Shown here in pieces: positions 1 through 64,000 of a stretch of 64,000 bases of DNA (position 1 is the stretch's first letter; every line of letters starts with the position of its first letter). The stretch comes from Phaeosaccion multiseriatum (taxonomy: Eukaryota; Protista; Ochrophyta, other classes), in assembly GCA_965112735.1 (NCBI GenBank), contig OZ218961.1:1612001-1676000 (forward strand), in the 5' to 3' direction. Under the pieces are notes generated by a model. The model was not told where the DNA came from. It did not search any database and worked only from the letters and a program-made list of their open reading frames with translations. Both the position numbers and the translations under genes were made by a program.

Positions 1-158
1 AGGGGTTCTTATCCTATGTAGAGCGTGTATTAGCTTTCCATATCAATCTCACTTTCCTATCTATCCTCCTCCTGCGACATGCCGTTCATATGAAGCTCGA
101 GTTCCCCAAATGGCGACAATCCGGATTCGAACATACCAAACACCTTTGAGACTCCACA
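1..158 (-). mobile_element. Partial LTR running off the window, same family as the solo LTR at 59894-60103, opposite orientation
   Basis: 1-158 is the reverse complement (roughly 90% by eye) of 59894-60050. It ends ...CTCCACA (TGTGGAG on minus) directly against satellite ATCTGAG. Confidence 0.8.
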
Positions 159-941
159 ATCTGAGATCCCACTTGGCGCTGTTGTGGCAATGTCGTATCT
201 GTGTTGGGCCTATGGTGCTGAGCCAATGCCTGGACTGGGCATGTTGTGACCAGCAAACGCGTCGTTCGGGCTGTGTGTGCCTACCAAATATGCCAAATGC
301 CGGCTTTGGGCGTCTTTGCCGACAGATTGGGCCATTTGAGCCTATCTGAGATCCCACTTGGCGCTGTTGTGGCAATGTCGTATCTGTGTTGGGCCTATGG
401 TGCTGAGCCAATGCCTGGACTGGGCATGTTGTGACCAGCAAACGCGTCGTTCGGGCTGTGTGTGCCCCCCAAATGCCGGCTTTGGGCGTCTTTGCCGACA
501 GATTGGGCCATTTGAGCCTATCTGAGATCCCACTTGGCGCTGTTGTGGCAATGTCGTATCTGTGTTGGGCCTATGGTGCTGAGCCAATGCCTGGACTGGG
601 CATGTTGTGACCAGCAAACGCGTCGTTCGGGCTGTGTGTGCCTACCAAATATGCCAAATGCCGGCTTTGGGCGTCTTTGCCGACAGATTGGGCCATTTGA
701 GCCTATCTGACATCCCACTTGGCGCTGTTGTGGCAATGTCGTATCTGTGTTGGGCCTATGGTGCTGAGCCAATGCCTGGACTGGGCATGTTGTGACCAGC
801 AAACGCGTCGTTCGGGCTGTGTGTGCCTACCAAATATGCCAAATGCCGGCTTTGGGCGTCTTTGCCGACAGATTGGGCCATTTGAGCCTATCTGAGATCC
901 CACTTGGCGCTGTTGTGGCAATGTCGTATCTGTGTTGGGCC
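159..941 (+). repeat. 185/176-bp satellite, block 1 (~4 monomers)
   Basis: Head-to-tail monomers ATCTGAGATCCCACTTGGCG...GGGCCATTTGAGCCT, period 185 or 176. Confidence 0.99.
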
Positions 942-944
942 GGC

Positions 945-3900
945 CACTACTGTAAAAGAGGAGGCGACGCGAGTACGGCGTCGCAAGAGTTGTAGCAAGT
1001 GCCGAAGAGCTCAGCGCGGTGAGAAGGACAGCGAAGGGGCGGAGCAGCCCAGCAGTCCACCGCGCGAAGGAGACGGCAGCGACAGCAAAAGTTTCCGGGG
1101 GACGCCGCTCTACGAGAAGGGGATCCGGGACTTTCTACGAGGCGTATCTTTTCAGATCAGCCGTATTTTGTGGTCTGGAGAGGAGGCACCGCAAGTTCAG
1201 CGTTGAGAGTCGTCACAAGTATTTCAGTGCTCAGCACGGTAAGGGCAGCATGGGGCAGCCCAGCAGTCACGAGCATGCGGGCGGTGGTTCGAGTGTCGAA
1301 GGCAATTGCCACTCTAGGTGGGGTTTTCACCGCCCACACATGGACCAAGACGACGATGGGGGATAGAGAGTACAGCAGAAGGCAGCGCCGCATCAGCGGG
1401 CTGCGATGCGACGTGCAGTACGACAGATGATGGGAGTGGCGTAGCAGCTCCAAGTACAGCAGCAGAAGGCAGCGCCGCAGCAGCGGGCTGCGATGCGACG
1501 TGCAGTACGACAGATGATGGGAGTGGCGCAGCAGCTCCAAGTACAGCAGCAGAAGGCAGCGCCGCAGCAGCGGGCTGAGATGCGACGTGCAGTACGACGA
1601 TGATGGAGGTGGCGCAGCAGCTCCAAGTACAGCAGCAGAAGGCAGCGCCGCAGCAGCGGGCTGCGATGCGACGTGCAGTACGACAGATGATGGGAGTGGC
1701 GCAGCAGCTCCAAGTACAGCAGCAGAAGGCAGCGCCGCAGCAGCGGGCTGCGATGCGACGTGCAGTACGACAGATGATGGGAGTGGCGCAGCAGCTCCAA
1801 GTACAGCAGCAGAAGGCAGCGCCGCAGCAGCGGGCTGCGATGCGACGTGCAGTACGACAGATGATGGGAGTGGCGCAGCAGCTCCAAGTACAGCAGCAGA
1901 AGGCAGCGCCGCAGCAGCGGGCTGCGATGCGACGTGCAGTACGACAGATGATGGGAGTGGCGCAGCAGCTCCAAGTACAGCAGCAGAAGGCAGCGCCGCA
2001 GCAGCGGGCTGCGATGCGACGTGCAGTACGAGAGATGATGGGAGTGGCGCAGCAGCTCCAAGTACAGCAGCAGAAGGCAGCGCCGCAGCAGCGGGCTGCG
2101 ATGCGACGTGCAGTACGACAGATGATGGGAGTGGCGCAGCAGCTCCAAGTACAGCAGCAGAAGGCAGCGCCGCAGCAGCGGGCTGCGATGCGACGTGCAG
2201 TATGACAGATGATGGGAGTGGCGCAGCAGCTCCAAGTACAGCAGCAGAAGGCAGCGCCGCAGCAGCGGGCTGCGATGCGACGTGCAGTACGAGAGATGAT
2301 GGAAGTGGCGCAGCAGCTCCAAGTACAGCAGCATGAGGCAGCGCGGCAGCAGCGGGCAGCGATGCGACGTGCAGTACGAGAGACGATGGAAGTGGCGCAA
2401 CAGTTCCAAGTGCAGCAGCACAAGGCAACGGAACAGCTGGAAGTAGGGCAGCCATCCGACGGCAGTGGAACAGCGGGCTGCGAAGGTACAGCAGTATGCT
2501 GCACAGCAGCAGCCCGAAGCATGGCAGCAGCAGAAGGCAGTGTAGCAGCGGGCTGCGATGCAGCGTGCAGTGCAGCAGCTGGAAGTGTCGCAGCAGCTCG
2601 AAGTTCCGCAGCGGAAGGCAGTACAGCAGCCCGAAGCAGGGCAGCCGCCTAAAGGATAGCATCCGAGACAGTGGAATAGCGGGCTGCGAAGGTACACAGT
2701 ATGAAGTACAGCAGCAGTGCAGCAGCGGGCGGCGAGGCAACACGCACTAAAGCAGCTGGAAGCAGGGCAGCAGCGCGAGATAGCAGAGGCCGGAGGCAGC
2801 GCAGCAGCACTAAGCAGAGCAGAACGTAGGCAGCGGCGGCTGCGAAACGACACGTAGTACAGCAGTAGACAGCAGCGCAGCATCGATCTGCGAGGCAACG
2901 TGCGGTGCAGCAGTATGCAATGAAGCGGCTGGACACAGCAGTCCCTTCATGGCAGCGGAAGGCAGTGCAGCCGCTGGAAGCGGGGCAGCAGATGCAGGTA
3001 GGGCAGCAGCTCGTAGAGTTACTGCAGAAGGCAGTCAACAGCGGGCAGGCGAAGCGAAACGTAGATCAGCATCGGGCAGGCCGAAGATGGAGTGCCGGGC
3101 AGAGCAGAAGCTAGAGGCAGCGTAGCGGCAGGCAGCGCAGCAGCGCGCAGTACCGGGGAAGGCAGCGCAACAGCAGACCGTCCAGCATCAGGCGCTAAGC
3201 AACCGCAGAAAGACGGAACCAGCGCGACAGTAGGCAGCGAGGCAACGTGCAGCATAGCAGCAGCTGAAGGCAGTGAGCAGCCGGAGGCAGTGCAGCGGTA
3301 AGGCGGCGCCGCAACAGGTGGCGAGCAGCAGATAGCGCGACAGTTTACAGCCTAGTAGCGGCAGGCAGCGCAACGTCAGGCAGAGCAGCAAGTGGCAGCG
3401 CAACAGGAGCCGGTGCGGCAGCAGACACTGAAGCAGCACACCGCGCAGCCGCAGGCGGCGCAGGAGGAGGCAGCGGAGCAGCAGGCAGCGCCGCAGAAGG
3501 CAGAGCTGCAGCAGGCAGCGGAGCAGCAGGCAGCGCCGCAGAAGGCAGAGCTGCAACAGGCAGCGAAGCAGCAGGCAGTACAGCAACCGCCAGTGAAACA
3601 GCAGGCAGCGCAGCAGCGGGCGGCGCAGCAGTAGGCGGCGCAGCAGTAGGCGGTTAGCCGCAGAAGGCCGCGCAACAGCAGGCAGGGCAGGAGTAGGCAG
3701 CACAGCTGCATGAGGAGCGCAGCAGGCTGGCAGTGCGACAGCGGCAGGACCCCCGCAGAGGGCAGCGTAGCAACGGCTGGCAATGCGACAGTAGGCAGCG
3801 TAGCATCACCGCAGCTGAGCAGTAGACAGTGTAGCAGCGGACAATGTAGCGTCGGGCAACAAGGCAGCAGGTTAGCACGGCACCTCTTCAGATCGGCGGC

Positions 3901-4771
3901 AAGGACCATCGCGGCGAAGGACTTCTCGGACGCCCAGGTCCAGCGATAGGGACCATGGAAGAGCAACTGCTTCATCGTCTACATCCGCCAGAACTCGACG
4001 GAGTCAACTGAGGTAACGAATACGCTGGCCATGAGCGAGGGAATCGGTGCCGTAGGAGTTGGGGGCCAGAGGGGAGACTAGGGGAGAAGGGGGGGAAGGA
4101 GACATGAGATTTCAAGCGGGTGTAGTTGGGAGTAGGGGCGAGGCAGACGCGTCTGCCCGCCCTGCTTTGGCACCCCCTGGAAATCGCATTTACCCCCCCT
4201 TACACAATATAAACAATTATAAGTATTAGCAGTTAGCCTGACTGAGCGAGAGAGCGCTCGAGGGGAAGGCATGGGCAGTACTAGATGTCAGGACGTAGTG
4301 GACTGAAAAAGTAGTTTTCGAGCAGAGCGAGTTTACGAGTCGATAGTATCGAAAACGTATTTTCGGGAAACGGGGAGGACTGGCAGTCACAGAAAAAATG
4401 GATGGAGGCAAGGGCACGCCGCGCCGACCGACGCGAGGGCCCAATGGCCCGTGCGGCCACGTATGACGCTCAGCCCACCGGGGTAGAGCAAGAATTTAGC
4501 ATTCACTACTGTAAAAGAGGAGGCGACGCGAGTACGGCGTCGCAAGAGTTGTAGCAAGTGCCGAAGAGCTCAGCGCGGTGAGAAGGACAGCGAAGGGGCG
4601 GAGCAGCCCAGCAGTCCACCGCGCGAAGGAGACGGCAGCGACAGCAAAAGTTTCCCCACCCGCCCGGCCCGGGGGGACGAGTGGGATTATCGGGAATCCA
4701 ACGGGGTGGATGGGAGTAGGGGCGAGGCAGACGCGTCTGCCCGCCCTGCTTTGGCACCCCCTGGAAATCGC
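945..4771 (+). mobile_element. Non-autonomous element with split direct repeats (A1-internal-B1-gap-A2-spacer-B2), probably TOC1/Ngaro-type and terminally eroded
   Basis: A: 945-1096 = 4504-4655 (152 bp). B: 4127-4187 = 4711-4771 (61 bp). The spacer begins CCACCCGCCC, as in the other split-repeat elements here. No TSD and no recognisable enzyme ORF. Confidence 0.65.
1370..2420 (+). repeat. 87-bp minisatellite, ~12 copies, decaying into CAG-rich low-complexity sequence to ~3870
   Basis: The ATGATGG(G/A)AGTGGCG-type unit recurs at 1427, 1514, 1600, 1687, 1774, 1861, 1948, 2035, 2122, 2209, 2296 and ~2383. Confidence 0.95.
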
Positions 4772-4776
4772 TACTA

Positions 4777-7700
4777 GGCCATTTGAGCCTTGAGCCTATC
4801 TCAGATCCCACTTGGCGCTGTTGTGGCAATGTCGTATCTGTGTTGGGCCTATGGTGCTGAGCCAATGCCTGGACTGGGCATGTTGTGACCAGCAAACGCG
4901 TCGTTCGGGCTGTGTGTGCCTACCAAATATGCCAAATGCCGGCTTTGGGCGTCTTTGCCGACAGATTGGGCCATTTGAGCCTATCTGAGATCCCACTTGG
5001 CGCTGTTGTGGCAATGTCGTATCTGTGTTGGGCCTATGGTGCTGAGCCAATGCCTGGACTGGGCATGTTGTGACCAGCAAACGCGTCGTTCGGGCTGTGT
5101 GTGCCTACCAAATATGCCAAATGCCGGCTTTGGGCGTCTTTGCCGACAGATTGGGCCATTTGAGCCTATCTGAGATCCCACTTGGCGCTGTTGTGGCAAT
5201 GTCGTATCTGTGTTGGGCCTATGGTGCTGAGCCAATGCCTGGACTGGGCATGTTGTGACCAGCAAACGCGTCGTTCGGGCTGTGTGTGCCTACCAAATAT
5301 GCCAAATGCCGGCTTTGGGCGTCTTTGCCGACAGATTGGGCCATTTGAGCCTATCTGAGATCCCACTTGGCGCTGTTGTGGCAATGTCGTATCTGTGTTG
5401 GGCCTATGGTGCTGAGCCAATGCCTGGACTGGGCATGTTGTGACCAGCAAACGCGTCGTTCGGGCTGTGTGTGCCTACCAAATATGCCAAATGCCGGCTT
5501 TGGGCGTCTTTGCCGACAGATTGGGCCATTTGAGCCTATCTGAGATCCCACTTGGCGCTGTTGTGGCAATGTCGTATCTGTGTTGGGCCTATGGTGCTGA
5601 GCCACTGCCTGGACTGGGCATGTTGTGACCAGCAAACGCGTCGTTCGGGCTGTGTGTGCCTACCAAATATGCCAAATGCCGGCTTTGGGCGTCTTTGCCG
5701 ACAGATTGGGCCATTTGAGCCTATCTGAGATCCCACTTGGCGCTGTTGTGGCAATGTCGTATCTGTGTTGGGCCTATGGTGCTGAGCCAATGCCTGGACT
5801 GGGCATGTTGTGACCAGCAAACGCGTCGTTCGGGCTGTGTGTGCCTACCAAATATGCCAAATGCCGGCTTTGGGCGTCTTTGCCGACAGATTGGGCCATT
5901 TGAGCCTATCTGAGATCCCACTTGGCGCTGTTGTGGCAATGTCGTATCTGTGTTGGGCCTATGGTGCTGAGCCAATGCCTGGACTGGGCATGTTGTGACC
6001 AGCAAACGCGTCGTTCGGGCTGTGTGTGCCTACCAAATATGCCAAATGCCGGCTTTGGGCGTCTTTGCCGACAGATTGGGCCATTTGAGCCTATCTGAGA
6101 TCCCACTTGGCGCTGTTGTGGCAATGTCGTATCTGTGTTGGGCCTATGGTGCTGAGCCAATGCCTGGACTGGGCATGTTGTGACCAGCAAACGCGTCGTT
6201 CGGGCTGTGTGTGCCTACCAAATATGCCAAATGCCGGCTTTGGGCGTCTTTGCCGACAGATTGGGCCATTTGAGCCTATCTGAGATCCCACTTGGCGCTG
6301 TTGTGGCAATGTCGTATCTGTGTTGGGCCTATGGTGCTGAGCCAATGCCTGGACTGGGCATGTTGTGACCAGCAAACGCGTCGTTCGGGCTGTGTGTGCC
6401 CCCCAAATGCGGGCTTTGGGCGTCTTTGCCGACAGATTGGGCCATTTGAGCCTATCTGAGATCCCACTTGGCGCTGTTGTGGCAATGTCGTATCTGTGTT
6501 GGGCCTATGGTGCTGAGCCAATGCCTGGACTGGGCATGTTGTGACCAGCAAACGCGTCGTTCGGGCTGTGTGTGCCTACCAAATGTGCCAAATGCCGGCT
6601 TTGGGCGTCTTTGCCGACAGATTGGGCCATTTGAGCCTATCTGAGATCCCACGTGGCGCTGTTGTGGCAATGTCGTATCTGTGTTGGGCCTATGGTGCTG
6701 AGCCAATGCCTGGACTGGGCATGTTGTGACCAGCAAACGCGTCGTTCGGGCTGTGTGTGCCTACCAAATATGCCAAATGCCGGCTTTGGGCGTCTTTGCC
6801 GACAGATTGGGCCATTTGAGCCTATCTGAGATCCCACTTGGCGCTGTTGTGGCAATGTCGTATCTGTGTTGGGCCTATGGTGCTGAGCCAATGCCTGGAC
6901 TGGGCATGTTGTGACCAGCAAACGCGTCGTTCGGGCTGTGTGTGCCTACCAAATATGCCAAATGCCGGCTTTGGGCGTCTTTGCCGACAGATTGGGCCAT
7001 TTGAGCCTATCTGAGATCCCACTTGGCGCTGTTGTGGCAATGTCGTATCTGTGTTGGGCCTATGGTGCTGAGCCAATGCCTGGACTGGGCATGTTGTGAC
7101 CAGCAAACGCGTCGTTCGGGCTGTGTGTGCCTACCAAATATGCCAAATGCCGGCTTTGGGCGTCTTTGCCGACAGATTGGGCCATTTGAGCCTATCTGAG
7201 ATCCCACTTGGCGCTGTTGTGGCAATGTCGTATCTGTGTTGGGCCTATGGTGCTGAGCCAATGCCTGGACTGGGAATGTTGTGACCAGCAAACGCGTCGT
7301 TCGGGCTGTGTGTGCCTACCAAATATGCCAAATGCCGGCTTTGGGCGTCTTTGCCGACAGATTGGGCCATTTGAGCCTATCTGAGATCCCACTTGGCGCT
7401 GTTGTGGCAATGTCGTATCTGTGTTGGGCCTATGGTGCTGAGCCAATGCCTGGACTGGGCATGTTGTGACCAGCAAACGCGTCGTTCGGGCTGTGTGTGC
7501 CTACCAAATATGCCAAATGCCGGCTTTGGGCGTCTTTGCCGACAGATTGGGCCATTTGAGCCTATCTGAGATCCCACTTGGCGCTGTTGTGGCAATGTCG
7601 TATCTGTGTTGGGCCTATGGTGCTGAGCCAATGCCTGGACTGGGCATGTTGTGACCAGCAAACGCGTCGTTCGGGCTGTGTGTGCCTACCAAATATGCCA

Positions 7701-7831
7701 AATGCCGGCTTTGGGCGTCTTTGCCGACAGATTGGGCCATTTGAGCCTATCTGAGATCCCACTTGGCGCTGTTGTGGCAATGTCGTATCTGTGTTGGGCC
7801 TATGGTGCTGAGCCAATGCCTGGACTGGGCA
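4777..7831 (+). repeat. 185/176-bp satellite, block 2 (~16 monomers, nearly all 185-mers)
   Basis: Period 185, with a single 176-mer near 6400. Confidence 0.99.
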
Positions 7832-8017
7832 TGTTGTGATGAGCATCGCCAGTTGTGACTGAGCACTATATCGACGTACAATATCGATGTGAATATCGAT
7901 ATTCATGTATGGCCACGGCCATCACTTCCTTGAACGCATCTCTCAGTAGGTATTATTAATACACGAGTTGACACTACTCTAGCTTGTCCCTGTCATCGTA
8001 GAGGAGATATCGCAACA
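7832..8017 (+). repeat. copia 5' LTR
   Basis: TG...CA termini, 8/9 terminal inverted repeat, matches 12685-12870. Confidence 0.95.
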
Positions 8018-8130
8018 CGACAGCTGTCGCGACACTTCACAGCTAGCTGGTTCTACGTAGTCGGCGACGGCACACAGGCGAGTTTTGGTCGGATAACTCA
8101 AGTGAGAGAGAAGGAGTCCTTTCGTTAGCC

Positions 8131-11100
8131 ATGCCAGGCGCGGAAGAAGAAGGCGTTGAAAAGGCGGACGCAGCGGCGCCCGTCAGTGCGAGTTCCGCGA
8201 TAGAAGGAGACGCACAGCAGCAGATGGCTGCAATGATGCAAAAGATGATATCGGCAGAGTTTGCCAAACACATCACACAGCAAGGAGTGCCCACGGCAGC
8301 GGCCGCAGCACCAGTCACTATTTCCTCAGTCGGAGGAACAGTGACCCCCAGCGGGGGGGGGAGTACAGCACAGCAGCTGCTAGAACTCACGTTCAAGCCG
8401 AAGAACAATGAGTTTGACAAGAAGTTGGAATCGGAGGGAGTGATGCCTCTCTTGCGATTTATGCGAGCGGTCACGGATCACATAGGGGGGATGGGGGCAA
8501 AGGCATTCTTGGTGGATAGTGATAAGATCCCCAACGCAGACGACGCCTCCCGGGACTCTAAGTATGCCCTGACGTTCAGTCTGTACCAACAGACGGGCCT
8601 CAAGATTTTGGAGGCCATTCCCTCGGACATGAGGGATGCCATAGAAGAACGCACTCGCACAGCGCGGTTCCAAGTGGACCTGGTACTATTGATGCAGGCA
8701 ATCAAGGAGGCAGTGATGGGGAGCACGCAGTCACAGCGACAAGAGTTTCTCACCTCCGAGATGCACGATCTGAGGCCAGGGGTGGGGGAGACGGGACTTG
8801 CCTACCTCAACAAGTTTCTCCAACTCAACGTGTTGATGACGGAGGAGCAGCTTCCTATGTCCTACTCCATCATCAAGGACAAGTTCCTCAGGCGTATGGG
8901 GCAGAGATGGGAGTCGTTTGGCCAAGTGCACGGTCATTCGGTAGCGACAGAGGACGAGTTTAATCGGTTCAAACAGCAAGCGCAGCGGTTTGACAGTGAC
9001 CTTCAAGCGCAAGCGAGGGAGGCGGGAGAGGACCTTGAGCGGGGCCTTTTCCACATTTTCCAGCAAAAGCAGAAGACACAGCAACCAGCAGGGGGGGGTA
9101 GACAGACCACCACAGGGGCAGGAGAGAAAGATCGGTCCAACACACGCTGTTACAGGTGTGGGAGAAAGGGGCACATGCGGACGACGTGTCCGTCCAAGGA
9201 GGAGCTGTGTTTCAACTGCCACAAGCCGGGGCACCAGCGTGCAGACTGCCCAAACAGCAGGAAGAAGAAAGATGGCGAGCATGTGGAAGGCTCCACCAGC
9301 GCCATTTTCAGCATTCCGTGGACGCTACAGGAGAGGGGGAGCGGCCATTCTCTCTACCATATGTCCAAGCTGAAGTCGGGGGCGGATGGCACACGGCAGG
9401 GGCTCGCAGACAGCGGATCGGCGCTCAATGTGTGGCCCAACTTGGATGGACTGTACGATTTCTGCGCTCATCAGAGTTTAGTGCAACTCGCAGACGGCAA
9501 GTCGCACGCGCCGATAATGGGCAAAGGGAAGGTGAACATCAGCTACGTCTCCAACGACGGCAAAAGAGGACTGAAGGGGCTGGAGGTAGTGGTGTCGCCA
9601 GACGTACCTTTCTGCATTTTTGCAGAGAAGAACCTCTCAGACCTACTGGGGGGGAGCGCAAGGCCAGCGGGGAAGCCAGTCTATTTCGGCCCCTCAGCAG
9701 ACGCACCAGAGACGGTGCACACGACGCAGGACCCAGAGCTGGGGCTTGACATGCTACAATTCAAGATCGAGGAGGCCACGGAGCAGTGGAGTGATTACAT
9801 GACTTACCACTGCAAGAACGGCCACCGCAACGATCAAGAACTACGGCGACAGGCCAAGCTGGAGGGCGTGACACTGTGCGGGAAGAGGGCGCCGTGCAAG
9901 ACTTGCGCAGAGGTGAAGATGACGAAGGCAGCTCAGAGTAAGCAGTTCATCGACTACCCCAAGGCACCGCTGGCACAGGTAACGCTCGACACCATTCCTC
10001 TCGAAGGAGAGCACGTGTTGCAGGCGTGCTGCCCGCACACGGGTATGGGCTGGTGCAGGAAGGTGGGGGGAAAGACGGAGGCGCACTTCCAGAGCGTGTA
10101 TGACGACCTCAACACCACAGTATTCATTCCAGGGGAGAGGACAGCGGGGTACAAGGTGCAGTGTCTGTCAGCAGACAACGGATCGGAGCTCATCAAGACG
10201 AAGGCAGCGAAGAAGATGCTCTACTCCCAGGGCATTGAGGTCAAGCTGACGGACCCTAATTGTCAAGCGCAGAACGGACTGAACGAGGCTCGACACAAGG
10301 AGCTGGCGCGAATGTCTATTCTTTTCATTGAGGAGGCGAAGCTGGAGGAGCACTCGAAGCAGCTGAGGTTCGTAGCGTACAAGTTGGCGCAGCTTCTCTA
10401 CAACACCAGGTGCAGGAGGGGGCAGCAGCAGTCCCCCTACGAGCTGTATTTCAAGCGCAAGCCTGACCTACAGCACCTACACATCTTCGGAGAGCAGGCG
10501 AAGGTGCGGGTGGGCAACAAGAAGCACAAGCAGTGGCACAACGACAAGACGCACTCGGCAGTGTACGTGGGACAGAGCCCCAACCACAGATCAGCCTGTC
10601 TCCTTTTCTACATCCCTTCACAGAAGCGGTTCATCTCCAGCTCGTCCTACACATTCGTGACGAACCGCAGACACGACGGCACGGTGTTCGGGAGTCACGT
10701 GGAGAAGGGGAAGCTACCAGAGACAGCGGAGAAGGAGGATGACAGCGAGGACGAGGACCAGCCCTCGAGCAGCGGGAGCAGCAGCAGGAGCAGCAGCAGG
10801 AGCAGCAGCAGTAGCGCGAGCGGGGGAGGTGGGGGCGGGACCAAGAGTGGAAACGTCACATGGAACACGAGATTAGAGGAGGCACAGCCAGCCCCACAGC
10901 AGCAGCAGACATCACGCTGGGAACAGGTTCTCACCCGAGAGTTCGTGGAGAAGTTACAACTCGAAGGAGAAGGCCTGGAGCGACGTCAGCACGCCGAGCG
11001 GCAACAGAGGAAGCAGACGGCAAAGCAGCAACAGAGAGAGCAGCAGAAACAGCAAGTAGCGCAGCATCAGGCAGAGCAGCAGCAGCATCAGGCAGAGCAG

Positions 11101-11274
11101 CAGCAGCAGCAGCAGGCAGAGCAGCAGCAGGAAGAGCCAACGCAGCAGGCTGAGCCGCCAGAGGGAGGCAAACTCTGGACATACGAGGTGGCCAAAGATG
11201 GCGACAAGGGAGCCAAGGAGCACGACTGGGGCCACGATCCCAGCATGGGCCGCACGCGTAGCGGCAAGCACTGA
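8131..11274 (+). CDS. gag-pol: copia Gag-protease-integrase polyprotein (1047 aa)
   Basis: Two CCHC knuckles (CYRCGRKGHMRTTC, CFNCHKPGHQRADC), protease LADSGS, integrase HHCC (HCKNGH...CKTC) and DDE core (LDT, ADNGSE, QNGLNEARH), PYEL...KPDL motif. Confidence 0.93.
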   Translation: MPGAEEEGVEKADAAAPVSASSAIEGDAQQQMAAMMQKMISAEFAKHITQQGVPTAAAAAPVTISSVGGTVTPSGGGSTAQQLLELTFKPKNNEFDKKLESEGVMPLLRFMRAVTDHIGGMGAKAFLVDSDKIPNADDASRDSKYALTFSLYQQTGLKILEAIPSDMRDAIEERTRTARFQVDLVLLMQAIKEAVMGSTQSQRQEFLTSEMHDLRPGVGETGLAYLNKFLQLNVLMTEEQLPMSYSIIKDKFLRRMGQRWESFGQVHGHSVATEDEFNRFKQQAQRFDSDLQAQAREAGEDLERGLFHIFQQKQKTQQPAGGGRQTTTGAGEKDRSNTRCYRCGRKGHMRTTCPSKEELCFNCHKPGHQRADCPNSRKKKDGEHVEGSTSAIFSIPWTLQERGSGHSLYHMSKLKSGADGTRQGLADSGSALNVWPNLDGLYDFCAHQSLVQLADGKSHAPIMGKGKVNISYVSNDGKRGLKGLEVVVSPDVPFCIFAEKNLSDLLGGSARPAGKPVYFGPSADAPETVHTTQDPELGLDMLQFKIEEATEQWSDYMTYHCKNGHRNDQELRRQAKLEGVTLCGKRAPCKTCAEVKMTKAAQSKQFIDYPKAPLAQVTLDTIPLEGEHVLQACCPHTGMGWCRKVGGKTEAHFQSVYDDLNTTVFIPGERTAGYKVQCLSADNGSELIKTKAAKKMLYSQGIEVKLTDPNCQAQNGLNEARHKELARMSILFIEEAKLEEHSKQLRFVAYKLAQLLYNTRCRRGQQQSPYELYFKRKPDLQHLHIFGEQAKVRVGNKKHKQWHNDKTHSAVYVGQSPNHRSACLLFYIPSQKRFISSSSYTFVTNRRHDGTVFGSHVEKGKLPETAEKEDDSEDEDQPSSSGSSSRSSSRSSSSSASGGGGGGTKSGNVTWNTRLEEAQPAPQQQQTSRWEQVLTREFVEKLQLEGEGLERRQHAERQQRKQTAKQQQREQQKQQVAQHQAEQQQHQAEQQQQQQAEQQQEEPTQQAEPPEGGKLWTYEVAKDGDKGAKEHDWGHDPSMGRTRSGKH

Positions 11275-11310
11275 CATGCTGTCTCCTCCATACTAGGCCC
11301 ACTCTTTCTG

Positions 11311-12291
11311 ATGCCAGGCCTAAAGGAGAGCGAGGTACCGATACCACGGTCTCTGGCCCAGGCTCAAGCAGGAGAGTACGCGGAGCAATGGACGGAGGCG
11401 TACTGGGCAGAGCTCAACGCGATCGAGCAACGCCAGGTATGGGAGGAGGTTGATTATCAAGAGGGGATGAATGTGCTGCATACAGTCATGCTCTTCAGAG
11501 CAAAGGTGACTGGGGGACTTGTGGATAGGCTCAAGTGTCGATTTGTCGTGATGGGGAACGAGCAGATCGAGGGGGAGGATTACTTTGATACCTTTGCACC
11601 AGTGGTGGGGAGCTCGACGATGAAGATGTTCTTTGCTATCACGTGCCAGAAGAAGTGGGTATTGGAGTTTGCAGATGTGGAGACGGCTTTCCTGCATGCA
11701 CCTCTGCATGAGGGGGAGTACGTGTACATTAGAGCACCAGAGGGCATGAGAAAGTTCGGGAAGGTGCTGAGGCTGTTGAAGAGTCTTTACGGTCTTCATC
11801 AGTCTCCCAAGAGGTGGAACGAGACAGTGGTGGCATTTCTACTCGCAATGGGGTGGGTACAGTGCCCAGTGGATCCGTGTCTGTTCGCCAGGTTCGAGGA
11901 GGGGGAGCTAATAGGGCTCATCATTCTATATGTAGACGACCTAGGAGGGTCAGGGGAGGGAAATCTCATTGACTGCACTTTCAAGGAGATTGACGAGCGC
12001 TTCAAGTTGAAGCGTTTGGGATCGAATGTGGGGAAATTTCTGGGAGTTGAAGTTGACTACGCATTCGAGGCGGGACGGCTCAGGCTTTCGCTAGGAGGGT
12101 ATCTTAGAGCGATGCTTGAGAAGTTCGACATGACGGAGGTACCTGTGTACGGCTCACCAGCAGAGCAGGGGGTACATTTGTCAGTGGGTATGGAGCCAAG
12201 CACCACAGAGGAGGAGGAATTGATGAAGGACAAACCATACTGCTGTTTCACAGAGGGATTCTGGAGTTTCTGTTTCCAGGAGCCAACATGA
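11311..12291 (+). CDS. pol: copia reverse transcriptase (RVT_2), same frame as the upstream ORF, C-terminally truncated by deletion
   Basis: KCRFVVMG, DYFDTFAPV, DVETAFLHA, LKSLYGLHQSP, DPCLF, LYVDDL. Homology stops at KDKPY (~12240). Confidence 0.93.
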   Translation: MPGLKESEVPIPRSLAQAQAGEYAEQWTEAYWAELNAIEQRQVWEEVDYQEGMNVLHTVMLFRAKVTGGLVDRLKCRFVVMGNEQIEGEDYFDTFAPVVGSSTMKMFFAITCQKKWVLEFADVETAFLHAPLHEGEYVYIRAPEGMRKFGKVLRLLKSLYGLHQSPKRWNETVVAFLLAMGWVQCPVDPCLFARFEEGELIGLIILYVDDLGGSGEGNLIDCTFKEIDERFKLKRLGSNVGKFLGVEVDYAFEAGRLRLSLGGYLRAMLEKFDMTEVPVYGSPAEQGVHLSVGMEPSTTEEEELMKDKPYCCFTEGFWSFCFQEPT

Positions 12292-12548
12292 CGGAGTCGG
12301 TCGTGCACGAGGACAATCAAGGGTGCATTCAGATGGCAAATGGCAACGCGGGCACCAAGCGCGTACGTCACATCGACATTCGATATCATTTCCTGCAGTA
12401 CCACGTGGACAAGGGACACGTTCGGTTTCAGTACATCAGCACAAAGGACCAGCTTGGGGACATCATGACCAAGGCATTGGCACCTCAGGTACACAGCGGT
12501 TTGGCGGGGCAGATGCTTAAGAAGGGAGACAGGAAAGGGGGGGACTAG
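12243..12548 (+). pseudogene. C-terminal half of copia RNase H, out of frame with RT
   Basis: HEDNQGCI, KRVRHIDIRYHF, DQLGDIMTKAL. The N-terminal DADW and STxEAE motifs are absent. Confidence 0.88.
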
Positions 12549-12684
12549 TTTAGTTCAGTAGTTTTAGTATGAGGTTTTCAGGACTTTGTCTCGGGGGGGT
12601 TTTAGGACAAGTCAGGTGTTTCCTTATTGTGTTTGTGGTAGAGTGTCAGCTATCAAGAGAGATAGTGATTCAGTCATAGGAGGG

Positions 12685-12870
12685 TGTTGTGATGAGCATC
12701 GCCAGTTGTGACTGAGCACTATATCGACGTACAATATCGATGTGAATATCGATATTCATGTATGGCCACGGCCATCACTTCCTTGAACGCATCTCTCAGT
12801 AGGTATTATTAATACACGAGTTGACACTACTCTAGCTTGTCCCTGTCATCGTAGAGGAGATATCGCAACA
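12685..12870 (+). repeat. copia 3' LTR
   Basis: Copy of 7832-8017, preceded by a polypurine tract. Confidence 0.95.
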
Positions 12871-15800
12871 GTGTGTGCCTACCAAATATGCCAAATGCCG
12901 GCTTTGGGCGTCTTTGCCGACAGATTGGGCCATTTGAGCCTATCTGAGATCCCACTTGGCGCTGTTGTGGCAATGTCGTATCTGTGTTGGGCCTATGGTG
13001 CTGAGCCAATGCCTGGACTGGGCATGTTGTGACCAGCAAACGCGTCGTTCGGGCTGTGTGTGCCTACCAAATATGCCAAATGCCGGCTTTGGGCGTCTTT
13101 GCCGACAGATTGGGCCATTTGAGCCTATCTGAGATCCCACTTGGCGCTGTTGTGGCAATGTCGTATCTGTGTTGGGCCTATGGTGCTGAGCCAATGCCTG
13201 GACTGGGCATGTTGTGACCAGCAAACGCGTCGTTCGGGCTGTGTGTGCCCCCCAAATGCGGGCTTTGGGCGTCTTTGCCGACAGATTGGGCCATTTGAGC
13301 CTATCTGAGATCCCACTTGGCGCTGTTGTGGCAATGTCGTATCTGTGTTGGGCCTATGGTGCTGAGCCAATGCCTGGACTGGGCATGTTGTGACCAGCAA
13401 ACGCGTCGTTCGGGCTGTGTGTGCCTACCAAATATGCCAAATGCCGGCTTTGGGCGTCTTTGCCGACAGATTGGGCCATTTGAGCCTATCTGAGATCCCA
13501 CGTGGCGCTGTTGTGGCAATGTCGTATCTGTGTTGGGCCTATGGTGCTGAGCCAATGCCTGGACTGGGCATGTTGTGACCAGCAAACGCGTCGTTCGGGC
13601 TGTGTGTGCCTACCAAATATGCCAAATGCCGGCTTTGGGCGTCTTTGCCGACAGATTGGGCCATTTGAGCCTATCTGAGATCCCACTTGGCGCTGTTGTG
13701 GCAATGTCGTATCTGTGTTGGGCCTATGGTGCTGAGCCAATGCCTGGACTGGGCATGTTGTGACCAGCAAACGCGTCGTTCGGGCTGTGTGTGCGCCCCA
13801 AATGCCGGCTTTGGGCGTCTTTGCCGACAGATTGGGCCATTTGAGCCTATCTGAGATCCCACTTGGCGCTGTTGTGGCAATGTCGTATCTGTGTTGGGCC
13901 TATGGTGCTGAGCCAATGCCTGGACTGGGCATGTTGTGACCAGCAAACGCGTCGTTCGGGCTGTGTGTGCCCCCCAAATGCGGGCTTTGGGCGTCTTTGC
14001 CGACAGATTGGGCCATTTGAGCCTATCTGAGATCCCACTTGGCGCTGTTGTGGCAATGTCGTATCTGTGTTGGGCCTATGGTGCTGAGCCAATGCCTGGA
14101 CTGGGCATGTTGTGACCAGCAAACGCGTCGTTCGGGCTGTGTGTGCCTACCAAATATGCCAAATGCCGGCTTTGGGCGTCTTTGCCGACAGATTGGGCCA
14201 TTTGAGCCTATCTGAGATCCCACGTGGCGCTGTTGTGGCAATGTCGTATCTGTGTTGGGCCTATGGTGCTGAGCCAATGCCTGGACTGGGCATGTTGTGA
14301 CCAGCAAACGCGTCGTTCGGGCTTTGTGTGCCTACCAAATATGCCAAATGCCGGCTTTGGGCGTCTTTGCCGACAGATTGGGCCATTTGAGCCTATCTGA
14401 GATCCCACTTGGCGCTGTTGTGGCAATGTCGTATCTGTGTTGGGCCTATGGTGCTGAGCCAATGCCTGGACTGGGCATGTTGTGACCAGCAAACGCGTCG
14501 TTCGGGCTGTGTGTGCGCCCCAAATGCCGGCTTTGGGCGTCTTTGCCGACAGATTGGGCCATTTGAGCCTATCTGAGATCCCACTTGGCGCTGTTGTGGC
14601 AATGTCGTATCTGTGTTGGGCCTATGGTGCTGAGCCAATGCCTGGACTGGGCATGTTGTGACCAGCAAACGCGTCGTTCGGGCTGTGTGTGCCCCCCAAA
14701 TGCGGGCTTTGGGCGTCTTTGCCGACAGATTGGGCCATTTGAGCCTATCTGAGATCCCACTTGGCGCTGTTGTGGCAATGTCGTATCTGTCTTGGGCCTA
14801 TGGTGCTGAGCCAATGCCTGGACTGGGCATGTTGTGACCAGCAAACGCGTCGTTCGGGCTGTGTGTGCGCCCCAAATGCCGGCTTTGGGCGTCTTTGCCG
14901 ACAGATTGGGCCATTTGAGCCTATCTGAGATCCCACTTGGCGCTGTTGTGGCAATGTCGTATCTGTGTTGGACCTATGGTGCTGAGCCAATGCCTGGACT
15001 GGGCATGTTGTGACCAGCAAACGCGTCGTTCGGGCTGTGTGTGCCCCCCAAATGCGGGCTTTGGGCGTCTTTGCCGACAGATTGGGCCATTTGAGCCTAT
15101 CTGAGATCCCACTTGGCGCTGTTGTGGCAATGTCGTATCTGTGTTGGGCCTATGGTGCTGAGCCAATGCCTGGACTGGGCATGTTGTGACCAGCAAACGC
15201 GTCGTTCGGGCTGTGTGTGCCTACCAAATATGCCAAATGCCGGCTTTGGGCGTCTTTGCCGACAGATTGGGCCATTTGAGCCTATCTGAGATCCCACGTG
15301 GCGCTGTTGTGGCAATGTCGTATCTGTGTTGGGCCTATGGTGCTGAGCCAATGCCTGGACTGGGCATGTTGTGACCAGCAAACGCGTCGTTCGGGCTGTG
15401 TGTGCCTACCAAATATGCCAAATGCCGGCTTTGGGCGTCTTTGCCGACAGATTGGGCCATTTGAGCCTATCTGAGATCCCACTTGGCGCTGTTGTGGCAA
15501 TGTCGTATCTGTGTTGGGCCTATGGTGCTGAGCCAATGCCTGGACTGGGCATGTTGTGACCAGCAAACGCGTCGTTCGGGCTGTGTGTGCGCCCCAAATG
15601 CCGGCTTTGGGCGTCTTTGCCGACAGATTGGGCCATTTGAGCCTATCTGAGATCCCACTTGGCGCTGTTGTGGCAATGTCGTATCTGTGTTGGGCCTATG
15701 GTGCTGAGCCAATGCCTGGACTGGGCATGTTGTGACCAGCAAACGCGTCGTTCGGGCTGTGTGTGCCCCCCAAATGCGGGCTTTGGGCGTCTTTGCCGAC

Positions 15801-18800
15801 AGATTGGGCCATTTGAGCCTATCTGAGATCCCACTTGGCGCTGTTGTGGCAATGTCGTATCTGTCTTGGGCCTATGGTGCTGAGCCAATGCCTGGACTGG
15901 GCATGTTGTGACCAGCAAACGCGTCGTTCGGGCTGTGTGTGCGCCCCAAATGCCGGCTTTGGGCGTCTTTGCCGACAGATTGGGCCATTTGAGCCTATCT
16001 GAGATCCCACTTGGCGCTGTTGTGGCAATGTCGTATCTGTGTTGGACCTATGGTGCTGAGCCAATGCCTGGACTGGGCATGTTGTGACCAGCAAACGCGT
16101 CGTTCGGGCTGTGTGTGCCCCCCAAATGCGGGCTTTGGGCGTCTTTGCCGACAGATTGGGCCATTTGAGCCTATCTGAGATCCCACTTGGCGCTGTTGTG
16201 GCAATGTCGATCTGTGTTGGGCCTATGGTGCTGAGCCAATGCCTGGACTGGGCATGTTGTGACCAGCAAACGCGTCGTTCGGGCTGTGTGTGCCTACCAA
16301 ATATGCCAAATGCCGGCTTTGGGCGTCTTTGCCGACAGATTGGGCCATTTGAGCCTATCTGAGATCCCACTTGGCGCTGTTGTGGCAATGTCGTATCTGT
16401 CTTGGGCCTATGGTGCTGAGCCAATGCCTGGACTGGGCATGTTGTGACCAGCAAACGCGTCGTTCGGGCTGTGTGTGCGCCCCAAATGCCGGCTTTGGGC
16501 GTCTTTGCCGACAGATTGGGCCATTTGAGCCTATCTGAGATCCCACTTGGCGCTGTTGTGGCAATGTCGTATCTGTGTTGGGCCTATGGTGCTGAGCCAA
16601 TGCCTGGACTGGGCATGTTGTGACCAGCAAACGCGTCGTTCGGGCTGTGTGTGCCCCCCAAATGCCGGCTTTGGGCGTCTTTGCCGACAGATTGGGCCAT
16701 TTGAGCCTATCTGAGATCCCACTTGGCGCTGTTGTGGCAATGTCGTATCTGTGTTGGGCCTATGGTGCTGAGCCAATGCCTGGACTGGGCATGTTGTGAC
16801 CAGCAAACGCGTCGTTCGGGCTGTGTGTGCGCCCCAAATGCCGGCTTTGGGCGTCTTTGCCGACAGATTGGGCCATTTGAGCCTATCTGAGATCCCACTT
16901 GGCGCTGTTGTGGCAATGTCGTATCTGTGTTGGACCTATGGTGCTGAGCCAATGCCTGGACTGGGCATGTTGTGACCAGCAAACGCGTCGTTCGGGCTGT
17001 GTGTGCCCCCCAAATGCGGGCTTTGGGCGTCTTTGCCGACAGATTGGGCCATTTGAGCCTATCTGAGATCCCACTTGGCGCTGTTGTGGCAATGTCGATC
17101 TGTGTTGGGCCTATGGTGCTGAGCCAATGCCTGGACTGGGCATGTTGTGACCAGCAAACGCGTCGTTCGGGCTGTGTGTGCCTACCAAATATGCCAAATG
17201 CCGGCTTTGGGCGTCTTTGCCGACAGATTGGGCCATTTGAGCCTATCTGAGATCCCACTTGGCGCTGTTGTGGCAATGTCGTATCTGTCTTGGGCCTATG
17301 GTGCTGAGCCAATGCCTGGACTGGGCATGTTGTGACCAGCAAACGCGTCGTTCGGGCTGTGTGTGCGCCCCAAATGCCGGCTTTGGGCGTCTTTGCCGAC
17401 AGATTGGGCCATTTGAGCCTATCTGACATCCCACTTGGCGCTGTTGTGGCAATGTCGTATCTGTGTTGGGCCTATGGTGCTGAGCCAATGCCTGGACTGG
17501 GCATGTTGTGACCAGCAAACGCGTCGTTCGGGCTGTGTGTGCCCCCCAAATGCCGGCTTTGGGCGTCTTTGCCGACAGATTGGGCCATTTGAGCCTATCT
17601 GAGATCCCACTTGGCGCTGTTGTGGCAATGTCGTATCTGTGTTGGGCCTATGGTGCTGAGCCAATGCCTGGACTGGGCATGTTGTGACCAGCAAACGCGT
17701 CGTTCGGGCTGTGTGTGCCCCTCAAATGCGGGCTTTGGGCGTCTTTGCCGACAGATTGGGCCATTTGAGCCTATCTGAGATCCCACTTGGCGCTGTTGTG
17801 GCAATGTCGTATCTGTGTTGGGCCTATGGTGCTGAGCCAATGCCTGGACTGGGCATGTTGTGACCAGCAAACGCGTCGTTCGGGCTGTGTGTGCCCCCCA
17901 AATGCGGGCTTTGGGCGTCTTTGCCGACAGATTGGGCCATTTGAGCCTATCTGAGATCCCACTTGGCGCTGTTGTGGCAATGTCGTATCTGTGTTGGACC
18001 TATGGTGCTGAGCCAATGCCTGGACTGGGCATGTTGTGACCAGCAAACGCGTCGTTCGGGCTGTGTGTGCCTACCAAATATGCCAAATGCCGGCTTTGGG
18101 CGTCTTTGCCGACAGATTGGGCCATTTGAGCCTATCTGAGATCCCACTTGGCGCTGTTGTGGCAATGTCGTATCTGTGTTGGGCCTATGGTGCTGAGCCA
18201 ATGCCTGGACTGGGCATGTTGTGACCAGCAAACGCGTCGTTCGGGCTGTGTGTGCGCCCCAAATGCCGGCTTTGGGCGTCTTTGCCGACAGATTGGGCCA
18301 TTTGAGCCTATCTGAGATCCCACTTGGCGCTGTTGTGGCAATGTCGTATCTGTGTTGGACCTATGGTGCTGAGCCAATGCCTGGACTGGGCATGTTGTGA
18401 CCAGCAAACGCGTCGTTCGGGCTGTGTGTGCCCCCCAAATGCGGGCTTTGGGCGTCTTTGCCGACAGATTGGGCCATTTGAGCCTATCTGAGATCCCACT
18501 TGGCGCTGTTGTGGCAATGTCGATCTGTGTTGGGCCTATGGTGCTGAGCCAATGCCTGGACTGGGCATGTTGTGACCAGCAAACGCGTCGTTCGGGCTGT
18601 GTGTGCCTACCAAATATGCCAAATGCCGGCTTTGGGCGTCTTTGCCGACAGATTGGGCCATTTGAGCCTATCTGACATCCCACTTGGCGCTGTTGTGGCA
18701 ATGTCGTATCTGTGTTGGGCCTATGGTGCTGAGCCAATGCCTGGACTGGGCATGTTGTGACCAGCAAACGCGTCGTTCGGGCTGTGTGTGCCTACCAAAT

Positions 18801-21800
18801 ATGCCAAATGCCGGCTTTGGGCGTCTTTGCCGACAGATTGGGCCATTTGAGCCTATCTGAGATCCCACTTGGCGCTGTTGTGGCAATGTCGTATCTGTGT
18901 TGGGCCTATGGTGCTGAGCCAATGCCTGGACTGGGCATGTTGTGACCAGCAAACGCGTCGTTCGGGCTGTGTGTGCCCCTCAAATGCGGGCTTTGGGCGT
19001 CTTTGCCGACAGATTGGGCCATTTGAGCCTATCTGAGATCCCACTTGGCGCTGTTGTGGCAATGTCGTATCTGTGTTGGGCCTATGGTGCTGAGCCAATG
19101 CCTGGACTGGGCATGTTGTGACCAGCAAACGCGTCGTTCGGGCTGTGTGTGCCCCCCAAATGCGGGCTTTGGGCGTCTTTGCCGACAGATTGGGCCATTT
19201 GAGCCTATCTGAGATCCCACTTGGCGCTGTTGTGGCAATGTCGTATCTGTGTTGGACCTATGGTGCTGAGCCAATGCCTGGACTGGGCATGTTGTGACCA
19301 GCAAACGCGTCGTTCGGGCTGTGTGTGCCTACCAAATATGCCAAATGCCGGCTTTGGGCGTCTTTGCCGACAGATTGGGCCATTTGAGCCTATCTGAGAT
19401 CCCACTTGGCGCTGTTGTGGCAATGTCGTATCTGTGTTGGGCCTATGGTGCTGAGCCAATGCCTGGACTGGGCATGTTGTGACCAGCAAACGCGTCGTTC
19501 GGGCTGTGTGTGCCTACCAAATATGCCAAATGCCGGCTTTGGGCGTCTTTGCCGACAGATTGGGCCATTTGAGCCTATCTGAGATCCCACTTGGCGCTGT
19601 TGTGGCAATGTCGTATCTGTGTTGGGCCTATGGTGCTGAGCCAATGCCTGGACTGGGCATGTTGTGACCAGCAAACGCGTCGTTCGGGCTGTGTGTGCCT
19701 ACCAAATATGCCAAATGCCGGCTTTGGGCGTCTTTGCCGACAGATTGGGCCATTTGAGCCTATCTGAGATCCCACTTGGCGCTGTTGTGGCAATGTCGTA
19801 TCTGTGTTGGGCCTATGGTGCTGAGCCAATGCCTGGACTGGGCATGTTGTGACCAGCAAACGCGTCGTTCGGGCTGTGTGTGCCCCCCAAATGCGGGCTT
19901 TGGGCGTCTTTGCCGACAGATTGGGCCATTTGAGCCTATCTGAGATCCCACTTGGCGCTGTTGTGGCAATGTCGTATCTGTGTTGGGCCTATGGTGCTGA
20001 GCCAATGCCTGGACTGGGCATGTTGTGACCAGCAAACGCGTCGTTCGGGCTGTGTGTGCCTACCAAATATGCCAAATGCCGGCTTTGGGCGTCTTTGCCG
20101 ACAGATTGGGCCATTTGAGCCTATCTGAGATCCCACTTGGCGCTGTTGTGGCAATGTCGTATCTGTGTTGGGCCTATGGTGCTGAGCCAATGCCTGGACT
20201 GGGCATGTTGTGACCAGCAAACGCGTCGTTCGGGCTGTGTGTGCCTACCAAATATGCCAAATGCCGGCTTTGGGCGTCTTTGCCGACAGATTGGGCCATT
20301 TGAGCCTATCTGAGATCCCACGTGGCGCTGTTGTGGCAATGTCGTATCTGTGTTGGGCCTATGGTGCTGAGCCAATGCCTGGACTGGGCATGTTGTGACC
20401 AGCAAACGCGTCGTTCGGGCTGTGTGTGCCTACCAAATATGCCAAATGCCGGCTTTGGGCGTCTTTGCCGACAGATTGGGCCATTTGAGCCTATCTGAGA
20501 TCCCACTTGGCGCTGTTGTGGCAATGTCGTATCTGTGTTGGGCCTATGGTGCTGAGCCAATGCCTGGACTGGGCATGTTGTGACCAGCAAACGCGTCGTT
20601 CGGGCTGTGTGTGCCTACCAAATATGCCAAATGCCGGCTTTGGGCGTCTTTGCCGACAGATGGGCCATTTGAGCCTATCTGAGATCCCACTTGGCGCTGT
20701 TGTGGCAATGTCGTATCTGTGTTGGGCCTATGGTGCTGAGCCAATGCCTGGACTGGGCATGTTGTGACCAGCAAACGCGTCGTTCGGGCTGTGTGTGCCC
20801 CCCAAATGCGGGCTTTGGGCGTCTTTGCCGACAGATTGGGCCATTTGAGCCTATCTGAGATCCCACTTGGCGCTGTTGTGGCAATGTCGTATCTGTCTTG
20901 GGCCTATGGTGCTGAGCCAATGCCTGGACTGGGCATGTTGTGACCAGCAAACGCGTCGTTCGGGCTGTGTGTGCCCCCCAAATGCCGGCTTTGGGCGTCT
21001 TTGCCGACAGATTGGGCCATTTGAGCCTATCTGAGATCCCACTTGGCGCTGTTGTGGCAATGTCGTATCTGTGTTGGGCCTATGGTGCTGAGCCAATGCC
21101 TGGACTGGGCATGTTGTGACCAGCAAACGCGTCGTTCGGGCTGTGTGTGCCCCCCAAATGCGGGCTTTGGGCGTCTTTGCCGACAGATTGGGCCATTTGA
21201 GCCTATCTGAGATCCCACTTGGCGCTGTTGTGGCAATGTCGATCTGTGTTGGGCCTATGGTGCTGAGCCAATGCCTGGACTGGGCATGTTGTGACCAGCA
21301 AACGCGTCGTTCGGGCTGTGTGTGCCTACCAAATATGCCAAATGCCGGCTTTGGGCGTCTTTGCCGACAGATTGGGCCATTTGAGCCTATCTGAGATCCC
21401 ACTTGGCGCTGTTGTGGCAATGTCGTATCTGTCTTGGGCCTATGGTGCTGAGCCAATGCCTGGACTGGGCATGTTGTGACCAGCAAACGCGTCGTTCGGG
21501 CTGTGTGTGCCTACCAAATATGCCAAATGCCGGCTTTGGGCGTCTTTGCCGACAGATTGGGCCATTTGAGCCTATCTGAGATCCCACTTGGCGCTGTTGT
21601 GGCAATGTCGTATCTGTGTTGGGCCTATGGTGCTGAGCCAATGCCTGGACTGGGCATGTTGTGACCAGCAAACGCGTCGTTCGGGCTGTGTGTGCCCCCC
21701 AAATGCCGGCTTTGGGCGTCTTTGCCGACAGATTGGGCCATTTGAGCCTATCTGAGATCCCACTTGGCGCTGTTGTGGCAATGTCGTATCTGTGTTGGGC

Positions 21801-24800
21801 CTATGGTGCTGAGCCAATGCCTGGACTGGGCATGTTGTGACCAGCAAACGCGTCGTTCGGGCTGTGTGTGCCCCCCAAATGCGGGCTTTGGGCGTCTTTG
21901 CCGACAGATTGGGCCATTTGAGCCTATCTGAGATCCCACTTGGCGCTGTTGTGGCAATGTCGTATCTGTGTTGGGCCTATGGTGCTGAGCCAATGCCTGG
22001 ACTGGGCATGTTGTGACCAGCAAACGCGTCGTTCGGGCTGTGTGTGCCTACCAAATATGCCAAATGCCGGCTTTGGGCGTCTTTGCCGACAGATTGGGCC
22101 ATTTGAGCCTATCTGAGATCCCACTTGGCGCTGTTGTGGCAATGTCGTATCTGTGTTGGGCCTATGGTGCTGAGCCAATGCCTGGACTGGGCATGTTGTG
22201 ACCAGCAAACGCGTCGTTCGGGCTGTGTGTGCCTACCAAATATGCCAAATGCCGGCTTTGGGCGTCTTTGCCGACAGATTGGGCCATTTGAGCCTATCTG
22301 AGATCCCACGTGGCGCTGTTGTGGCAATGTCGTATCTGTGTTGGGCCTATGGTGCTGAGCCAATGCCTGGACTGGGCATGTTGTGACCAGCAAACGCGTC
22401 GTTCGGGCTGTGTGTGCCTACCAAATATGCCAAATGCCGGCTTTGGGCGTCTTTGCCGACAGATTGGGCCATTTGAGCCTATCTGAGATCCCACTTGGCG
22501 CTGTTGTGGCAATGTCGTATCTGTGTTGGGCCTATGGTGCTGAGCCAATGCCTGGACTGGGCATGTTGTGACCAGCAAACGCGTCGTTCGGGCTGTGTGT
22601 GCCTACCAAATATGCCAAATGCCGGCTTTGGGCGTCTTTGCCGACAGATGGGCCATTTGAGCCTATCTGAGATCCCACTTGGCGCTGTTGTGGCAATGTC
22701 GTATCTGTGTTGGGCCTATGGTGCTGAGCCAATGCCTGGACTGGGCATGTTGTGACCAGCAAACGCGTCGTTCGGGCTGTGTGTGCCCCCCAAATGCGGG
22801 CTTTGGGCGTCTTTGCCGACAGATTGGGCCATTTGAGCCTATCTGAGATCCCACTTGGCGCTGTTGTGGCAATGTCGTATCTGTCTTGGGCCTATGGTGC
22901 TGAGCCAATGCCTGGACTGGGCATGTTGTGACCAGCAAACGCGTCGTTCGGGCTGTGTGTGCCCCCCAAATGCCGGCTTTGGGCGTCTTTGCCGACAGAT
23001 TGGGCCATTTGAGCCTATCTGAGATCCCACTTGGCGCTGTTGTGGCAATGTCGTATCTGTGTTGGGCCTATGGTGCTGAGCCAATGCCTGGACTGGGCAT
23101 GTTGTGACCAGCAAACGCGTCGTTCGGGCTGTGTGTGCCCCCCAAATGCGGGCTTTGGGCGTCTTTGCCGACAGATTGGGCCATTTGAGCCTATCTGAGA
23201 TCCCACTTGGCGCTGTTGTGGCAATGTCGATCTGTGTTGGGCCTATGGTGCTGAGCCAATGCCTGGACTGGGCATGTTGTGACCAGCAAACGCGTCGTTC
23301 GGGCTGTGTGTGCCTACCAAATATGCCAAATGCCGGCTTTGGGCGTCTTTGCCGACAGATTGGGCCATTTGAGCCTATCTGAGATCCCACTTGGCGCTGT
23401 TGTGGCAATGTCGTATCTGTCTTGGGCCTATGGTGCTGAGCCAATGCCTGGACTGGGCATGTTGTGACCAGCAAACGCGTCGTTCGGGCTGTGTGTGCCT
23501 ACCAAATATGCCAAATGCCGGCTTTGGGCGTCTTTGCCGACAGATTGGGCCATTTGAGCCTATCTGAGATCCCACTTGGCGCTGTTGTGGCAATGTCGTA
23601 TCTGTGTTGGGCCTATGGTGCTGAGCCAATGCCTGGACTGGGCATGTTGTGACCAGCAAACGCGTCGTTCGGGCTGTGTGTGCCCCCCAAATGCCGGCTT
23701 TGGGCGTCTTTGCCGACAGATTGGGCCATTTGAGCCTATCTGAGATCCCACTTGGCGCTGTTGTGGCAATGTCGTATCTGTGTTGGGCCTATGGTGCTGA
23801 GCCAATGCCTGGACTGGGCATGTTGTGACCAGCAAACGCGTCGTTCGGGCTGTGTGTGCCCCCCAAATGCGGGCTTTGGGCGTCTTTGCCGACAGATTGG
23901 GCCATTTGAGCCTATCTGAGATCCCACTTGGCGCTGTTGTGGCAATGTCGTATCTGTGTTGGGCCTATGGTGCTGAGCCAATGCCTGGACTGGGCATGTT
24001 GTGACCAGCAAACGGGCGTTCGGGCTGTGTGTGCCCCCCAAATGCGGGCTTTGGGCGTCTTTGCCGACAGATTGGGCCATTTGAGCCTATCTGAGATCCC
24101 ACTTGGCGCTGTTGTGGCAATGTCGTATCTGTGTTGGGCCTATGGTGCTGAGCCAATGCCTGGACTGGGCATGTTGTGACCAGCAAACGCGTCGTTCGGG
24201 CTGTGTGTGCCTACCAAATATGCCAAATGCCGGCTTTGGGCGTCTTTGCCGACAGATTGGGCCATTTGAGCCTATCTGAGATCCCACTTGGCGCTGTTGT
24301 GGCAATGTCGTATCTGTGTTGGGCCTATGGTGCTGAGCCAATGCCTGGACTGGGCATGTTGTGACCAGCAAACGCGTCGTTCGGGCTGTGTGTGCCTACC
24401 AAATATGCCAAATGCCGGCTTTGGGCGTCTTTGCCGACAGATTGGGCCATTTGAGCCTATCTGAGATCCCACTTGGCGCTGTTGTGGCAATGTCGTATCT
24501 GTGTTGGGCCTATGGTGCTGAGCCAATGCCTGGACTGGGCATGTTGTGACCAGCAAACGCGTCGTTCGGGCTGTGTGTGCCCCCCAAATGCGGGCTTTGG
24601 GCGTCTTTGCCGACAGATTGGGCCATTTGAGCCTATCTGAGATCCCACTTGGCGCTGTTGTGGCAATGTCGTATCTGTGTTGGGCCTATGGTGCTGAGCC
24701 AATGCCTGGACTGGGCATGTTGTGACCAGCAAACGCGTCGTTCGGGCTGTGTGTGCCCCCCAAATGCGGGCTTTGGGCGTCTTTGCCGACAGATTGGGCC

Positions 24801-27800
24801 ATTTGAGCCTATCTGAGATCCCACTTGGCGCTGTTGTGGCAATGTCGTATCTGTGTTGGGCCTATGGTGCTGAGCCAATGCCTGGACTGGGCATGTTGTG
24901 ACCAGCAAACGCGTCGTTCGGGCTGTGTGTGCCTACCAAATATGCCAAATGCCGGCTTTGGGCGTCTTTGCCGACAGATTGGGCCATTTGAGCCTATCTG
25001 AGATCCCACTTGGCGCTGTTGTGGCAATGTCGTATCTGTGTTGGGCCTATGGTGCTGAGCCAATGCCTGGACTGGGCATGTTGTGACCAGCAAACGCGTC
25101 GTTCGGGCTGTGTGTGCGCCCCAAATGCCGGCTTTGGGCGTCTTTGCCGACAGATTGGGCCATTTGAGCCTATCTGAGATCCCACTTGGCGCTGTTGTGG
25201 CAATGTCGTATCTGTGTTGGGCCTATGGTGCTGAGCCAATGCCTGGACTGGGCATGTTGTGACCAGCAAACGCGTCGTTCGGGCTGTGTGTGCCTACCAA
25301 ATATGCCAAATGCCGGCTTTGGGCGTCTTTGCCGACAGATTGGGCCATTTGAGCCTATCTGAGATCCCACTTGGCGCTGTTGTGGCAATGTCGTATCTGT
25401 GTTGGGCCTATGGTGCTGAGCCAATGCCTGGACTGGGCATGTTGTGACCAGCAAACGCGTCGTTCGGGCTGTGTGTGCCTACCAAATATGCCAAATGCCG
25501 GCTTTGGGCGTCTTTGCCGACAGATTGGGCCATTTGAGCCTATCTGAGATCCCACTTGGCGCTGTTGTGGCAATGTCGTATCTGTGTTGGGCCTATGGTG
25601 CTGAGCCAATGCCTGGACTGGGCATGTTGTGACCAGCAAACGCGTCGTTCGGGCTGTGTGTGCCCCCCAAATGCGGGCTTTGGGCGTCTTTGCCGACAGA
25701 TTGGGCCATTTGAGCCTATCTGAGATCCCACTTGGCGCTGTTGTGGCAATGTCGATCTGTGTTGGGCCTATGGTGCTGAGCCAATGCCTGGACTGGGCAT
25801 GTTGTGACCAGCAAACGCGTCGTTCGGGCTGTGTGTGCCTACCAAATATGCCAAATGCCGGCTTTGGGCGTCTTTGCCGACAGATTGGGCCATTTGAGCC
25901 TATCTGAGATCCCACTTGGCGCTGTTGTGGCAATGTCGTATCTGTCTTGGGCCTATGGTGCTGAGCCAATGCCTGGACTGGGCATGTTGTGACCAGCAAA
26001 CGCGTCGTTCGGGCTGTGTGTGCGCCCCAAATGCCGGCTTTGGGCGTCTTTGCCGACAGATTGGGCCATTTGAGCCTATCTGACATCCCACTTGGCGCTG
26101 TTGTGGCAATGTCGTATCTGTGTTGGGCCTATGGTGCTGAGCCAATGCCTGGACTGGGCATGTTGTGACCAGCAAACGCGTCGTTCGGGCTGTGTGTGCC
26201 CCCCAAATGCGGGCTTTGGGCGTCTTTGCCGACAGATTGGGCCATTTGAGCCTATCTGAGATCCCACTTGGCGCTGTTGTGGCAATGTCGTATCTGTGTT
26301 GGGCCTATGGTGCTGAGCCAATGCCTGGACTGGGCATGTTGTGACCAGCAAACGGGCGTTCGGGCTGTGTGTGCCCCCCAAATGCGGGCTTTGGGCGTCT
26401 TTGCCGACAGATTGGGCCATTTGAGCCTATCTGAGATCCCACTTGGCGCTGTTGTGGCAATGTCGTATCTGTGTTGGGCCTATGGTGCTGAGCCAATGCC
26501 TGGACTGGGCATGTTGTGACCAGCAAACGCGTCGTTCGGGCTGTGTGTGCCCCCCAAATGCGGGCTTTGGGCGTCTTTGCCGACAGATTGGGCCATTTGA
26601 GCCTATCTGAGATCCCACTTGGCGCTGTTGTGGCAATGTCGATCTGTGTTGGGCCTATGGTGCTGAGCCAATGCCTGGACTGGGCATGTTGTGACCAGCA
26701 AACGCGTCGTTCGGGCTGTGTGTGCCTACCAAATATGCCAAATGCCGGCTTTGGGCGTCTTTGCCGACAGATTGGGCCATTTGAGCCTATCTGAGATCCC
26801 ACTTGGCGCTGTTGTGGCAATGTCGTATCTGTCTTGGGCCTATGGTGCTGAGCCAATGCCTGGACTGGGCATGTTGTGACCAGCAAACGCGTCGTTCGGG
26901 CTGTGTGTGCGCCCCAAATGCCGGCTTTGGGCGTCTTTGCCGACAGATTGGGCCATTTGAGCCTATCTGAGATCCCACTTGGCGCTGTTGTGGCAATGTC
27001 GTATCTGTGTTGGGCCTATGGTGCTGAGCCAATGCCTGGACTGGGCATGTTGTGACCAGCAAACGGGCGTTCGGGCTGTGTGTGCCCCCCAAATGCGGGC
27101 TTTGGGCGTCTTTGCCGACAGATTGGGCCATTTGAGCCTATCTGAGATCCCACTTGGCGCTGTTGTGGCAATGTCGTATCTGTGTTGGGCCTATGGTGCT
27201 GAGCCAATGCCTGGACTGGGCATGTTGTGACCAGCAAACGCGTCGTTCGGGCTGTGTGTGCGCCCCAAATGCCGGCTTTGGGCGTCTTTGCCGACAGATT
27301 GGGCCATTTGAGCCTATCTGAGATCCCACTTGGCGCTGTTGTGGCAATGTCGTATCTGTGTTGGGCCTATGGTGCTGAGCCAATGCCTGGACTGGGCATG
27401 TTGTGACCAGCAAACGCGTCGTTCGGGCTGTGTGTGCCCCCCAAATGCGGGCTTTGGGCGTCTTTGCCGACAGATTGGGCCATTTGAGCCTATCTGAGAT
27501 CCCACTTGGCGCTGTTGTGGCAATGTCGATCTGTGTTGGGCCTATGGTGCTGAGCCAATGCCTGGACTGGGCATGTTGTGACCAGCAAACGCGTCGTTCG
27601 GGCTGTGTGTGCCTACCAAATATGCCAAATGCCGGCTTTGGGCGTCTTTGCCGACAGATTGGGCCATTTGAGCCTATCTGAGATCCCACTTGGCGCTGTT
27701 GTGGCAATGTCGTATCTGTCTTGGGCCTATGGTGCTGAGCCAATGCCTGGACTGGGCATGTTGTGACCAGCAAACGCGTCGTTCGGGCTGTGTGTGCGCC

Positions 27801-29931
27801 CCAAATGCCGGCTTTGGGCGTCTTTGCCGACAGATTGGGCCATTTGAGCCTATCTGACATCCCACTTGGCGCTGTTGTGGCAATGTCGTATCTGTGTTGG
27901 GCCTATGGTGCTGAGCCAATGCCTGGACTGGGCATGTTGTGACCAGCAAACGCGTCGTTCGGGCTGTGTGTGCCCCCCAAATGCGGGCTTTGGGCGTCTT
28001 TGCCGACAGATTGGGCCATTTGAGCCTATCTGAGATCCCACTTGGCGCTGTTGTGGCAATGTCGTATCTGTGTTGGGCCTATGGTGCTGAGCCAATGCCT
28101 GGACTGGGCATGTTGTGACCAGCAAACGGGCGTTCGGGCTGTGTGTGCCCCCCAAATGCGGGCTTTGGGCGTCTTTGCCGACAGATTGGGCCATTTGAGC
28201 CTATCTGAGATCCCACTTGGCGCTGTTGTGGCAATGTCGTATCTGTGTTGGACCTATGGTGCTGAGCCAATGCCTGGACTGGGCATGTTGTGACCAGCAA
28301 ACGCGTCGTTCGGGCTGTGTGTGCCTACCAAATATGCCAAATGCCGGCTTTGGGCGTCTTTGCCGACAGATTGGGCCATTTGAGCCTATCTGAGATCCCA
28401 CTTGGCGCTGTTGTGGCAATGTCGTATCTGTGTTGGGCCTATGGTGCTGAGCCAATGCCTGGACTGGGCATGTTGTGACCAGCAAACGCGTCGTTCGGGC
28501 TGTGTGTGCCTACCAAATATGCCAAATGCCGGCTTTGGGCGTCTTTGCCGACAGATTGGGCCATTTGAGCCTATCTGAGATCCCACTTGGCGCTGTTGTG
28601 GCAATGTCGTATCTGTGTTGGGCCTATGGTGCTGAGCCAATGCCTGGACTGGGCATGTTGTGACCAGCAAACGCGTCGTTCGGGCTGTGTGTGCCTACCA
28701 AATATGCCAAATGCCGGCTTTGGGCGTCTTTGCCGACAGATTGGGCCATTTGAGCCTATCTGAGATCCCACTTGGCGCTGTTGTGGCAATGTCGTATCTG
28801 TGTTGGGCCTATGGTGCTGAGCCAATGCCTGGACTGGGCATGTTGTGACCAGCAAACGCGTCGTTCGGGCTGTGTGTGCCTACCAAATATGCCAAATGCC
28901 GGCTTTGGCCGTCTTTGCCGACAGATTGGGCCATTTGAGCCTATCTGAGATCCCACTTGGCGCTGTTGTGGCAATGTCGTATCTGTGTTGGGCCTATGGT
29001 GCTGAGCCAATGCCTGGACTGGGCATGTTGTGACCAGCAAACGCGTCGTTCGGGCTGTGTGTGCCTACCAAATATGCCAAATGCCGGCTTTGGGCGTCTT
29101 TGCCGACAGATTGGGCCATTTGAGCCTATCTGAGATCCCACTTGGCGCTGTTGTGGCAATGTCGTATCTGTGTTGGGCCTATGGTGCTGAGCCAATGCCT
29201 GGACTGGGCATGTTGTGACCAGCAAACGCGTCGTTCGGGCTGTGTGTGCCTACCAAATATGCCAAATGCCGGCTTTGGCCGTCTTTGCCGACAGATTGGG
29301 CCATTTGAGCCTATCTGAGATCCCACTTGGCGCTGTTGTGGCAATGTCGTATCTGTGTTGGGCCTATGGTGCTGAGCCAATGCCTGGACTGGGCATGTTG
29401 TGACCAGCAAACGCGTCGTTCGGGCTGTGTGTGCCTACCAAATATGCCAAATGCCGGCTTTGGGCGTCTTTGCCGACAGATTGGGCCATTTGAGCCTATC
29501 TGAGATCCCACTTGGCGCTGTTGTGGCAATGTCGTATCTGTGTTGGGCCTATGGTGCTGAGCCAATGCCTGGACTGGGCATGTTGTGACCAGCAAACGCG
29601 TCGTTCGGGCTGTGTGTGCCCCCCAAATGCGGGCTTTGGGCGTCTTTGCCGACAGATTGGGCCATTTGAGCCTATCTGAGATCCCACTTGGCGCTGTTGT
29701 GGCAATGTCGTATCTGTGTTGGGCCTATGGTGCTGAGCCAATGCCTGGACTGGGCATGTTGTGACCAGCAAACGCGTCGTTCGGGCTGTGTGTGCCCCCC
29801 AAATGCGGGCTTTGGGCGTCTTTGCCGACAGATTGGGCCATTTGAGCCTATCTGAGATCCCACTTGGCGCTGTTGTGGCAATGTCGTATCTGTGTTGGGC
29901 CTATGGTGCTGAGCCAATGCCTGGACTGGGC
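12871..29931 (+). repeat. 185/176-bp satellite, main block (~94 monomers) with higher-order repeats
   Basis: Uninterrupted monomers. Variant patterns recur at offsets of 722, 1074, 887/1774, 1258 and 1988 bp. Confidence 0.99.
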
Positions 29932-30962
29932 TTCTCGCAGTCGTTGCGCTCCATCAAAACTGGGTACCCATTGAGAGGCCTCGCTCCTCCACATTCAGTC
30001 GTCGCCAATGCTGGGGGATAAACTTTTCATTAAGAGTGCAGTCCTAAGAAGGACTCACCTCGAGGCACACAGTGTCACTGGGGTGTCGCTCCCCTGACGG
30101 GGGCGAGCACGGGCCTTTGGGGGCAGCGGTTCAGAGGAACCGCTCATCCCCCCCTTAACTACTGAGTATCTAACTACTATGTACTAAACTAATCTAGATG
30201 GGTGGGTGGGTGGAGAAAGAAAAAACCTTTTGCCCGGTGAGAGCTCCATACTACACCAGGCTAAGGGTCTCTAACTTCTACTAGATGCGTGTGCGTAGCG
30301 CAAGCCCTTGCAACTGTTAGCATTGGGGGCACATCTTGTGTTTGCAACTGTTAGCATGACACAAGTAAGCACACAGCATCTTCACCCTCACAAGAGAAGC
30401 AGTCGGGCCCTACTGCGATCCTTGCTTTCCTACACCACCGTCTCTACTCTCCTCCCTGCTTGCCCACACCCCCGCGTACCTGCTCTCGATCTCCTTCAAT
30501 CACGGTAGGGTGGCGAGTGCAGCAGGGCTCCTCCTCTTCTGAGCTCGAGCAGCAGAGAACACTGCTTTTCCATCTGCTGCCATATATATTTCTATCCTAA
30601 ACCCCCCTCGGGGTCCACACACGCGCCCACGCTCCACACCCTACCCCTCGGCTCTCAATACCCTGTTTCTCCGTCGACTCCACTCTGCGAGAACAGAACT
30701 TCCGTGGCTCCGCTGCTGAAGCAGCGTTCTCGCAGTCGTTGCGCTCCATCAAAACTGGGTACCCATTGAGAGGCCTCGCTCCTCCACATTCAGTCGTCGC
30801 CAATGCTGGGGGATAAACTTTTCATTAAGAGTGCAGTCCTAAGAAGGACTCACCTCGAGGCACACAGTGTCCCTGGGGTGTCGCTCCCCTGACGGGGGCG
30901 AGCACGGGCCTTTGGGGGCAGCGGTTCAGAGGAACCGCTCATCCCCCATTCACCCAAAGTCC

Positions 30963-32078
30963 TCAGGGCGCTGCCGTGTCTGCATGCAGCATGCGCCCTG
31001 CCCAGCCAAGAGCCTCCTCCACCGTACGGTGCGCGTACTGAAAGGCTGTCGCCGACGCCCACCTGCCCCAGAACTGCAGGAGTCGCCAGTCAGCGCCGCT
31101 TGCCGCCAATGCCGTAGCCCCACCGCTCCGCAGGGAGTGGGACGAGATGCGTGCTGGATCCCTACCAATCTGCTGAGCTCCCCTCTTCAGTGCCTTGCTG
31201 ACTTGGTGGGAGGTGACGCACTTCCTCCTCCCCGACTCGTCCACATAGGAGGAAAGGAGGGCACTACCCCCTGCTGCCTCCCGCTCCTGCTCCGTTCGTC
31301 GGTAGTGGCAGCGCACCGCCTCCAGGGCAGCCTCCACTGGACACAAGTCGACGACCCCCGTCCGCTCGTGTGTCCGCACTTCTCCTCTCCTGAAGGTGTC
31401 CGTCTTGCTACCAGTGAAGACGAGAGTGACGCGGCACAGCTCCACTCCTTCCTCGATCGCGGCAAGCGCCTCTTGTCCAGTGTAGCTCCGGCTCGCTCTA
31501 TCTGCGAAGGTAACATCGTGATGAGTGAGAATGTAGTCTTCCTCTGTCCCTCCACTCACACTGTTCGGGGCGAACTCGCTCACTCGCATGAGAAAGAACC
31601 ACCCCAGGAGGATGAGGGCCCCTAGCATGTGCCCTCTCTCCCCCTCCCCTCGCAGCTCCCGTCTGGTGCTGCGAAGAATGTCCACGTCTACTGGCAGCTG
31701 CTGTACGCTGTCTCCGTCCTCCAGCCTGTAGCTCCGAAGGAGCAGGTGGACCTGCCTCCCGACTGCAGGCCCCTTGAGCCCCTCCCGCGAGAAGAGGTCA
31801 TTCACCCCTGGGCCCTTGCCCCTCAGAGTGGCCGCACCGTTGCCCCTCTCCTCTCGGCACCACGCTATGAACGCCATGAATACCTCCGCATTGCGAGGGT
31901 CGTCATCTCCAAACAGTAACACGGGAACGCCTGCTAGACCGCAGAAGTCAGTCCACTGACGCTGGACCGTCGCGTAGCGACGAACGGTTGCAGGCCTGAG
32001 ACCGCTCGCTGCGGCTCCCCACGCAAGGTTGCGAAAACGGCGTCCATAATCGTTGAGTTGGGCTCCAGCTGTTGCCAC
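30963..32078 (-). CDS. Tyrosine recombinase of DIRS type (371 aa)
   Basis: Catalytic R-K-H-R-W-Y set: FLMRVSE, GSKTD, SHSLRSGGAT, GRWASATAFQY. LCPV motif. Overlaps the 3' end of the RT ORF. Confidence 0.95.
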   Translation of the reverse strand: MATAGAQLNDYGRRFRNLAWGAAASGLRPATVRRYATVQRQWTDFCGLAGVPVLLFGDDDPRNAEVFMAFIAWCREERGNGAATLRGKGPGVNDLFSREGLKGPAVGRQVHLLLRSYRLEDGDSVQQLPVDVDILRSTRRELRGEGERGHMLGALILLGWFFLMRVSEFAPNSVSGGTEEDYILTHHDVTFADRASRSYTGQEALAAIEEGVELCRVTLVFTGSKTDTFRRGEVRTHERTGVVDLCPVEAALEAVRCHYRRTEQEREAAGGSALLSSYVDESGRRKCVTSHQVSKALKRGAQQIGRDPARISSHSLRSGGATALAASGADWRLLQFWGRWASATAFQYAHRTVEEALGWAGRMLHADTAAP

Positions 32079-34222
32079 TCCGTCAGCGGCTGAAACATGG
32101 GAGAGATGGGAGAAAGGTGGTCAGTACCGATGAGATAATCGAGGGAGTAGCGGCTGAGGCCGTCGGGGATGATGTTCTTCGCCCCTTCGACGTGCTCGAC
32201 GTTGAGGCTGCACTGCGCTCCGATCTCCAAAAGGCCCACCAGTCCTGCCAGACCATTGGAAATGTCACTGTTGGCCGCTCCCTGGTGCTCAATCCACGAG
32301 AGGGAGCTGGTGTTGTCCCCTCTGACCAAGACGCCAGCGAGACAGAAGCTGGCTGGGTCGTGCAGCCAAAAAGTGCAGATGCCCACCACAATCACTGCCA
32401 TCTCGAGGTCGTTGATGGAGATGAGCTGTGGAGACGCCTGGTGAGCAGCCCGTACCTCGGGAGGCCACTCCCACTGCGCGAAAAGTCCTGCTGCCTCCCA
32501 CACAATGCCTCCCCCCCTGATAGCCCCCTCTGAGTCCACCCACACTGCTGCATCTCCATCCAATACGATATCCGGGACTCGCTTCACCATCAATTCTAAA
32601 GGGCGGACCAAGACGGAGGGATCTTTCACCCCCCAATCTAAAAGATCCCGCCACCGCTGCAGGTCGAAGTGCGCTTGAGAGGAGAGCGTGATGCGAGCGT
32701 GGGGCGAGAAGCCGCAGTGTCGAGTGAGGTTGGTGAGCTGGCGGAGCATGTAGCGACCGGGCCCTACGCAGTAGCTCATGCTCCGGAGTTTCCCGATGAC
32801 AGACTGGAGCTCCTTCAGCGAGCAAAAATGTCGCTCTGGCCCCCACTCAGCCAAAAGAATCTGCAGCTCCTCCAGCTTATCGGGGCGGAGCGAAGCAGTC
32901 CCCCGCACAGTGTCAATCATGATGCCCAAGACCCGCTGGCAGGAGAGCCAGCTCCCCTCCACGCCGTGCTTCTCGAGGTTGATGCAGGAGGGGACATGAG
33001 GGTGCTCCCCCGGCCAGCTGAAGAGGTTATAGTGCGTAGAAAGTATGAGGGCACTCAGCCGCAAGGCCCCTGTGCCGCGCTGGAGGGCGGGGACGTCCCG
33101 AGGGACCGCCCAGACAGCGATAGTGTCGTCTCCGTGGCAAGCCGCCGATTGTTGAGCTGCCGAAACCGCCGCCGTCGGAGCGCCTCGCATTTTCCGCCGT
33201 TGGCATTTCTGCTCCTCCACTTGTACAAGCTCGAGGCCGGGGATGCGGCCATTGCAGCACGAGGGGATGACAATCTCCGCCGCGAGTGGAGTAGCAAGAA
33301 TGACGGCAACGATGCTCTGGGCCAGCACGAAGTAGAAGGCAGGAGAGGAGCAGGGGCCGAAGGCGCAGCGAAGATCGAAGATGACGACTGAGCCAATGAT
33401 GGAGCAGAAGAAGGGCCAGAGCGCGCCACTGCGGGAGTAGTAGACCCAGTTGAAGGCAGCAGAGACGTCGGTCTTGGAGATCAAAATATCCCACGCTGCT
33501 GGGGCGAGGGAGACATTCAAGTTGTAGATGTGCGTGATAATCTCCAGCAAAGCGTTCTGCCCCTTCATGTCGACGAGGCGCGTCTTGTCCGTCTGGCTGT
33601 TGGAAGTGGGCTCGCCGTGGAGGGAGCAGGAGGGGTCGAGGACCTGGCGTAGCTTTCCGTTCGGCTTGAGGATGGCGCTCAAGAAGGAGTGCCTGAATTG
33701 GGAAAAATATTGCAAGGCCACCGAGAGCGACACAAGCAAAACTTGACCGGCAGCGGCACTGGCGGCCGCCATGGCCTCCAAGGCGACGGCATGTTCACGC
33801 CCTCCCTCGTGGTTGCGGTAGGCAAGGCGCTGCGGAGAAGTGACGGCAGAAAACTCCCCAGGTACGGTGGCCCCCTTGGAGGTGATTTCCTCCAACTCTG
33901 GCCACAGCGGCACTCCTGCGAAGACAGTACGAATGCGGTCGGCGTGGAAGTAGTCGGGGGCGAAGGGAGGGCCGAGCCACTCCACGTAGGCCCCCAAGTC
34001 GCCGTGGAAAGCCGCCAAGCCTTGGTCGTGGAATTTGACCACGGCGGAGCTAAAGCACACCCCCCCACCCCTCGCCCTGCTGCCCAACGCTGACGCACTC
34101 AGGAAAGTCTGCTCCACCCAGGCTGGGTCGGCCGACCTGCGGTACAGGGCCCCTTCAGGGGGCCGCCGTGGCGGCCGGCCCTCCGCGGGTGGAGGGCCCT
34201 CCTTATCGCTCCCTGATGGCAC
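31934..34222 (-). CDS. DIRS-type reverse transcriptase-RNase H (762 aa)
   Basis: GKLRQVLD, KTDVSAAF, AFGPCSSP, HGDD, LGIMID. RNase H motifs GDAA, INDLEM, GDNTS, HVEGAKNIIPDGLSR. Confidence 0.92.
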   Translation of the reverse strand: MPSGSDKEGPPPAEGRPPRRPPEGALYRRSADPAWVEQTFLSASALGSRARGGGVCFSSAVVKFHDQGLAAFHGDLGAYVEWLGPPFAPDYFHADRIRTVFAGVPLWPELEEITSKGATVPGEFSAVTSPQRLAYRNHEGGREHAVALEAMAAASAAAGQVLLVSLSVALQYFSQFRHSFLSAILKPNGKLRQVLDPSCSLHGEPTSNSQTDKTRLVDMKGQNALLEIITHIYNLNVSLAPAAWDILISKTDVSAAFNWVYYSRSGALWPFFCSIIGSVVIFDLRCAFGPCSSPAFYFVLAQSIVAVILATPLAAEIVIPSCCNGRIPGLELVQVEEQKCQRRKMRGAPTAAVSAAQQSAACHGDDTIAVWAVPRDVPALQRGTGALRLSALILSTHYNLFSWPGEHPHVPSCINLEKHGVEGSWLSCQRVLGIMIDTVRGTASLRPDKLEELQILLAEWGPERHFCSLKELQSVIGKLRSMSYCVGPGRYMLRQLTNLTRHCGFSPHARITLSSQAHFDLQRWRDLLDWGVKDPSVLVRPLELMVKRVPDIVLDGDAAVWVDSEGAIRGGGIVWEAAGLFAQWEWPPEVRAAHQASPQLISINDLEMAVIVVGICTFWLHDPASFCLAGVLVRGDNTSSLSWIEHQGAANSDISNGLAGLVGLLEIGAQCSLNVEHVEGAKNIIPDGLSRYSLDYLIGTDHLSPISPMFQPLTEWQQLEPNSTIMDAVFATLRGEPQRAVSGLQPFVATRRSSVSGLTSAV

Positions 34223-34252
34223 CGTCGAGGGTCCGTCGGCGCCAGGGCGCCC

Positions 34253-36295
34253 TCATTGCCACCAGGGCACGCCCGTGAGGTCCAACTGCTGGGCCATGGA
34301 CAGCGCGTGAGCGCAGTCAACGGGGGAGGGCTGGGTGCCGAGAGTCTTGAGGGCAGTGAGGGCTTGGCGTTTCTGCGGGAAGGTGAGGGTGCTGGGAGTG
34401 CAGGGGGCAAAGGGGCAGTCGGGGGTGGTGCAGGTGCGCGTCTTCAGGAGGCCGAGGCAGATTCCCCGGCTCGCAGTGAGGCCCCCTCCCCCTCCTCGAC
34501 CGGCAGGAAAGGTGTGCAGAGCGGCGGCCACCGCAGTGGCCACCATGCCTTCCATGTGCAGCATCGCCGCCGACGGCGAGGCCCCCGCAGTGAGCATGGA
34601 GTCCAGCGAGAAGACGGGGGCGGTGGAGAAGTCGCGCACCGGCAGGGGTTGGCGGCCGATCCAGCGGGCGCACTCGGCGGTGTGCAGCGCCAGCGACTTG
34701 TTGAGAACCGTGATGGTGATGGACGGCGTCATGCCGAGAAACAGGGGCTCATGGCGAGGCACCACCTCCGCTAGCAGGGCCACGAGGGTGGTGAAGTCGG
34801 TGAAGATGTCCGAGTTGGCGGGGAACACCATGTGGAAGAGGGCCACAAAATTCGTAAGGGTGAGGTGGAGGGCATGGAGGGTGGTCGGGGGTCGGCGCTG
34901 CACCTTCGGGAGGGGGGTGACGGCCCCCCCCCCTTCCGCACTACGCTGCTTCAGCTCCGTCATGTCGAGGGTAGCGCTGGCCTTGTTGGCCACTGCGGCC
35001 GCGACGGGGGCCACGCATTCCAGTTGGAAGTCGTCGACGAGGCCGAGACAGCCCGAGCGAAGCCCCAGCAAGGAGATGGGGTCGAGGGCAGTGGAGGCGG
35101 TGATGTGGAAGCGTTGGGCGACTTCCTTCATCCCCGCAGCACCCCTCTTGATGACCGGGCTGGCGGTGCCTCTGTTGAGCAGGAGGGCAGCAGTGGGAAT
35201 TTCTTTACCTTTGGATTCAGTGCAGGTCGCCTCCGAGAGGGCAAGGGCCTCGGCGTCACGGGAAGCGCGACTGAGGGCGACAGCAGATTCCTTGGCGGCG
35301 AGGGCACGGGCTTGGGCGAGCTTGTCGAGGTCGAGTTGGGACGCCAACTCCCGATGACGCTGGCGGTCGCGAACGGCAGCCATGCGCTCCTCCAACTCCA
35401 TGCGGTGGGCGGCGAGCTCCAAATCGCGGAGCTCCTGCGTCACAGGGGCTTGGGGTGTCGTCGCAGAGACAGGAGCCACCACCAGGGCCGCGTCTGCGGC
35501 CGGCTCGGCCTCGTGTTCCTTCCCCTCCTCCTCGCCATCCTCGGCATCCACCTCGGCTTCCCCCGGGGAAGTATCACCCCCTCCAGCGGCAACCTCCTCC
35601 ACCCCCTCCGCGTCTGTAGCGGGCCTCTCCTCCTCCACAAGCTCGGCAGCTGCCGCCTCGCGCTCCATGGGGTCAAAAAGGGCCCCAAGGTGGCGGGCTG
35701 CGGGATCCAGTTGGGCAGGCCCCCCGGGTGCGAGCTGCTCGAGGGTAGCGTCGGAGATAAGGTGCCAGAGGACCCCTTCCTCTAGCGGAGTGGTGGGGCG
35801 AGAGCGGACTTTGAGGGTAGGGGTCCGTCGAAATTTGGCCCCCTTGGCGAGTAGCGAGGTCCACTCATCGAAAGTCAGGTTGTCAGAGTCGTCCAGGTAG
35901 CGCAGGGTGTAGGTGGGCTGTGACGAGGTGCCCCCCATAGAGAGAGTGCCGGCCATGAAGTCGAGCTCGTTGTCACCCTCCTTAATAACCACAAAAGCTT
36001 TGTCCGAGAAGGAATCGTCGAAGGTGAGGCGGAGATCCGCCGAGGAGCCATAGACAGACATGCTGAGCTGCTCCGGGGCGATGAACAACAGGTGCTGAGG
36101 GCGCAGGCAGGACGGCTGCTGTGGGGCGGTTGGTGCGGCGGCTGCGGCAGAGGATTTGGGCGGGAAGGAACACCACGCCGCAGGAAAAGGACCACACGCG
36201 GTGGGGAAGGGAGGAGGCGGAGAGATTAGGGTGGAAGAACCCCGCGACACGGATGGAGAGGAAAGGGCGACGAGGGAGCGTGGAAGCCCCGTCAC
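34253..36295 (-). CDS. ORF1/Gag-like protein of the YR retrotransposon (true start possibly ~36061)
   Basis: First long ORF after A1, with an acidic linker, a coiled coil and a C-terminal Cys cluster (CLGLLKTRTCTTPDCPF). Called on position only. Confidence 0.75.
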   Translation of the reverse strand: MTGLPRSLVALSSPSVSRGSSTLISPPPPFPTACGPFPAAWCSFPPKSSAAAAAPTAPQQPSCLRPQHLLFIAPEQLSMSVYGSSADLRLTFDDSFSDKAFVVIKEGDNELDFMAGTLSMGGTSSQPTYTLRYLDDSDNLTFDEWTSLLAKGAKFRRTPTLKVRSRPTTPLEEGVLWHLISDATLEQLAPGGPAQLDPAARHLGALFDPMEREAAAAELVEEERPATDAEGVEEVAAGGGDTSPGEAEVDAEDGEEEGKEHEAEPAADAALVVAPVSATTPQAPVTQELRDLELAAHRMELEERMAAVRDRQRHRELASQLDLDKLAQARALAAKESAVALSRASRDAEALALSEATCTESKGKEIPTAALLLNRGTASPVIKRGAAGMKEVAQRFHITASTALDPISLLGLRSGCLGLVDDFQLECVAPVAAAVANKASATLDMTELKQRSAEGGGAVTPLPKVQRRPPTTLHALHLTLTNFVALFHMVFPANSDIFTDFTTLVALLAEVVPRHEPLFLGMTPSITITVLNKSLALHTAECARWIGRQPLPVRDFSTAPVFSLDSMLTAGASPSAAMLHMEGMVATAVAAALHTFPAGRGGGGGLTASRGICLGLLKTRTCTTPDCPFAPCTPSTLTFPQKRQALTALKTLGTQPSPVDCAHALSMAQQLDLTGVPWWQ

Positions 36296-36818
36296 CGGCG
36301 AGAGAAGAAAGAAAAAACCTTTTGCCCGGTGAGAGCTCCATACTACACCAGGCTAAGGGTCTCTAACTTCTACTAGATGCGTGTGCGTAGCGCAAGCCCT
36401 TGCAACTGTTAGCATTGGGGGCACATCTTGTGTTTGCAACTGTTAGCATGACACAAGTAAGCACACAGCATCTTCACCCTCACAAGAGAAGCAGTCGGGC
36501 CCTACTGCGATCCTTGCTTTCCTACACCACCGTCTCTACTCTCCTCCCTGCTTGCCCACACCCCCGCGTACCTGCTCTCGATCTCCTTCAATCACGGTAG
36601 GGTGGCGAGTGCAGCAGGGCTCCTCCTCTTCTGAGCTCGAGCAGCAGAGAACACTGCTTTTCCATCTGCTGCCATATATATTTCTATCCTAAACCCCCCT
36701 CGGGGTCCACACACGCGCCCACGCTCCACACCCTACCCCTCGGCTCTCAATACCCTGTTTCTCCGTCGACTCCACTCTGCGAGAACAGAACTTCCGTGGC
36801 TCCGCTGCTGAAGCAGCG

Positions 36819-39059
36819 ATGTTGTGACCAGCAAACGGGTCGTTCGGGCTGTGTGTGCCCCCCAAATGCGGGCTTTGGGCGTCTTTGCCGACAGATTGGG
36901 CCATTTGAGCCTATCTGAGATCCCACTTGGCGCTGTTGTGGCAATGTCGTATCTGTGTTGGACCTATGGTGCTGAGCCAATGCCTGGACTGGGCATGTTG
37001 TGACCAGCAAACGCGTCGTTCGGGCTGTGTGTGCCTACCAAATATGCCAAATGCCGGCTTTGGGCGTCTTTGCCGACAGATTGGGCCATTTGAGCCTATC
37101 TGAGATCCCACTTGGCGCTGTTGTGGCAATGTCGTATCTGTGTTGGGCCTATGGTGCTGAGCCAATGCCTGGACTGGGCATGTTGTGACCAGCAAACGCG
37201 TCGTTCGGGCTGTGTGTGCCTACCAAATATGCCAAATGCCGGCTTTGGGCGTCTTTGCCGACAGATTGGGCCATTTGAGCCTATCTGAGATCCCACTTGG
37301 CGCTGTTGTGGCAATGTCGTATCTGTGTTGGGCCTATGGTGCTGAGCCAATGCCTGGACTGTGCATGTTGTGACCAGCAAACGCGTCGTTCGGGCTGTGT
37401 GTGCCTACCAAATATGCCAAATGCCGGCTTTGGGCGTCTTTGCCGACAGATTGGGCCATTTGAGCCTATCTGAGATCCCACTTGGCGCTGTTGTGGCAAT
37501 GTCGTATCTGTGTTGGGCCTATGGTGCTGAGCCAATGCCTGGACTGTGCATGTTGTGACCAGCAAACGCGTCGTTCGGGCTGTGTGTGCCTACCAAATAT
37601 GCCAAATGCCGGCTTTGGGCGTCTTTGCCGACAGATTGGGCCATTTGAGCCTATCTGAGATCCCACTTGGCGCTGTTGTGGCAATGTCGTATCTGTGTTG
37701 GGCCTATGGTGCTGAGCCAATGCCTGGACTGGGCATGTTGTGACCAGCAAACGCGTCGTTCGGGCTGTGTGTGCCTACCAAATATGCCAAATGCCGGCTT
37801 TGGGCGTCTTTGCCGACAGATTGGGCCATTTGAGCCTATCTGAGATCCCACTTGGCGCTGTTGTGGCAATGTCGTATCTGTGTTGGGCCTATGGTGCTGA
37901 GCCAATGCCTGGACTGGGCATGTTGTGACCAGCAAACGCGTCGTTCGGGCTGTGTGTGCCTACCAAATATGCCAAATGCCGGCTTTGGGCGTCTTTGCCG
38001 ACAGATGGGCCATTTGAGCCTATCTGAGATCCCACTTGGCGCTGTTGTGGCAATGTCGTATCTGTGTTGGGCCTATGGTGCTGAGCCAATGCCTGGACTG
38101 TGCATGTTGTGACCAGCAAACGCGTCGTTCGGGCTGTGTGTGCCCCCCAAATGCGGGCTTTGGGCGTCTTTGCCGACAGATTGGGCCATTTGAGCCTATC
38201 TGAGATCCCACTTGGCGCTGTTGTGGCAATGTCGTATCTGTGTTGGGCCTATGGTGCTGAGCCAATGCCTGGACTGGGCATGTTGTGACCAGCAAACGGG
38301 TCGTTCGGGCTGTGTGTGCCCCCCAAATGCGGGCTTTGGGCGTCTTTGCCGACAGATTGGGCCATTTGAGCCTATCTGAGATCCCACTTGGCGCTGTTGT
38401 GGCAATGTCGTATCTGTGTTGGACCTATGGTGCTGAGCCAATGCCTGGACTGGGCATGTTGTGACCAGCAAACGCGTCGTTCGGGCTGTGTGTGCCTCCC
38501 AAATATGCCAAATGCCGGCTTTGGGCGTCTTTGCCGACAGATTGGGCCATTTGAGCCTATCTGAGATCCCACTTGGCGCTGTTGTGGCAATGTCGTATCT
38601 GTGTTGGGCCTATGGTGCTGAGCCAATGCCTGGACTGTGCATGTTGTGACCAGCAAACGCGTCGTTCGGGCTGTGTGTGCCTACCAAATATGCCAAATGC
38701 CGGCTTTGGGCGTCTTTGCCGACAGATTGGGCCATTTGAGCCTATCTGAGATCCCACTTGGCGCTGTTGTGGCAATGTCGTATCTGTGTTGGGCCTATGG
38801 TGCTGAGCCAATGCCTGGACTGGGCATGTTGTGACCAGCAAACGCGTCGTTCGGGCTGTGTGTGCCCCCCAAATGCCGGCTTTGGGCGTCTTTGCCGACA
38901 GATTGGGCCATTTGAGCCTATCTGAGATCCCACTTGGCGCTGTTGTGGCAATGTCGTATCTGTGTTGGGCCTATGGTGCTGAGCCAATGCCTGGACTGGG
39001 CATGTTGTGACCAGCAAACGCGTCGTTCGGGCTGTGTGTGCCTACCAAATATGCCAAAT
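36819..39059 (+). repeat. 185/176-bp satellite, block 4 (~12 monomers)
   Basis: Resumes in exact phase after the YR element. Confidence 0.99.
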
Positions 39060-42000
39060 AGCCTGTTCAGCAGCGCAGCAACGGAACTTTGTTTCTCGCG
39101 GAACAGAGACGAGGAAGAGGTGGGAGACATGGGAGCCAGCAGGGCGAAGCGTCAGCGTAGGTGCTTGGTACCGCCCCAAGGGGGGGGGTCCCCTCTGGGG
39201 AGATGTACAGTATGTCAGTGAAGCAGGGAATTTAGATTTTTCAGAAGAGGAGAGACCTTGGCGTGTGCTGTCACTTACTGAGGCGGCGGAGACAGAGCCC
39301 AGGAAGAGTGGAGCACACTGTCAAGGAGGAGAGTAGATACTGGTGTGGTGGAAAGCGAGCCTCTTGTCCTGGGCCCGGACAGAGCGCTTGTGTCGGCCAA
39401 GGGGACCCGCCTGGTGTTGAGTGCCGGGGTCCTCGTGGGCGAGGGAAGGAGAGATAGGGAGACTGTGTCTGGTGTTGAGTGCCGACAGTGTCCACGGTGT
39501 TGAGTGCCGGAACTCTTCTTTTCTTTCCCTTTGCCGGTGTTGTGGGGCTCTACGGCTTAGGAACGGTGTCTGGTGTTGAGTGCCGACCGCCTCCCCGGTG
39601 TTGAGTGCCGGCGCCTTTTGCCCTCTTCGCCCTTTCTTCCTTGCTGGTATCGCCGTAGGATCCGCGTCCGGTGTTGAGGCCGACGCCCTACTCATCTCTC
39701 CGCCCTCTCCTCTCTCCCGTGGCCCAAGGTTTGGGGGGTGTGGTCCACGGCATTTTTTGTCTTTTTACGAGACGAAAGGGGCTCCCGGGTGACGGCAGGC
39801 CCCTTAGCTCTTCCAGGTGTTTGTCTGTATGTTTGTGTGTGTATGTCCAGACGGTGTTTCTGTGTGTAGGGTGCGTATTTCCTGTGTTTGGCGTGCGAAT
39901 ATGCGCCTCCTCCGCAAAGGAGGCTGGCTCTGCGCGCGGTGACAACAGCGGCTCATCCCTCGCCATTCCGGCCCTCAACGGCGGGCGGGGCAGTCCTAGG
40001 CAACAGCAGCCGTGGTCACTGCCCCTACACACGATGTGTGTTTGTATCTGTGTGTGCTGGTCTGCGTCTGTGTGTGCTAGTGTGCGTTTGTGGGTGCTGG
40101 TGTCCCTGTATTGTGCCTTTGTCTATATCTGTGTGCCTGTGAATGTTTGTGTACGTCTGCGTGTTTAAGTGTACCTCCCTTGTTGTTGGAGTGTCTCCCA
40201 CCTACAACAGCAGTATGGCCAGAAGGAGGCGTACGTGGTCGCCACTGAGCTTGCCGGCAGTCTCTCTGGATGGGTGGGGGCGTAGCTGACCTTCGATACG
40301 GGAGCTCGCACGGCTCACCTCCGGCAGCTACATCCGAGAGACATATCGGGCCGAGGAGCGGCGAAGGGAAGGAGACGGACTACAGCTGTACCTCCCTCAC
40401 CATCTCGAACGCATGGGAGGGGGAGGGGGGGGGTCCGATGGAGGCTCAGCTCTCAGGACAAACAGCAACCGCAAAGCAAATAGTACGAGCGTCAAAGGTG
40501 GCAGCATGGATGCGAAGGCAGCTATTCGGGCTGTTGGAAGGAACCGGAGAGCCCTTTGATCGTGGTTGGCGCCTCGAGTTTGCGTGTGGAGCGGATATGG
40601 GACCTGTGGCCATAACAGCGAACCGATGGGCGACAAGAGAGGCACAGCATACGAGGGAGAATTGAGAATTGGAAGGCGGCATTGGGAGTGTACGGTACTC
40701 GCATTTCGGGAGGTACGGCAGCGTTTGGTGACCGTCTACGGAGTGTACGGCGATGTACGTCGTCCGGTGCTGAAGGAAATTGGGGCATTGAGCAGTGTGG
40801 CTACTTATCTGTAATGGACGGCGGAAGCATAATGTTTGGTCGTTCACAACAGCTATGGAGTGGAAGTCGGGGCCTGCCTGTGATGCAGAAGAGAAGGTGA
40901 TGGTTTTTTCGGCGTTGGGGCTCGTGAGCGGTGTGAACATGGAGGATGGGAGAGAACAGGGCTTGTGGCTCGCTCTGCTTGCACGACTTACTTCCGGTAG
41001 TATGGATGGACTACCCTCTTGCTATCGTGCTCGGTGGTCGAGGGATTGGTGCCGCCGCGCTTGAGATATTGGACTTGTTCATTTTTCGGGCCCGCAGCAC
41101 CGAGGTGTTTGGCATTCGCTGTATTGCTCAGCTGGTACAGCGGAAGTCCACGGCGGACGGTTGGAATCGCAGCAGAGTGGTCTTGGTACGGCGTGTGCAG
41201 AAGGGTAACTTCTACGAGTTGATGTTCGAAGAGCTTGGAGCGGAAAACATGAGCGCTTCTGTGAGGGCATTTTCGGCTTTTCTACAGGGGTTGGATATAT
41301 GGACACTTTTGGATCTGTGATTCCGAAAAGAATCCGAATTTGCTGGTTTGGGCGCGCTTTGCTGCTTCCACCCGCCGTGCCAGAGGACTGCGCAGTGTAT
41401 TTCGCTCAGTGGCTCGCCCCCCCCCCAGCACACTATCCCAAGCGAGTGGGGGGTGTGTGATGGTCAGCAGGGGGCGTGCGAAGGGACCTCTTCAAAGGAC
41501 ACTGACTCTGCCCGTGGCGACACCAGCGGCTCCTCCCTCGCCATCATTCCTCCCCCAGCAGCGGGGAGCGCAGCCCTTGGCAACAGCACCAGCAGCCCTA
41601 CACCGGTACACGCGGCGGGTGTTTGTATGTGTGTGTGTACTGGTGTGCGTCTGTGTCTACTGTTGCCCCTGTATGTGTATTATTATGTCTGTGTGCGTAT
41701 GAATGTTTGTGTATCTTTGTGTTTTGTGTACCGGCCGACTACGATCGGGAGAGTGGGCTCCCGACTAGGCTGGGGCAGGTGCTGCTGCACCCTCGCAGCG
41801 CACCGGTGGGTACTCGGATGGGTGGGGGTGAAGCGGGACTTGGGGTGCTCACTGCGGTGGCACCCCAAGCTCCACTACATCCGAAACCCGGTGCCCGCCT
41901 CCCTCCATGGAGGCGGCCCCCTTGGAGGCGCTCTGCGCTCCCAAGGTGGGAGTCCCTCACGGGACTGCCCCCCCCTACTAATGATGAGTCCTTCCCCCAA

Positions 42001-45000
42001 CGTTAGCTACCCCTGGTCCACGACCTCTCCACCTGCGGAGCAGGTGGCCACTTGGGAGTCCAGCCCTATTCCTGTTGGCCTCGAACAGCCGGCTACGGCG
42101 TGGATGTGGATAGTCCTCAGCTTGCATACTGCGACGCCTTGGAGCGGGAGTCGGACATCTCCCGGGCCCTCGCCTACGACTGAAGGGAGGAGGCCTCTCA
42201 CTGGCTTCCCACCTTCGCCCGAGCGCCGCGACGGCGCGAAAGCCTGTTCAGCAGCGCAGCAACGGAACTTTGTTTCTCGCGGAACAGAGACGAGGAAGAG
42301 GTGGGAGACATGGGAGCCAGCAGGGCGAAGCGTCAGCGTAGGTGCTTGGTACCGCCCCAAGGGGGGGGGTCCCCTCTGGGGAGATGTACAGTATGTCAGT
42401 GAAGCAGGGAATTTAGATTTTTCAGAAGAGGAGAGACCTTGGCGTGTGCTGTCACTTACTGAGGCGGCGGAGACAGAGCCCAGGAAGAGTGGAGCACACT
42501 GTCAAGGAGGAGAGTAGATACTGGTGTGGTGGAAAGCGAGCCTCTTGTCCTGGGCCCGGACAGAGCGCTTGTGTCGGCCAAGGGGACCCGCCTGGTGTTG
42601 AGTGCCGGGGTCCTCGTGGGCGAGGGAAGGAGAGATAGGGAGACTGTGTCTGGTGTTGAGTGCCGACAGTGTCCACGGTGTTGAGTGCCGGAACTCTTCT
42701 TTTCTTTCCCTTTGCCGGTGTTGTGGGGCTCTACGGCTTAGGAACGGTGTCTGGTGTTGAGTGCCGACCGCCTCCCCGGTGTTGAGTGCCGGCGCCTTTT
42801 GCCCTCTTCGCCCTTTCTTCCTTGCTGGTATCGCCGTAGGATCCGCGTCCGGTGTTGAGGCCGACGCCCTACTCATCTCTCCGCCCTCTCCTCTCTCCCG
42901 TGGCCCAAGGTTTGGGGGGTGTGGTCCACGGCATTTTTTGTCTTTTTACGAGACGAAAGGGGCTCCCGGGTGACGGCAGGCCCCTTAGCTCTTCCAGGTG
43001 TTTGTCTGTATGTTTGTGTGTGTATGTCCAGACGGTGTTTCTGTGTGTAGGGTGCGTATTTCCTGTGTTTGGCGTGCGAATATGCGCCTCCTCCGCAAAG
43101 GAGGCTGGCTCTGCGCGCGGTGACAACAGCGGCTCATCCCTCGCCATTCCGGCCCTCAACGGCGGGCGGGGCAGTCCTAGGCAACAGCAGCCGTGGTCAC
43201 TGCCCCTACACACGATGTGTGTTTGTATCTGTGTGTGCTGGTCTGCGTCTGTGTGTGCTAGTGTGCGTTTGTGGGTGCTGGTGTCCCTGTATTGTGCCTT
43301 TGTCTATATCTGTGTGCCTGTGAATGTTTGTGTACGTCTGCGTGTTTAAGTGTACCTCCCTTGTTGTTGGAGTGTCTCCCACCTACAACAGCAGTATGGC
43401 CAGAAGGAGGCGTACGTGGTCGCCACTGAGCTTGCCGGCAGTCTCTCTGGATGGGTGGGGGCGTAGCTGACCTTCGATACGGGAGCTCGCACGGCTCACC
43501 TCCGGCAGCTACATCCGAGAGACATATCGGGCCGAGGAGCGGCGAAGGGAAGGAGACGGACTACAGCTGTACCTCCCTCACCATCTCGAACGCATGGGAG
43601 GGGGAGGGGGGGGGTCCGATGGAGGCTCAGCTCTCAGGACAAACAGCAACCGCAAAGCAAATAGTACGAGCGTCAAAGGTGGCAGCATGGATGCGAAGGC
43701 AGCTATTCGGGCTGTTGGAAGGAACCGGAGAGCCCTTTGATCGTGGTTGGCGCCTCGAGTTTGCGTGTGGAGCGGATATGGGACCTGTGGCCATAACAGC
43801 GAACCGATGGGCGACAAGAGAGGCACAGCATACGAGGGAGAATTGAGAATTGGAAGGCGGCATTGGGAGTGTACGGTACTCGCATTTCGGGAGGTACGGC
43901 AGAGTTTGGTGACCGTCTACGGAGTGTACGGCGATGTACGTCGTCCGGTGCTGAAGGAAATTGGGGCATTGAGCAGTGTGGCTACTTATCTGTAATGGAC
44001 GGCGGAAGCATAATGTTTGGTCGTTCACAACAGCTATGGAGTGGAAGTCGGGGCCTGCCTGTGATGCAGAAGAGAAGGTGATGGTTTTTTCGGCGTTGGG
44101 GCTCGTGAGCGGTGTGAACATGGAGGATGGGAGAGAACAGGGCTTGTGGCTCGCTCTGCTTGCACGACTTACTTCCGGTAGTATGGATGGACTACCCTCT
44201 TGCTATCGTGCTCGGTGGTCGAGGGATTGGTGCCGCCGCGCTTGAGATATTGGACTTGTTCATTTTTCGGGCCCGCAGCACCGAGGTGTTTGGCATTCGC
44301 TGTATTGCTCAGCTGGTACAGCGGAAGTCCACGGCGGACGGTTGGAATCGCAGCAGAGTGGTCTTGGTACGGCGTGTGCAGAAGGGTAACTTCTACGAGT
44401 TGATGTTCGAAGAGCTTGGAGCGGAAAACATGAGCGCTTCTGTGAGGGCATTTTCGGCTTTTCTACAGGGGTTGGATATATGGACACTTTTGGATCTGTG
44501 ATTCCGAAAAGAATCCGAATTTGCTGGTTTGGGCGCGCTTTGCTGCTTCCACCCGCCGTGCCAGAGGACTGCGCAGTGTATTTCGCTCAGTGGCTCGCCC
44601 CCCCCCCCAGCACACTATCCCAAGCGAGTGGGGGGTGTGTGATGGTCAGCAGGGGGCGTGCGAAGGGACCTCTTCAAAGGACACTGACTCTGCCCGTGGC
44701 GACACCAGCGGCTCCTCCCTCGCCATCATTCCTCCCCCAGCAGCGGGGAGCGCAGCCCTTGGCAACAGCACCAGCAGCCCTACACCGGTACACGCGGCGG
44801 GTGTTTGTATGTGTGTGTGTACTGGTGTGCGTCTGTGTCTACTGTTGCCCCTGTATGTGTATTATTATGTCTGTGTGCGTATGAATGTTTGTGTATCTTT
44901 GTGTTTTGTGTACCGGCCGACTACGATCGGGAGAGTGGGCTCCCGACTAGGCTGGGGCAGGTGCTGCTGCACCCTCGCAGCGCACCGGTGGGTACTCGGA

Positions 45001-46357
45001 TGGGTGGGGGTGAAGCGGGACTTGGGGTGCTCACTGCGGTGGCACCCCAAGCTCCACTACATCCGAAACCCGGTGCCCGCCTCCCTCCATGGAGGCGGCC
45101 CCCTTGGAGGCGCTCTGCGCTCCCAAGGTGGGAGTCCCTCACGGGACTGCCCCCCCCTACTAATGATGAGTCCTTCCCCCAACGTTAGCTACCCCTGGTC
45201 CACGACCTCTCCACCTGCGGAGCAGGTGGCCACTTGGGAGTCCAGCCCTATTCCTGTTGGCCTCGAACAGCCGGCTACGGCGTGGATGTGGATAGTCCTC
45301 AGCTTGCATACTGCGACGCCTTGGAGCGGGAGTCGGACATCTCCCGGGCCCTCGCCTACGACTGAAGGGAGGAGGCCTCTCACTGGCTTCCCACCTTCGC
45401 CCGAGCGCCGCGACGGCGCGAAAGCCTGTTCAGCAGCGCAGCAACGGAACTTTGTTTCTCGCGGAACAGAGACGAGGAAGAGGTGGGAGACATGGGAGCC
45501 AGCAGGGCGAAGCGTCAGCGTAGGTGCTTGGTACCGCCCCAAGGGGGGGGTCCCCTCTGGGGAGATGTACAGTATGTCAGTGAAGCAGGGAATTTAGATT
45601 TTTCAGAAGAGGAGAGACCTTGGCGTGTGCTGTCACTTACTGAGGCGGCGGAGACAGAGCCCAGGAAGAGTGGAGCACACTGTCAAGGAGGAGAGTAGAT
45701 ACTGGTGTGGTGGAAAGCGAGCCTCTTGTCCTGGGCCCGGACAGAGCGCTTGTGTCGGCCAAGGGGACCCGCCTGGTGTTGAGTGCCGGGGTCCTCGTGG
45801 GCGAGGGAAGGAGAGATAGGGAGACTGTGTCTGGTGTTGAGTGCCGACAGTGTCCACGGTGTTGAGTGCCGGAACTCTTCTTTTCTTTCCCACCCACCCA
45901 CCCTCAGTCTTAGTTTTAGTTTTAGATACTCATACATTATGGGGGTGAAGCGGGACTTGGGGTGCTCACTGCGGTGGCACCCCAAGCTCCACTACATCCG
46001 AAACCCGGTGCCCGCCTCCCTCCATGGAGGCGGCCCCCTTGGAGGCGCTCTGCGCTCCCAAGGTGGGAGTCCCTCACGGGACTGCCCCCCCCTACTAATG
46101 ATGAGTCCTTCCCCCAACGTTAGCTACCCCTGGTCCACGACCTCTCCACCTGCGGAGCAGGTGGCCACTTGGGAGTCCAGCCCTATTCCTCTTGGCCTCG
46201 AACAGCCGGCTACGGCGTGGATGTGGATAGTCCTCAGCTTGCATACTGCGACGCCTTGGAGCGGGAGTCGGACATCTCCCGGGCCCTCGCCTACGACTGA
46301 AGGGAGGAGGCCTCTCACTGGCTTCCCACCTTCGCCCGAGCGCCGCGACGGCGCGAA
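39060..46357 (+). mobile_element. Non-autonomous split-direct-repeat element present as an internal tandem dimer: A-I-B-A-I-B-A-spacer-B
   Basis: A: 39060-39529, from 42241, and 45423-45891. B: 41823-42240, 45005-45422, 45940-46357. Unit 3181/3182 bp, near identical. Inserted at CCAAAT|GCCGGC with no TSD. A-start and spacer resemble the autonomous element. Confidence 0.88.
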
Positions 46358-46941
46358 GCCGGCTTTGGGCGTCTTTGCCGACAGATTGGGCCATTTGAGC
46401 CTATCTGAGATCCCACTTGGCGCTGTTGTGGCAATGTCGTATCTGTGTTGGGCCTATGGTGCTGAGCCAATGCCTGGACTGGGCATGTAGTGACCAGCAA
46501 ACGCGTCGTTCGGGCTGTGTGTGCCTACCAAATATGCCAAATGCCGGCTTTGGGCGTCTTTGCCGACAGATGGGCCATTTGAGCCTATCTGAGATCCCAC
46601 TTGGCGCTGTTGTGGCAATGTCGTATCTGTGTTGGGCCTATGGTGCTGAGCCAATGCCTGGACTGGGCATGTTGTGACCAGCAAACGCGTCGTTCGGGCT
46701 GTGTGTGCCCCCCAAATGCGGGCTTTGGGCGTCTTTGCCGACAGATTGGGCCATTTGAGCCTATCTGAGATCCCACTTGGCGCTGTTGTGGCAATGTCGT
46801 ATCTGTGTTGGGCCTATGGTGCTGAGCCAATGCCTGGACTGGGCATGTTGTGACCAACAAACGGGTCGTTCGGGCTGTGTGTGCCCCCCAAATGCGGGCT
46901 TTGGGCGTCTTTGCCGACAGATTGGGCCATTTGAGCCTATC
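46358..46941 (+). repeat. 185/176-bp satellite, block 5 (~3 monomers)
   Basis: Resumes in exact phase. Confidence 0.99.
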
Positions 46942-47137
46942 TGTCGAAACTACCGACAGCTAGCCTCAAAGCCAAGCTAGAGCAGAGCAGAAGCTGAAGC
47001 AAGCACCCGGAAGCCAGCCCACACGCAGGCTGCGCTTCCTTTCTTTTATTACTGATTTACCGTCTAGTTGGCCCGTTTTCCGGCCGTTACACTACTGATT
47101 GGGTCCCCAAGGGACCCCAACTAGGCCACTTCTAACA
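46942..47137 (-). repeat. gypsy 3' LTR (~196 bp)
   Basis: Minus strand reads TGTTAGAAG...TTTCGACA, preceded by PPT GTGAGGGGGA (47138-47147). No second copy confirms the boundaries. Confidence 0.8.
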
Positions 47138-47175
47138 TCCCCCTCACTACACCCCCGCCTCTTCCGCCAGCTCCC

Positions 47176-50100
47176 TCAGAAGCCGAGATGCGAGCGATAG
47201 AATTGCGTCTCGTGCGCCAGCCCGCTGCCCCACTTCTCATGTTGCCGCAGACGGATCGTGCTTTCCCGTTTAGACCTATGCCCTCTTTTGACATTCACTC
47301 CTGGATCAAGGGCAGTGTGCGGGAGGGCGTTCTCGAACGCCTCTATGGCCTTGGCGTGTCCCCGCTCCAGTAACCACTCAGCCCATTCCCAGGTCTGGAA
47401 AGTGCCGCCGTCCGACACCGCCCACCGCACGTTATACTCTCGCCGCAGTGGCAGCCCCGTGGCTTTGCGCCAGCGGAACTTCACAATCCTCGCCAGCGTG
47501 GGCACTTTCCCTTCACTCACCTCGTCCAGCTCTAAGCTACGCTGCTCCTGCATTGCGCTGGTAGCCCACTGAGGAGAGCACCAACGGATATGATACCTGG
47601 CGAATCCTTCCGGGAGACCGAAGGGTCGCTCGCTCACCCCATCGATGAACGGCTTCGTCAAGTCTCTGTGGTACGCCCGTTGCAGCTGCTCCACACCATT
47701 GCCGCGCACCCGTTTCATAGACAGATACACTGCGCTGCGCTGCATGACCTGGTAGTGCTCTTCACTCACCCGCCCATGCTGAGCACAGTAGGCCCCCAGA
47801 GCTGGCCAAGGCAAGACTGTATAAGGACCATCCCACGAGTGCTGCAGAGCCTTGAGTTGCGCTGACGGGGGCCCTTCGAGTTCTTCCCCTTCTTGCTGGG
47901 CGGCGGCACCAGGACGATACAACATCACCTTGGTTCCGGGTCGCAGGGGCGTCGGCCAACGGCGTGAGGCGTTCTTCAGCTGCAATCTCCCGTGGTAGTC
48001 GCAGCGCCTCCCATTGACCACCGCCGCAGCCGCAGCCAGACGTGCCCGCAGTTCGTGGACCCATGCCGAGGCAGACGAAAACGACCCGTCCTCCACTAGC
48101 GCCGGAAGCATCGCCTGTAGAGGCACCGGGGGGTGCCGACCGAACAAGGCGTAGAATGGCGCCATCCCCGTGCTCTCCTGCGAGCGGCAGTTGTACGCAT
48201 AGGTGAGCCCGGCGACGTAATCTGGCCACTGCTGCATCTGTGACTCCACGGTCGTCGCCAACATGTCCTTGATCGTGGCCATGAAGCGCTCCACCTGCCC
48301 ATTGGCCTGTTGGTGCATCGGCGTCGTGAACACTTGCGACGCCGATAGAACTCGCATCACATCGCCCATGAGCGCACTGGTGAACTGCGAGCCTTGATCA
48401 CTCACCAGCACTCGGGGCACACCCAGGGTGGTGACGACATGCCGCACGAAGGCCCGAGCAATACCTTCCGCCGTATAGTCCTGTGCCCTCAAAGGCACCA
48501 CCACTGTCCACTTCGTGAACCAATCCTGAAACACCAAGAGGTACTCCTCACCGCCCATGCCCATAGGAAAGGGGCCAGCCACATCAGCGCCCATGACCGC
48601 CCAAGGTCCATCCACCTTGGAAATGGACGACAGCGGCACAGGCTTTGGCTGCCGGCGAGGAGTCTTGCGTGTCTGGCACGCCAGACAGGAGCGGGCCCAA
48701 TACAGCGCATGTGCATTCATCTTCTCCCACCATACGCGCTCTTGCAGCGCGTCTAGCATACGTCCCGGGCCTTGGTGCCCACCTGCGATGGCATCGGTGT
48801 GGGCGGCATGCAGCAAGGCTGGCCGCATCTCCTTGGGCACACATACTTGTAGCCGAGTGTGCCGCACCCGCCACCGAAAGCCCCCAGGAGCCCACTTACG
48901 CATCAAGAGCCCGTCCTCATCCACAAAGAACTCACCCCCACCTGCATCCACCACGCCGCCGGTGGGCCCAGCCTGAACACGGCGACGGAGTGCTTCCAGC
49001 TCCGCATCAGCCCGCTGCGCACGCACCCACCACGCGGCCTCGACATGCAGACTGCCACCCAAAGCTCCAGCCGCTCGTCTGTGCGCCGCGGCAGCAGGCA
49101 CCGTGCCTGGTAGAGACCACCCAAACTGTCGCTCTGCCTCTCGTCGATGCCCATCAAGCTCGCGCTGCAAGGTGGACTCCTGCTCCACCGGCTCCTTGGA
49201 AACTGAATCCACTGCCTCCTCAGCTTCATTATCCACTGCATCCGCAGCTTCATCACCTGCATCCCCCGCTTCTTCCGTGACCAGTAGATCTGCCGTACCA
49301 GGCTCCGACGGCGACTCCGCAGCAGGCGGCTCCCCAGGGTGGGTGATGCGGCCCTCCTCCGTAACAAGCTCCTCCGAGGGCAGACGAGACGCATCCTCCT
49401 CAAGCTCGGCCTCCCATGCAGCCCACGCATGAGCGGCCGCGGCACCCGTTTGCTGAGCCTCCGCTGGTGTGCACATCGAGAAGTAGTCACGCGACACCTG
49501 ACGGACTTGCTTCCATGGCAACTCGATCATGGTATCTAGATGACTGGCCAACGCGCCCACCACCTTCCGCTGGCGCTTATATGTCCGCGTGAACCGCTCC
49601 ACCATCTGCATCATTGTCTCCCACGAGCACTGCAGTTTGAATTGCAGTTTGGCCAGGTCGAATACCTCCAACGTCTTGGAGTGGACACCAAAGATGTAGA
49701 GCGGTGACACGTGGTCGCGATCGCCCCAATAACCAACCGCGGCCTGCATGAACCTGCCGACTTGCATCTCCTCCTGCTCCGCAGGGGTGTGAGCAGGGCT
49801 CATCGCGCTAAGCTCCACCCCCGGGCCACCATGGACGAACGGCACACACTCCGCCATGCGAGGCCAGAGGCGGAGGAGCGCCGCAGCGTCAGCAAACGCG
49901 TACTCCCGTTGAGCGGCGGACAGCGGCCGCTTCGTCCAATCGGTGGCCCGCTCCTCCTTGCTAAGGTGTTGCTCCAAGAACATGCTGACAAGGTCCTGGA
50001 GTCCGATGAACTGAGTATGTTCGGGGCACACGCGCTTAAAGAGGTCACTGGTGTCCACCAAGTTGACGATGTGCTGGACATGCTCCGCGAGCTCCGGCCA

Positions 50101-53100
50101 TCGGCCCAGGGCACGTTGGTCGTGACTCCAGTGGTGAGCCAGCTTCACAATCGAGGGTTCGGTCCACAGGTCCCGCAACACTTGCGCCAGTACCATCATA
50201 CCCCCCGCCTTCTGAAGCGCGTCTAGATCAATCAAGAGCCCATAGTCACGCGCCACATCCGGCAGCGGCCCAACCTGCACGGCCAATTGCAGCAGCGACG
50301 CGCGCCGTCGGTGACGCGCCCACTCCGAATCCATAGCGACCACTTTGGCTGAGCGCAACTGAGTCGATAGAGCCTGCACGTGCCTCGGCGTAGACACGTA
50401 CGTGCACCTCGCTGCGGAAATGTGACTCACAAATGGCGGCATCTGACCCAGCTGCCAGGCCTCTATCACAGCCTTCTTCACACCCAGCTGGGGTGCTCGC
50501 GTAGGCTGCCATCCACATTGCTGAAGACGCTGTGTCCAAGCACGCCGAGCAGTACCCCTGCGTGACTGCGTCGCAGACAAGTCCACCTCTGCAGTCTGCC
50601 AGGCTTGTAGGGCCTCCGCTCCGCTCTGCTGCTGGTGGTGGCACCGTTGCTGCTGTTGCTGGGCCGTCACGGCAGGCACAGGAATAGGAAGGCGTGTGTC
50701 GGCTTCGCCCTGCAGCTGTTGCGCCACTGCGAGAAAGCGAAGCAGTGCGCCCTCCGTGGGCTCCTCCCAATGAAGGCTGCACTCGTCCCCTACCATCTCC
50801 ACCAGGTTCAACTGCACCCCCATCGAAGCACACCAGGTGTGCAAGGGCGACGGCCACTCGCACGCAACCATGGCCAAGTCTACCCCCGCATGCGTCTCCC
50901 ACTCCTGCACCGGAAGCGCGTTGCGAGAGAGGCAGTCAGGCACCACCATTTGCTTCCCGGGACGATGCACAAACTGCAAGTGGTGCGTAGAGAGCCGCTC
51001 GTACCATCTGAACAGCTTGGAATTGGTATCCTTGTGCCCAGCCAACCACAACAAGGGCTGATGGTCCGTCACCACTGTGGTGGGGTAGTGGCAGATGTAC
51101 ATGGCCAGTTTGCGCACACACCACACCACTGCCAGCAGCTCCAGCTCCGTGCTGCTCAGTCGCGCCTCCGTCTCCGTGGTAGCCCGACTGATGAACGTCA
51201 CCACACGCTCCTCCCCGGTCGCATCTTTCTGAGAGAGCACTCCTGCTAACCCTTCCGTCGAGGCATCGGTACTCAGGGTGAAAGTCGTCGCTGGCCCGTA
51301 CTCCGGAAAAGCCAGTGCAGGGGAAGACAACAAGTCGGCAACGAGTCCATCCCAAGCTGCATCGTGCGAGGCATTCCAGGCGGTGCTCACGTCGACGCCC
51401 TTACGCAGCAGCCCATTGAGGGGCCGCACTTTGCGCGCAAACTCCGGAATGAAACGGCGAAAGTAGCTGAGCATGCCAATGAAACGCCGCACCTGCTTAA
51501 CTCGATTGACGCCGCCATCCTTCGCAAGCAACCTCAACGGCTTGACCAGCTCTTGCACCGCCGCATGCTTGGCCGGGTCTGTGCGCACCCCATTCTGATC
51601 CAGCAAATGCCCGCAGAACCGCACCTCCGGTGCACCCAATACAGCCTTACTCGGCTCCAACTTGAGCTTGTGCTCCACCAACCGCGCAAGCACAGCATCC
51701 AAATGCTCCAGATGCTGCTCAACCGTAGCCGAAAACACAGCAATATCGTCCACAAAGCATGCCACATGCTCCTGAAGCCCCTTGAGCACCTTGTTCATAA
51801 GCCGCACAAAGACTGCAGGCGCATTCTTCGCGCCCTGCGGCATCACTCGCCAAGCGTAAGTTCCACTGTGGCACACAAAGGTGGATATGTCCTCTTCCGC
51901 TGCTGATGCCATCGGCACATTGAAGTAGCCCGACATGATGTCCATCACCGAGAACACCTTGGAGCCATGCATCTCTGCCAGCAGATCATCAATCACCGGC
52001 ATCGCAGGGGCCTCCGTGCGACACGCATCATTCAGCTGAGACAAGTCACACGTCATACGTACCACAGGCGTCCCATCCTCATGACACTTGGTTTTGCCAG
52101 CTGCGTCCGTCTTCAAGACCGCCATCAGCGGAGTAGCCCAGCTGGAAGTGCTGGGGCGAATGATGGCAGCCGCGAGAAGCTTGTCAATCTCAATCTCAAT
52201 CCCCCGCCGCAAATGTGGAGGATACCGTCGAGCGGAGCTCCGAATGGGCTGCTGATTCGCATCCTTCAGTCCCCACTCAAAGAAGAGAGTATCCGTCCGA
52301 CCGTAGTCACCAGGCCTCTGACAGAATGCTTGCGACCGAGCGCGAAGGATCGCCACCAGTCCCCAGCGTTGCACCTCCGTCCAGGCACCGTCGCCAATCG
52401 TGATAGCGTGCAGGGGCGACGGTAGCTCCCTGAGCCAGAACTGAGCCCTCTCCGTAGTGAGCTTGGCACGGCGCCGCTGCTCCACCACAAGCTCTCCTGC
52501 ATCCCACGACTCCACTCCCCCACCAAGACAGCGACTCTCCTGCAGCACCGTTCGCAATTGGATGAGGAGCAGCAGCGCATTGGTCATATCCTGCTCCACC
52601 TTCTCCTGCTGCTGTAATGGGCGACTAGACCACAACGACAAGAGCTGTTGGGCCCATGCGGCCACAGCAACGTCCCCAACGCCGCTCAGACCCGTGCCAG
52701 CGGCTTGGTGTACATGGGGGCGCAGGAGCAGTAGCGCGGTCACAGCCCCTTCCTCTGCCGCAACCAAGCACTCGCGCAGACGTCCATACACTCGCTCTGA
52801 CAGGTGAGGGTACCACTCCTTGATCAACTGCACTCCTGCCATCAGAGTCCCACCGGACGTGTCACTCTGGCTACCGAGTCGCAAGGCACCATCCGCATCC
52901 AGTACCCACCCATCACCGCGTAGGTCAGTCAATGATGTGCCCACCGCCGCCGACGATGAACCTGCCTCGGACCGTAGTGGCGGTTCCTCCGACGCCACTG
53001 ACGATGCCGCCCCTGGCGCAGGCCTGCTGGTGGAATCATCAGCCCCCGCCACGTGGTGGACCTGCAGCTGGCCTGTACGAGGCGGTCGGGGCTCCTGCAA

Positions 53101-55200
53101 CTGTGTCTGACGGCGTCGCGCTACCGCCGCCGGAGCCACCTGCTGCTGTACCGCATTGGACCGCTGAACCTGCTGAGCTGCCGACGAATCCGCTCGCTTA
53201 AAGAGCTCTTCCCGCTGGGCCTTGTGCCGTCGCTGCAATGCCCACTGGCGTTGCTGCCGTGCCTGCTGCTGTGCCGCTTGTAACCGCTTGGCCTGCTGCG
53301 TTGCCAACCAGGCTGCTGTCTCCTCCTTCGAGTCCACTCGTGGTGTGTCAGCTCGTCTGGCCGGCACTCGCACTGTCCCCCCCCAGGAGGGCGCCAAGGG
53401 CACGCGACGCTCCCGCGGCACCTGTCGTTGCCCCAAGTCGCTCCCCCAAGCGAGACGAAGCCCTCGGTGATGCCAGGCGCAGGAGCCGTCAGCGCACAGC
53501 TCCCGTCGCAGCGGCAAGACTTGTCGTCGCACTTGCTCATGGCGCTCCAACACTGCTTGCCGATGAACCTGGTCCCACAGCACAGGAGACTCCACAAGCA
53601 TTGATGCCACTCTCCGACGTTGCCGCTGCAACCGCCCAGCACCCACTCGACTCTGACGACACTGACTCCCCTTCTTGCCGCTGCGCTGCAAATGCTGAAA
53701 CCGGGCCTTCACTGCCGGCTGAGGCACCAGAGTCGATGGCACCCCCACCTCAGTCCGTGGGTGCGTCAGGGCCTGCACCTGCACAGCTTGCAGCGGAAGC
53801 GCCGTAGCCCCCAGCTCAGCCTCCTCTGGTACCACCGAGCAGCGAACTACAGGCCCCTGCGGTGGGCACCAGACCGGCTCAGCTCCTGCTTCAGCTTCAG
53901 CCGGCTGCTGCGACGCCTCCTCCTCCACCACAGACTCAACCGCCTCCCGCGCCTTGGACCATGGCAGCCTGCGCTTCACCACACGCCTCACCATCCCGCC
54001 AAGAGCACCAAGCCAGGAGGAGGGGGCCGCTGCAGTCTCCGGCATGGTATCTGAAGAAGCCGGCTCAGCGAGCATGAGCGCGGCCACCTCAGCGCTCGCC
54101 TCCGAGTCGAGCAAGCAAGAAGCGGTGCCGATGACCTGCCCAGGAACGACCACAATGACCTGATTGTGGTGATTCTGCACTGTGATTCGGTAACTCTGCC
54201 CCCCAGCATACACACCATCTTTGTGCGCCACTAGAACCTGCTCGTGCTCCAGCCACCATAGAACGTCCGCCTCTGCCGCCAAGTGTCCGTGAGCGCCCAG
54301 CTCCACCACCGCCTGGACACCCTCAACGATACCCGTAAGCTCGAGGAGAAGGGACCCCGTCTGTCCAGGTCCCAAGCTCAAAGCCTCCACAGCACGTACC
54401 CCCCCAACAGCAGCGTTGCCGTCCACCACTGCCAGCACTTGCACAGCCAAGGCATCGGACGGACGAGCATCCGACGTGGCCTCCTCCGAAGGAGTCGGAA
54501 GTACGTAGAGCTGCTTCGCACGATGATCGACGACTGCCCCTACTTGGGTGAAGAAATCCTGCCCCAAGAAGATGGGCCGCGCCAAGTGGTCCACCACATG
54601 AAAGGGTAGCACCGGCTGGCACGTCGGCGTGAGTCCCACCTGAAGCCAAACAAGCCCTCTGGACATAGTCTTGGCACGATTGTCAGCGTAAGACACCTGC
54701 ACCCCCTTCTGCGTGGCGAGCTCTGACCGCTCCACCGTGCCATCCGCCACCAGTTGATTGAAGCAGGCTGTCGAGATGCAGCCCGCTCCTGTGCACCCAC
54801 TGTCCATCAAGGCTGTAAAGGCGCTCTTCTCCACGGCGTCGGCGGCACTGGCATCCCGTGGAGCGGTAGCAGCCAAGCAATGCCGAGCGTCACTGACCTT
54901 CACTGGCGAGCGCACCGTAACCTCGATCGTGTGGCCCCGCCCTGCTGGGACTGCCGTACGACCCGTGGCAGCCACCGCTTCGGCAATCTCAGCTCTCCGC
55001 ACTGCTGTCTGCAAGGCGGCCACCCCCCCCGGAGCGTCCTCCATCCGCACACGGTAGAGAGCCAAGGCAGCGCGTTGCACACACCCCTCACACATATCAC
55101 ACTCACTGTCAACAGCCGACGCACAGGCACAAGCTCCCGGACTGGGGGCTCCTTGAGCAGAGCGACTCCCGCGCCAGGCTCCAAGGCTACTGCATGACAA
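47176..55200 (-). CDS. pol: gypsy Pol: aspartic protease, RT, RNase H, DEDDy 3'-5' exonuclease, integrase, chromodomain (2674 aa)
   Basis: PR ALMDSGC...FLGQDF. RT SWATPL, MDIMSGYF, MPQGAKNAP, FVDD. RH TDAS, ELELLA, TDHQPL, PDCLSR. Exo AMDSEW, HWSHD, DWTKRPLS..QREYAFAD. IN H..H..CLAC, ADVAGP, SDQGSQF, GQVER, WDGPY. Chromo EYNVRW...TWEW. Confidence 0.95.
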   Translation of the reverse strand: MSCSSLGAWRGSRSAQGAPSPGACACASAVDSECDMCEGCVQRAALALYRVRMEDAPGGVAALQTAVRRAEIAEAVAATGRTAVPAGRGHTIEVTVRSPVKVSDARHCLAATAPRDASAADAVEKSAFTALMDSGCTGAGCISTACFNQLVADGTVERSELATQKGVQVSYADNRAKTMSRGLVWLQVGLTPTCQPVLPFHVVDHLARPIFLGQDFFTQVGAVVDHRAKQLYVLPTPSEEATSDARPSDALAVQVLAVVDGNAAVGGVRAVEALSLGPGQTGSLLLELTGIVEGVQAVVELGAHGHLAAEADVLWWLEHEQVLVAHKDGVYAGGQSYRITVQNHHNQVIVVVPGQVIGTASCLLDSEASAEVAALMLAEPASSDTMPETAAAPSSWLGALGGMVRRVVKRRLPWSKAREAVESVVEEEASQQPAEAEAGAEPVWCPPQGPVVRCSVVPEEAELGATALPLQAVQVQALTHPRTEVGVPSTLVPQPAVKARFQHLQRSGKKGSQCRQSRVGAGRLQRQRRRVASMLVESPVLWDQVHRQAVLERHEQVRRQVLPLRRELCADGSCAWHHRGLRLAWGSDLGQRQVPRERRVPLAPSWGGTVRVPARRADTPRVDSKEETAAWLATQQAKRLQAAQQQARQQRQWALQRRHKAQREELFKRADSSAAQQVQRSNAVQQQVAPAAVARRRQTQLQEPRPPRTGQLQVHHVAGADDSTSRPAPGAASSVASEEPPLRSEAGSSSAAVGTSLTDLRGDGWVLDADGALRLGSQSDTSGGTLMAGVQLIKEWYPHLSERVYGRLRECLVAAEEGAVTALLLLRPHVHQAAGTGLSGVGDVAVAAWAQQLLSLWSSRPLQQQEKVEQDMTNALLLLIQLRTVLQESRCLGGGVESWDAGELVVEQRRRAKLTTERAQFWLRELPSPLHAITIGDGAWTEVQRWGLVAILRARSQAFCQRPGDYGRTDTLFFEWGLKDANQQPIRSSARRYPPHLRRGIEIEIDKLLAAAIIRPSTSSWATPLMAVLKTDAAGKTKCHEDGTPVVRMTCDLSQLNDACRTEAPAMPVIDDLLAEMHGSKVFSVMDIMSGYFNVPMASAAEEDISTFVCHSGTYAWRVMPQGAKNAPAVFVRLMNKVLKGLQEHVACFVDDIAVFSATVEQHLEHLDAVLARLVEHKLKLEPSKAVLGAPEVRFCGHLLDQNGVRTDPAKHAAVQELVKPLRLLAKDGGVNRVKQVRRFIGMLSYFRRFIPEFARKVRPLNGLLRKGVDVSTAWNASHDAAWDGLVADLLSSPALAFPEYGPATTFTLSTDASTEGLAGVLSQKDATGEERVVTFISRATTETEARLSSTELELLAVVWCVRKLAMYICHYPTTVVTDHQPLLWLAGHKDTNSKLFRWYERLSTHHLQFVHRPGKQMVVPDCLSRNALPVQEWETHAGVDLAMVACEWPSPLHTWCASMGVQLNLVEMVGDECSLHWEEPTEGALLRFLAVAQQLQGEADTRLPIPVPAVTAQQQQQRCHHQQQSGAEALQAWQTAEVDLSATQSRRGTARRAWTQRLQQCGWQPTRAPQLGVKKAVIEAWQLGQMPPFVSHISAARCTYVSTPRHVQALSTQLRSAKVVAMDSEWARHRRRASLLQLAVQVGPLPDVARDYGLLIDLDALQKAGGMMVLAQVLRDLWTEPSIVKLAHHWSHDQRALGRWPELAEHVQHIVNLVDTSDLFKRVCPEHTQFIGLQDLVSMFLEQHLSKEERATDWTKRPLSAAQREYAFADAAALLRLWPRMAECVPFVHGGPGVELSAMSPAHTPAEQEEMQVGRFMQAAVGYWGDRDHVSPLYIFGVHSKTLEVFDLAKLQFKLQCSWETMMQMVERFTRTYKRQRKVVGALASHLDTMIELPWKQVRQVSRDYFSMCTPAEAQQTGAAAAHAWAAWEAELEEDASRLPSEELVTEEGRITHPGEPPAAESPSEPGTADLLVTEEAGDAGDEAADAVDNEAEEAVDSVSKEPVEQESTLQRELDGHRREAERQFGWSLPGTVPAAAAHRRAAGALGGSLHVEAAWWVRAQRADAELEALRRRVQAGPTGGVVDAGGGEFFVDEDGLLMRKWAPGGFRWRVRHTRLQVCVPKEMRPALLHAAHTDAIAGGHQGPGRMLDALQERVWWEKMNAHALYWARSCLACQTRKTPRRQPKPVPLSSISKVDGPWAVMGADVAGPFPMGMGGEEYLLVFQDWFTKWTVVVPLRAQDYTAEGIARAFVRHVVTTLGVPRVLVSDQGSQFTSALMGDVMRVLSASQVFTTPMHQQANGQVERFMATIKDMLATTVESQMQQWPDYVAGLTYAYNCRSQESTGMAPFYALFGRHPPVPLQAMLPALVEDGSFSSASAWVHELRARLAAAAAVVNGRRCDYHGRLQLKNASRRWPTPLRPGTKVMLYRPGAAAQQEGEELEGPPSAQLKALQHSWDGPYTVLPWPALGAYCAQHGRVSEEHYQVMQRSAVYLSMKRVRGNGVEQLQRAYHRDLTKPFIDGVSERPFGLPEGFARYHIRWCSPQWATSAMQEQRSLELDEVSEGKVPTLARIVKFRWRKATGLPLRREYNVRWAVSDGGTFQTWEWAEWLLERGHAKAIEAFENALPHTALDPGVNVKRGHRSKRESTIRLRQHEKWGSGLAHETQFYRSHLGF

Positions 55201-56866
55201 GCACGCACAAACGGATCAAGGGCAAGCGTGTGCAGCCCCGCCTCCTCCGTCAACACCGCCGTGAAAGCAGCCTCCTGCTGATGCTGCTGTGCTGCTGCTG
55301 TCGCACGAGCACGCTGCCTCCGCTGCTTCCTCCGTACCCGCCGTCGAAGAGCTACTGCGCGCCTCGCTGCATCCTGCTGCTCCTGTGCCGCCTGCTCGTC
55401 ACCCTTGCGCAGCGCTGCCTTCGCCTGCTGGGCACGCCGTCTCAACCACTTTGCTGCCACCCTCTGCTCAGTCCTGCTCCGCCCCTCCGCCGGAGGCACC
55501 GCTGGAGACGTCAGCGGCAGGGTCCGAAGGCTCTGCTCCTGCTGCTGAAGCTGAACCTCCTCCTGCTGCTGAAGCTGAACCTGCCACGCCCACTGTTCAT
55601 GTTCCCCCGTGGGAGTGAATGGCGGAAGAGATGCTGCCCCGAGCGGTAAGGCCCGCACGAGGCCCATGGCCTTGGCCTGGCGAGGCGTCACCAGGGAGCA
55701 CAGCTGCTGAGGCTGAAGCTCATCGCTTGACGGTGGGCTGGCTTTTGCAACCTGGACGGCAGCCTCGACAGCATGACCCTGCTGCTGCTCCAATTGCTCC
55801 TGCTGCCCCCCGCCACCTGCGGCTGCTGCTGCAGCAGCTGCTGCTGCTGTCCCAGCCGCTGTTGCCGCTCCTTCGCCGCACGCAGTGCGCGCTGTTCCGG
55901 GAAGGCACACGCACGCACCCGCTCCAAACCCCTTGCATCCATCCAGACAGACTCGTGTTGCGCAACGGTTGCCGCCTCGCACTCAACCTCCCCCACTGCC
56001 GACGGTGGCACCTGCTGCTCCGGACACTCACCCGCAACGACTGCATCCTCCTGGCGCAGAGGCAGCGGCAGCGCGACGTCAGGTCCGCTCGACGGCTCGA
56101 CGGCAGAGCCGGGCTGCGGTGCTTCGACTAAGCACACGGAGCGTACCACTGGACACGGCTGCTGCTGCTGCTGCTGCTGCTGCTCCGGCGGCGGCAGCTG
56201 CTCGACTGCGGAAGCCGCTGGCGCAGCCTCCTGGTGCGCGCCCTCCACGACTACCTCTACTGCACGCTGCGCCTGCTGCTGTACCGCCGTCATCGCCGTG
56301 TGCTCACCAGCAACGACTGCATCCGGGCCGTCAGTGCCCCGCGACTGCTCGACCACAGAGCGTACCACAGGACCCGGCTGCTGCGCTAGCTGCCGCTCCG
56401 GCTGCTGGCGCTGCGGCTGCGGCAGCTGCCGCTCCGACGCTGGCAGCTGCTCGACCGCGGACGGCGCAGGCACAGCCTCTCTGTGCGCACCCTCCACGAC
56501 TGCCTCTACGACACGGCGCTGCTGCTGCTGCTGCTGCTGCTGCAGCTGCTGCTGCTGCAGCTGCTGCTGCTGTTGCTGTTGCCGTTGTAGCCGAGCACGT
56601 TTGAGTCTGTCGCCACACCACATGTCACTCCGATAAACTCTGATGGCAGGTGACTCCTGCTCTACACGACTAGCCTGACCGCTCCTACGCTGAGCGTCGG
56701 CATGGGGCAAAGGTGGGTCTGACAAACAAGATAGGTGCGAAGTACATTCATTATCTTCTACACTGCTCTTGCCCGCCCTCCCCCCCTGTTCCCCCACGCC
56801 GACGCTATCCTCACGCGCTGCGGTCGTGGGCCCCAGGGCTGCTGGCCAAGCAGCCCCGGGGCACCG
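55200..56866 (-). other. Gln-rich gag-pol linker: in frame with gag after the UGA, then two apparent frame changes (~55800 and ~55100) into pol
   Basis: ORF 55688-56797 shares the gag frame. ORF 54900-55982 overlaps both it and pol. Contains (CTG)n tracts and internal duplications. Confidence 0.6.
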
Positions 56867-57167
56867 TCAGCCTTCGAACTTGAACCCGTCCTGCGCCGCC
56901 AGAGTGCCCGCCACCATTGCTGCTACGGCTTCAGACATGTCGGACTCCTGGTGCTGCGCTCTGACCGCCTGCCGCCGCTGCACGCGACTCACAATGCCGA
57001 GCAGCTCCTCACGCGTAGCGGGGATGGCGTTGCATTCTATCCATCCATGGCCGGCGCGGCGACAAGTCATGCAGTTAAATGGGGCATTGCCGTTGCCACG
57101 CTGCTTCACCGAGCCGTGGAACAGCAAGGGCCGCTGCTGGGTGGGCGTGAGCCGCGGCTGCTGCGCC

Positions 57168-57202
<35 letters not shown>

Positions 57203-57693
57203 TGCATTCACCCCCACCTCCTGTGACGGCTGATGGTCCAGATGCTGCTCCACCGCATTCACGGCCACTTCCAGATGCTGCTCCACCGCATTCACGGCCA
57301 CTCCCCCGCGCGGAGTGCGCAGACCACCACCACCACCACCACGGGCCCGCGTAGCCCCACCAGTAGAAGAGAGCGTAAGTGGGCTACCAGCCTGGAGCAC
57401 CCGAGTCGCGGAAGGAAATGCCTTCTGGAAGGCGGCGTAGAAATCACTCCACGAGGGAGTCGCCGACTCCCAGCGCAGCCAGAAGTTGGTCATGCCGTCA
57501 GTTAATGGCAACGAGCCGTGACGAAGCCGAATCTCGACCTCTGGCCGCAGCACCGCCAGCAGGCCCGTAACCAAGGCTTGCTCATCCGTGGCCTGCCCCG
57601 TCACCTGCGCCAGACACAGAGAGAGTTCCGCCAGCTTGGTGAGCAGCCTGGCGAGCGCCTGGTTCACCTCGGCAGGAACGGTGGACGCTTCCA
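56867..57693 (-). CDS. gag: gypsy Gag, C-terminal part (5'-truncated)
   Basis: CCHC knuckle CMTCRRAGHGWIEC and capsid-like WSDFYAAFQKAF. The N-terminus in the ORF track is satellite read-in. Confidence 0.85.
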
Positions 57694-59893
57694 GAGATCC
57701 CACTTGGCGCTGTTGTGGCAATGTCGTATCTGTGTTGGACCTATGGTGCTGAGCCAATGCCTGGACTGGGCATGTTGTGACCAGCAAACGCGTCGTTCGG
57801 GCTGTGTGTGCCTACCAAATATGCCAAATGCCGGCTTTGGGCGTCTTTGCCGACAGATTGGGCCATTTGAGCCTATCTGAGATCCCACTTGGCGCTGTTG
57901 TGGCAATGTCGTATCTGTGTTGGGCCTATGGTGCTGAGCCAATGCCTGGACTGGGCATGTTGTGACCAGCAAACGCGTCGTTCGGGCTGTGTGTGCCTAC
58001 CAAATATGCCAAATGCCGGCTTTGGGCGTCTTTGCCGACAGATTGGGCCATTTGAGCCTATCTGAGATCCCACTTGGCGCTGTTGTGGCAATGTCGTATC
58101 TGTGTTGGGCCTATGGTGCTGAGCCAATGCCTGGACTGGGCATGTTGTGACCAGCAAACGCGTCGTTCGGGCTGTGTGTGCCTACCAAATATGCCAAATG
58201 CCGGCTTTGGGCGTCTTTGCCGACAGATTGGGCCATTTGAGCCTATCTGAGATCCCACTTGGCGCTGTTGTGGCAATGTCGTATCTGTGTTGGGCCTATG
58301 GTGCTGAGCCAATGCCTGGACTGGGCATGTTGTGACCAGCAAACGCGTCGTTCGGGCTGTGTGTGCCTACCAAATATGCCAAATGCCGGCTTTGGGCGTC
58401 TTTGCCGACAGATTGGGCCATTTGAGCCTATCTGAGATCCCACTTGGCGCTGTTGTGGCAATGTCGTATCTGTGTTGGGCCTATGGTGCTGAGCCAATGC
58501 CTGGACTGGGCATGTTGTGACCAGCAAACGCGTCGTTCGGGCTGTGTGTGCCTACCAAATATGCCAAATGCCGGCTTTGGGCGTCTTTGCCGACAGATTG
58601 GGCCATTTGAGCCTATCTGAGATCCCACTTGGCGCTGTTGTGGCAATGTCGTATCTGTGTTGGGCCTATGGTGCTGAGCCAATGCCTGGACTGGGCATGT
58701 TGTGACCAGCAAACGCGTCGTTCGGGCTGTGTGTGCCTACCAAATATGCCAAATGCCGGCTTTGGGCGTCTTTGCCGACAGATTGGGCCATTTGAGCCTA
58801 TCTGAGATCCCACTTGGCGCTGTTGTGGCAATGTCGTATCTGTGTTGGGCCTATGGTGCTGAGCCAATGCCTGGACTGGGCATGTTGTGACCAGCAAACG
58901 CGTCGTTCGGGCTGTGTGTGCCCCCCAAATGCGGGCTTTGGGCGTCTTTGCCGACAGATTGGGCCATTTGAGCCTATCTGAGATCCCACTTGGCGCTGTT
59001 GTGGCAATGTCGTATCTGTGTTGGGCCTATGGTGCTGAGCCAATGCCTGGACTGGGCATGTTGTGACCAGCAAACGGGTCGTTCGGGCTGTGTGTGCCTA
59101 CCAAATATGCCAAATGCCGGCTTTGGGCGTCTTTGCCGACAGATTGGGCCATTTGAGCCTATCTGAGATCCCACTTGGCGCTGTTGTGGCAATGTCGTAT
59201 CTGTGTTGGGCCTATGGTGCTGAGCCAATGCCTGGACTGTGCATGTTGTGACCAGCAAACGCGTCGTTCGGGCTGTGTGTGCCTACCAAATATGCCAAAT
59301 GCCGGCTTTGGGCGTCTTTGCCGACAGATTGGGCCATTTGAGCCTATCTGAGATCCCACTTGGCGCTGTTGTGGCAATGTCGTATCTGTGTTGGGCCTAT
59401 GGTGCTGAGCCAATGCCTGGACTGGGCATGTTGTGACCAGCAAACGCGTCGTTCGGGCTGTGTGTGCCTACCAAATGCGGGCTTTGGGCGTCTTTGCCGA
59501 CAGATTGGGCCATTTGAGCCTACCTGAGATCCCACTTGGCGCTGTTGTGGCAATGTCGTATCTGTGTTGGGCCTATGGTGCTGAGCCAATGCCTGGACTG
59601 GGCATGTTGTGACCAGCAAACGGGTCGTTCGGGCTGTGTGTGCCCCCCAAATGCGGGCTTTGGGCGTCTTTGCCGACAGATTGGGCCATTTGAGCATATC
59701 TGAGATCCCACTTGGCGCTGTTGTGGCAATGTCGTATCTGTGTTGGACCTATGGTGCTGAGCCAATGCCTGGACTGGGCATGTTGTGACCAGCAAACGCG
59801 TCGTTCGGGCTGTGTGTGCCCCCCAAATGCGGGCTTTGGGCGTCTTTGCCGACAGATTGGGCCATTTGAGCATATCTGAGATCCCACTTGGCG
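57694..59893 (+). repeat. 185/176-bp satellite, block 6 (~12 monomers)
   Basis: Same monomer and orientation as the other blocks. Confidence 0.99.
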
Positions 59894-60103
59894 TGTGGAG
59901 TCTCAAAGGTGTTTGGTATGTTCGAATCCGGATTGTCGCCATTTGGGGAACACGTGCTTCATATGAACGGCATGTCGCAGGAGGAGGATAGATAAGGAAG
60001 TGAGATTGATAAGGAAAGCTAATACACGCTCAACATAGGATAAGAACCCCTTGCTTGTTGGTTGTCTGGGGTGTGTGGTCTGTCCCACATCCCAGGTGGC
60101 TCA
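59894..60103 (+). mobile_element. Solo LTR (210 bp) with 4-bp TSD GGCG
   Basis: TGTGGAG...GGCTCA, flanked by GGCG at 59890-59893 and 60104-60107. The satellite continues in phase. Transcriptional orientation unknown. Confidence 0.85.
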
Positions 60104-60180
60104 GGCGCTGTTGTGGCAATGTCGTATCTGTGTTGGACCTATGGTGCTGAGCCAATGCCTGGACTGGGCATGTTGTGACC
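60104..60180 (+). repeat. Partial satellite monomer
   Basis: GGCGCTGTTGTGGC...TGTTGTGACC. Confidence 0.95.
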
Positions 60181-60307
60181 GCTGCTTCAGCAGCGAAGCC
60201 ACGGAAGTTCTGTTCTCGCAGAGTGGAGTCGACGAAGAAACAGGGTATTGAGAGCCGAGGAGGGGGGAGCGTGAGCGCGTGTGCGTGGACCCCGAGGGAG
60301 CTGGTAG

Positions 60308-61554
60308 TCGGCTCCAGACTGGCCTAGAAGCCTATGCTCTAGGCCCTAGGCCGAGCGGCCTACGCCCGCTCTAGGCCTAGGCCGGCGGCCGTTGGCCGCT
60401 CTAGGCCGGCCATTTTTTCTCCCTAGGCCGGCGGTTCTAGGCCTAGGCCTCGACCTATCTGATTAGTAATTACGGCCGGCGCAGCCGTCCTGATTACTGA
60501 TTATGACCGGCGCCAGCCGGCCTGAGTACTGATTATGCGCCAGCCGGGGGCTGATTACTGATTACGGCCGGCGTACACCGTAATCTTGTCCAGGGTCGAA
60601 GGGAGGGAGGGAGGGAGGGAGGGAGGGAGCGAGGGAGGGAGGGAGGGAGGGAGGGAGCGAGGGAGGGAGGGAGGGAGGGAGGGAGGGAGGGAGGGAGGGA
60701 GGGAGGGAGGGAGGGAGGGAGGGAGGGAGGGAGGGAGGGAGGGAGGGAGGGAGGGAGGGAGGGAGGGAGGGAGGGAGGGAGGGAGGGAGGGAGGGAGGGA
60801 GGGAGGGAGGGAGGGAGGGAGGGAGGGAGGGAGGGAGGGAGGGAGGGAGGGAGGGAGGGAGGGAGGGAGGGAGGGAGGGAGGGAGGGAGGGAGGGAGGGA
60901 GGGAGGGAGGGAGGGAGGGAGGGAGGGAGGGAGGGAGGGAGGGAGGGAGGGAGGGAGGGAGGGAGGGAGGGAGGGAGGGAGGGAGCGAGAGAGGGAGGGA
61001 GGGAGGGAGGGAGGGAGGGAGGGAGGGAGGGAGGGAAGGAGGGAAGGAGGGAAGGAGGGAAGGAGGGAAGGAGGGAAGGAGGGAGGGAGGGAAGGAGGGA
61101 GGGAGGGAGGGAGGGAGGGAGGGAGGGAGGGAGGGAGGGAGGGAGGGAGGGAGGGAGGGAGGGAGGGAGGGAGGGAGGGAGGGAGGGAGGGAGGGAGGGA
61201 GGGAGGGAGGGAGTCGACCCTGGACAAGATCATCTGATTCTGATTACGGCCGGCGCAGCCGGCCTGATTACTGATTATGACCGGCGCCAGCCGGTCTGGT
61301 TGCTTACAGCCTGTGACCAGCCGGCCTGATTACTGATTTTGCGCCGGCCGGGGGCTGATTACTGGTTACGGCCGGCGCACACCGTAATCTTGTCCAGGGT
61401 CGATAGGCCTAGCTAGGCCGGGGGGGCTGCGCCAAAAATAGGCCTAGGCCGGGGACCTGCGGCCCCCTCTAGGCCTAGGCCGGGGGCCTGCGGCCCCCCT
61501 AGGCCGGCCGAATTTCGTCTCTAGGCCTAGGCTTCTAGGCCAGTCTGGAGCCGA
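60308..61554. mobile_element. Non-autonomous TIR DNA transposon (MITE/foldback-like) with 6-bp TSD TGGTAG
   Basis: 27-bp perfect TIR TCGGCTCCAGACTGGCCTAGAAGCCTA / TAGGCTTCTAGGCCAGTCTGGAGCCGA. TGGTAG at 60302-60307 and 61555-61560. Subterminal CTAGGCC repeats. Confidence 0.88.
60601..61213 (+). repeat. (GGGA)n microsatellite, ~610 bp
   Basis: Near-perfect tetranucleotide tract. Confidence 0.99.
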
Positions 61555-64000
61555 TGGTAGGATAGAAAGTATATTTATGGCAGCAGATGGAAATCAGCGG
61601 ATTTGGATTTTCTGCTGGAGCTCAGAAGAGGAGGAGCCCTGCTGTACTCGCCACGCTACCGTGATTGGAGGAGATCGAGAGCAGGTGCGGGAGCGTGTAC
61701 AAGCAGGGAGGAGAGTAGAGACTGATGGTGTAGGAAAGCAAGGATCGCAGTAGGGCCCGACTGCTTCTCTTGTGAGGGTGAAGATGCTGTGTGCTTACTT
61801 GTGTCATGCTACCTGTCGCAAACACATGAGGTGCCCCCAATGCTAACTGTCGCAAGGGCTTGCGCTACGCACACGCATCTAGTAGAAGTTTGAGAGCCTG
61901 GGCTTGATTACGTGTGTGAAGATGGTCCTCACGTCTAGCCCAAGGTTTTTTCTTTTCTCTCGCCGGTGACGGGGCTTCCACGCTCCCTCGTCGCCCTTTC
62001 CTCTCCATTGGTTTCGCGGGGTCCGTCAACCCCAATCTTTTCGCCTCCTCCCTTCTCCACCCCGCCTGGTTGTGGCGTCGCTGCGGCGGTGGCGGGATCT
62101 TTTAGGCTGGGGGGTGAAAGATCCTTCCGCTTTGGTCCTGATGGTGATGAGCGCCCCGCGTATCGTATGGGACGCAGATGCAGCAGATGAGAGCCCGGCG
62201 TATCGTATTGGATGGAGATGCAGCAGTGCGGATGGCCTTAGAGGGGGCTTTCAGGGGGGGAGGCATCGTGTTGGAAGCAGCAGCGCGCAGGGGGGGGAGG
62301 AGCCATCCGGTACTCGCTACCCTACCGGGATTGAAGGGGATTGAGAGCTGGAGCCTGACTTCATGGTAGACACCTTCTCGATCTACGGGAGGAAGGGTTG
62401 GTGGACTTTTCTCTTCTTTCGAGCGCCACAATAATAGCAACGCGAGTAGCAGCAGCAGCTACGAGTGATCCCGTCCGGCCTGTCGCTTCAGCCGGAGAGT
62501 ACGGGCGCATGGACAGTGGGTGTAGTGGCAGTTAGTGCTATGGTGACGAACGGACAGATGGGAGGTGGCATTGTTTTCCTCTTCCTCGCCCCTGGAGACG
62601 TTTTGCGTAGATGTGGGAGAAGGGCGGCAGCAGAAGTGAGTGAATAGGGACTCTCAGCCAAGCAGCAAGAGCCTCAGCAGCCACGGCGAGGGCGGAGTTC
62701 GTGAGTGTGACAGCCGCGGTCGCATGGATGCGGAGGCAGGTATTCGGGCTATTGGAAGGAGCCGGTGGGCTCTGCTTTGGTGGTGGTTGGCGCCTTGAGT
62801 AGGTGGCGTGTGCAGCGGCTGTTCTACCTGTGACCATAACAGAGAAGCGACGTACAACAGAAGGGGCGCAGCGAGCAAGGAAGGCATGGGTCGGTGGGAG
62901 ACGGCAGTGAGTGTTTACAGCGCTTGCCTCCCTGACGACACAGCAGCATCTATAGAGTGGCCATCTACGTATTGTAGGGACAGGGCACTACGCTTGGGGG
63001 GGTTGCGGAGAGTGGGCAATCGAGCCATGTAGCTACTTATCTGCAATGGGCGGCGGCGGAGTGGCATTTGGTCATCCACAACAGCTGTGGAGTGAGGGTT
63101 GGGGCCTGCCTGTGCTGCGATAGTCGGATAAGGGATTTTTCGGGGTGCGTGGCACTTGAGCGGTGCGAACGAAGAAAATGGGCGAGAGCAGGCAATAGGT
63201 TTTGCTATGCTTGCGCGACTTACTGGGGGTGGTAAGGATGGCATATCCTCGTGCCAGAGTGCCCGGTGGTCGATGCTTTGGGGCAGCAGGGCTTGAGATC
63301 TTGGGCTTGTTCGTTTTGCAGGTCGACAGCAGCGAGGTGTTTTGCACTCGGTCTTTTGTCGGCCGGGTACTGCGGAAGTCCGCAGCGGACGGTTGGAATA
63401 GCAGTGAGGGGGTATCGGCACGGTGTATGCAGAAGGGCCGCGTCTACGAATTGATGTTCTAGGAGCTTGGTGCGAAAAACATAAGTGCGGCTGTTGGGGC
63501 ATTTTCTGTTTTTCTGCCGGGGTTGGTTCTATGGGATTTTTGGATCTGTGATTCCGAAAAGAATTTCAATTTGGCTAATTGAGCGACCTTGGACCTGCGG
63601 CGATGGCGAGTCTTTTAGATTGGGGGGTGAAAGATCCCTCCGTCTTGGTCCGTCATTGGAGCAGGTGATGCAGAGAGCGCCGACTATCGTAGTCGGAGGA
63701 CTCCGCGCGGCTATAGCGGTGATGGAGGAGGGAGTAGAGCTGCGCCGCTTCTCTCTCACTTTTACTGATGGCTCTGAAGGTGGGGACACAACAGATTGGT
63801 AGCGACATAGCGGCGGCGACTGGTGGCTTCTCCAGTCCAAGGTGGGCCTGGGCCACAGCATCTCAGCACGCGTGCAGGACGCCATGCGCTGGGCAGGGCG
63901 CAGTAGGATACATGCAGACACGGCTGCGCCCAAGGGACTTTGGGTGAATATGGGGGATGAGCGGCTCCTCGGAACCGCTGCCCCCAAAGGCCCGTGCTCG

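Follow-up and report, generated by a model that had tools for sequence, protein, structure and literature searches.

The window, that is, the whole 64,000-nt stretch of Phaeosaccion multiseriatum DNA analyzed here, carries on its reverse strand a copy of an LTR retrotransposon (Table 1). By its PR-RT-RH-IN domain order, its gypsy-type RT-RNase H, and its LTRs, the element is of the Ty3/gypsy (Metaviridae) type. Full copies elsewhere in the genome are 12.45 kb long, with 196-bp TG..CA LTRs. The purine-rich tract ahead of the 3' LTR recurs in four copies besides the window copy, and a 4-bp target-site duplication is visible in two of the four copies examined. In the window copy, the 5' LTR and ~1.7 kb of internal sequence at the 5' end are missing; over 10.75 kb it shares 99.9% identity with copies on C10 and C14. 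Upstream of position 57696, the other copies continue with shared sequence, and the 3' flanks differ from copy to copy. The 2,674-aa ORF of the original prediction is present, but the element is not intact: judged against the other copies, the window copy is defective, with a 5' truncation and two 1-nt frameshifts, both upstream of the protease. The deletion near 55149 shifts the frame and thereby sets the start point of the 2,674-aa ORF. The upstream ORF, of 619 aa, has no Pfam match at an E value of 0.1 and is named gag by position only. In addition, the bases immediately after the 5' LTR complement the predicted start of the transcript within the LTR over 9 nt in the family of the window copy (family 1) and 8 nt in a second family of this genome (family 2); the self-complementarity site lies at LTR position ~124 to 131 in both families, and the two covary.

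Table 1. Features of the retrotransposon copy in the window
Feature	Position	Strand	Basis or remark
5'-truncated family 1 copy, Ty3/gypsy-type LTR retrotransposon	46942..57696	-	full element 12.45 kb
3' LTR, 196 bp, TG...CA termini	46942..47137	-	ends TGTTAG...TTTCGACA
Purine-rich tract, candidate polypurine tract	47138..47175	-	between pol stop codon and 3' LTR
Pol ORF	47176..55200	-	2,674 aa in window copy; ~3250-3274 aa where uninterrupted
Integrase	48328..48840	-	H2C2 zinc domain 48661-48840, DDE core 48328-48588
Region X, ~150 aa, after exonuclease	49396..49851	-	40% aa identity between the two families
DEDDy 3'-5' exonuclease (DNA_pol_A_exo1)	49852..50400	-	Pfam, aa 1601-1783, E 1e-20
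ExoIII (YAFAD), D1771	49888-49890	-
ExoIII (YAFAD), Y1767	49900-49902	-
ExoII (HHWSHD), D1694	50119-50121	-
ExoI (VVAMDSEW), E1626	50323-50325	-
ExoI (VVAMDSEW), D1624	50329-50331	-
Conserved N-terminal extension of exonuclease module	50401..50553	-	family 1 versus family 2 alignment
RNase H	50989..51378	-	Pfam PF17917 and PF17919; RT_RNaseH aa 1304-1404
Reverse transcriptase, FVDD active site	51607..52047	-	Pfam PF00078 (RVT_1), E 1.9e-27, aa 1052-1198
Aspartic protease active-site motif D-S-G	54790..54810	-	translation
1-nt deletion, approximate site	55149	-	versus copy with uninterrupted Pol
Second 1-nt deletion, approximate site	55812	-	versus same uninterrupted-Pol copy
In-frame stop between gag-position ORF and pol	56867..56869	-	frame continues on both sides, in window and C1 copies
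Gag-position ORF, 3' part, cut at 57696	56870..57696	-	no recognizable Pfam gag domain

Along the 2,674-aa frame, the protease, recognized by its D-S-G motif, is followed in the order of the Pfam matches by reverse transcriptase (RT), RNase H, DNA_pol_A_exo1, and integrase (IN), and in family 2, a weak gag-asp_proteas match lies at the position equivalent to that of the protease motif. The integrase comprises matches to Integrase_H2C2 (PF17921; aa 2121-2180, E 1.3e-14) and rve (PF00665; aa 2205-2291, E 3.7e-6), and positions could be assigned to its D, D, and E motifs in the Pol of the window copy. Assignment to the chromovirus clade is not supported: a chromodomain-like look by eye is insufficient, PF00385 is absent at the integrase C terminus, and neither it nor any other Pfam profile matched the 274 C-terminal Pol residues at an E value of 5. 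On the other side of the integrase, the exonuclease (Exo) and the region X that follows it form, by alignment of the two families, one module with variable low-complexity linkers on either side. Its N-terminal extension, which is preceded by a variable Q-rich linker, is a high-confidence part of the exonuclease domain in the AF2 model. Region X has no Pfam or Atlas match, is modeled with a pLDDT of only 40 to 70, and shows a dN/dS of ~0.5 between the families.

Identity of the exonuclease domain

The original prediction of a DEDDy exonuclease lying in frame between the RNase H and integrase of a gypsy Pol is confirmed by the order of the Pfam matches and by the fold. The segment matches DNA_pol_A_exo1 (PF01612), the profile that had been expected, with 74.7 bits against a cutoff of 23.6 (E 1e-20), and the same match occurs in three other copies or families. 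The ExoI, ExoII, and ExoIII motifs previously described are all present with their acidic residues and tyrosine intact (D1624, E1626, D1694, Y1767, and D1771); they align one by one with the catalytic motifs of Rrp6 in PDB sequence matches, and the five catalytic columns are invariant or nearly so in a 53-sequence alignment with cellular homologs. The structure prediction proposed as a check yielded a model (pLDDT 92, pTM 0.89) with an RNase H-like alpha/beta exonuclease fold, for which the top Foldseek matches are the Nibbler EXO domain, RNase D, the WRN exonuclease, and Rrp6 (E 2e-11 to 1e-9, probability 1.00, TM ~0.65-0.8). Further fold matches include the apicoplast and Aquifex Pol I exonuclease domains and EXD1. 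The structural neighbors include RNA enzymes (Nibbler, RNase D, and Rrp6) as well as one that acts on DNA (WRN), so that the fold does not reveal the substrate.

The domain thus shares its Pfam family, DEDDy motifs, and fold with the cellular Mut-7/Nibbler/EXD3, RNase D, Rrp6, and WRN enzymes, but it is only 24 to 36% identical to them, lacks the Mut7-C, HRDC, or helicase partner domains, and, unlike them, sits in a retrotransposon polyprotein. In particular, Mut7-C (PF01927) was absent from all four Pol proteins scanned with Pfam. The closest cellular relatives in both sequence and fold are Mut-7/Nibbler-type enzymes. In phylogenetic analyses, which carry long-branch warnings, the transposable-element exonucleases formed a clade of their own (100/99) on a long stem, nested in a 22-row set (97/87) to which all six rows with Mut7-C belong. 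Neither the alga's own genome nor 1.84 billion representative proteins yielded a close cellular donor.

These affinities bear on a proofreading role, in which the exonuclease would remove misincorporated 3' nucleotides during reverse transcription, acting in trans on the RT primer terminus and, like nidovirus ExoN, raising the fidelity with which the long (9.8-kb) pol gene is copied. The Pfam family is that of the domain with which family A DNA polymerases proofread, the fold matches include Pol I exonuclease domains, and both the element (12.45 kb) and its Pol (~3250 aa) are of unusual length. However, the tree, with its long-branch warnings, groups the domain with the Mut-7-like set rather than with polymerase exonucleases, and since RNase H and a partly low-complexity linker of ~200 aa separate it from RT, no fixed polymerase-exonuclease geometry is expected. 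Much larger LTR elements, such as Ogre and Burro, have no exonuclease (PMC6431247), and we consider proofreading improbable. The nidovirus nsp14 ExoN and the arenavirus NP exonuclease, which serve in proofreading or immune evasion (PMC7968707), are likewise DEDD exonucleases captured by replicating RNA elements, but they are of the DEDDh type and belong to RdRp-using RNA viruses rather than being domains of retroelements.

Copies, selection, and distribution

Genome-wide, 46 Exo matches were found, of which ~30 are full length without stops, many in frames of 2,000 to 3,300 aa. The RH-Exo-IN layout is common to the two families, whose RTs are 81% and Exo domains 59% identical, and a subfamily, 1b, has the same architecture by Pfam. 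Beyond these families, the most similar gypsy RT of the genome reaches only 31 to 34% identity. Exo lies at a fixed distance from RT in 16 of 16 family 1 and 7 of 8 family 2 full RT matches, and no autonomous copy without the domain occurs among the full RT matches of these families. None of the 24 copy stretches compared, some of which represent one copy in overlapping loci, has lost a catalytic residue. Between families, dN/dS (Nei-Gojobori) is 0.21 to 0.23 for Exo with saturated dS, compared with 0.05 for RT and 0.09 for IN, so that Exo is less constrained than either. By this substitution pattern, the domain, with its complete active site, is under purifying selection. In addition, the LTR pairs of full copies are 99.5 to 100% identical and the copies are 99 to 99.9% identical to each other, from which we infer that the elements transposed very recently.

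The original prediction had allowed that the domain might be confined to one copy and evolve neutrally, and the number of matches and a dN/dS of ~0.2 rule against this. A captured host fragment hitchhiking in Pol without a function might be read from the weaker constraint on Exo than on RT or IN and from the rotifer ORF3s, which show no clear departure from neutrality (PMC5408684). This reading is nevertheless close to refuted by the low dN/dS over saturated dS, by the ~30 copies without stops and the lack of any autonomous copy without the domain, and by a complete active site in two families with RTs 19% diverged. A catalytically silent RNA- or DNA-binding module with a binding or scaffolding role, as in EXD1 or Maelstrom, is also rather unlikely; EXD1 is among the fold matches, and some DEDD derivatives are inactive and do no more than bind RNA (PMC5408684), but both families keep all five catalytic residues unchanged although the domain itself has diverged by 41% in amino acid sequence. 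Inactive DEDD relatives typically lose their catalytic residues. From sequence and model, the domain is almost certainly a genuine exonuclease within Pol that is maintained by selection and probably active.

Outside this genome, the only traces were one 917-nt metagenome fragment and contigs of ~88 to 90% identity in one "plant metagenome" run. The best database relatives of the Pol are gypsy Pols with at most 39% identity, and the Exo domain is present in none of the 120 nearest. An in-Pol exonuclease between RNase H and integrase was not found in the papers or protein databases searched, which supports the earlier view that this is a nonstandard gypsy Pol architecture. The DEDDy accessory ORFs of rotifer retroelements named in the original prediction are borne out and were the only reported case found: in bdelloid rotifers, the LTR retrotransposons Juno and Vesta carry a DEDDy ORF3 (Rodriguez et al. 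2017, PMC5408684). The Athena/Terminon elements are also among the closest known systems (Arkhipova and Yushenova 2019, PMC6431247). By description, gypsy-like LTR retroelements have taken up a DEDDy exonuclease of the RNase D-like kind both in rotifers and in the alga, with 3'-end processing or silencing proposed for the rotifer ORFs and activity putative in both. However, ORF3 is a separate frame downstream of pol with a motif altered to DEED and no clear selection, whereas in the alga, a host with a red-type plastid, an in-frame Pol domain keeps an intact DEDD-Y site under purifying selection.

Possible roles of the Pol-encoded exonuclease

In our favored reading, to which we assign a probability of about 0.4, the exonuclease module would trim primer or cDNA of the element itself at the 3' end. 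The Exo-X module would be produced within Gag-Pol and packaged alongside RT and integrase, where it would remove single-stranded 3' ends of replication intermediates, that is, unpaired or nontemplated nucleotides on primer or cDNA 3' ends, and so supply the integrase with clean CA-3' termini. The module may travel with RT-RH, with IN, or alone. Its location directly upstream of the integrase between flexible linkers is consistent with such trimming, as is the candidate Tf1-like self-priming signature in both families. Elements that prime themselves in the Tf1 manner may have to process the ends of primer and cDNA further. Retroviral-type integrases carry out their own 3' processing, so that a separate trimmer is not obviously needed, and the weaker constraint on Exo than on RT or IN also argues against trimming. 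The structural relatives of the domain trim 3' ends of single-stranded RNA or DNA (PMC5408684), and in CRISPR systems, a fused DnaQ-like exonuclease trims integrase substrates (PMC10284694). The scheme would be akin to the natural Cas1-Cas2/DEDDh "trimmer-integrase" of type I-E CRISPR, which trims 3' overhangs of DNA to be integrated (Wang et al. 2023, PMC10284694) and likewise joins, in a natural fusion, a DnaQ-like 3'-5' exonuclease to the machinery of integration. That trimmer, however, is DEDDh rather than DEDDy, comes from prokaryotes, and is fused to Cas2, which is unrelated to the retroviral-type integrase. Its function has been demonstrated; that of the algal domain is proposed.

The affinity with Mut-7/Nibbler-type enzymes, which act in small-RNA pathways, bears instead on counter-silencing, in which the exonuclease would degrade or shorten host small RNAs (siRNA or piRNA-like) that target the element, or their precursors. 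Exonucleases of the ERI-1/SDN type dampen RNAi. Young, multicopy elements would fit escape from silencing, and a silencing-related role was also raised for the rotifer DEDDy ORFs (Rodriguez et al., PMC5408684). Against this stand the absence of Mut7-C and the location of the domain, since an internal Pol domain would be made in low amounts and enclosed in particles, where an enzyme meant to attack small RNAs in the cytoplasm or nucleus would be badly placed. Counter-silencing appears distinctly less probable than trimming.

An accessory enzyme of nucleic acid metabolism at the RH-IN junction of Pol has a parallel in the nonprimate lentiviruses, which carry a dUTPase between RNase H and integrase. 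The dUTPase is released from, or carried with, the replication enzymes, but it is a different enzyme, acts in nucleotide pool sanitation, and has a different host range. Other positions of dUTPases have been mentioned (PMC6431247).

A trimming or proofreading role, if true, would run counter to the textbook view that elements replicating by reverse transcription have no exonucleolytic editing of their DNA. Among polymerases, reverse transcriptases are the classic example that lacks an editing nuclease, and accessory enzymes acquired by retroelements, such as dUTPases, extra RNases H, and chromodomains, each exposed a bottleneck in the life cycle. A retroelement that uses an active exonuclease of its own, within Pol, on its replication intermediates would be the first retrotransposon "trimmer-integrase" or RT proofreader, which we regard as possible but doubtful. 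The isolated domain may also serve as an enzyme paired with RT in vitro. These elements offer a natural, young, multicopy system in which a complete DEDDy site is kept beside the integrase in two diverged families, so that what a retroelement may gain from 3'-end trimming, proofreading, or small-RNA degradation becomes directly testable. With this finding, the capture of DEDDy exonucleases by LTR elements reaches beyond rotifers, which have the enzyme as a separate ORF, to an alga whose plastid is of the red type and in which the enzyme forms an in-frame domain of Pol.

The Pol exonuclease and the element that carries it

The original prediction placed a DEDDy 3'-5' exonuclease domain (Exo; DNA_pol_A_exo1, PF01612) in frame between the RNase H (RH) and integrase (IN) of a gypsy Pol, and the Pfam domain order, with an Exo match far beyond chance, confirms this observation. 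The translation shows the protease D-S-G, reverse transcriptase (RT) FVDD, and integrase D, D, E motifs, and all of the exonuclease motifs first read from the sequence are found in it, the catalytic residues being D1624 and E1626 (ExoI), D1694 (ExoII), and Y1767 and D1771 (ExoIII). A PDB sequence search aligns these residues with the catalytic motifs of Rrp6 and also matches chains of NrnC, RNase D, a Mut-7 homologue, and the WRN exonuclease. When Exo is aligned with its best cellular relatives (53 sequences in all), the columns for D, E, Y, and D do not vary, and the column for the ExoII D is nearly invariant. The AlphaFold2 model built on this alignment (mean pLDDT, 92; pTM, 0.89) has a confident DEDDy exonuclease-like fold, in agreement with the Pfam match; its best Foldseek match is Nibbler EXO (7jw2; E, 2e-11), and other top matches are E. 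coli RNase D, the human and mouse WRN exonucleases, and Rrp6. The exonuclease within Pol is a real, well-supported feature and an unusual Pol architecture.

Features of the window copy and its surroundings (residues numbered in the window copy's frame)
Feature	Window position	Pol residues	Strand	Evidence or remark
Element copy (family 1)	46942-57696		-	5'-truncated
Open Pol frame	47176-55200		-	2674 aa
RVT_1		1052-1198	-	Pfam
RT_RNaseH		1304-1404	-	Pfam
DNA_pol_A_exo1 (Exo)	49852-50400	1601-1783	-	Pfam; E 1e-20, 74.7 bits (cut-off 23.6)
Region X	49396-49851	1784-1935		directly after Exo
Integrase_H2C2		2121-2180	-	Pfam
rve		2205-2291	-	Pfam
Protease-RT gap	about 52080-54450	about 250-1040		no recognizable domain
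Acidic linker length variant	49371-49374			after X
Stop between gag-position ORF and pol	56867-56869			in frame
Two 1-nt deletions	near 55812 and 55149
LTR-internal complementary site	within 46942-47137
Satellite array	46222-46941 and 57697-59816			185-bp units
Tandem repeats	40000-46300			3181-bp units
Microsatellite	60444-61500			8-12-bp units

The 2674-aa frame was correctly described as uninterrupted, and it covers Pol from the protease to the end, but it is carried by a defective copy of the element. Two other contigs carry copies with 99.9% identity to this one. Because the flanks vary between copies, the 3' end of the window copy (...TTTCGACA) represents its true terminus; its 5' end is a truncation, because other copies run on with common sequence at that point. 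Relative to a copy with an uninterrupted Pol, two 1-nt deletions cause its frame to begin at 55200. Full copies are 12.45 to 12.57 kb long, with LTRs of 196 bp (TGTTAG...TTTCGACA) that are 99.5 to 100% identical within a copy. Their 3' LTR is preceded by a purine-rich tract, and two of the four copies examined show a 4-bp duplication of the target. In several other copies, a stop in the same frame separates a 619-aa upstream ORF from a Pol frame that runs uninterrupted for 3250 to 3300 aa. The gag-position ORF has no Pfam match, and the stop between it and pol is conserved in other copies, such that production of Pol would, as read from these frames, require stop-codon readthrough. At full length, Pol is roughly twice as large as is usual for gypsy elements and contains long stretches with no recognizable domain, namely, region X and about 800 aa between the protease and RT. 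A different gypsy-like element (G000:C10:8280-9338), with an RT that is 33% identical, lies within a 4622-aa open frame, indicating that giant Pol frames are not confined to the Exo-bearing families. The truncated element is embedded on both sides in a satellite array, and the rest of the window consists mostly of other long tandem repeats, together with a microsatellite.

Alignment of family 1 with family 2, the two Exo-bearing families in the genome, divides the insert into seven successive segments. RNase H is followed by a conserved block, a variable linker rich in Q, and a conserved N-terminal extension continuing into Exo; after Exo itself come region X, of about 150 aa, with 40% identity between the families, then an acidic or G-rich linker that varies strongly, and finally conserved sequence leading up to the zinc domain of the integrase. 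This order indicates that two flexible linkers bracket an Exo-X module. The acidic linker has 35 extra letters in contigs of three runs, and its length therefore differs among copies or strains. Even at an E value of 5, Pfam has no match for X, the RH-Exo linker, or the C-terminal 274 aa, and the ESM Atlas has no usable match for X. X reaches a pLDDT of only 40 to 70 in an AlphaFold2 model of Exo plus X, and no fold can thus be named for it. Proofreading of the RT by Exo would be attractive for a 9.8-kb pol, but the long flexible linker and the existence of much larger LTR elements without Exo (PMC6431247) make such a role unlikely.

Copies, constraint, and host genome

Searching the 67-Mb assembly in six frames identified 46 Exo matches, including about 19 in family 1 (89 to 100% identical) and about 11 in family 2 (59% identical), and the domain is thus not confined to the window copy. 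Most of the matches are without stops, and many lie within frames of 2000 to 3300 aa. Family 2 elements are 13.3 kb long, with LTRs of 202 bp that are 100% identical, and for family 2 and a 95%-identical subfamily, Pfam places the domains in the identical order, Exo lying between RNase H and integrase. An assembly or chimera artefact is ruled out by junctions common to about 30 copies on 11 contigs. Exo lies at a fixed distance from the full RT match in 16 of 16 cases in family 1 and 7 of 8 in family 2, and beyond these families the closest gypsy RT in the genome reaches only 31 to 34% identity, which indicates that the common ancestor of the two families already had Exo and that no Exo-less sister survives in this genome.

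Nei-Gojobori estimates between family 1 and family 2 gave a dN/dS ratio of 0.21 to 0.23 for Exo (dN, 0.37; dS, about 1.7, which is saturated), compared with 0.05 for RT, 0.09 for IN, and about 0.5 for the 150 aa of X. Exo is therefore constrained, although less tightly than the core enzymes, and neutral evolution, which had been raised as a concern, does not describe it. The catalytic residues are kept in all 24 copy stretches examined, some of which represent one copy in overlapping loci. Given the dN/dS ratio and the integrity of the copies, it is highly improbable that Exo is a neutral passenger, and a role as an inactive binding module is quite unlikely for a domain whose active site is invariant. 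Exo is a motif-complete DEDDy domain under selection inside Pol. Between two family 1 subfamilies (L029 and L031), dS is 0.02 to 0.04 in Exo and X versus 0.1 to 0.2 in RT and IN, a five- to ten-fold reduction that points to recent recombination moving Exo-X between subfamilies.

Copies and fragments of both families cluster in one 450-kb stretch (G000:C14:2.30-2.75 Mb), with further clustering near contig ends (C5:8-32 kb, C11:10-12 kb, and C16:2.397-2.409 Mb), which suggests that the elements are preferentially inserted into, or retained in, chromatin that is rich in repeats and may be centromeric or subtelomeric. With regard to the host, the only rbcS is an uninterrupted frame of 140 aa present on two contigs (G000:C18:86571-86867 and G000:C21:20654-20950), which fit a plastid derivation, and the assembly contains no GT5 starch-synthase domain. 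The placement of rbcS and the missing GT5 domain fit a red-type plastid, as far as gene content can indicate, and do not fit a green alga, a host that GC content had initially suggested and that is rejected.

Relatives and origin of the exonuclease domain

When 1.84 billion representative proteins were searched exhaustively with HMMER, there was one close match to Exo, a 186-aa protein with 47% identity on a 917-nt metagenome contig. Similarity to family 2 runs beyond the stop codon of this protein into region X, and the contig is thus probably a piece of an element related to this one. The next matches are 24 to 36% identical, and the distant ones that were checked are often of the Mut-7 type (Exo with Mut7-C, sometimes with a tRNA_edit domain); RT or IN domains were found in none of the long proteins among the best 150 Exo relatives. 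No match came from a word-indexed search in which the Exo region was compared with the long proteins among 5.8 billion, and a scan of metagenome contigs with the Exo alignment revealed no RH-Exo-IN locus, all of its matches being distant and partial (29 to 43% identity). The RT-to-IN span, used as a query, identified 304 gypsy Pols, the best being 39% identical over RT-RNase H, and PF01612 is present in none of the best 120 of these. The element itself is contained in Logan contigs of five 'organism A' runs. Contigs of one 'plant metagenome' run differ at about one letter in ten over Exo, RNase H, and RT, indicating that a related strain or species also carries it. The records list none of these runs as RNA.

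A maximum-likelihood tree unites the retroelement exonucleases in a single, long-stemmed clade (100/99), nested in a set with all of the Mut7-C-bearing rows (97/87), a placement to which long-branch warnings apply. Cellular PF01612 exons are present in the host genome; none is close to the domain of the element, and recent capture from the host is rejected. The kinship with Mut-7 and Nibbler would be in keeping with counter-silencing, in which Exo degrades small RNAs, but the location of Exo inside Pol and the lack of a Mut7-C domain alongside it leave this role doubtful.

Candidate function and comparison with known elements

A site at LTR position 124-131, located about 30 nt past a TATAA-like box, has its reverse complement in the 8 to 9 nt directly after the 5' LTR (ACCCGGAAG in family 1 and ACCCGTTT in family 2). 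Covariation is seen between the two families, and no TGG-type tRNA primer site was observed. This pattern, read from a C14 copy (L014 plus L022) for family 1 and from L018 and L020 for family 2, represents a putative Tf1-like self-priming signature in both families; the window copy has only the LTR-internal complementary site. Tf1-type self-priming can leave ends that need extra processing.

Exo may trim the 3' ends of the element's own replication intermediates, a tentative reading, preferred over the other roles considered, to which we assign a probability of about 0.4. It is favored by the position of the Exo-X module directly upstream of the integrase, by the structural relatives of Exo, which shorten RNA or DNA from single-stranded 3' ends, and by the putative self-priming signature. 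In addition, trimming is favored by the precedent of Cas1-Cas2/DEDDh, a natural fusion of a DnaQ-like exonuclease and an integration machine, which trims 3' overhangs before integration (PMC10284694).

The original statement that DEDDy exonucleases accompany some rotifer retroelements as accessory ORFs proved correct, with the association reported for the bdelloid Juno, Vesta, and Athena/Terminon elements (PMC5408684 and PMC6431247), the only DEDDy-LTR retrotransposon association found in the literature searched. In the rotifer elements, the exonuclease is a separate ORF3 with a DEED variant and no clear selection (PMC5408684 and PMC6431247), whereas the algal Exo is an in-frame Pol domain that is motif complete and selected. 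No report of an in-frame RH-Exo-IN Pol was found in full-text searches of the literature (Repbase, Dfam, and GyDB lay outside the search). On this basis, DEDDy capture by LTR retroelements is known, and the Pol position, the host lineage, and the selective state are new. The insertion point of Exo has a precedent, in that non-primate lentiviruses carry a dUTPase at the RH-IN junction. The function of Exo is open to direct experimental test.
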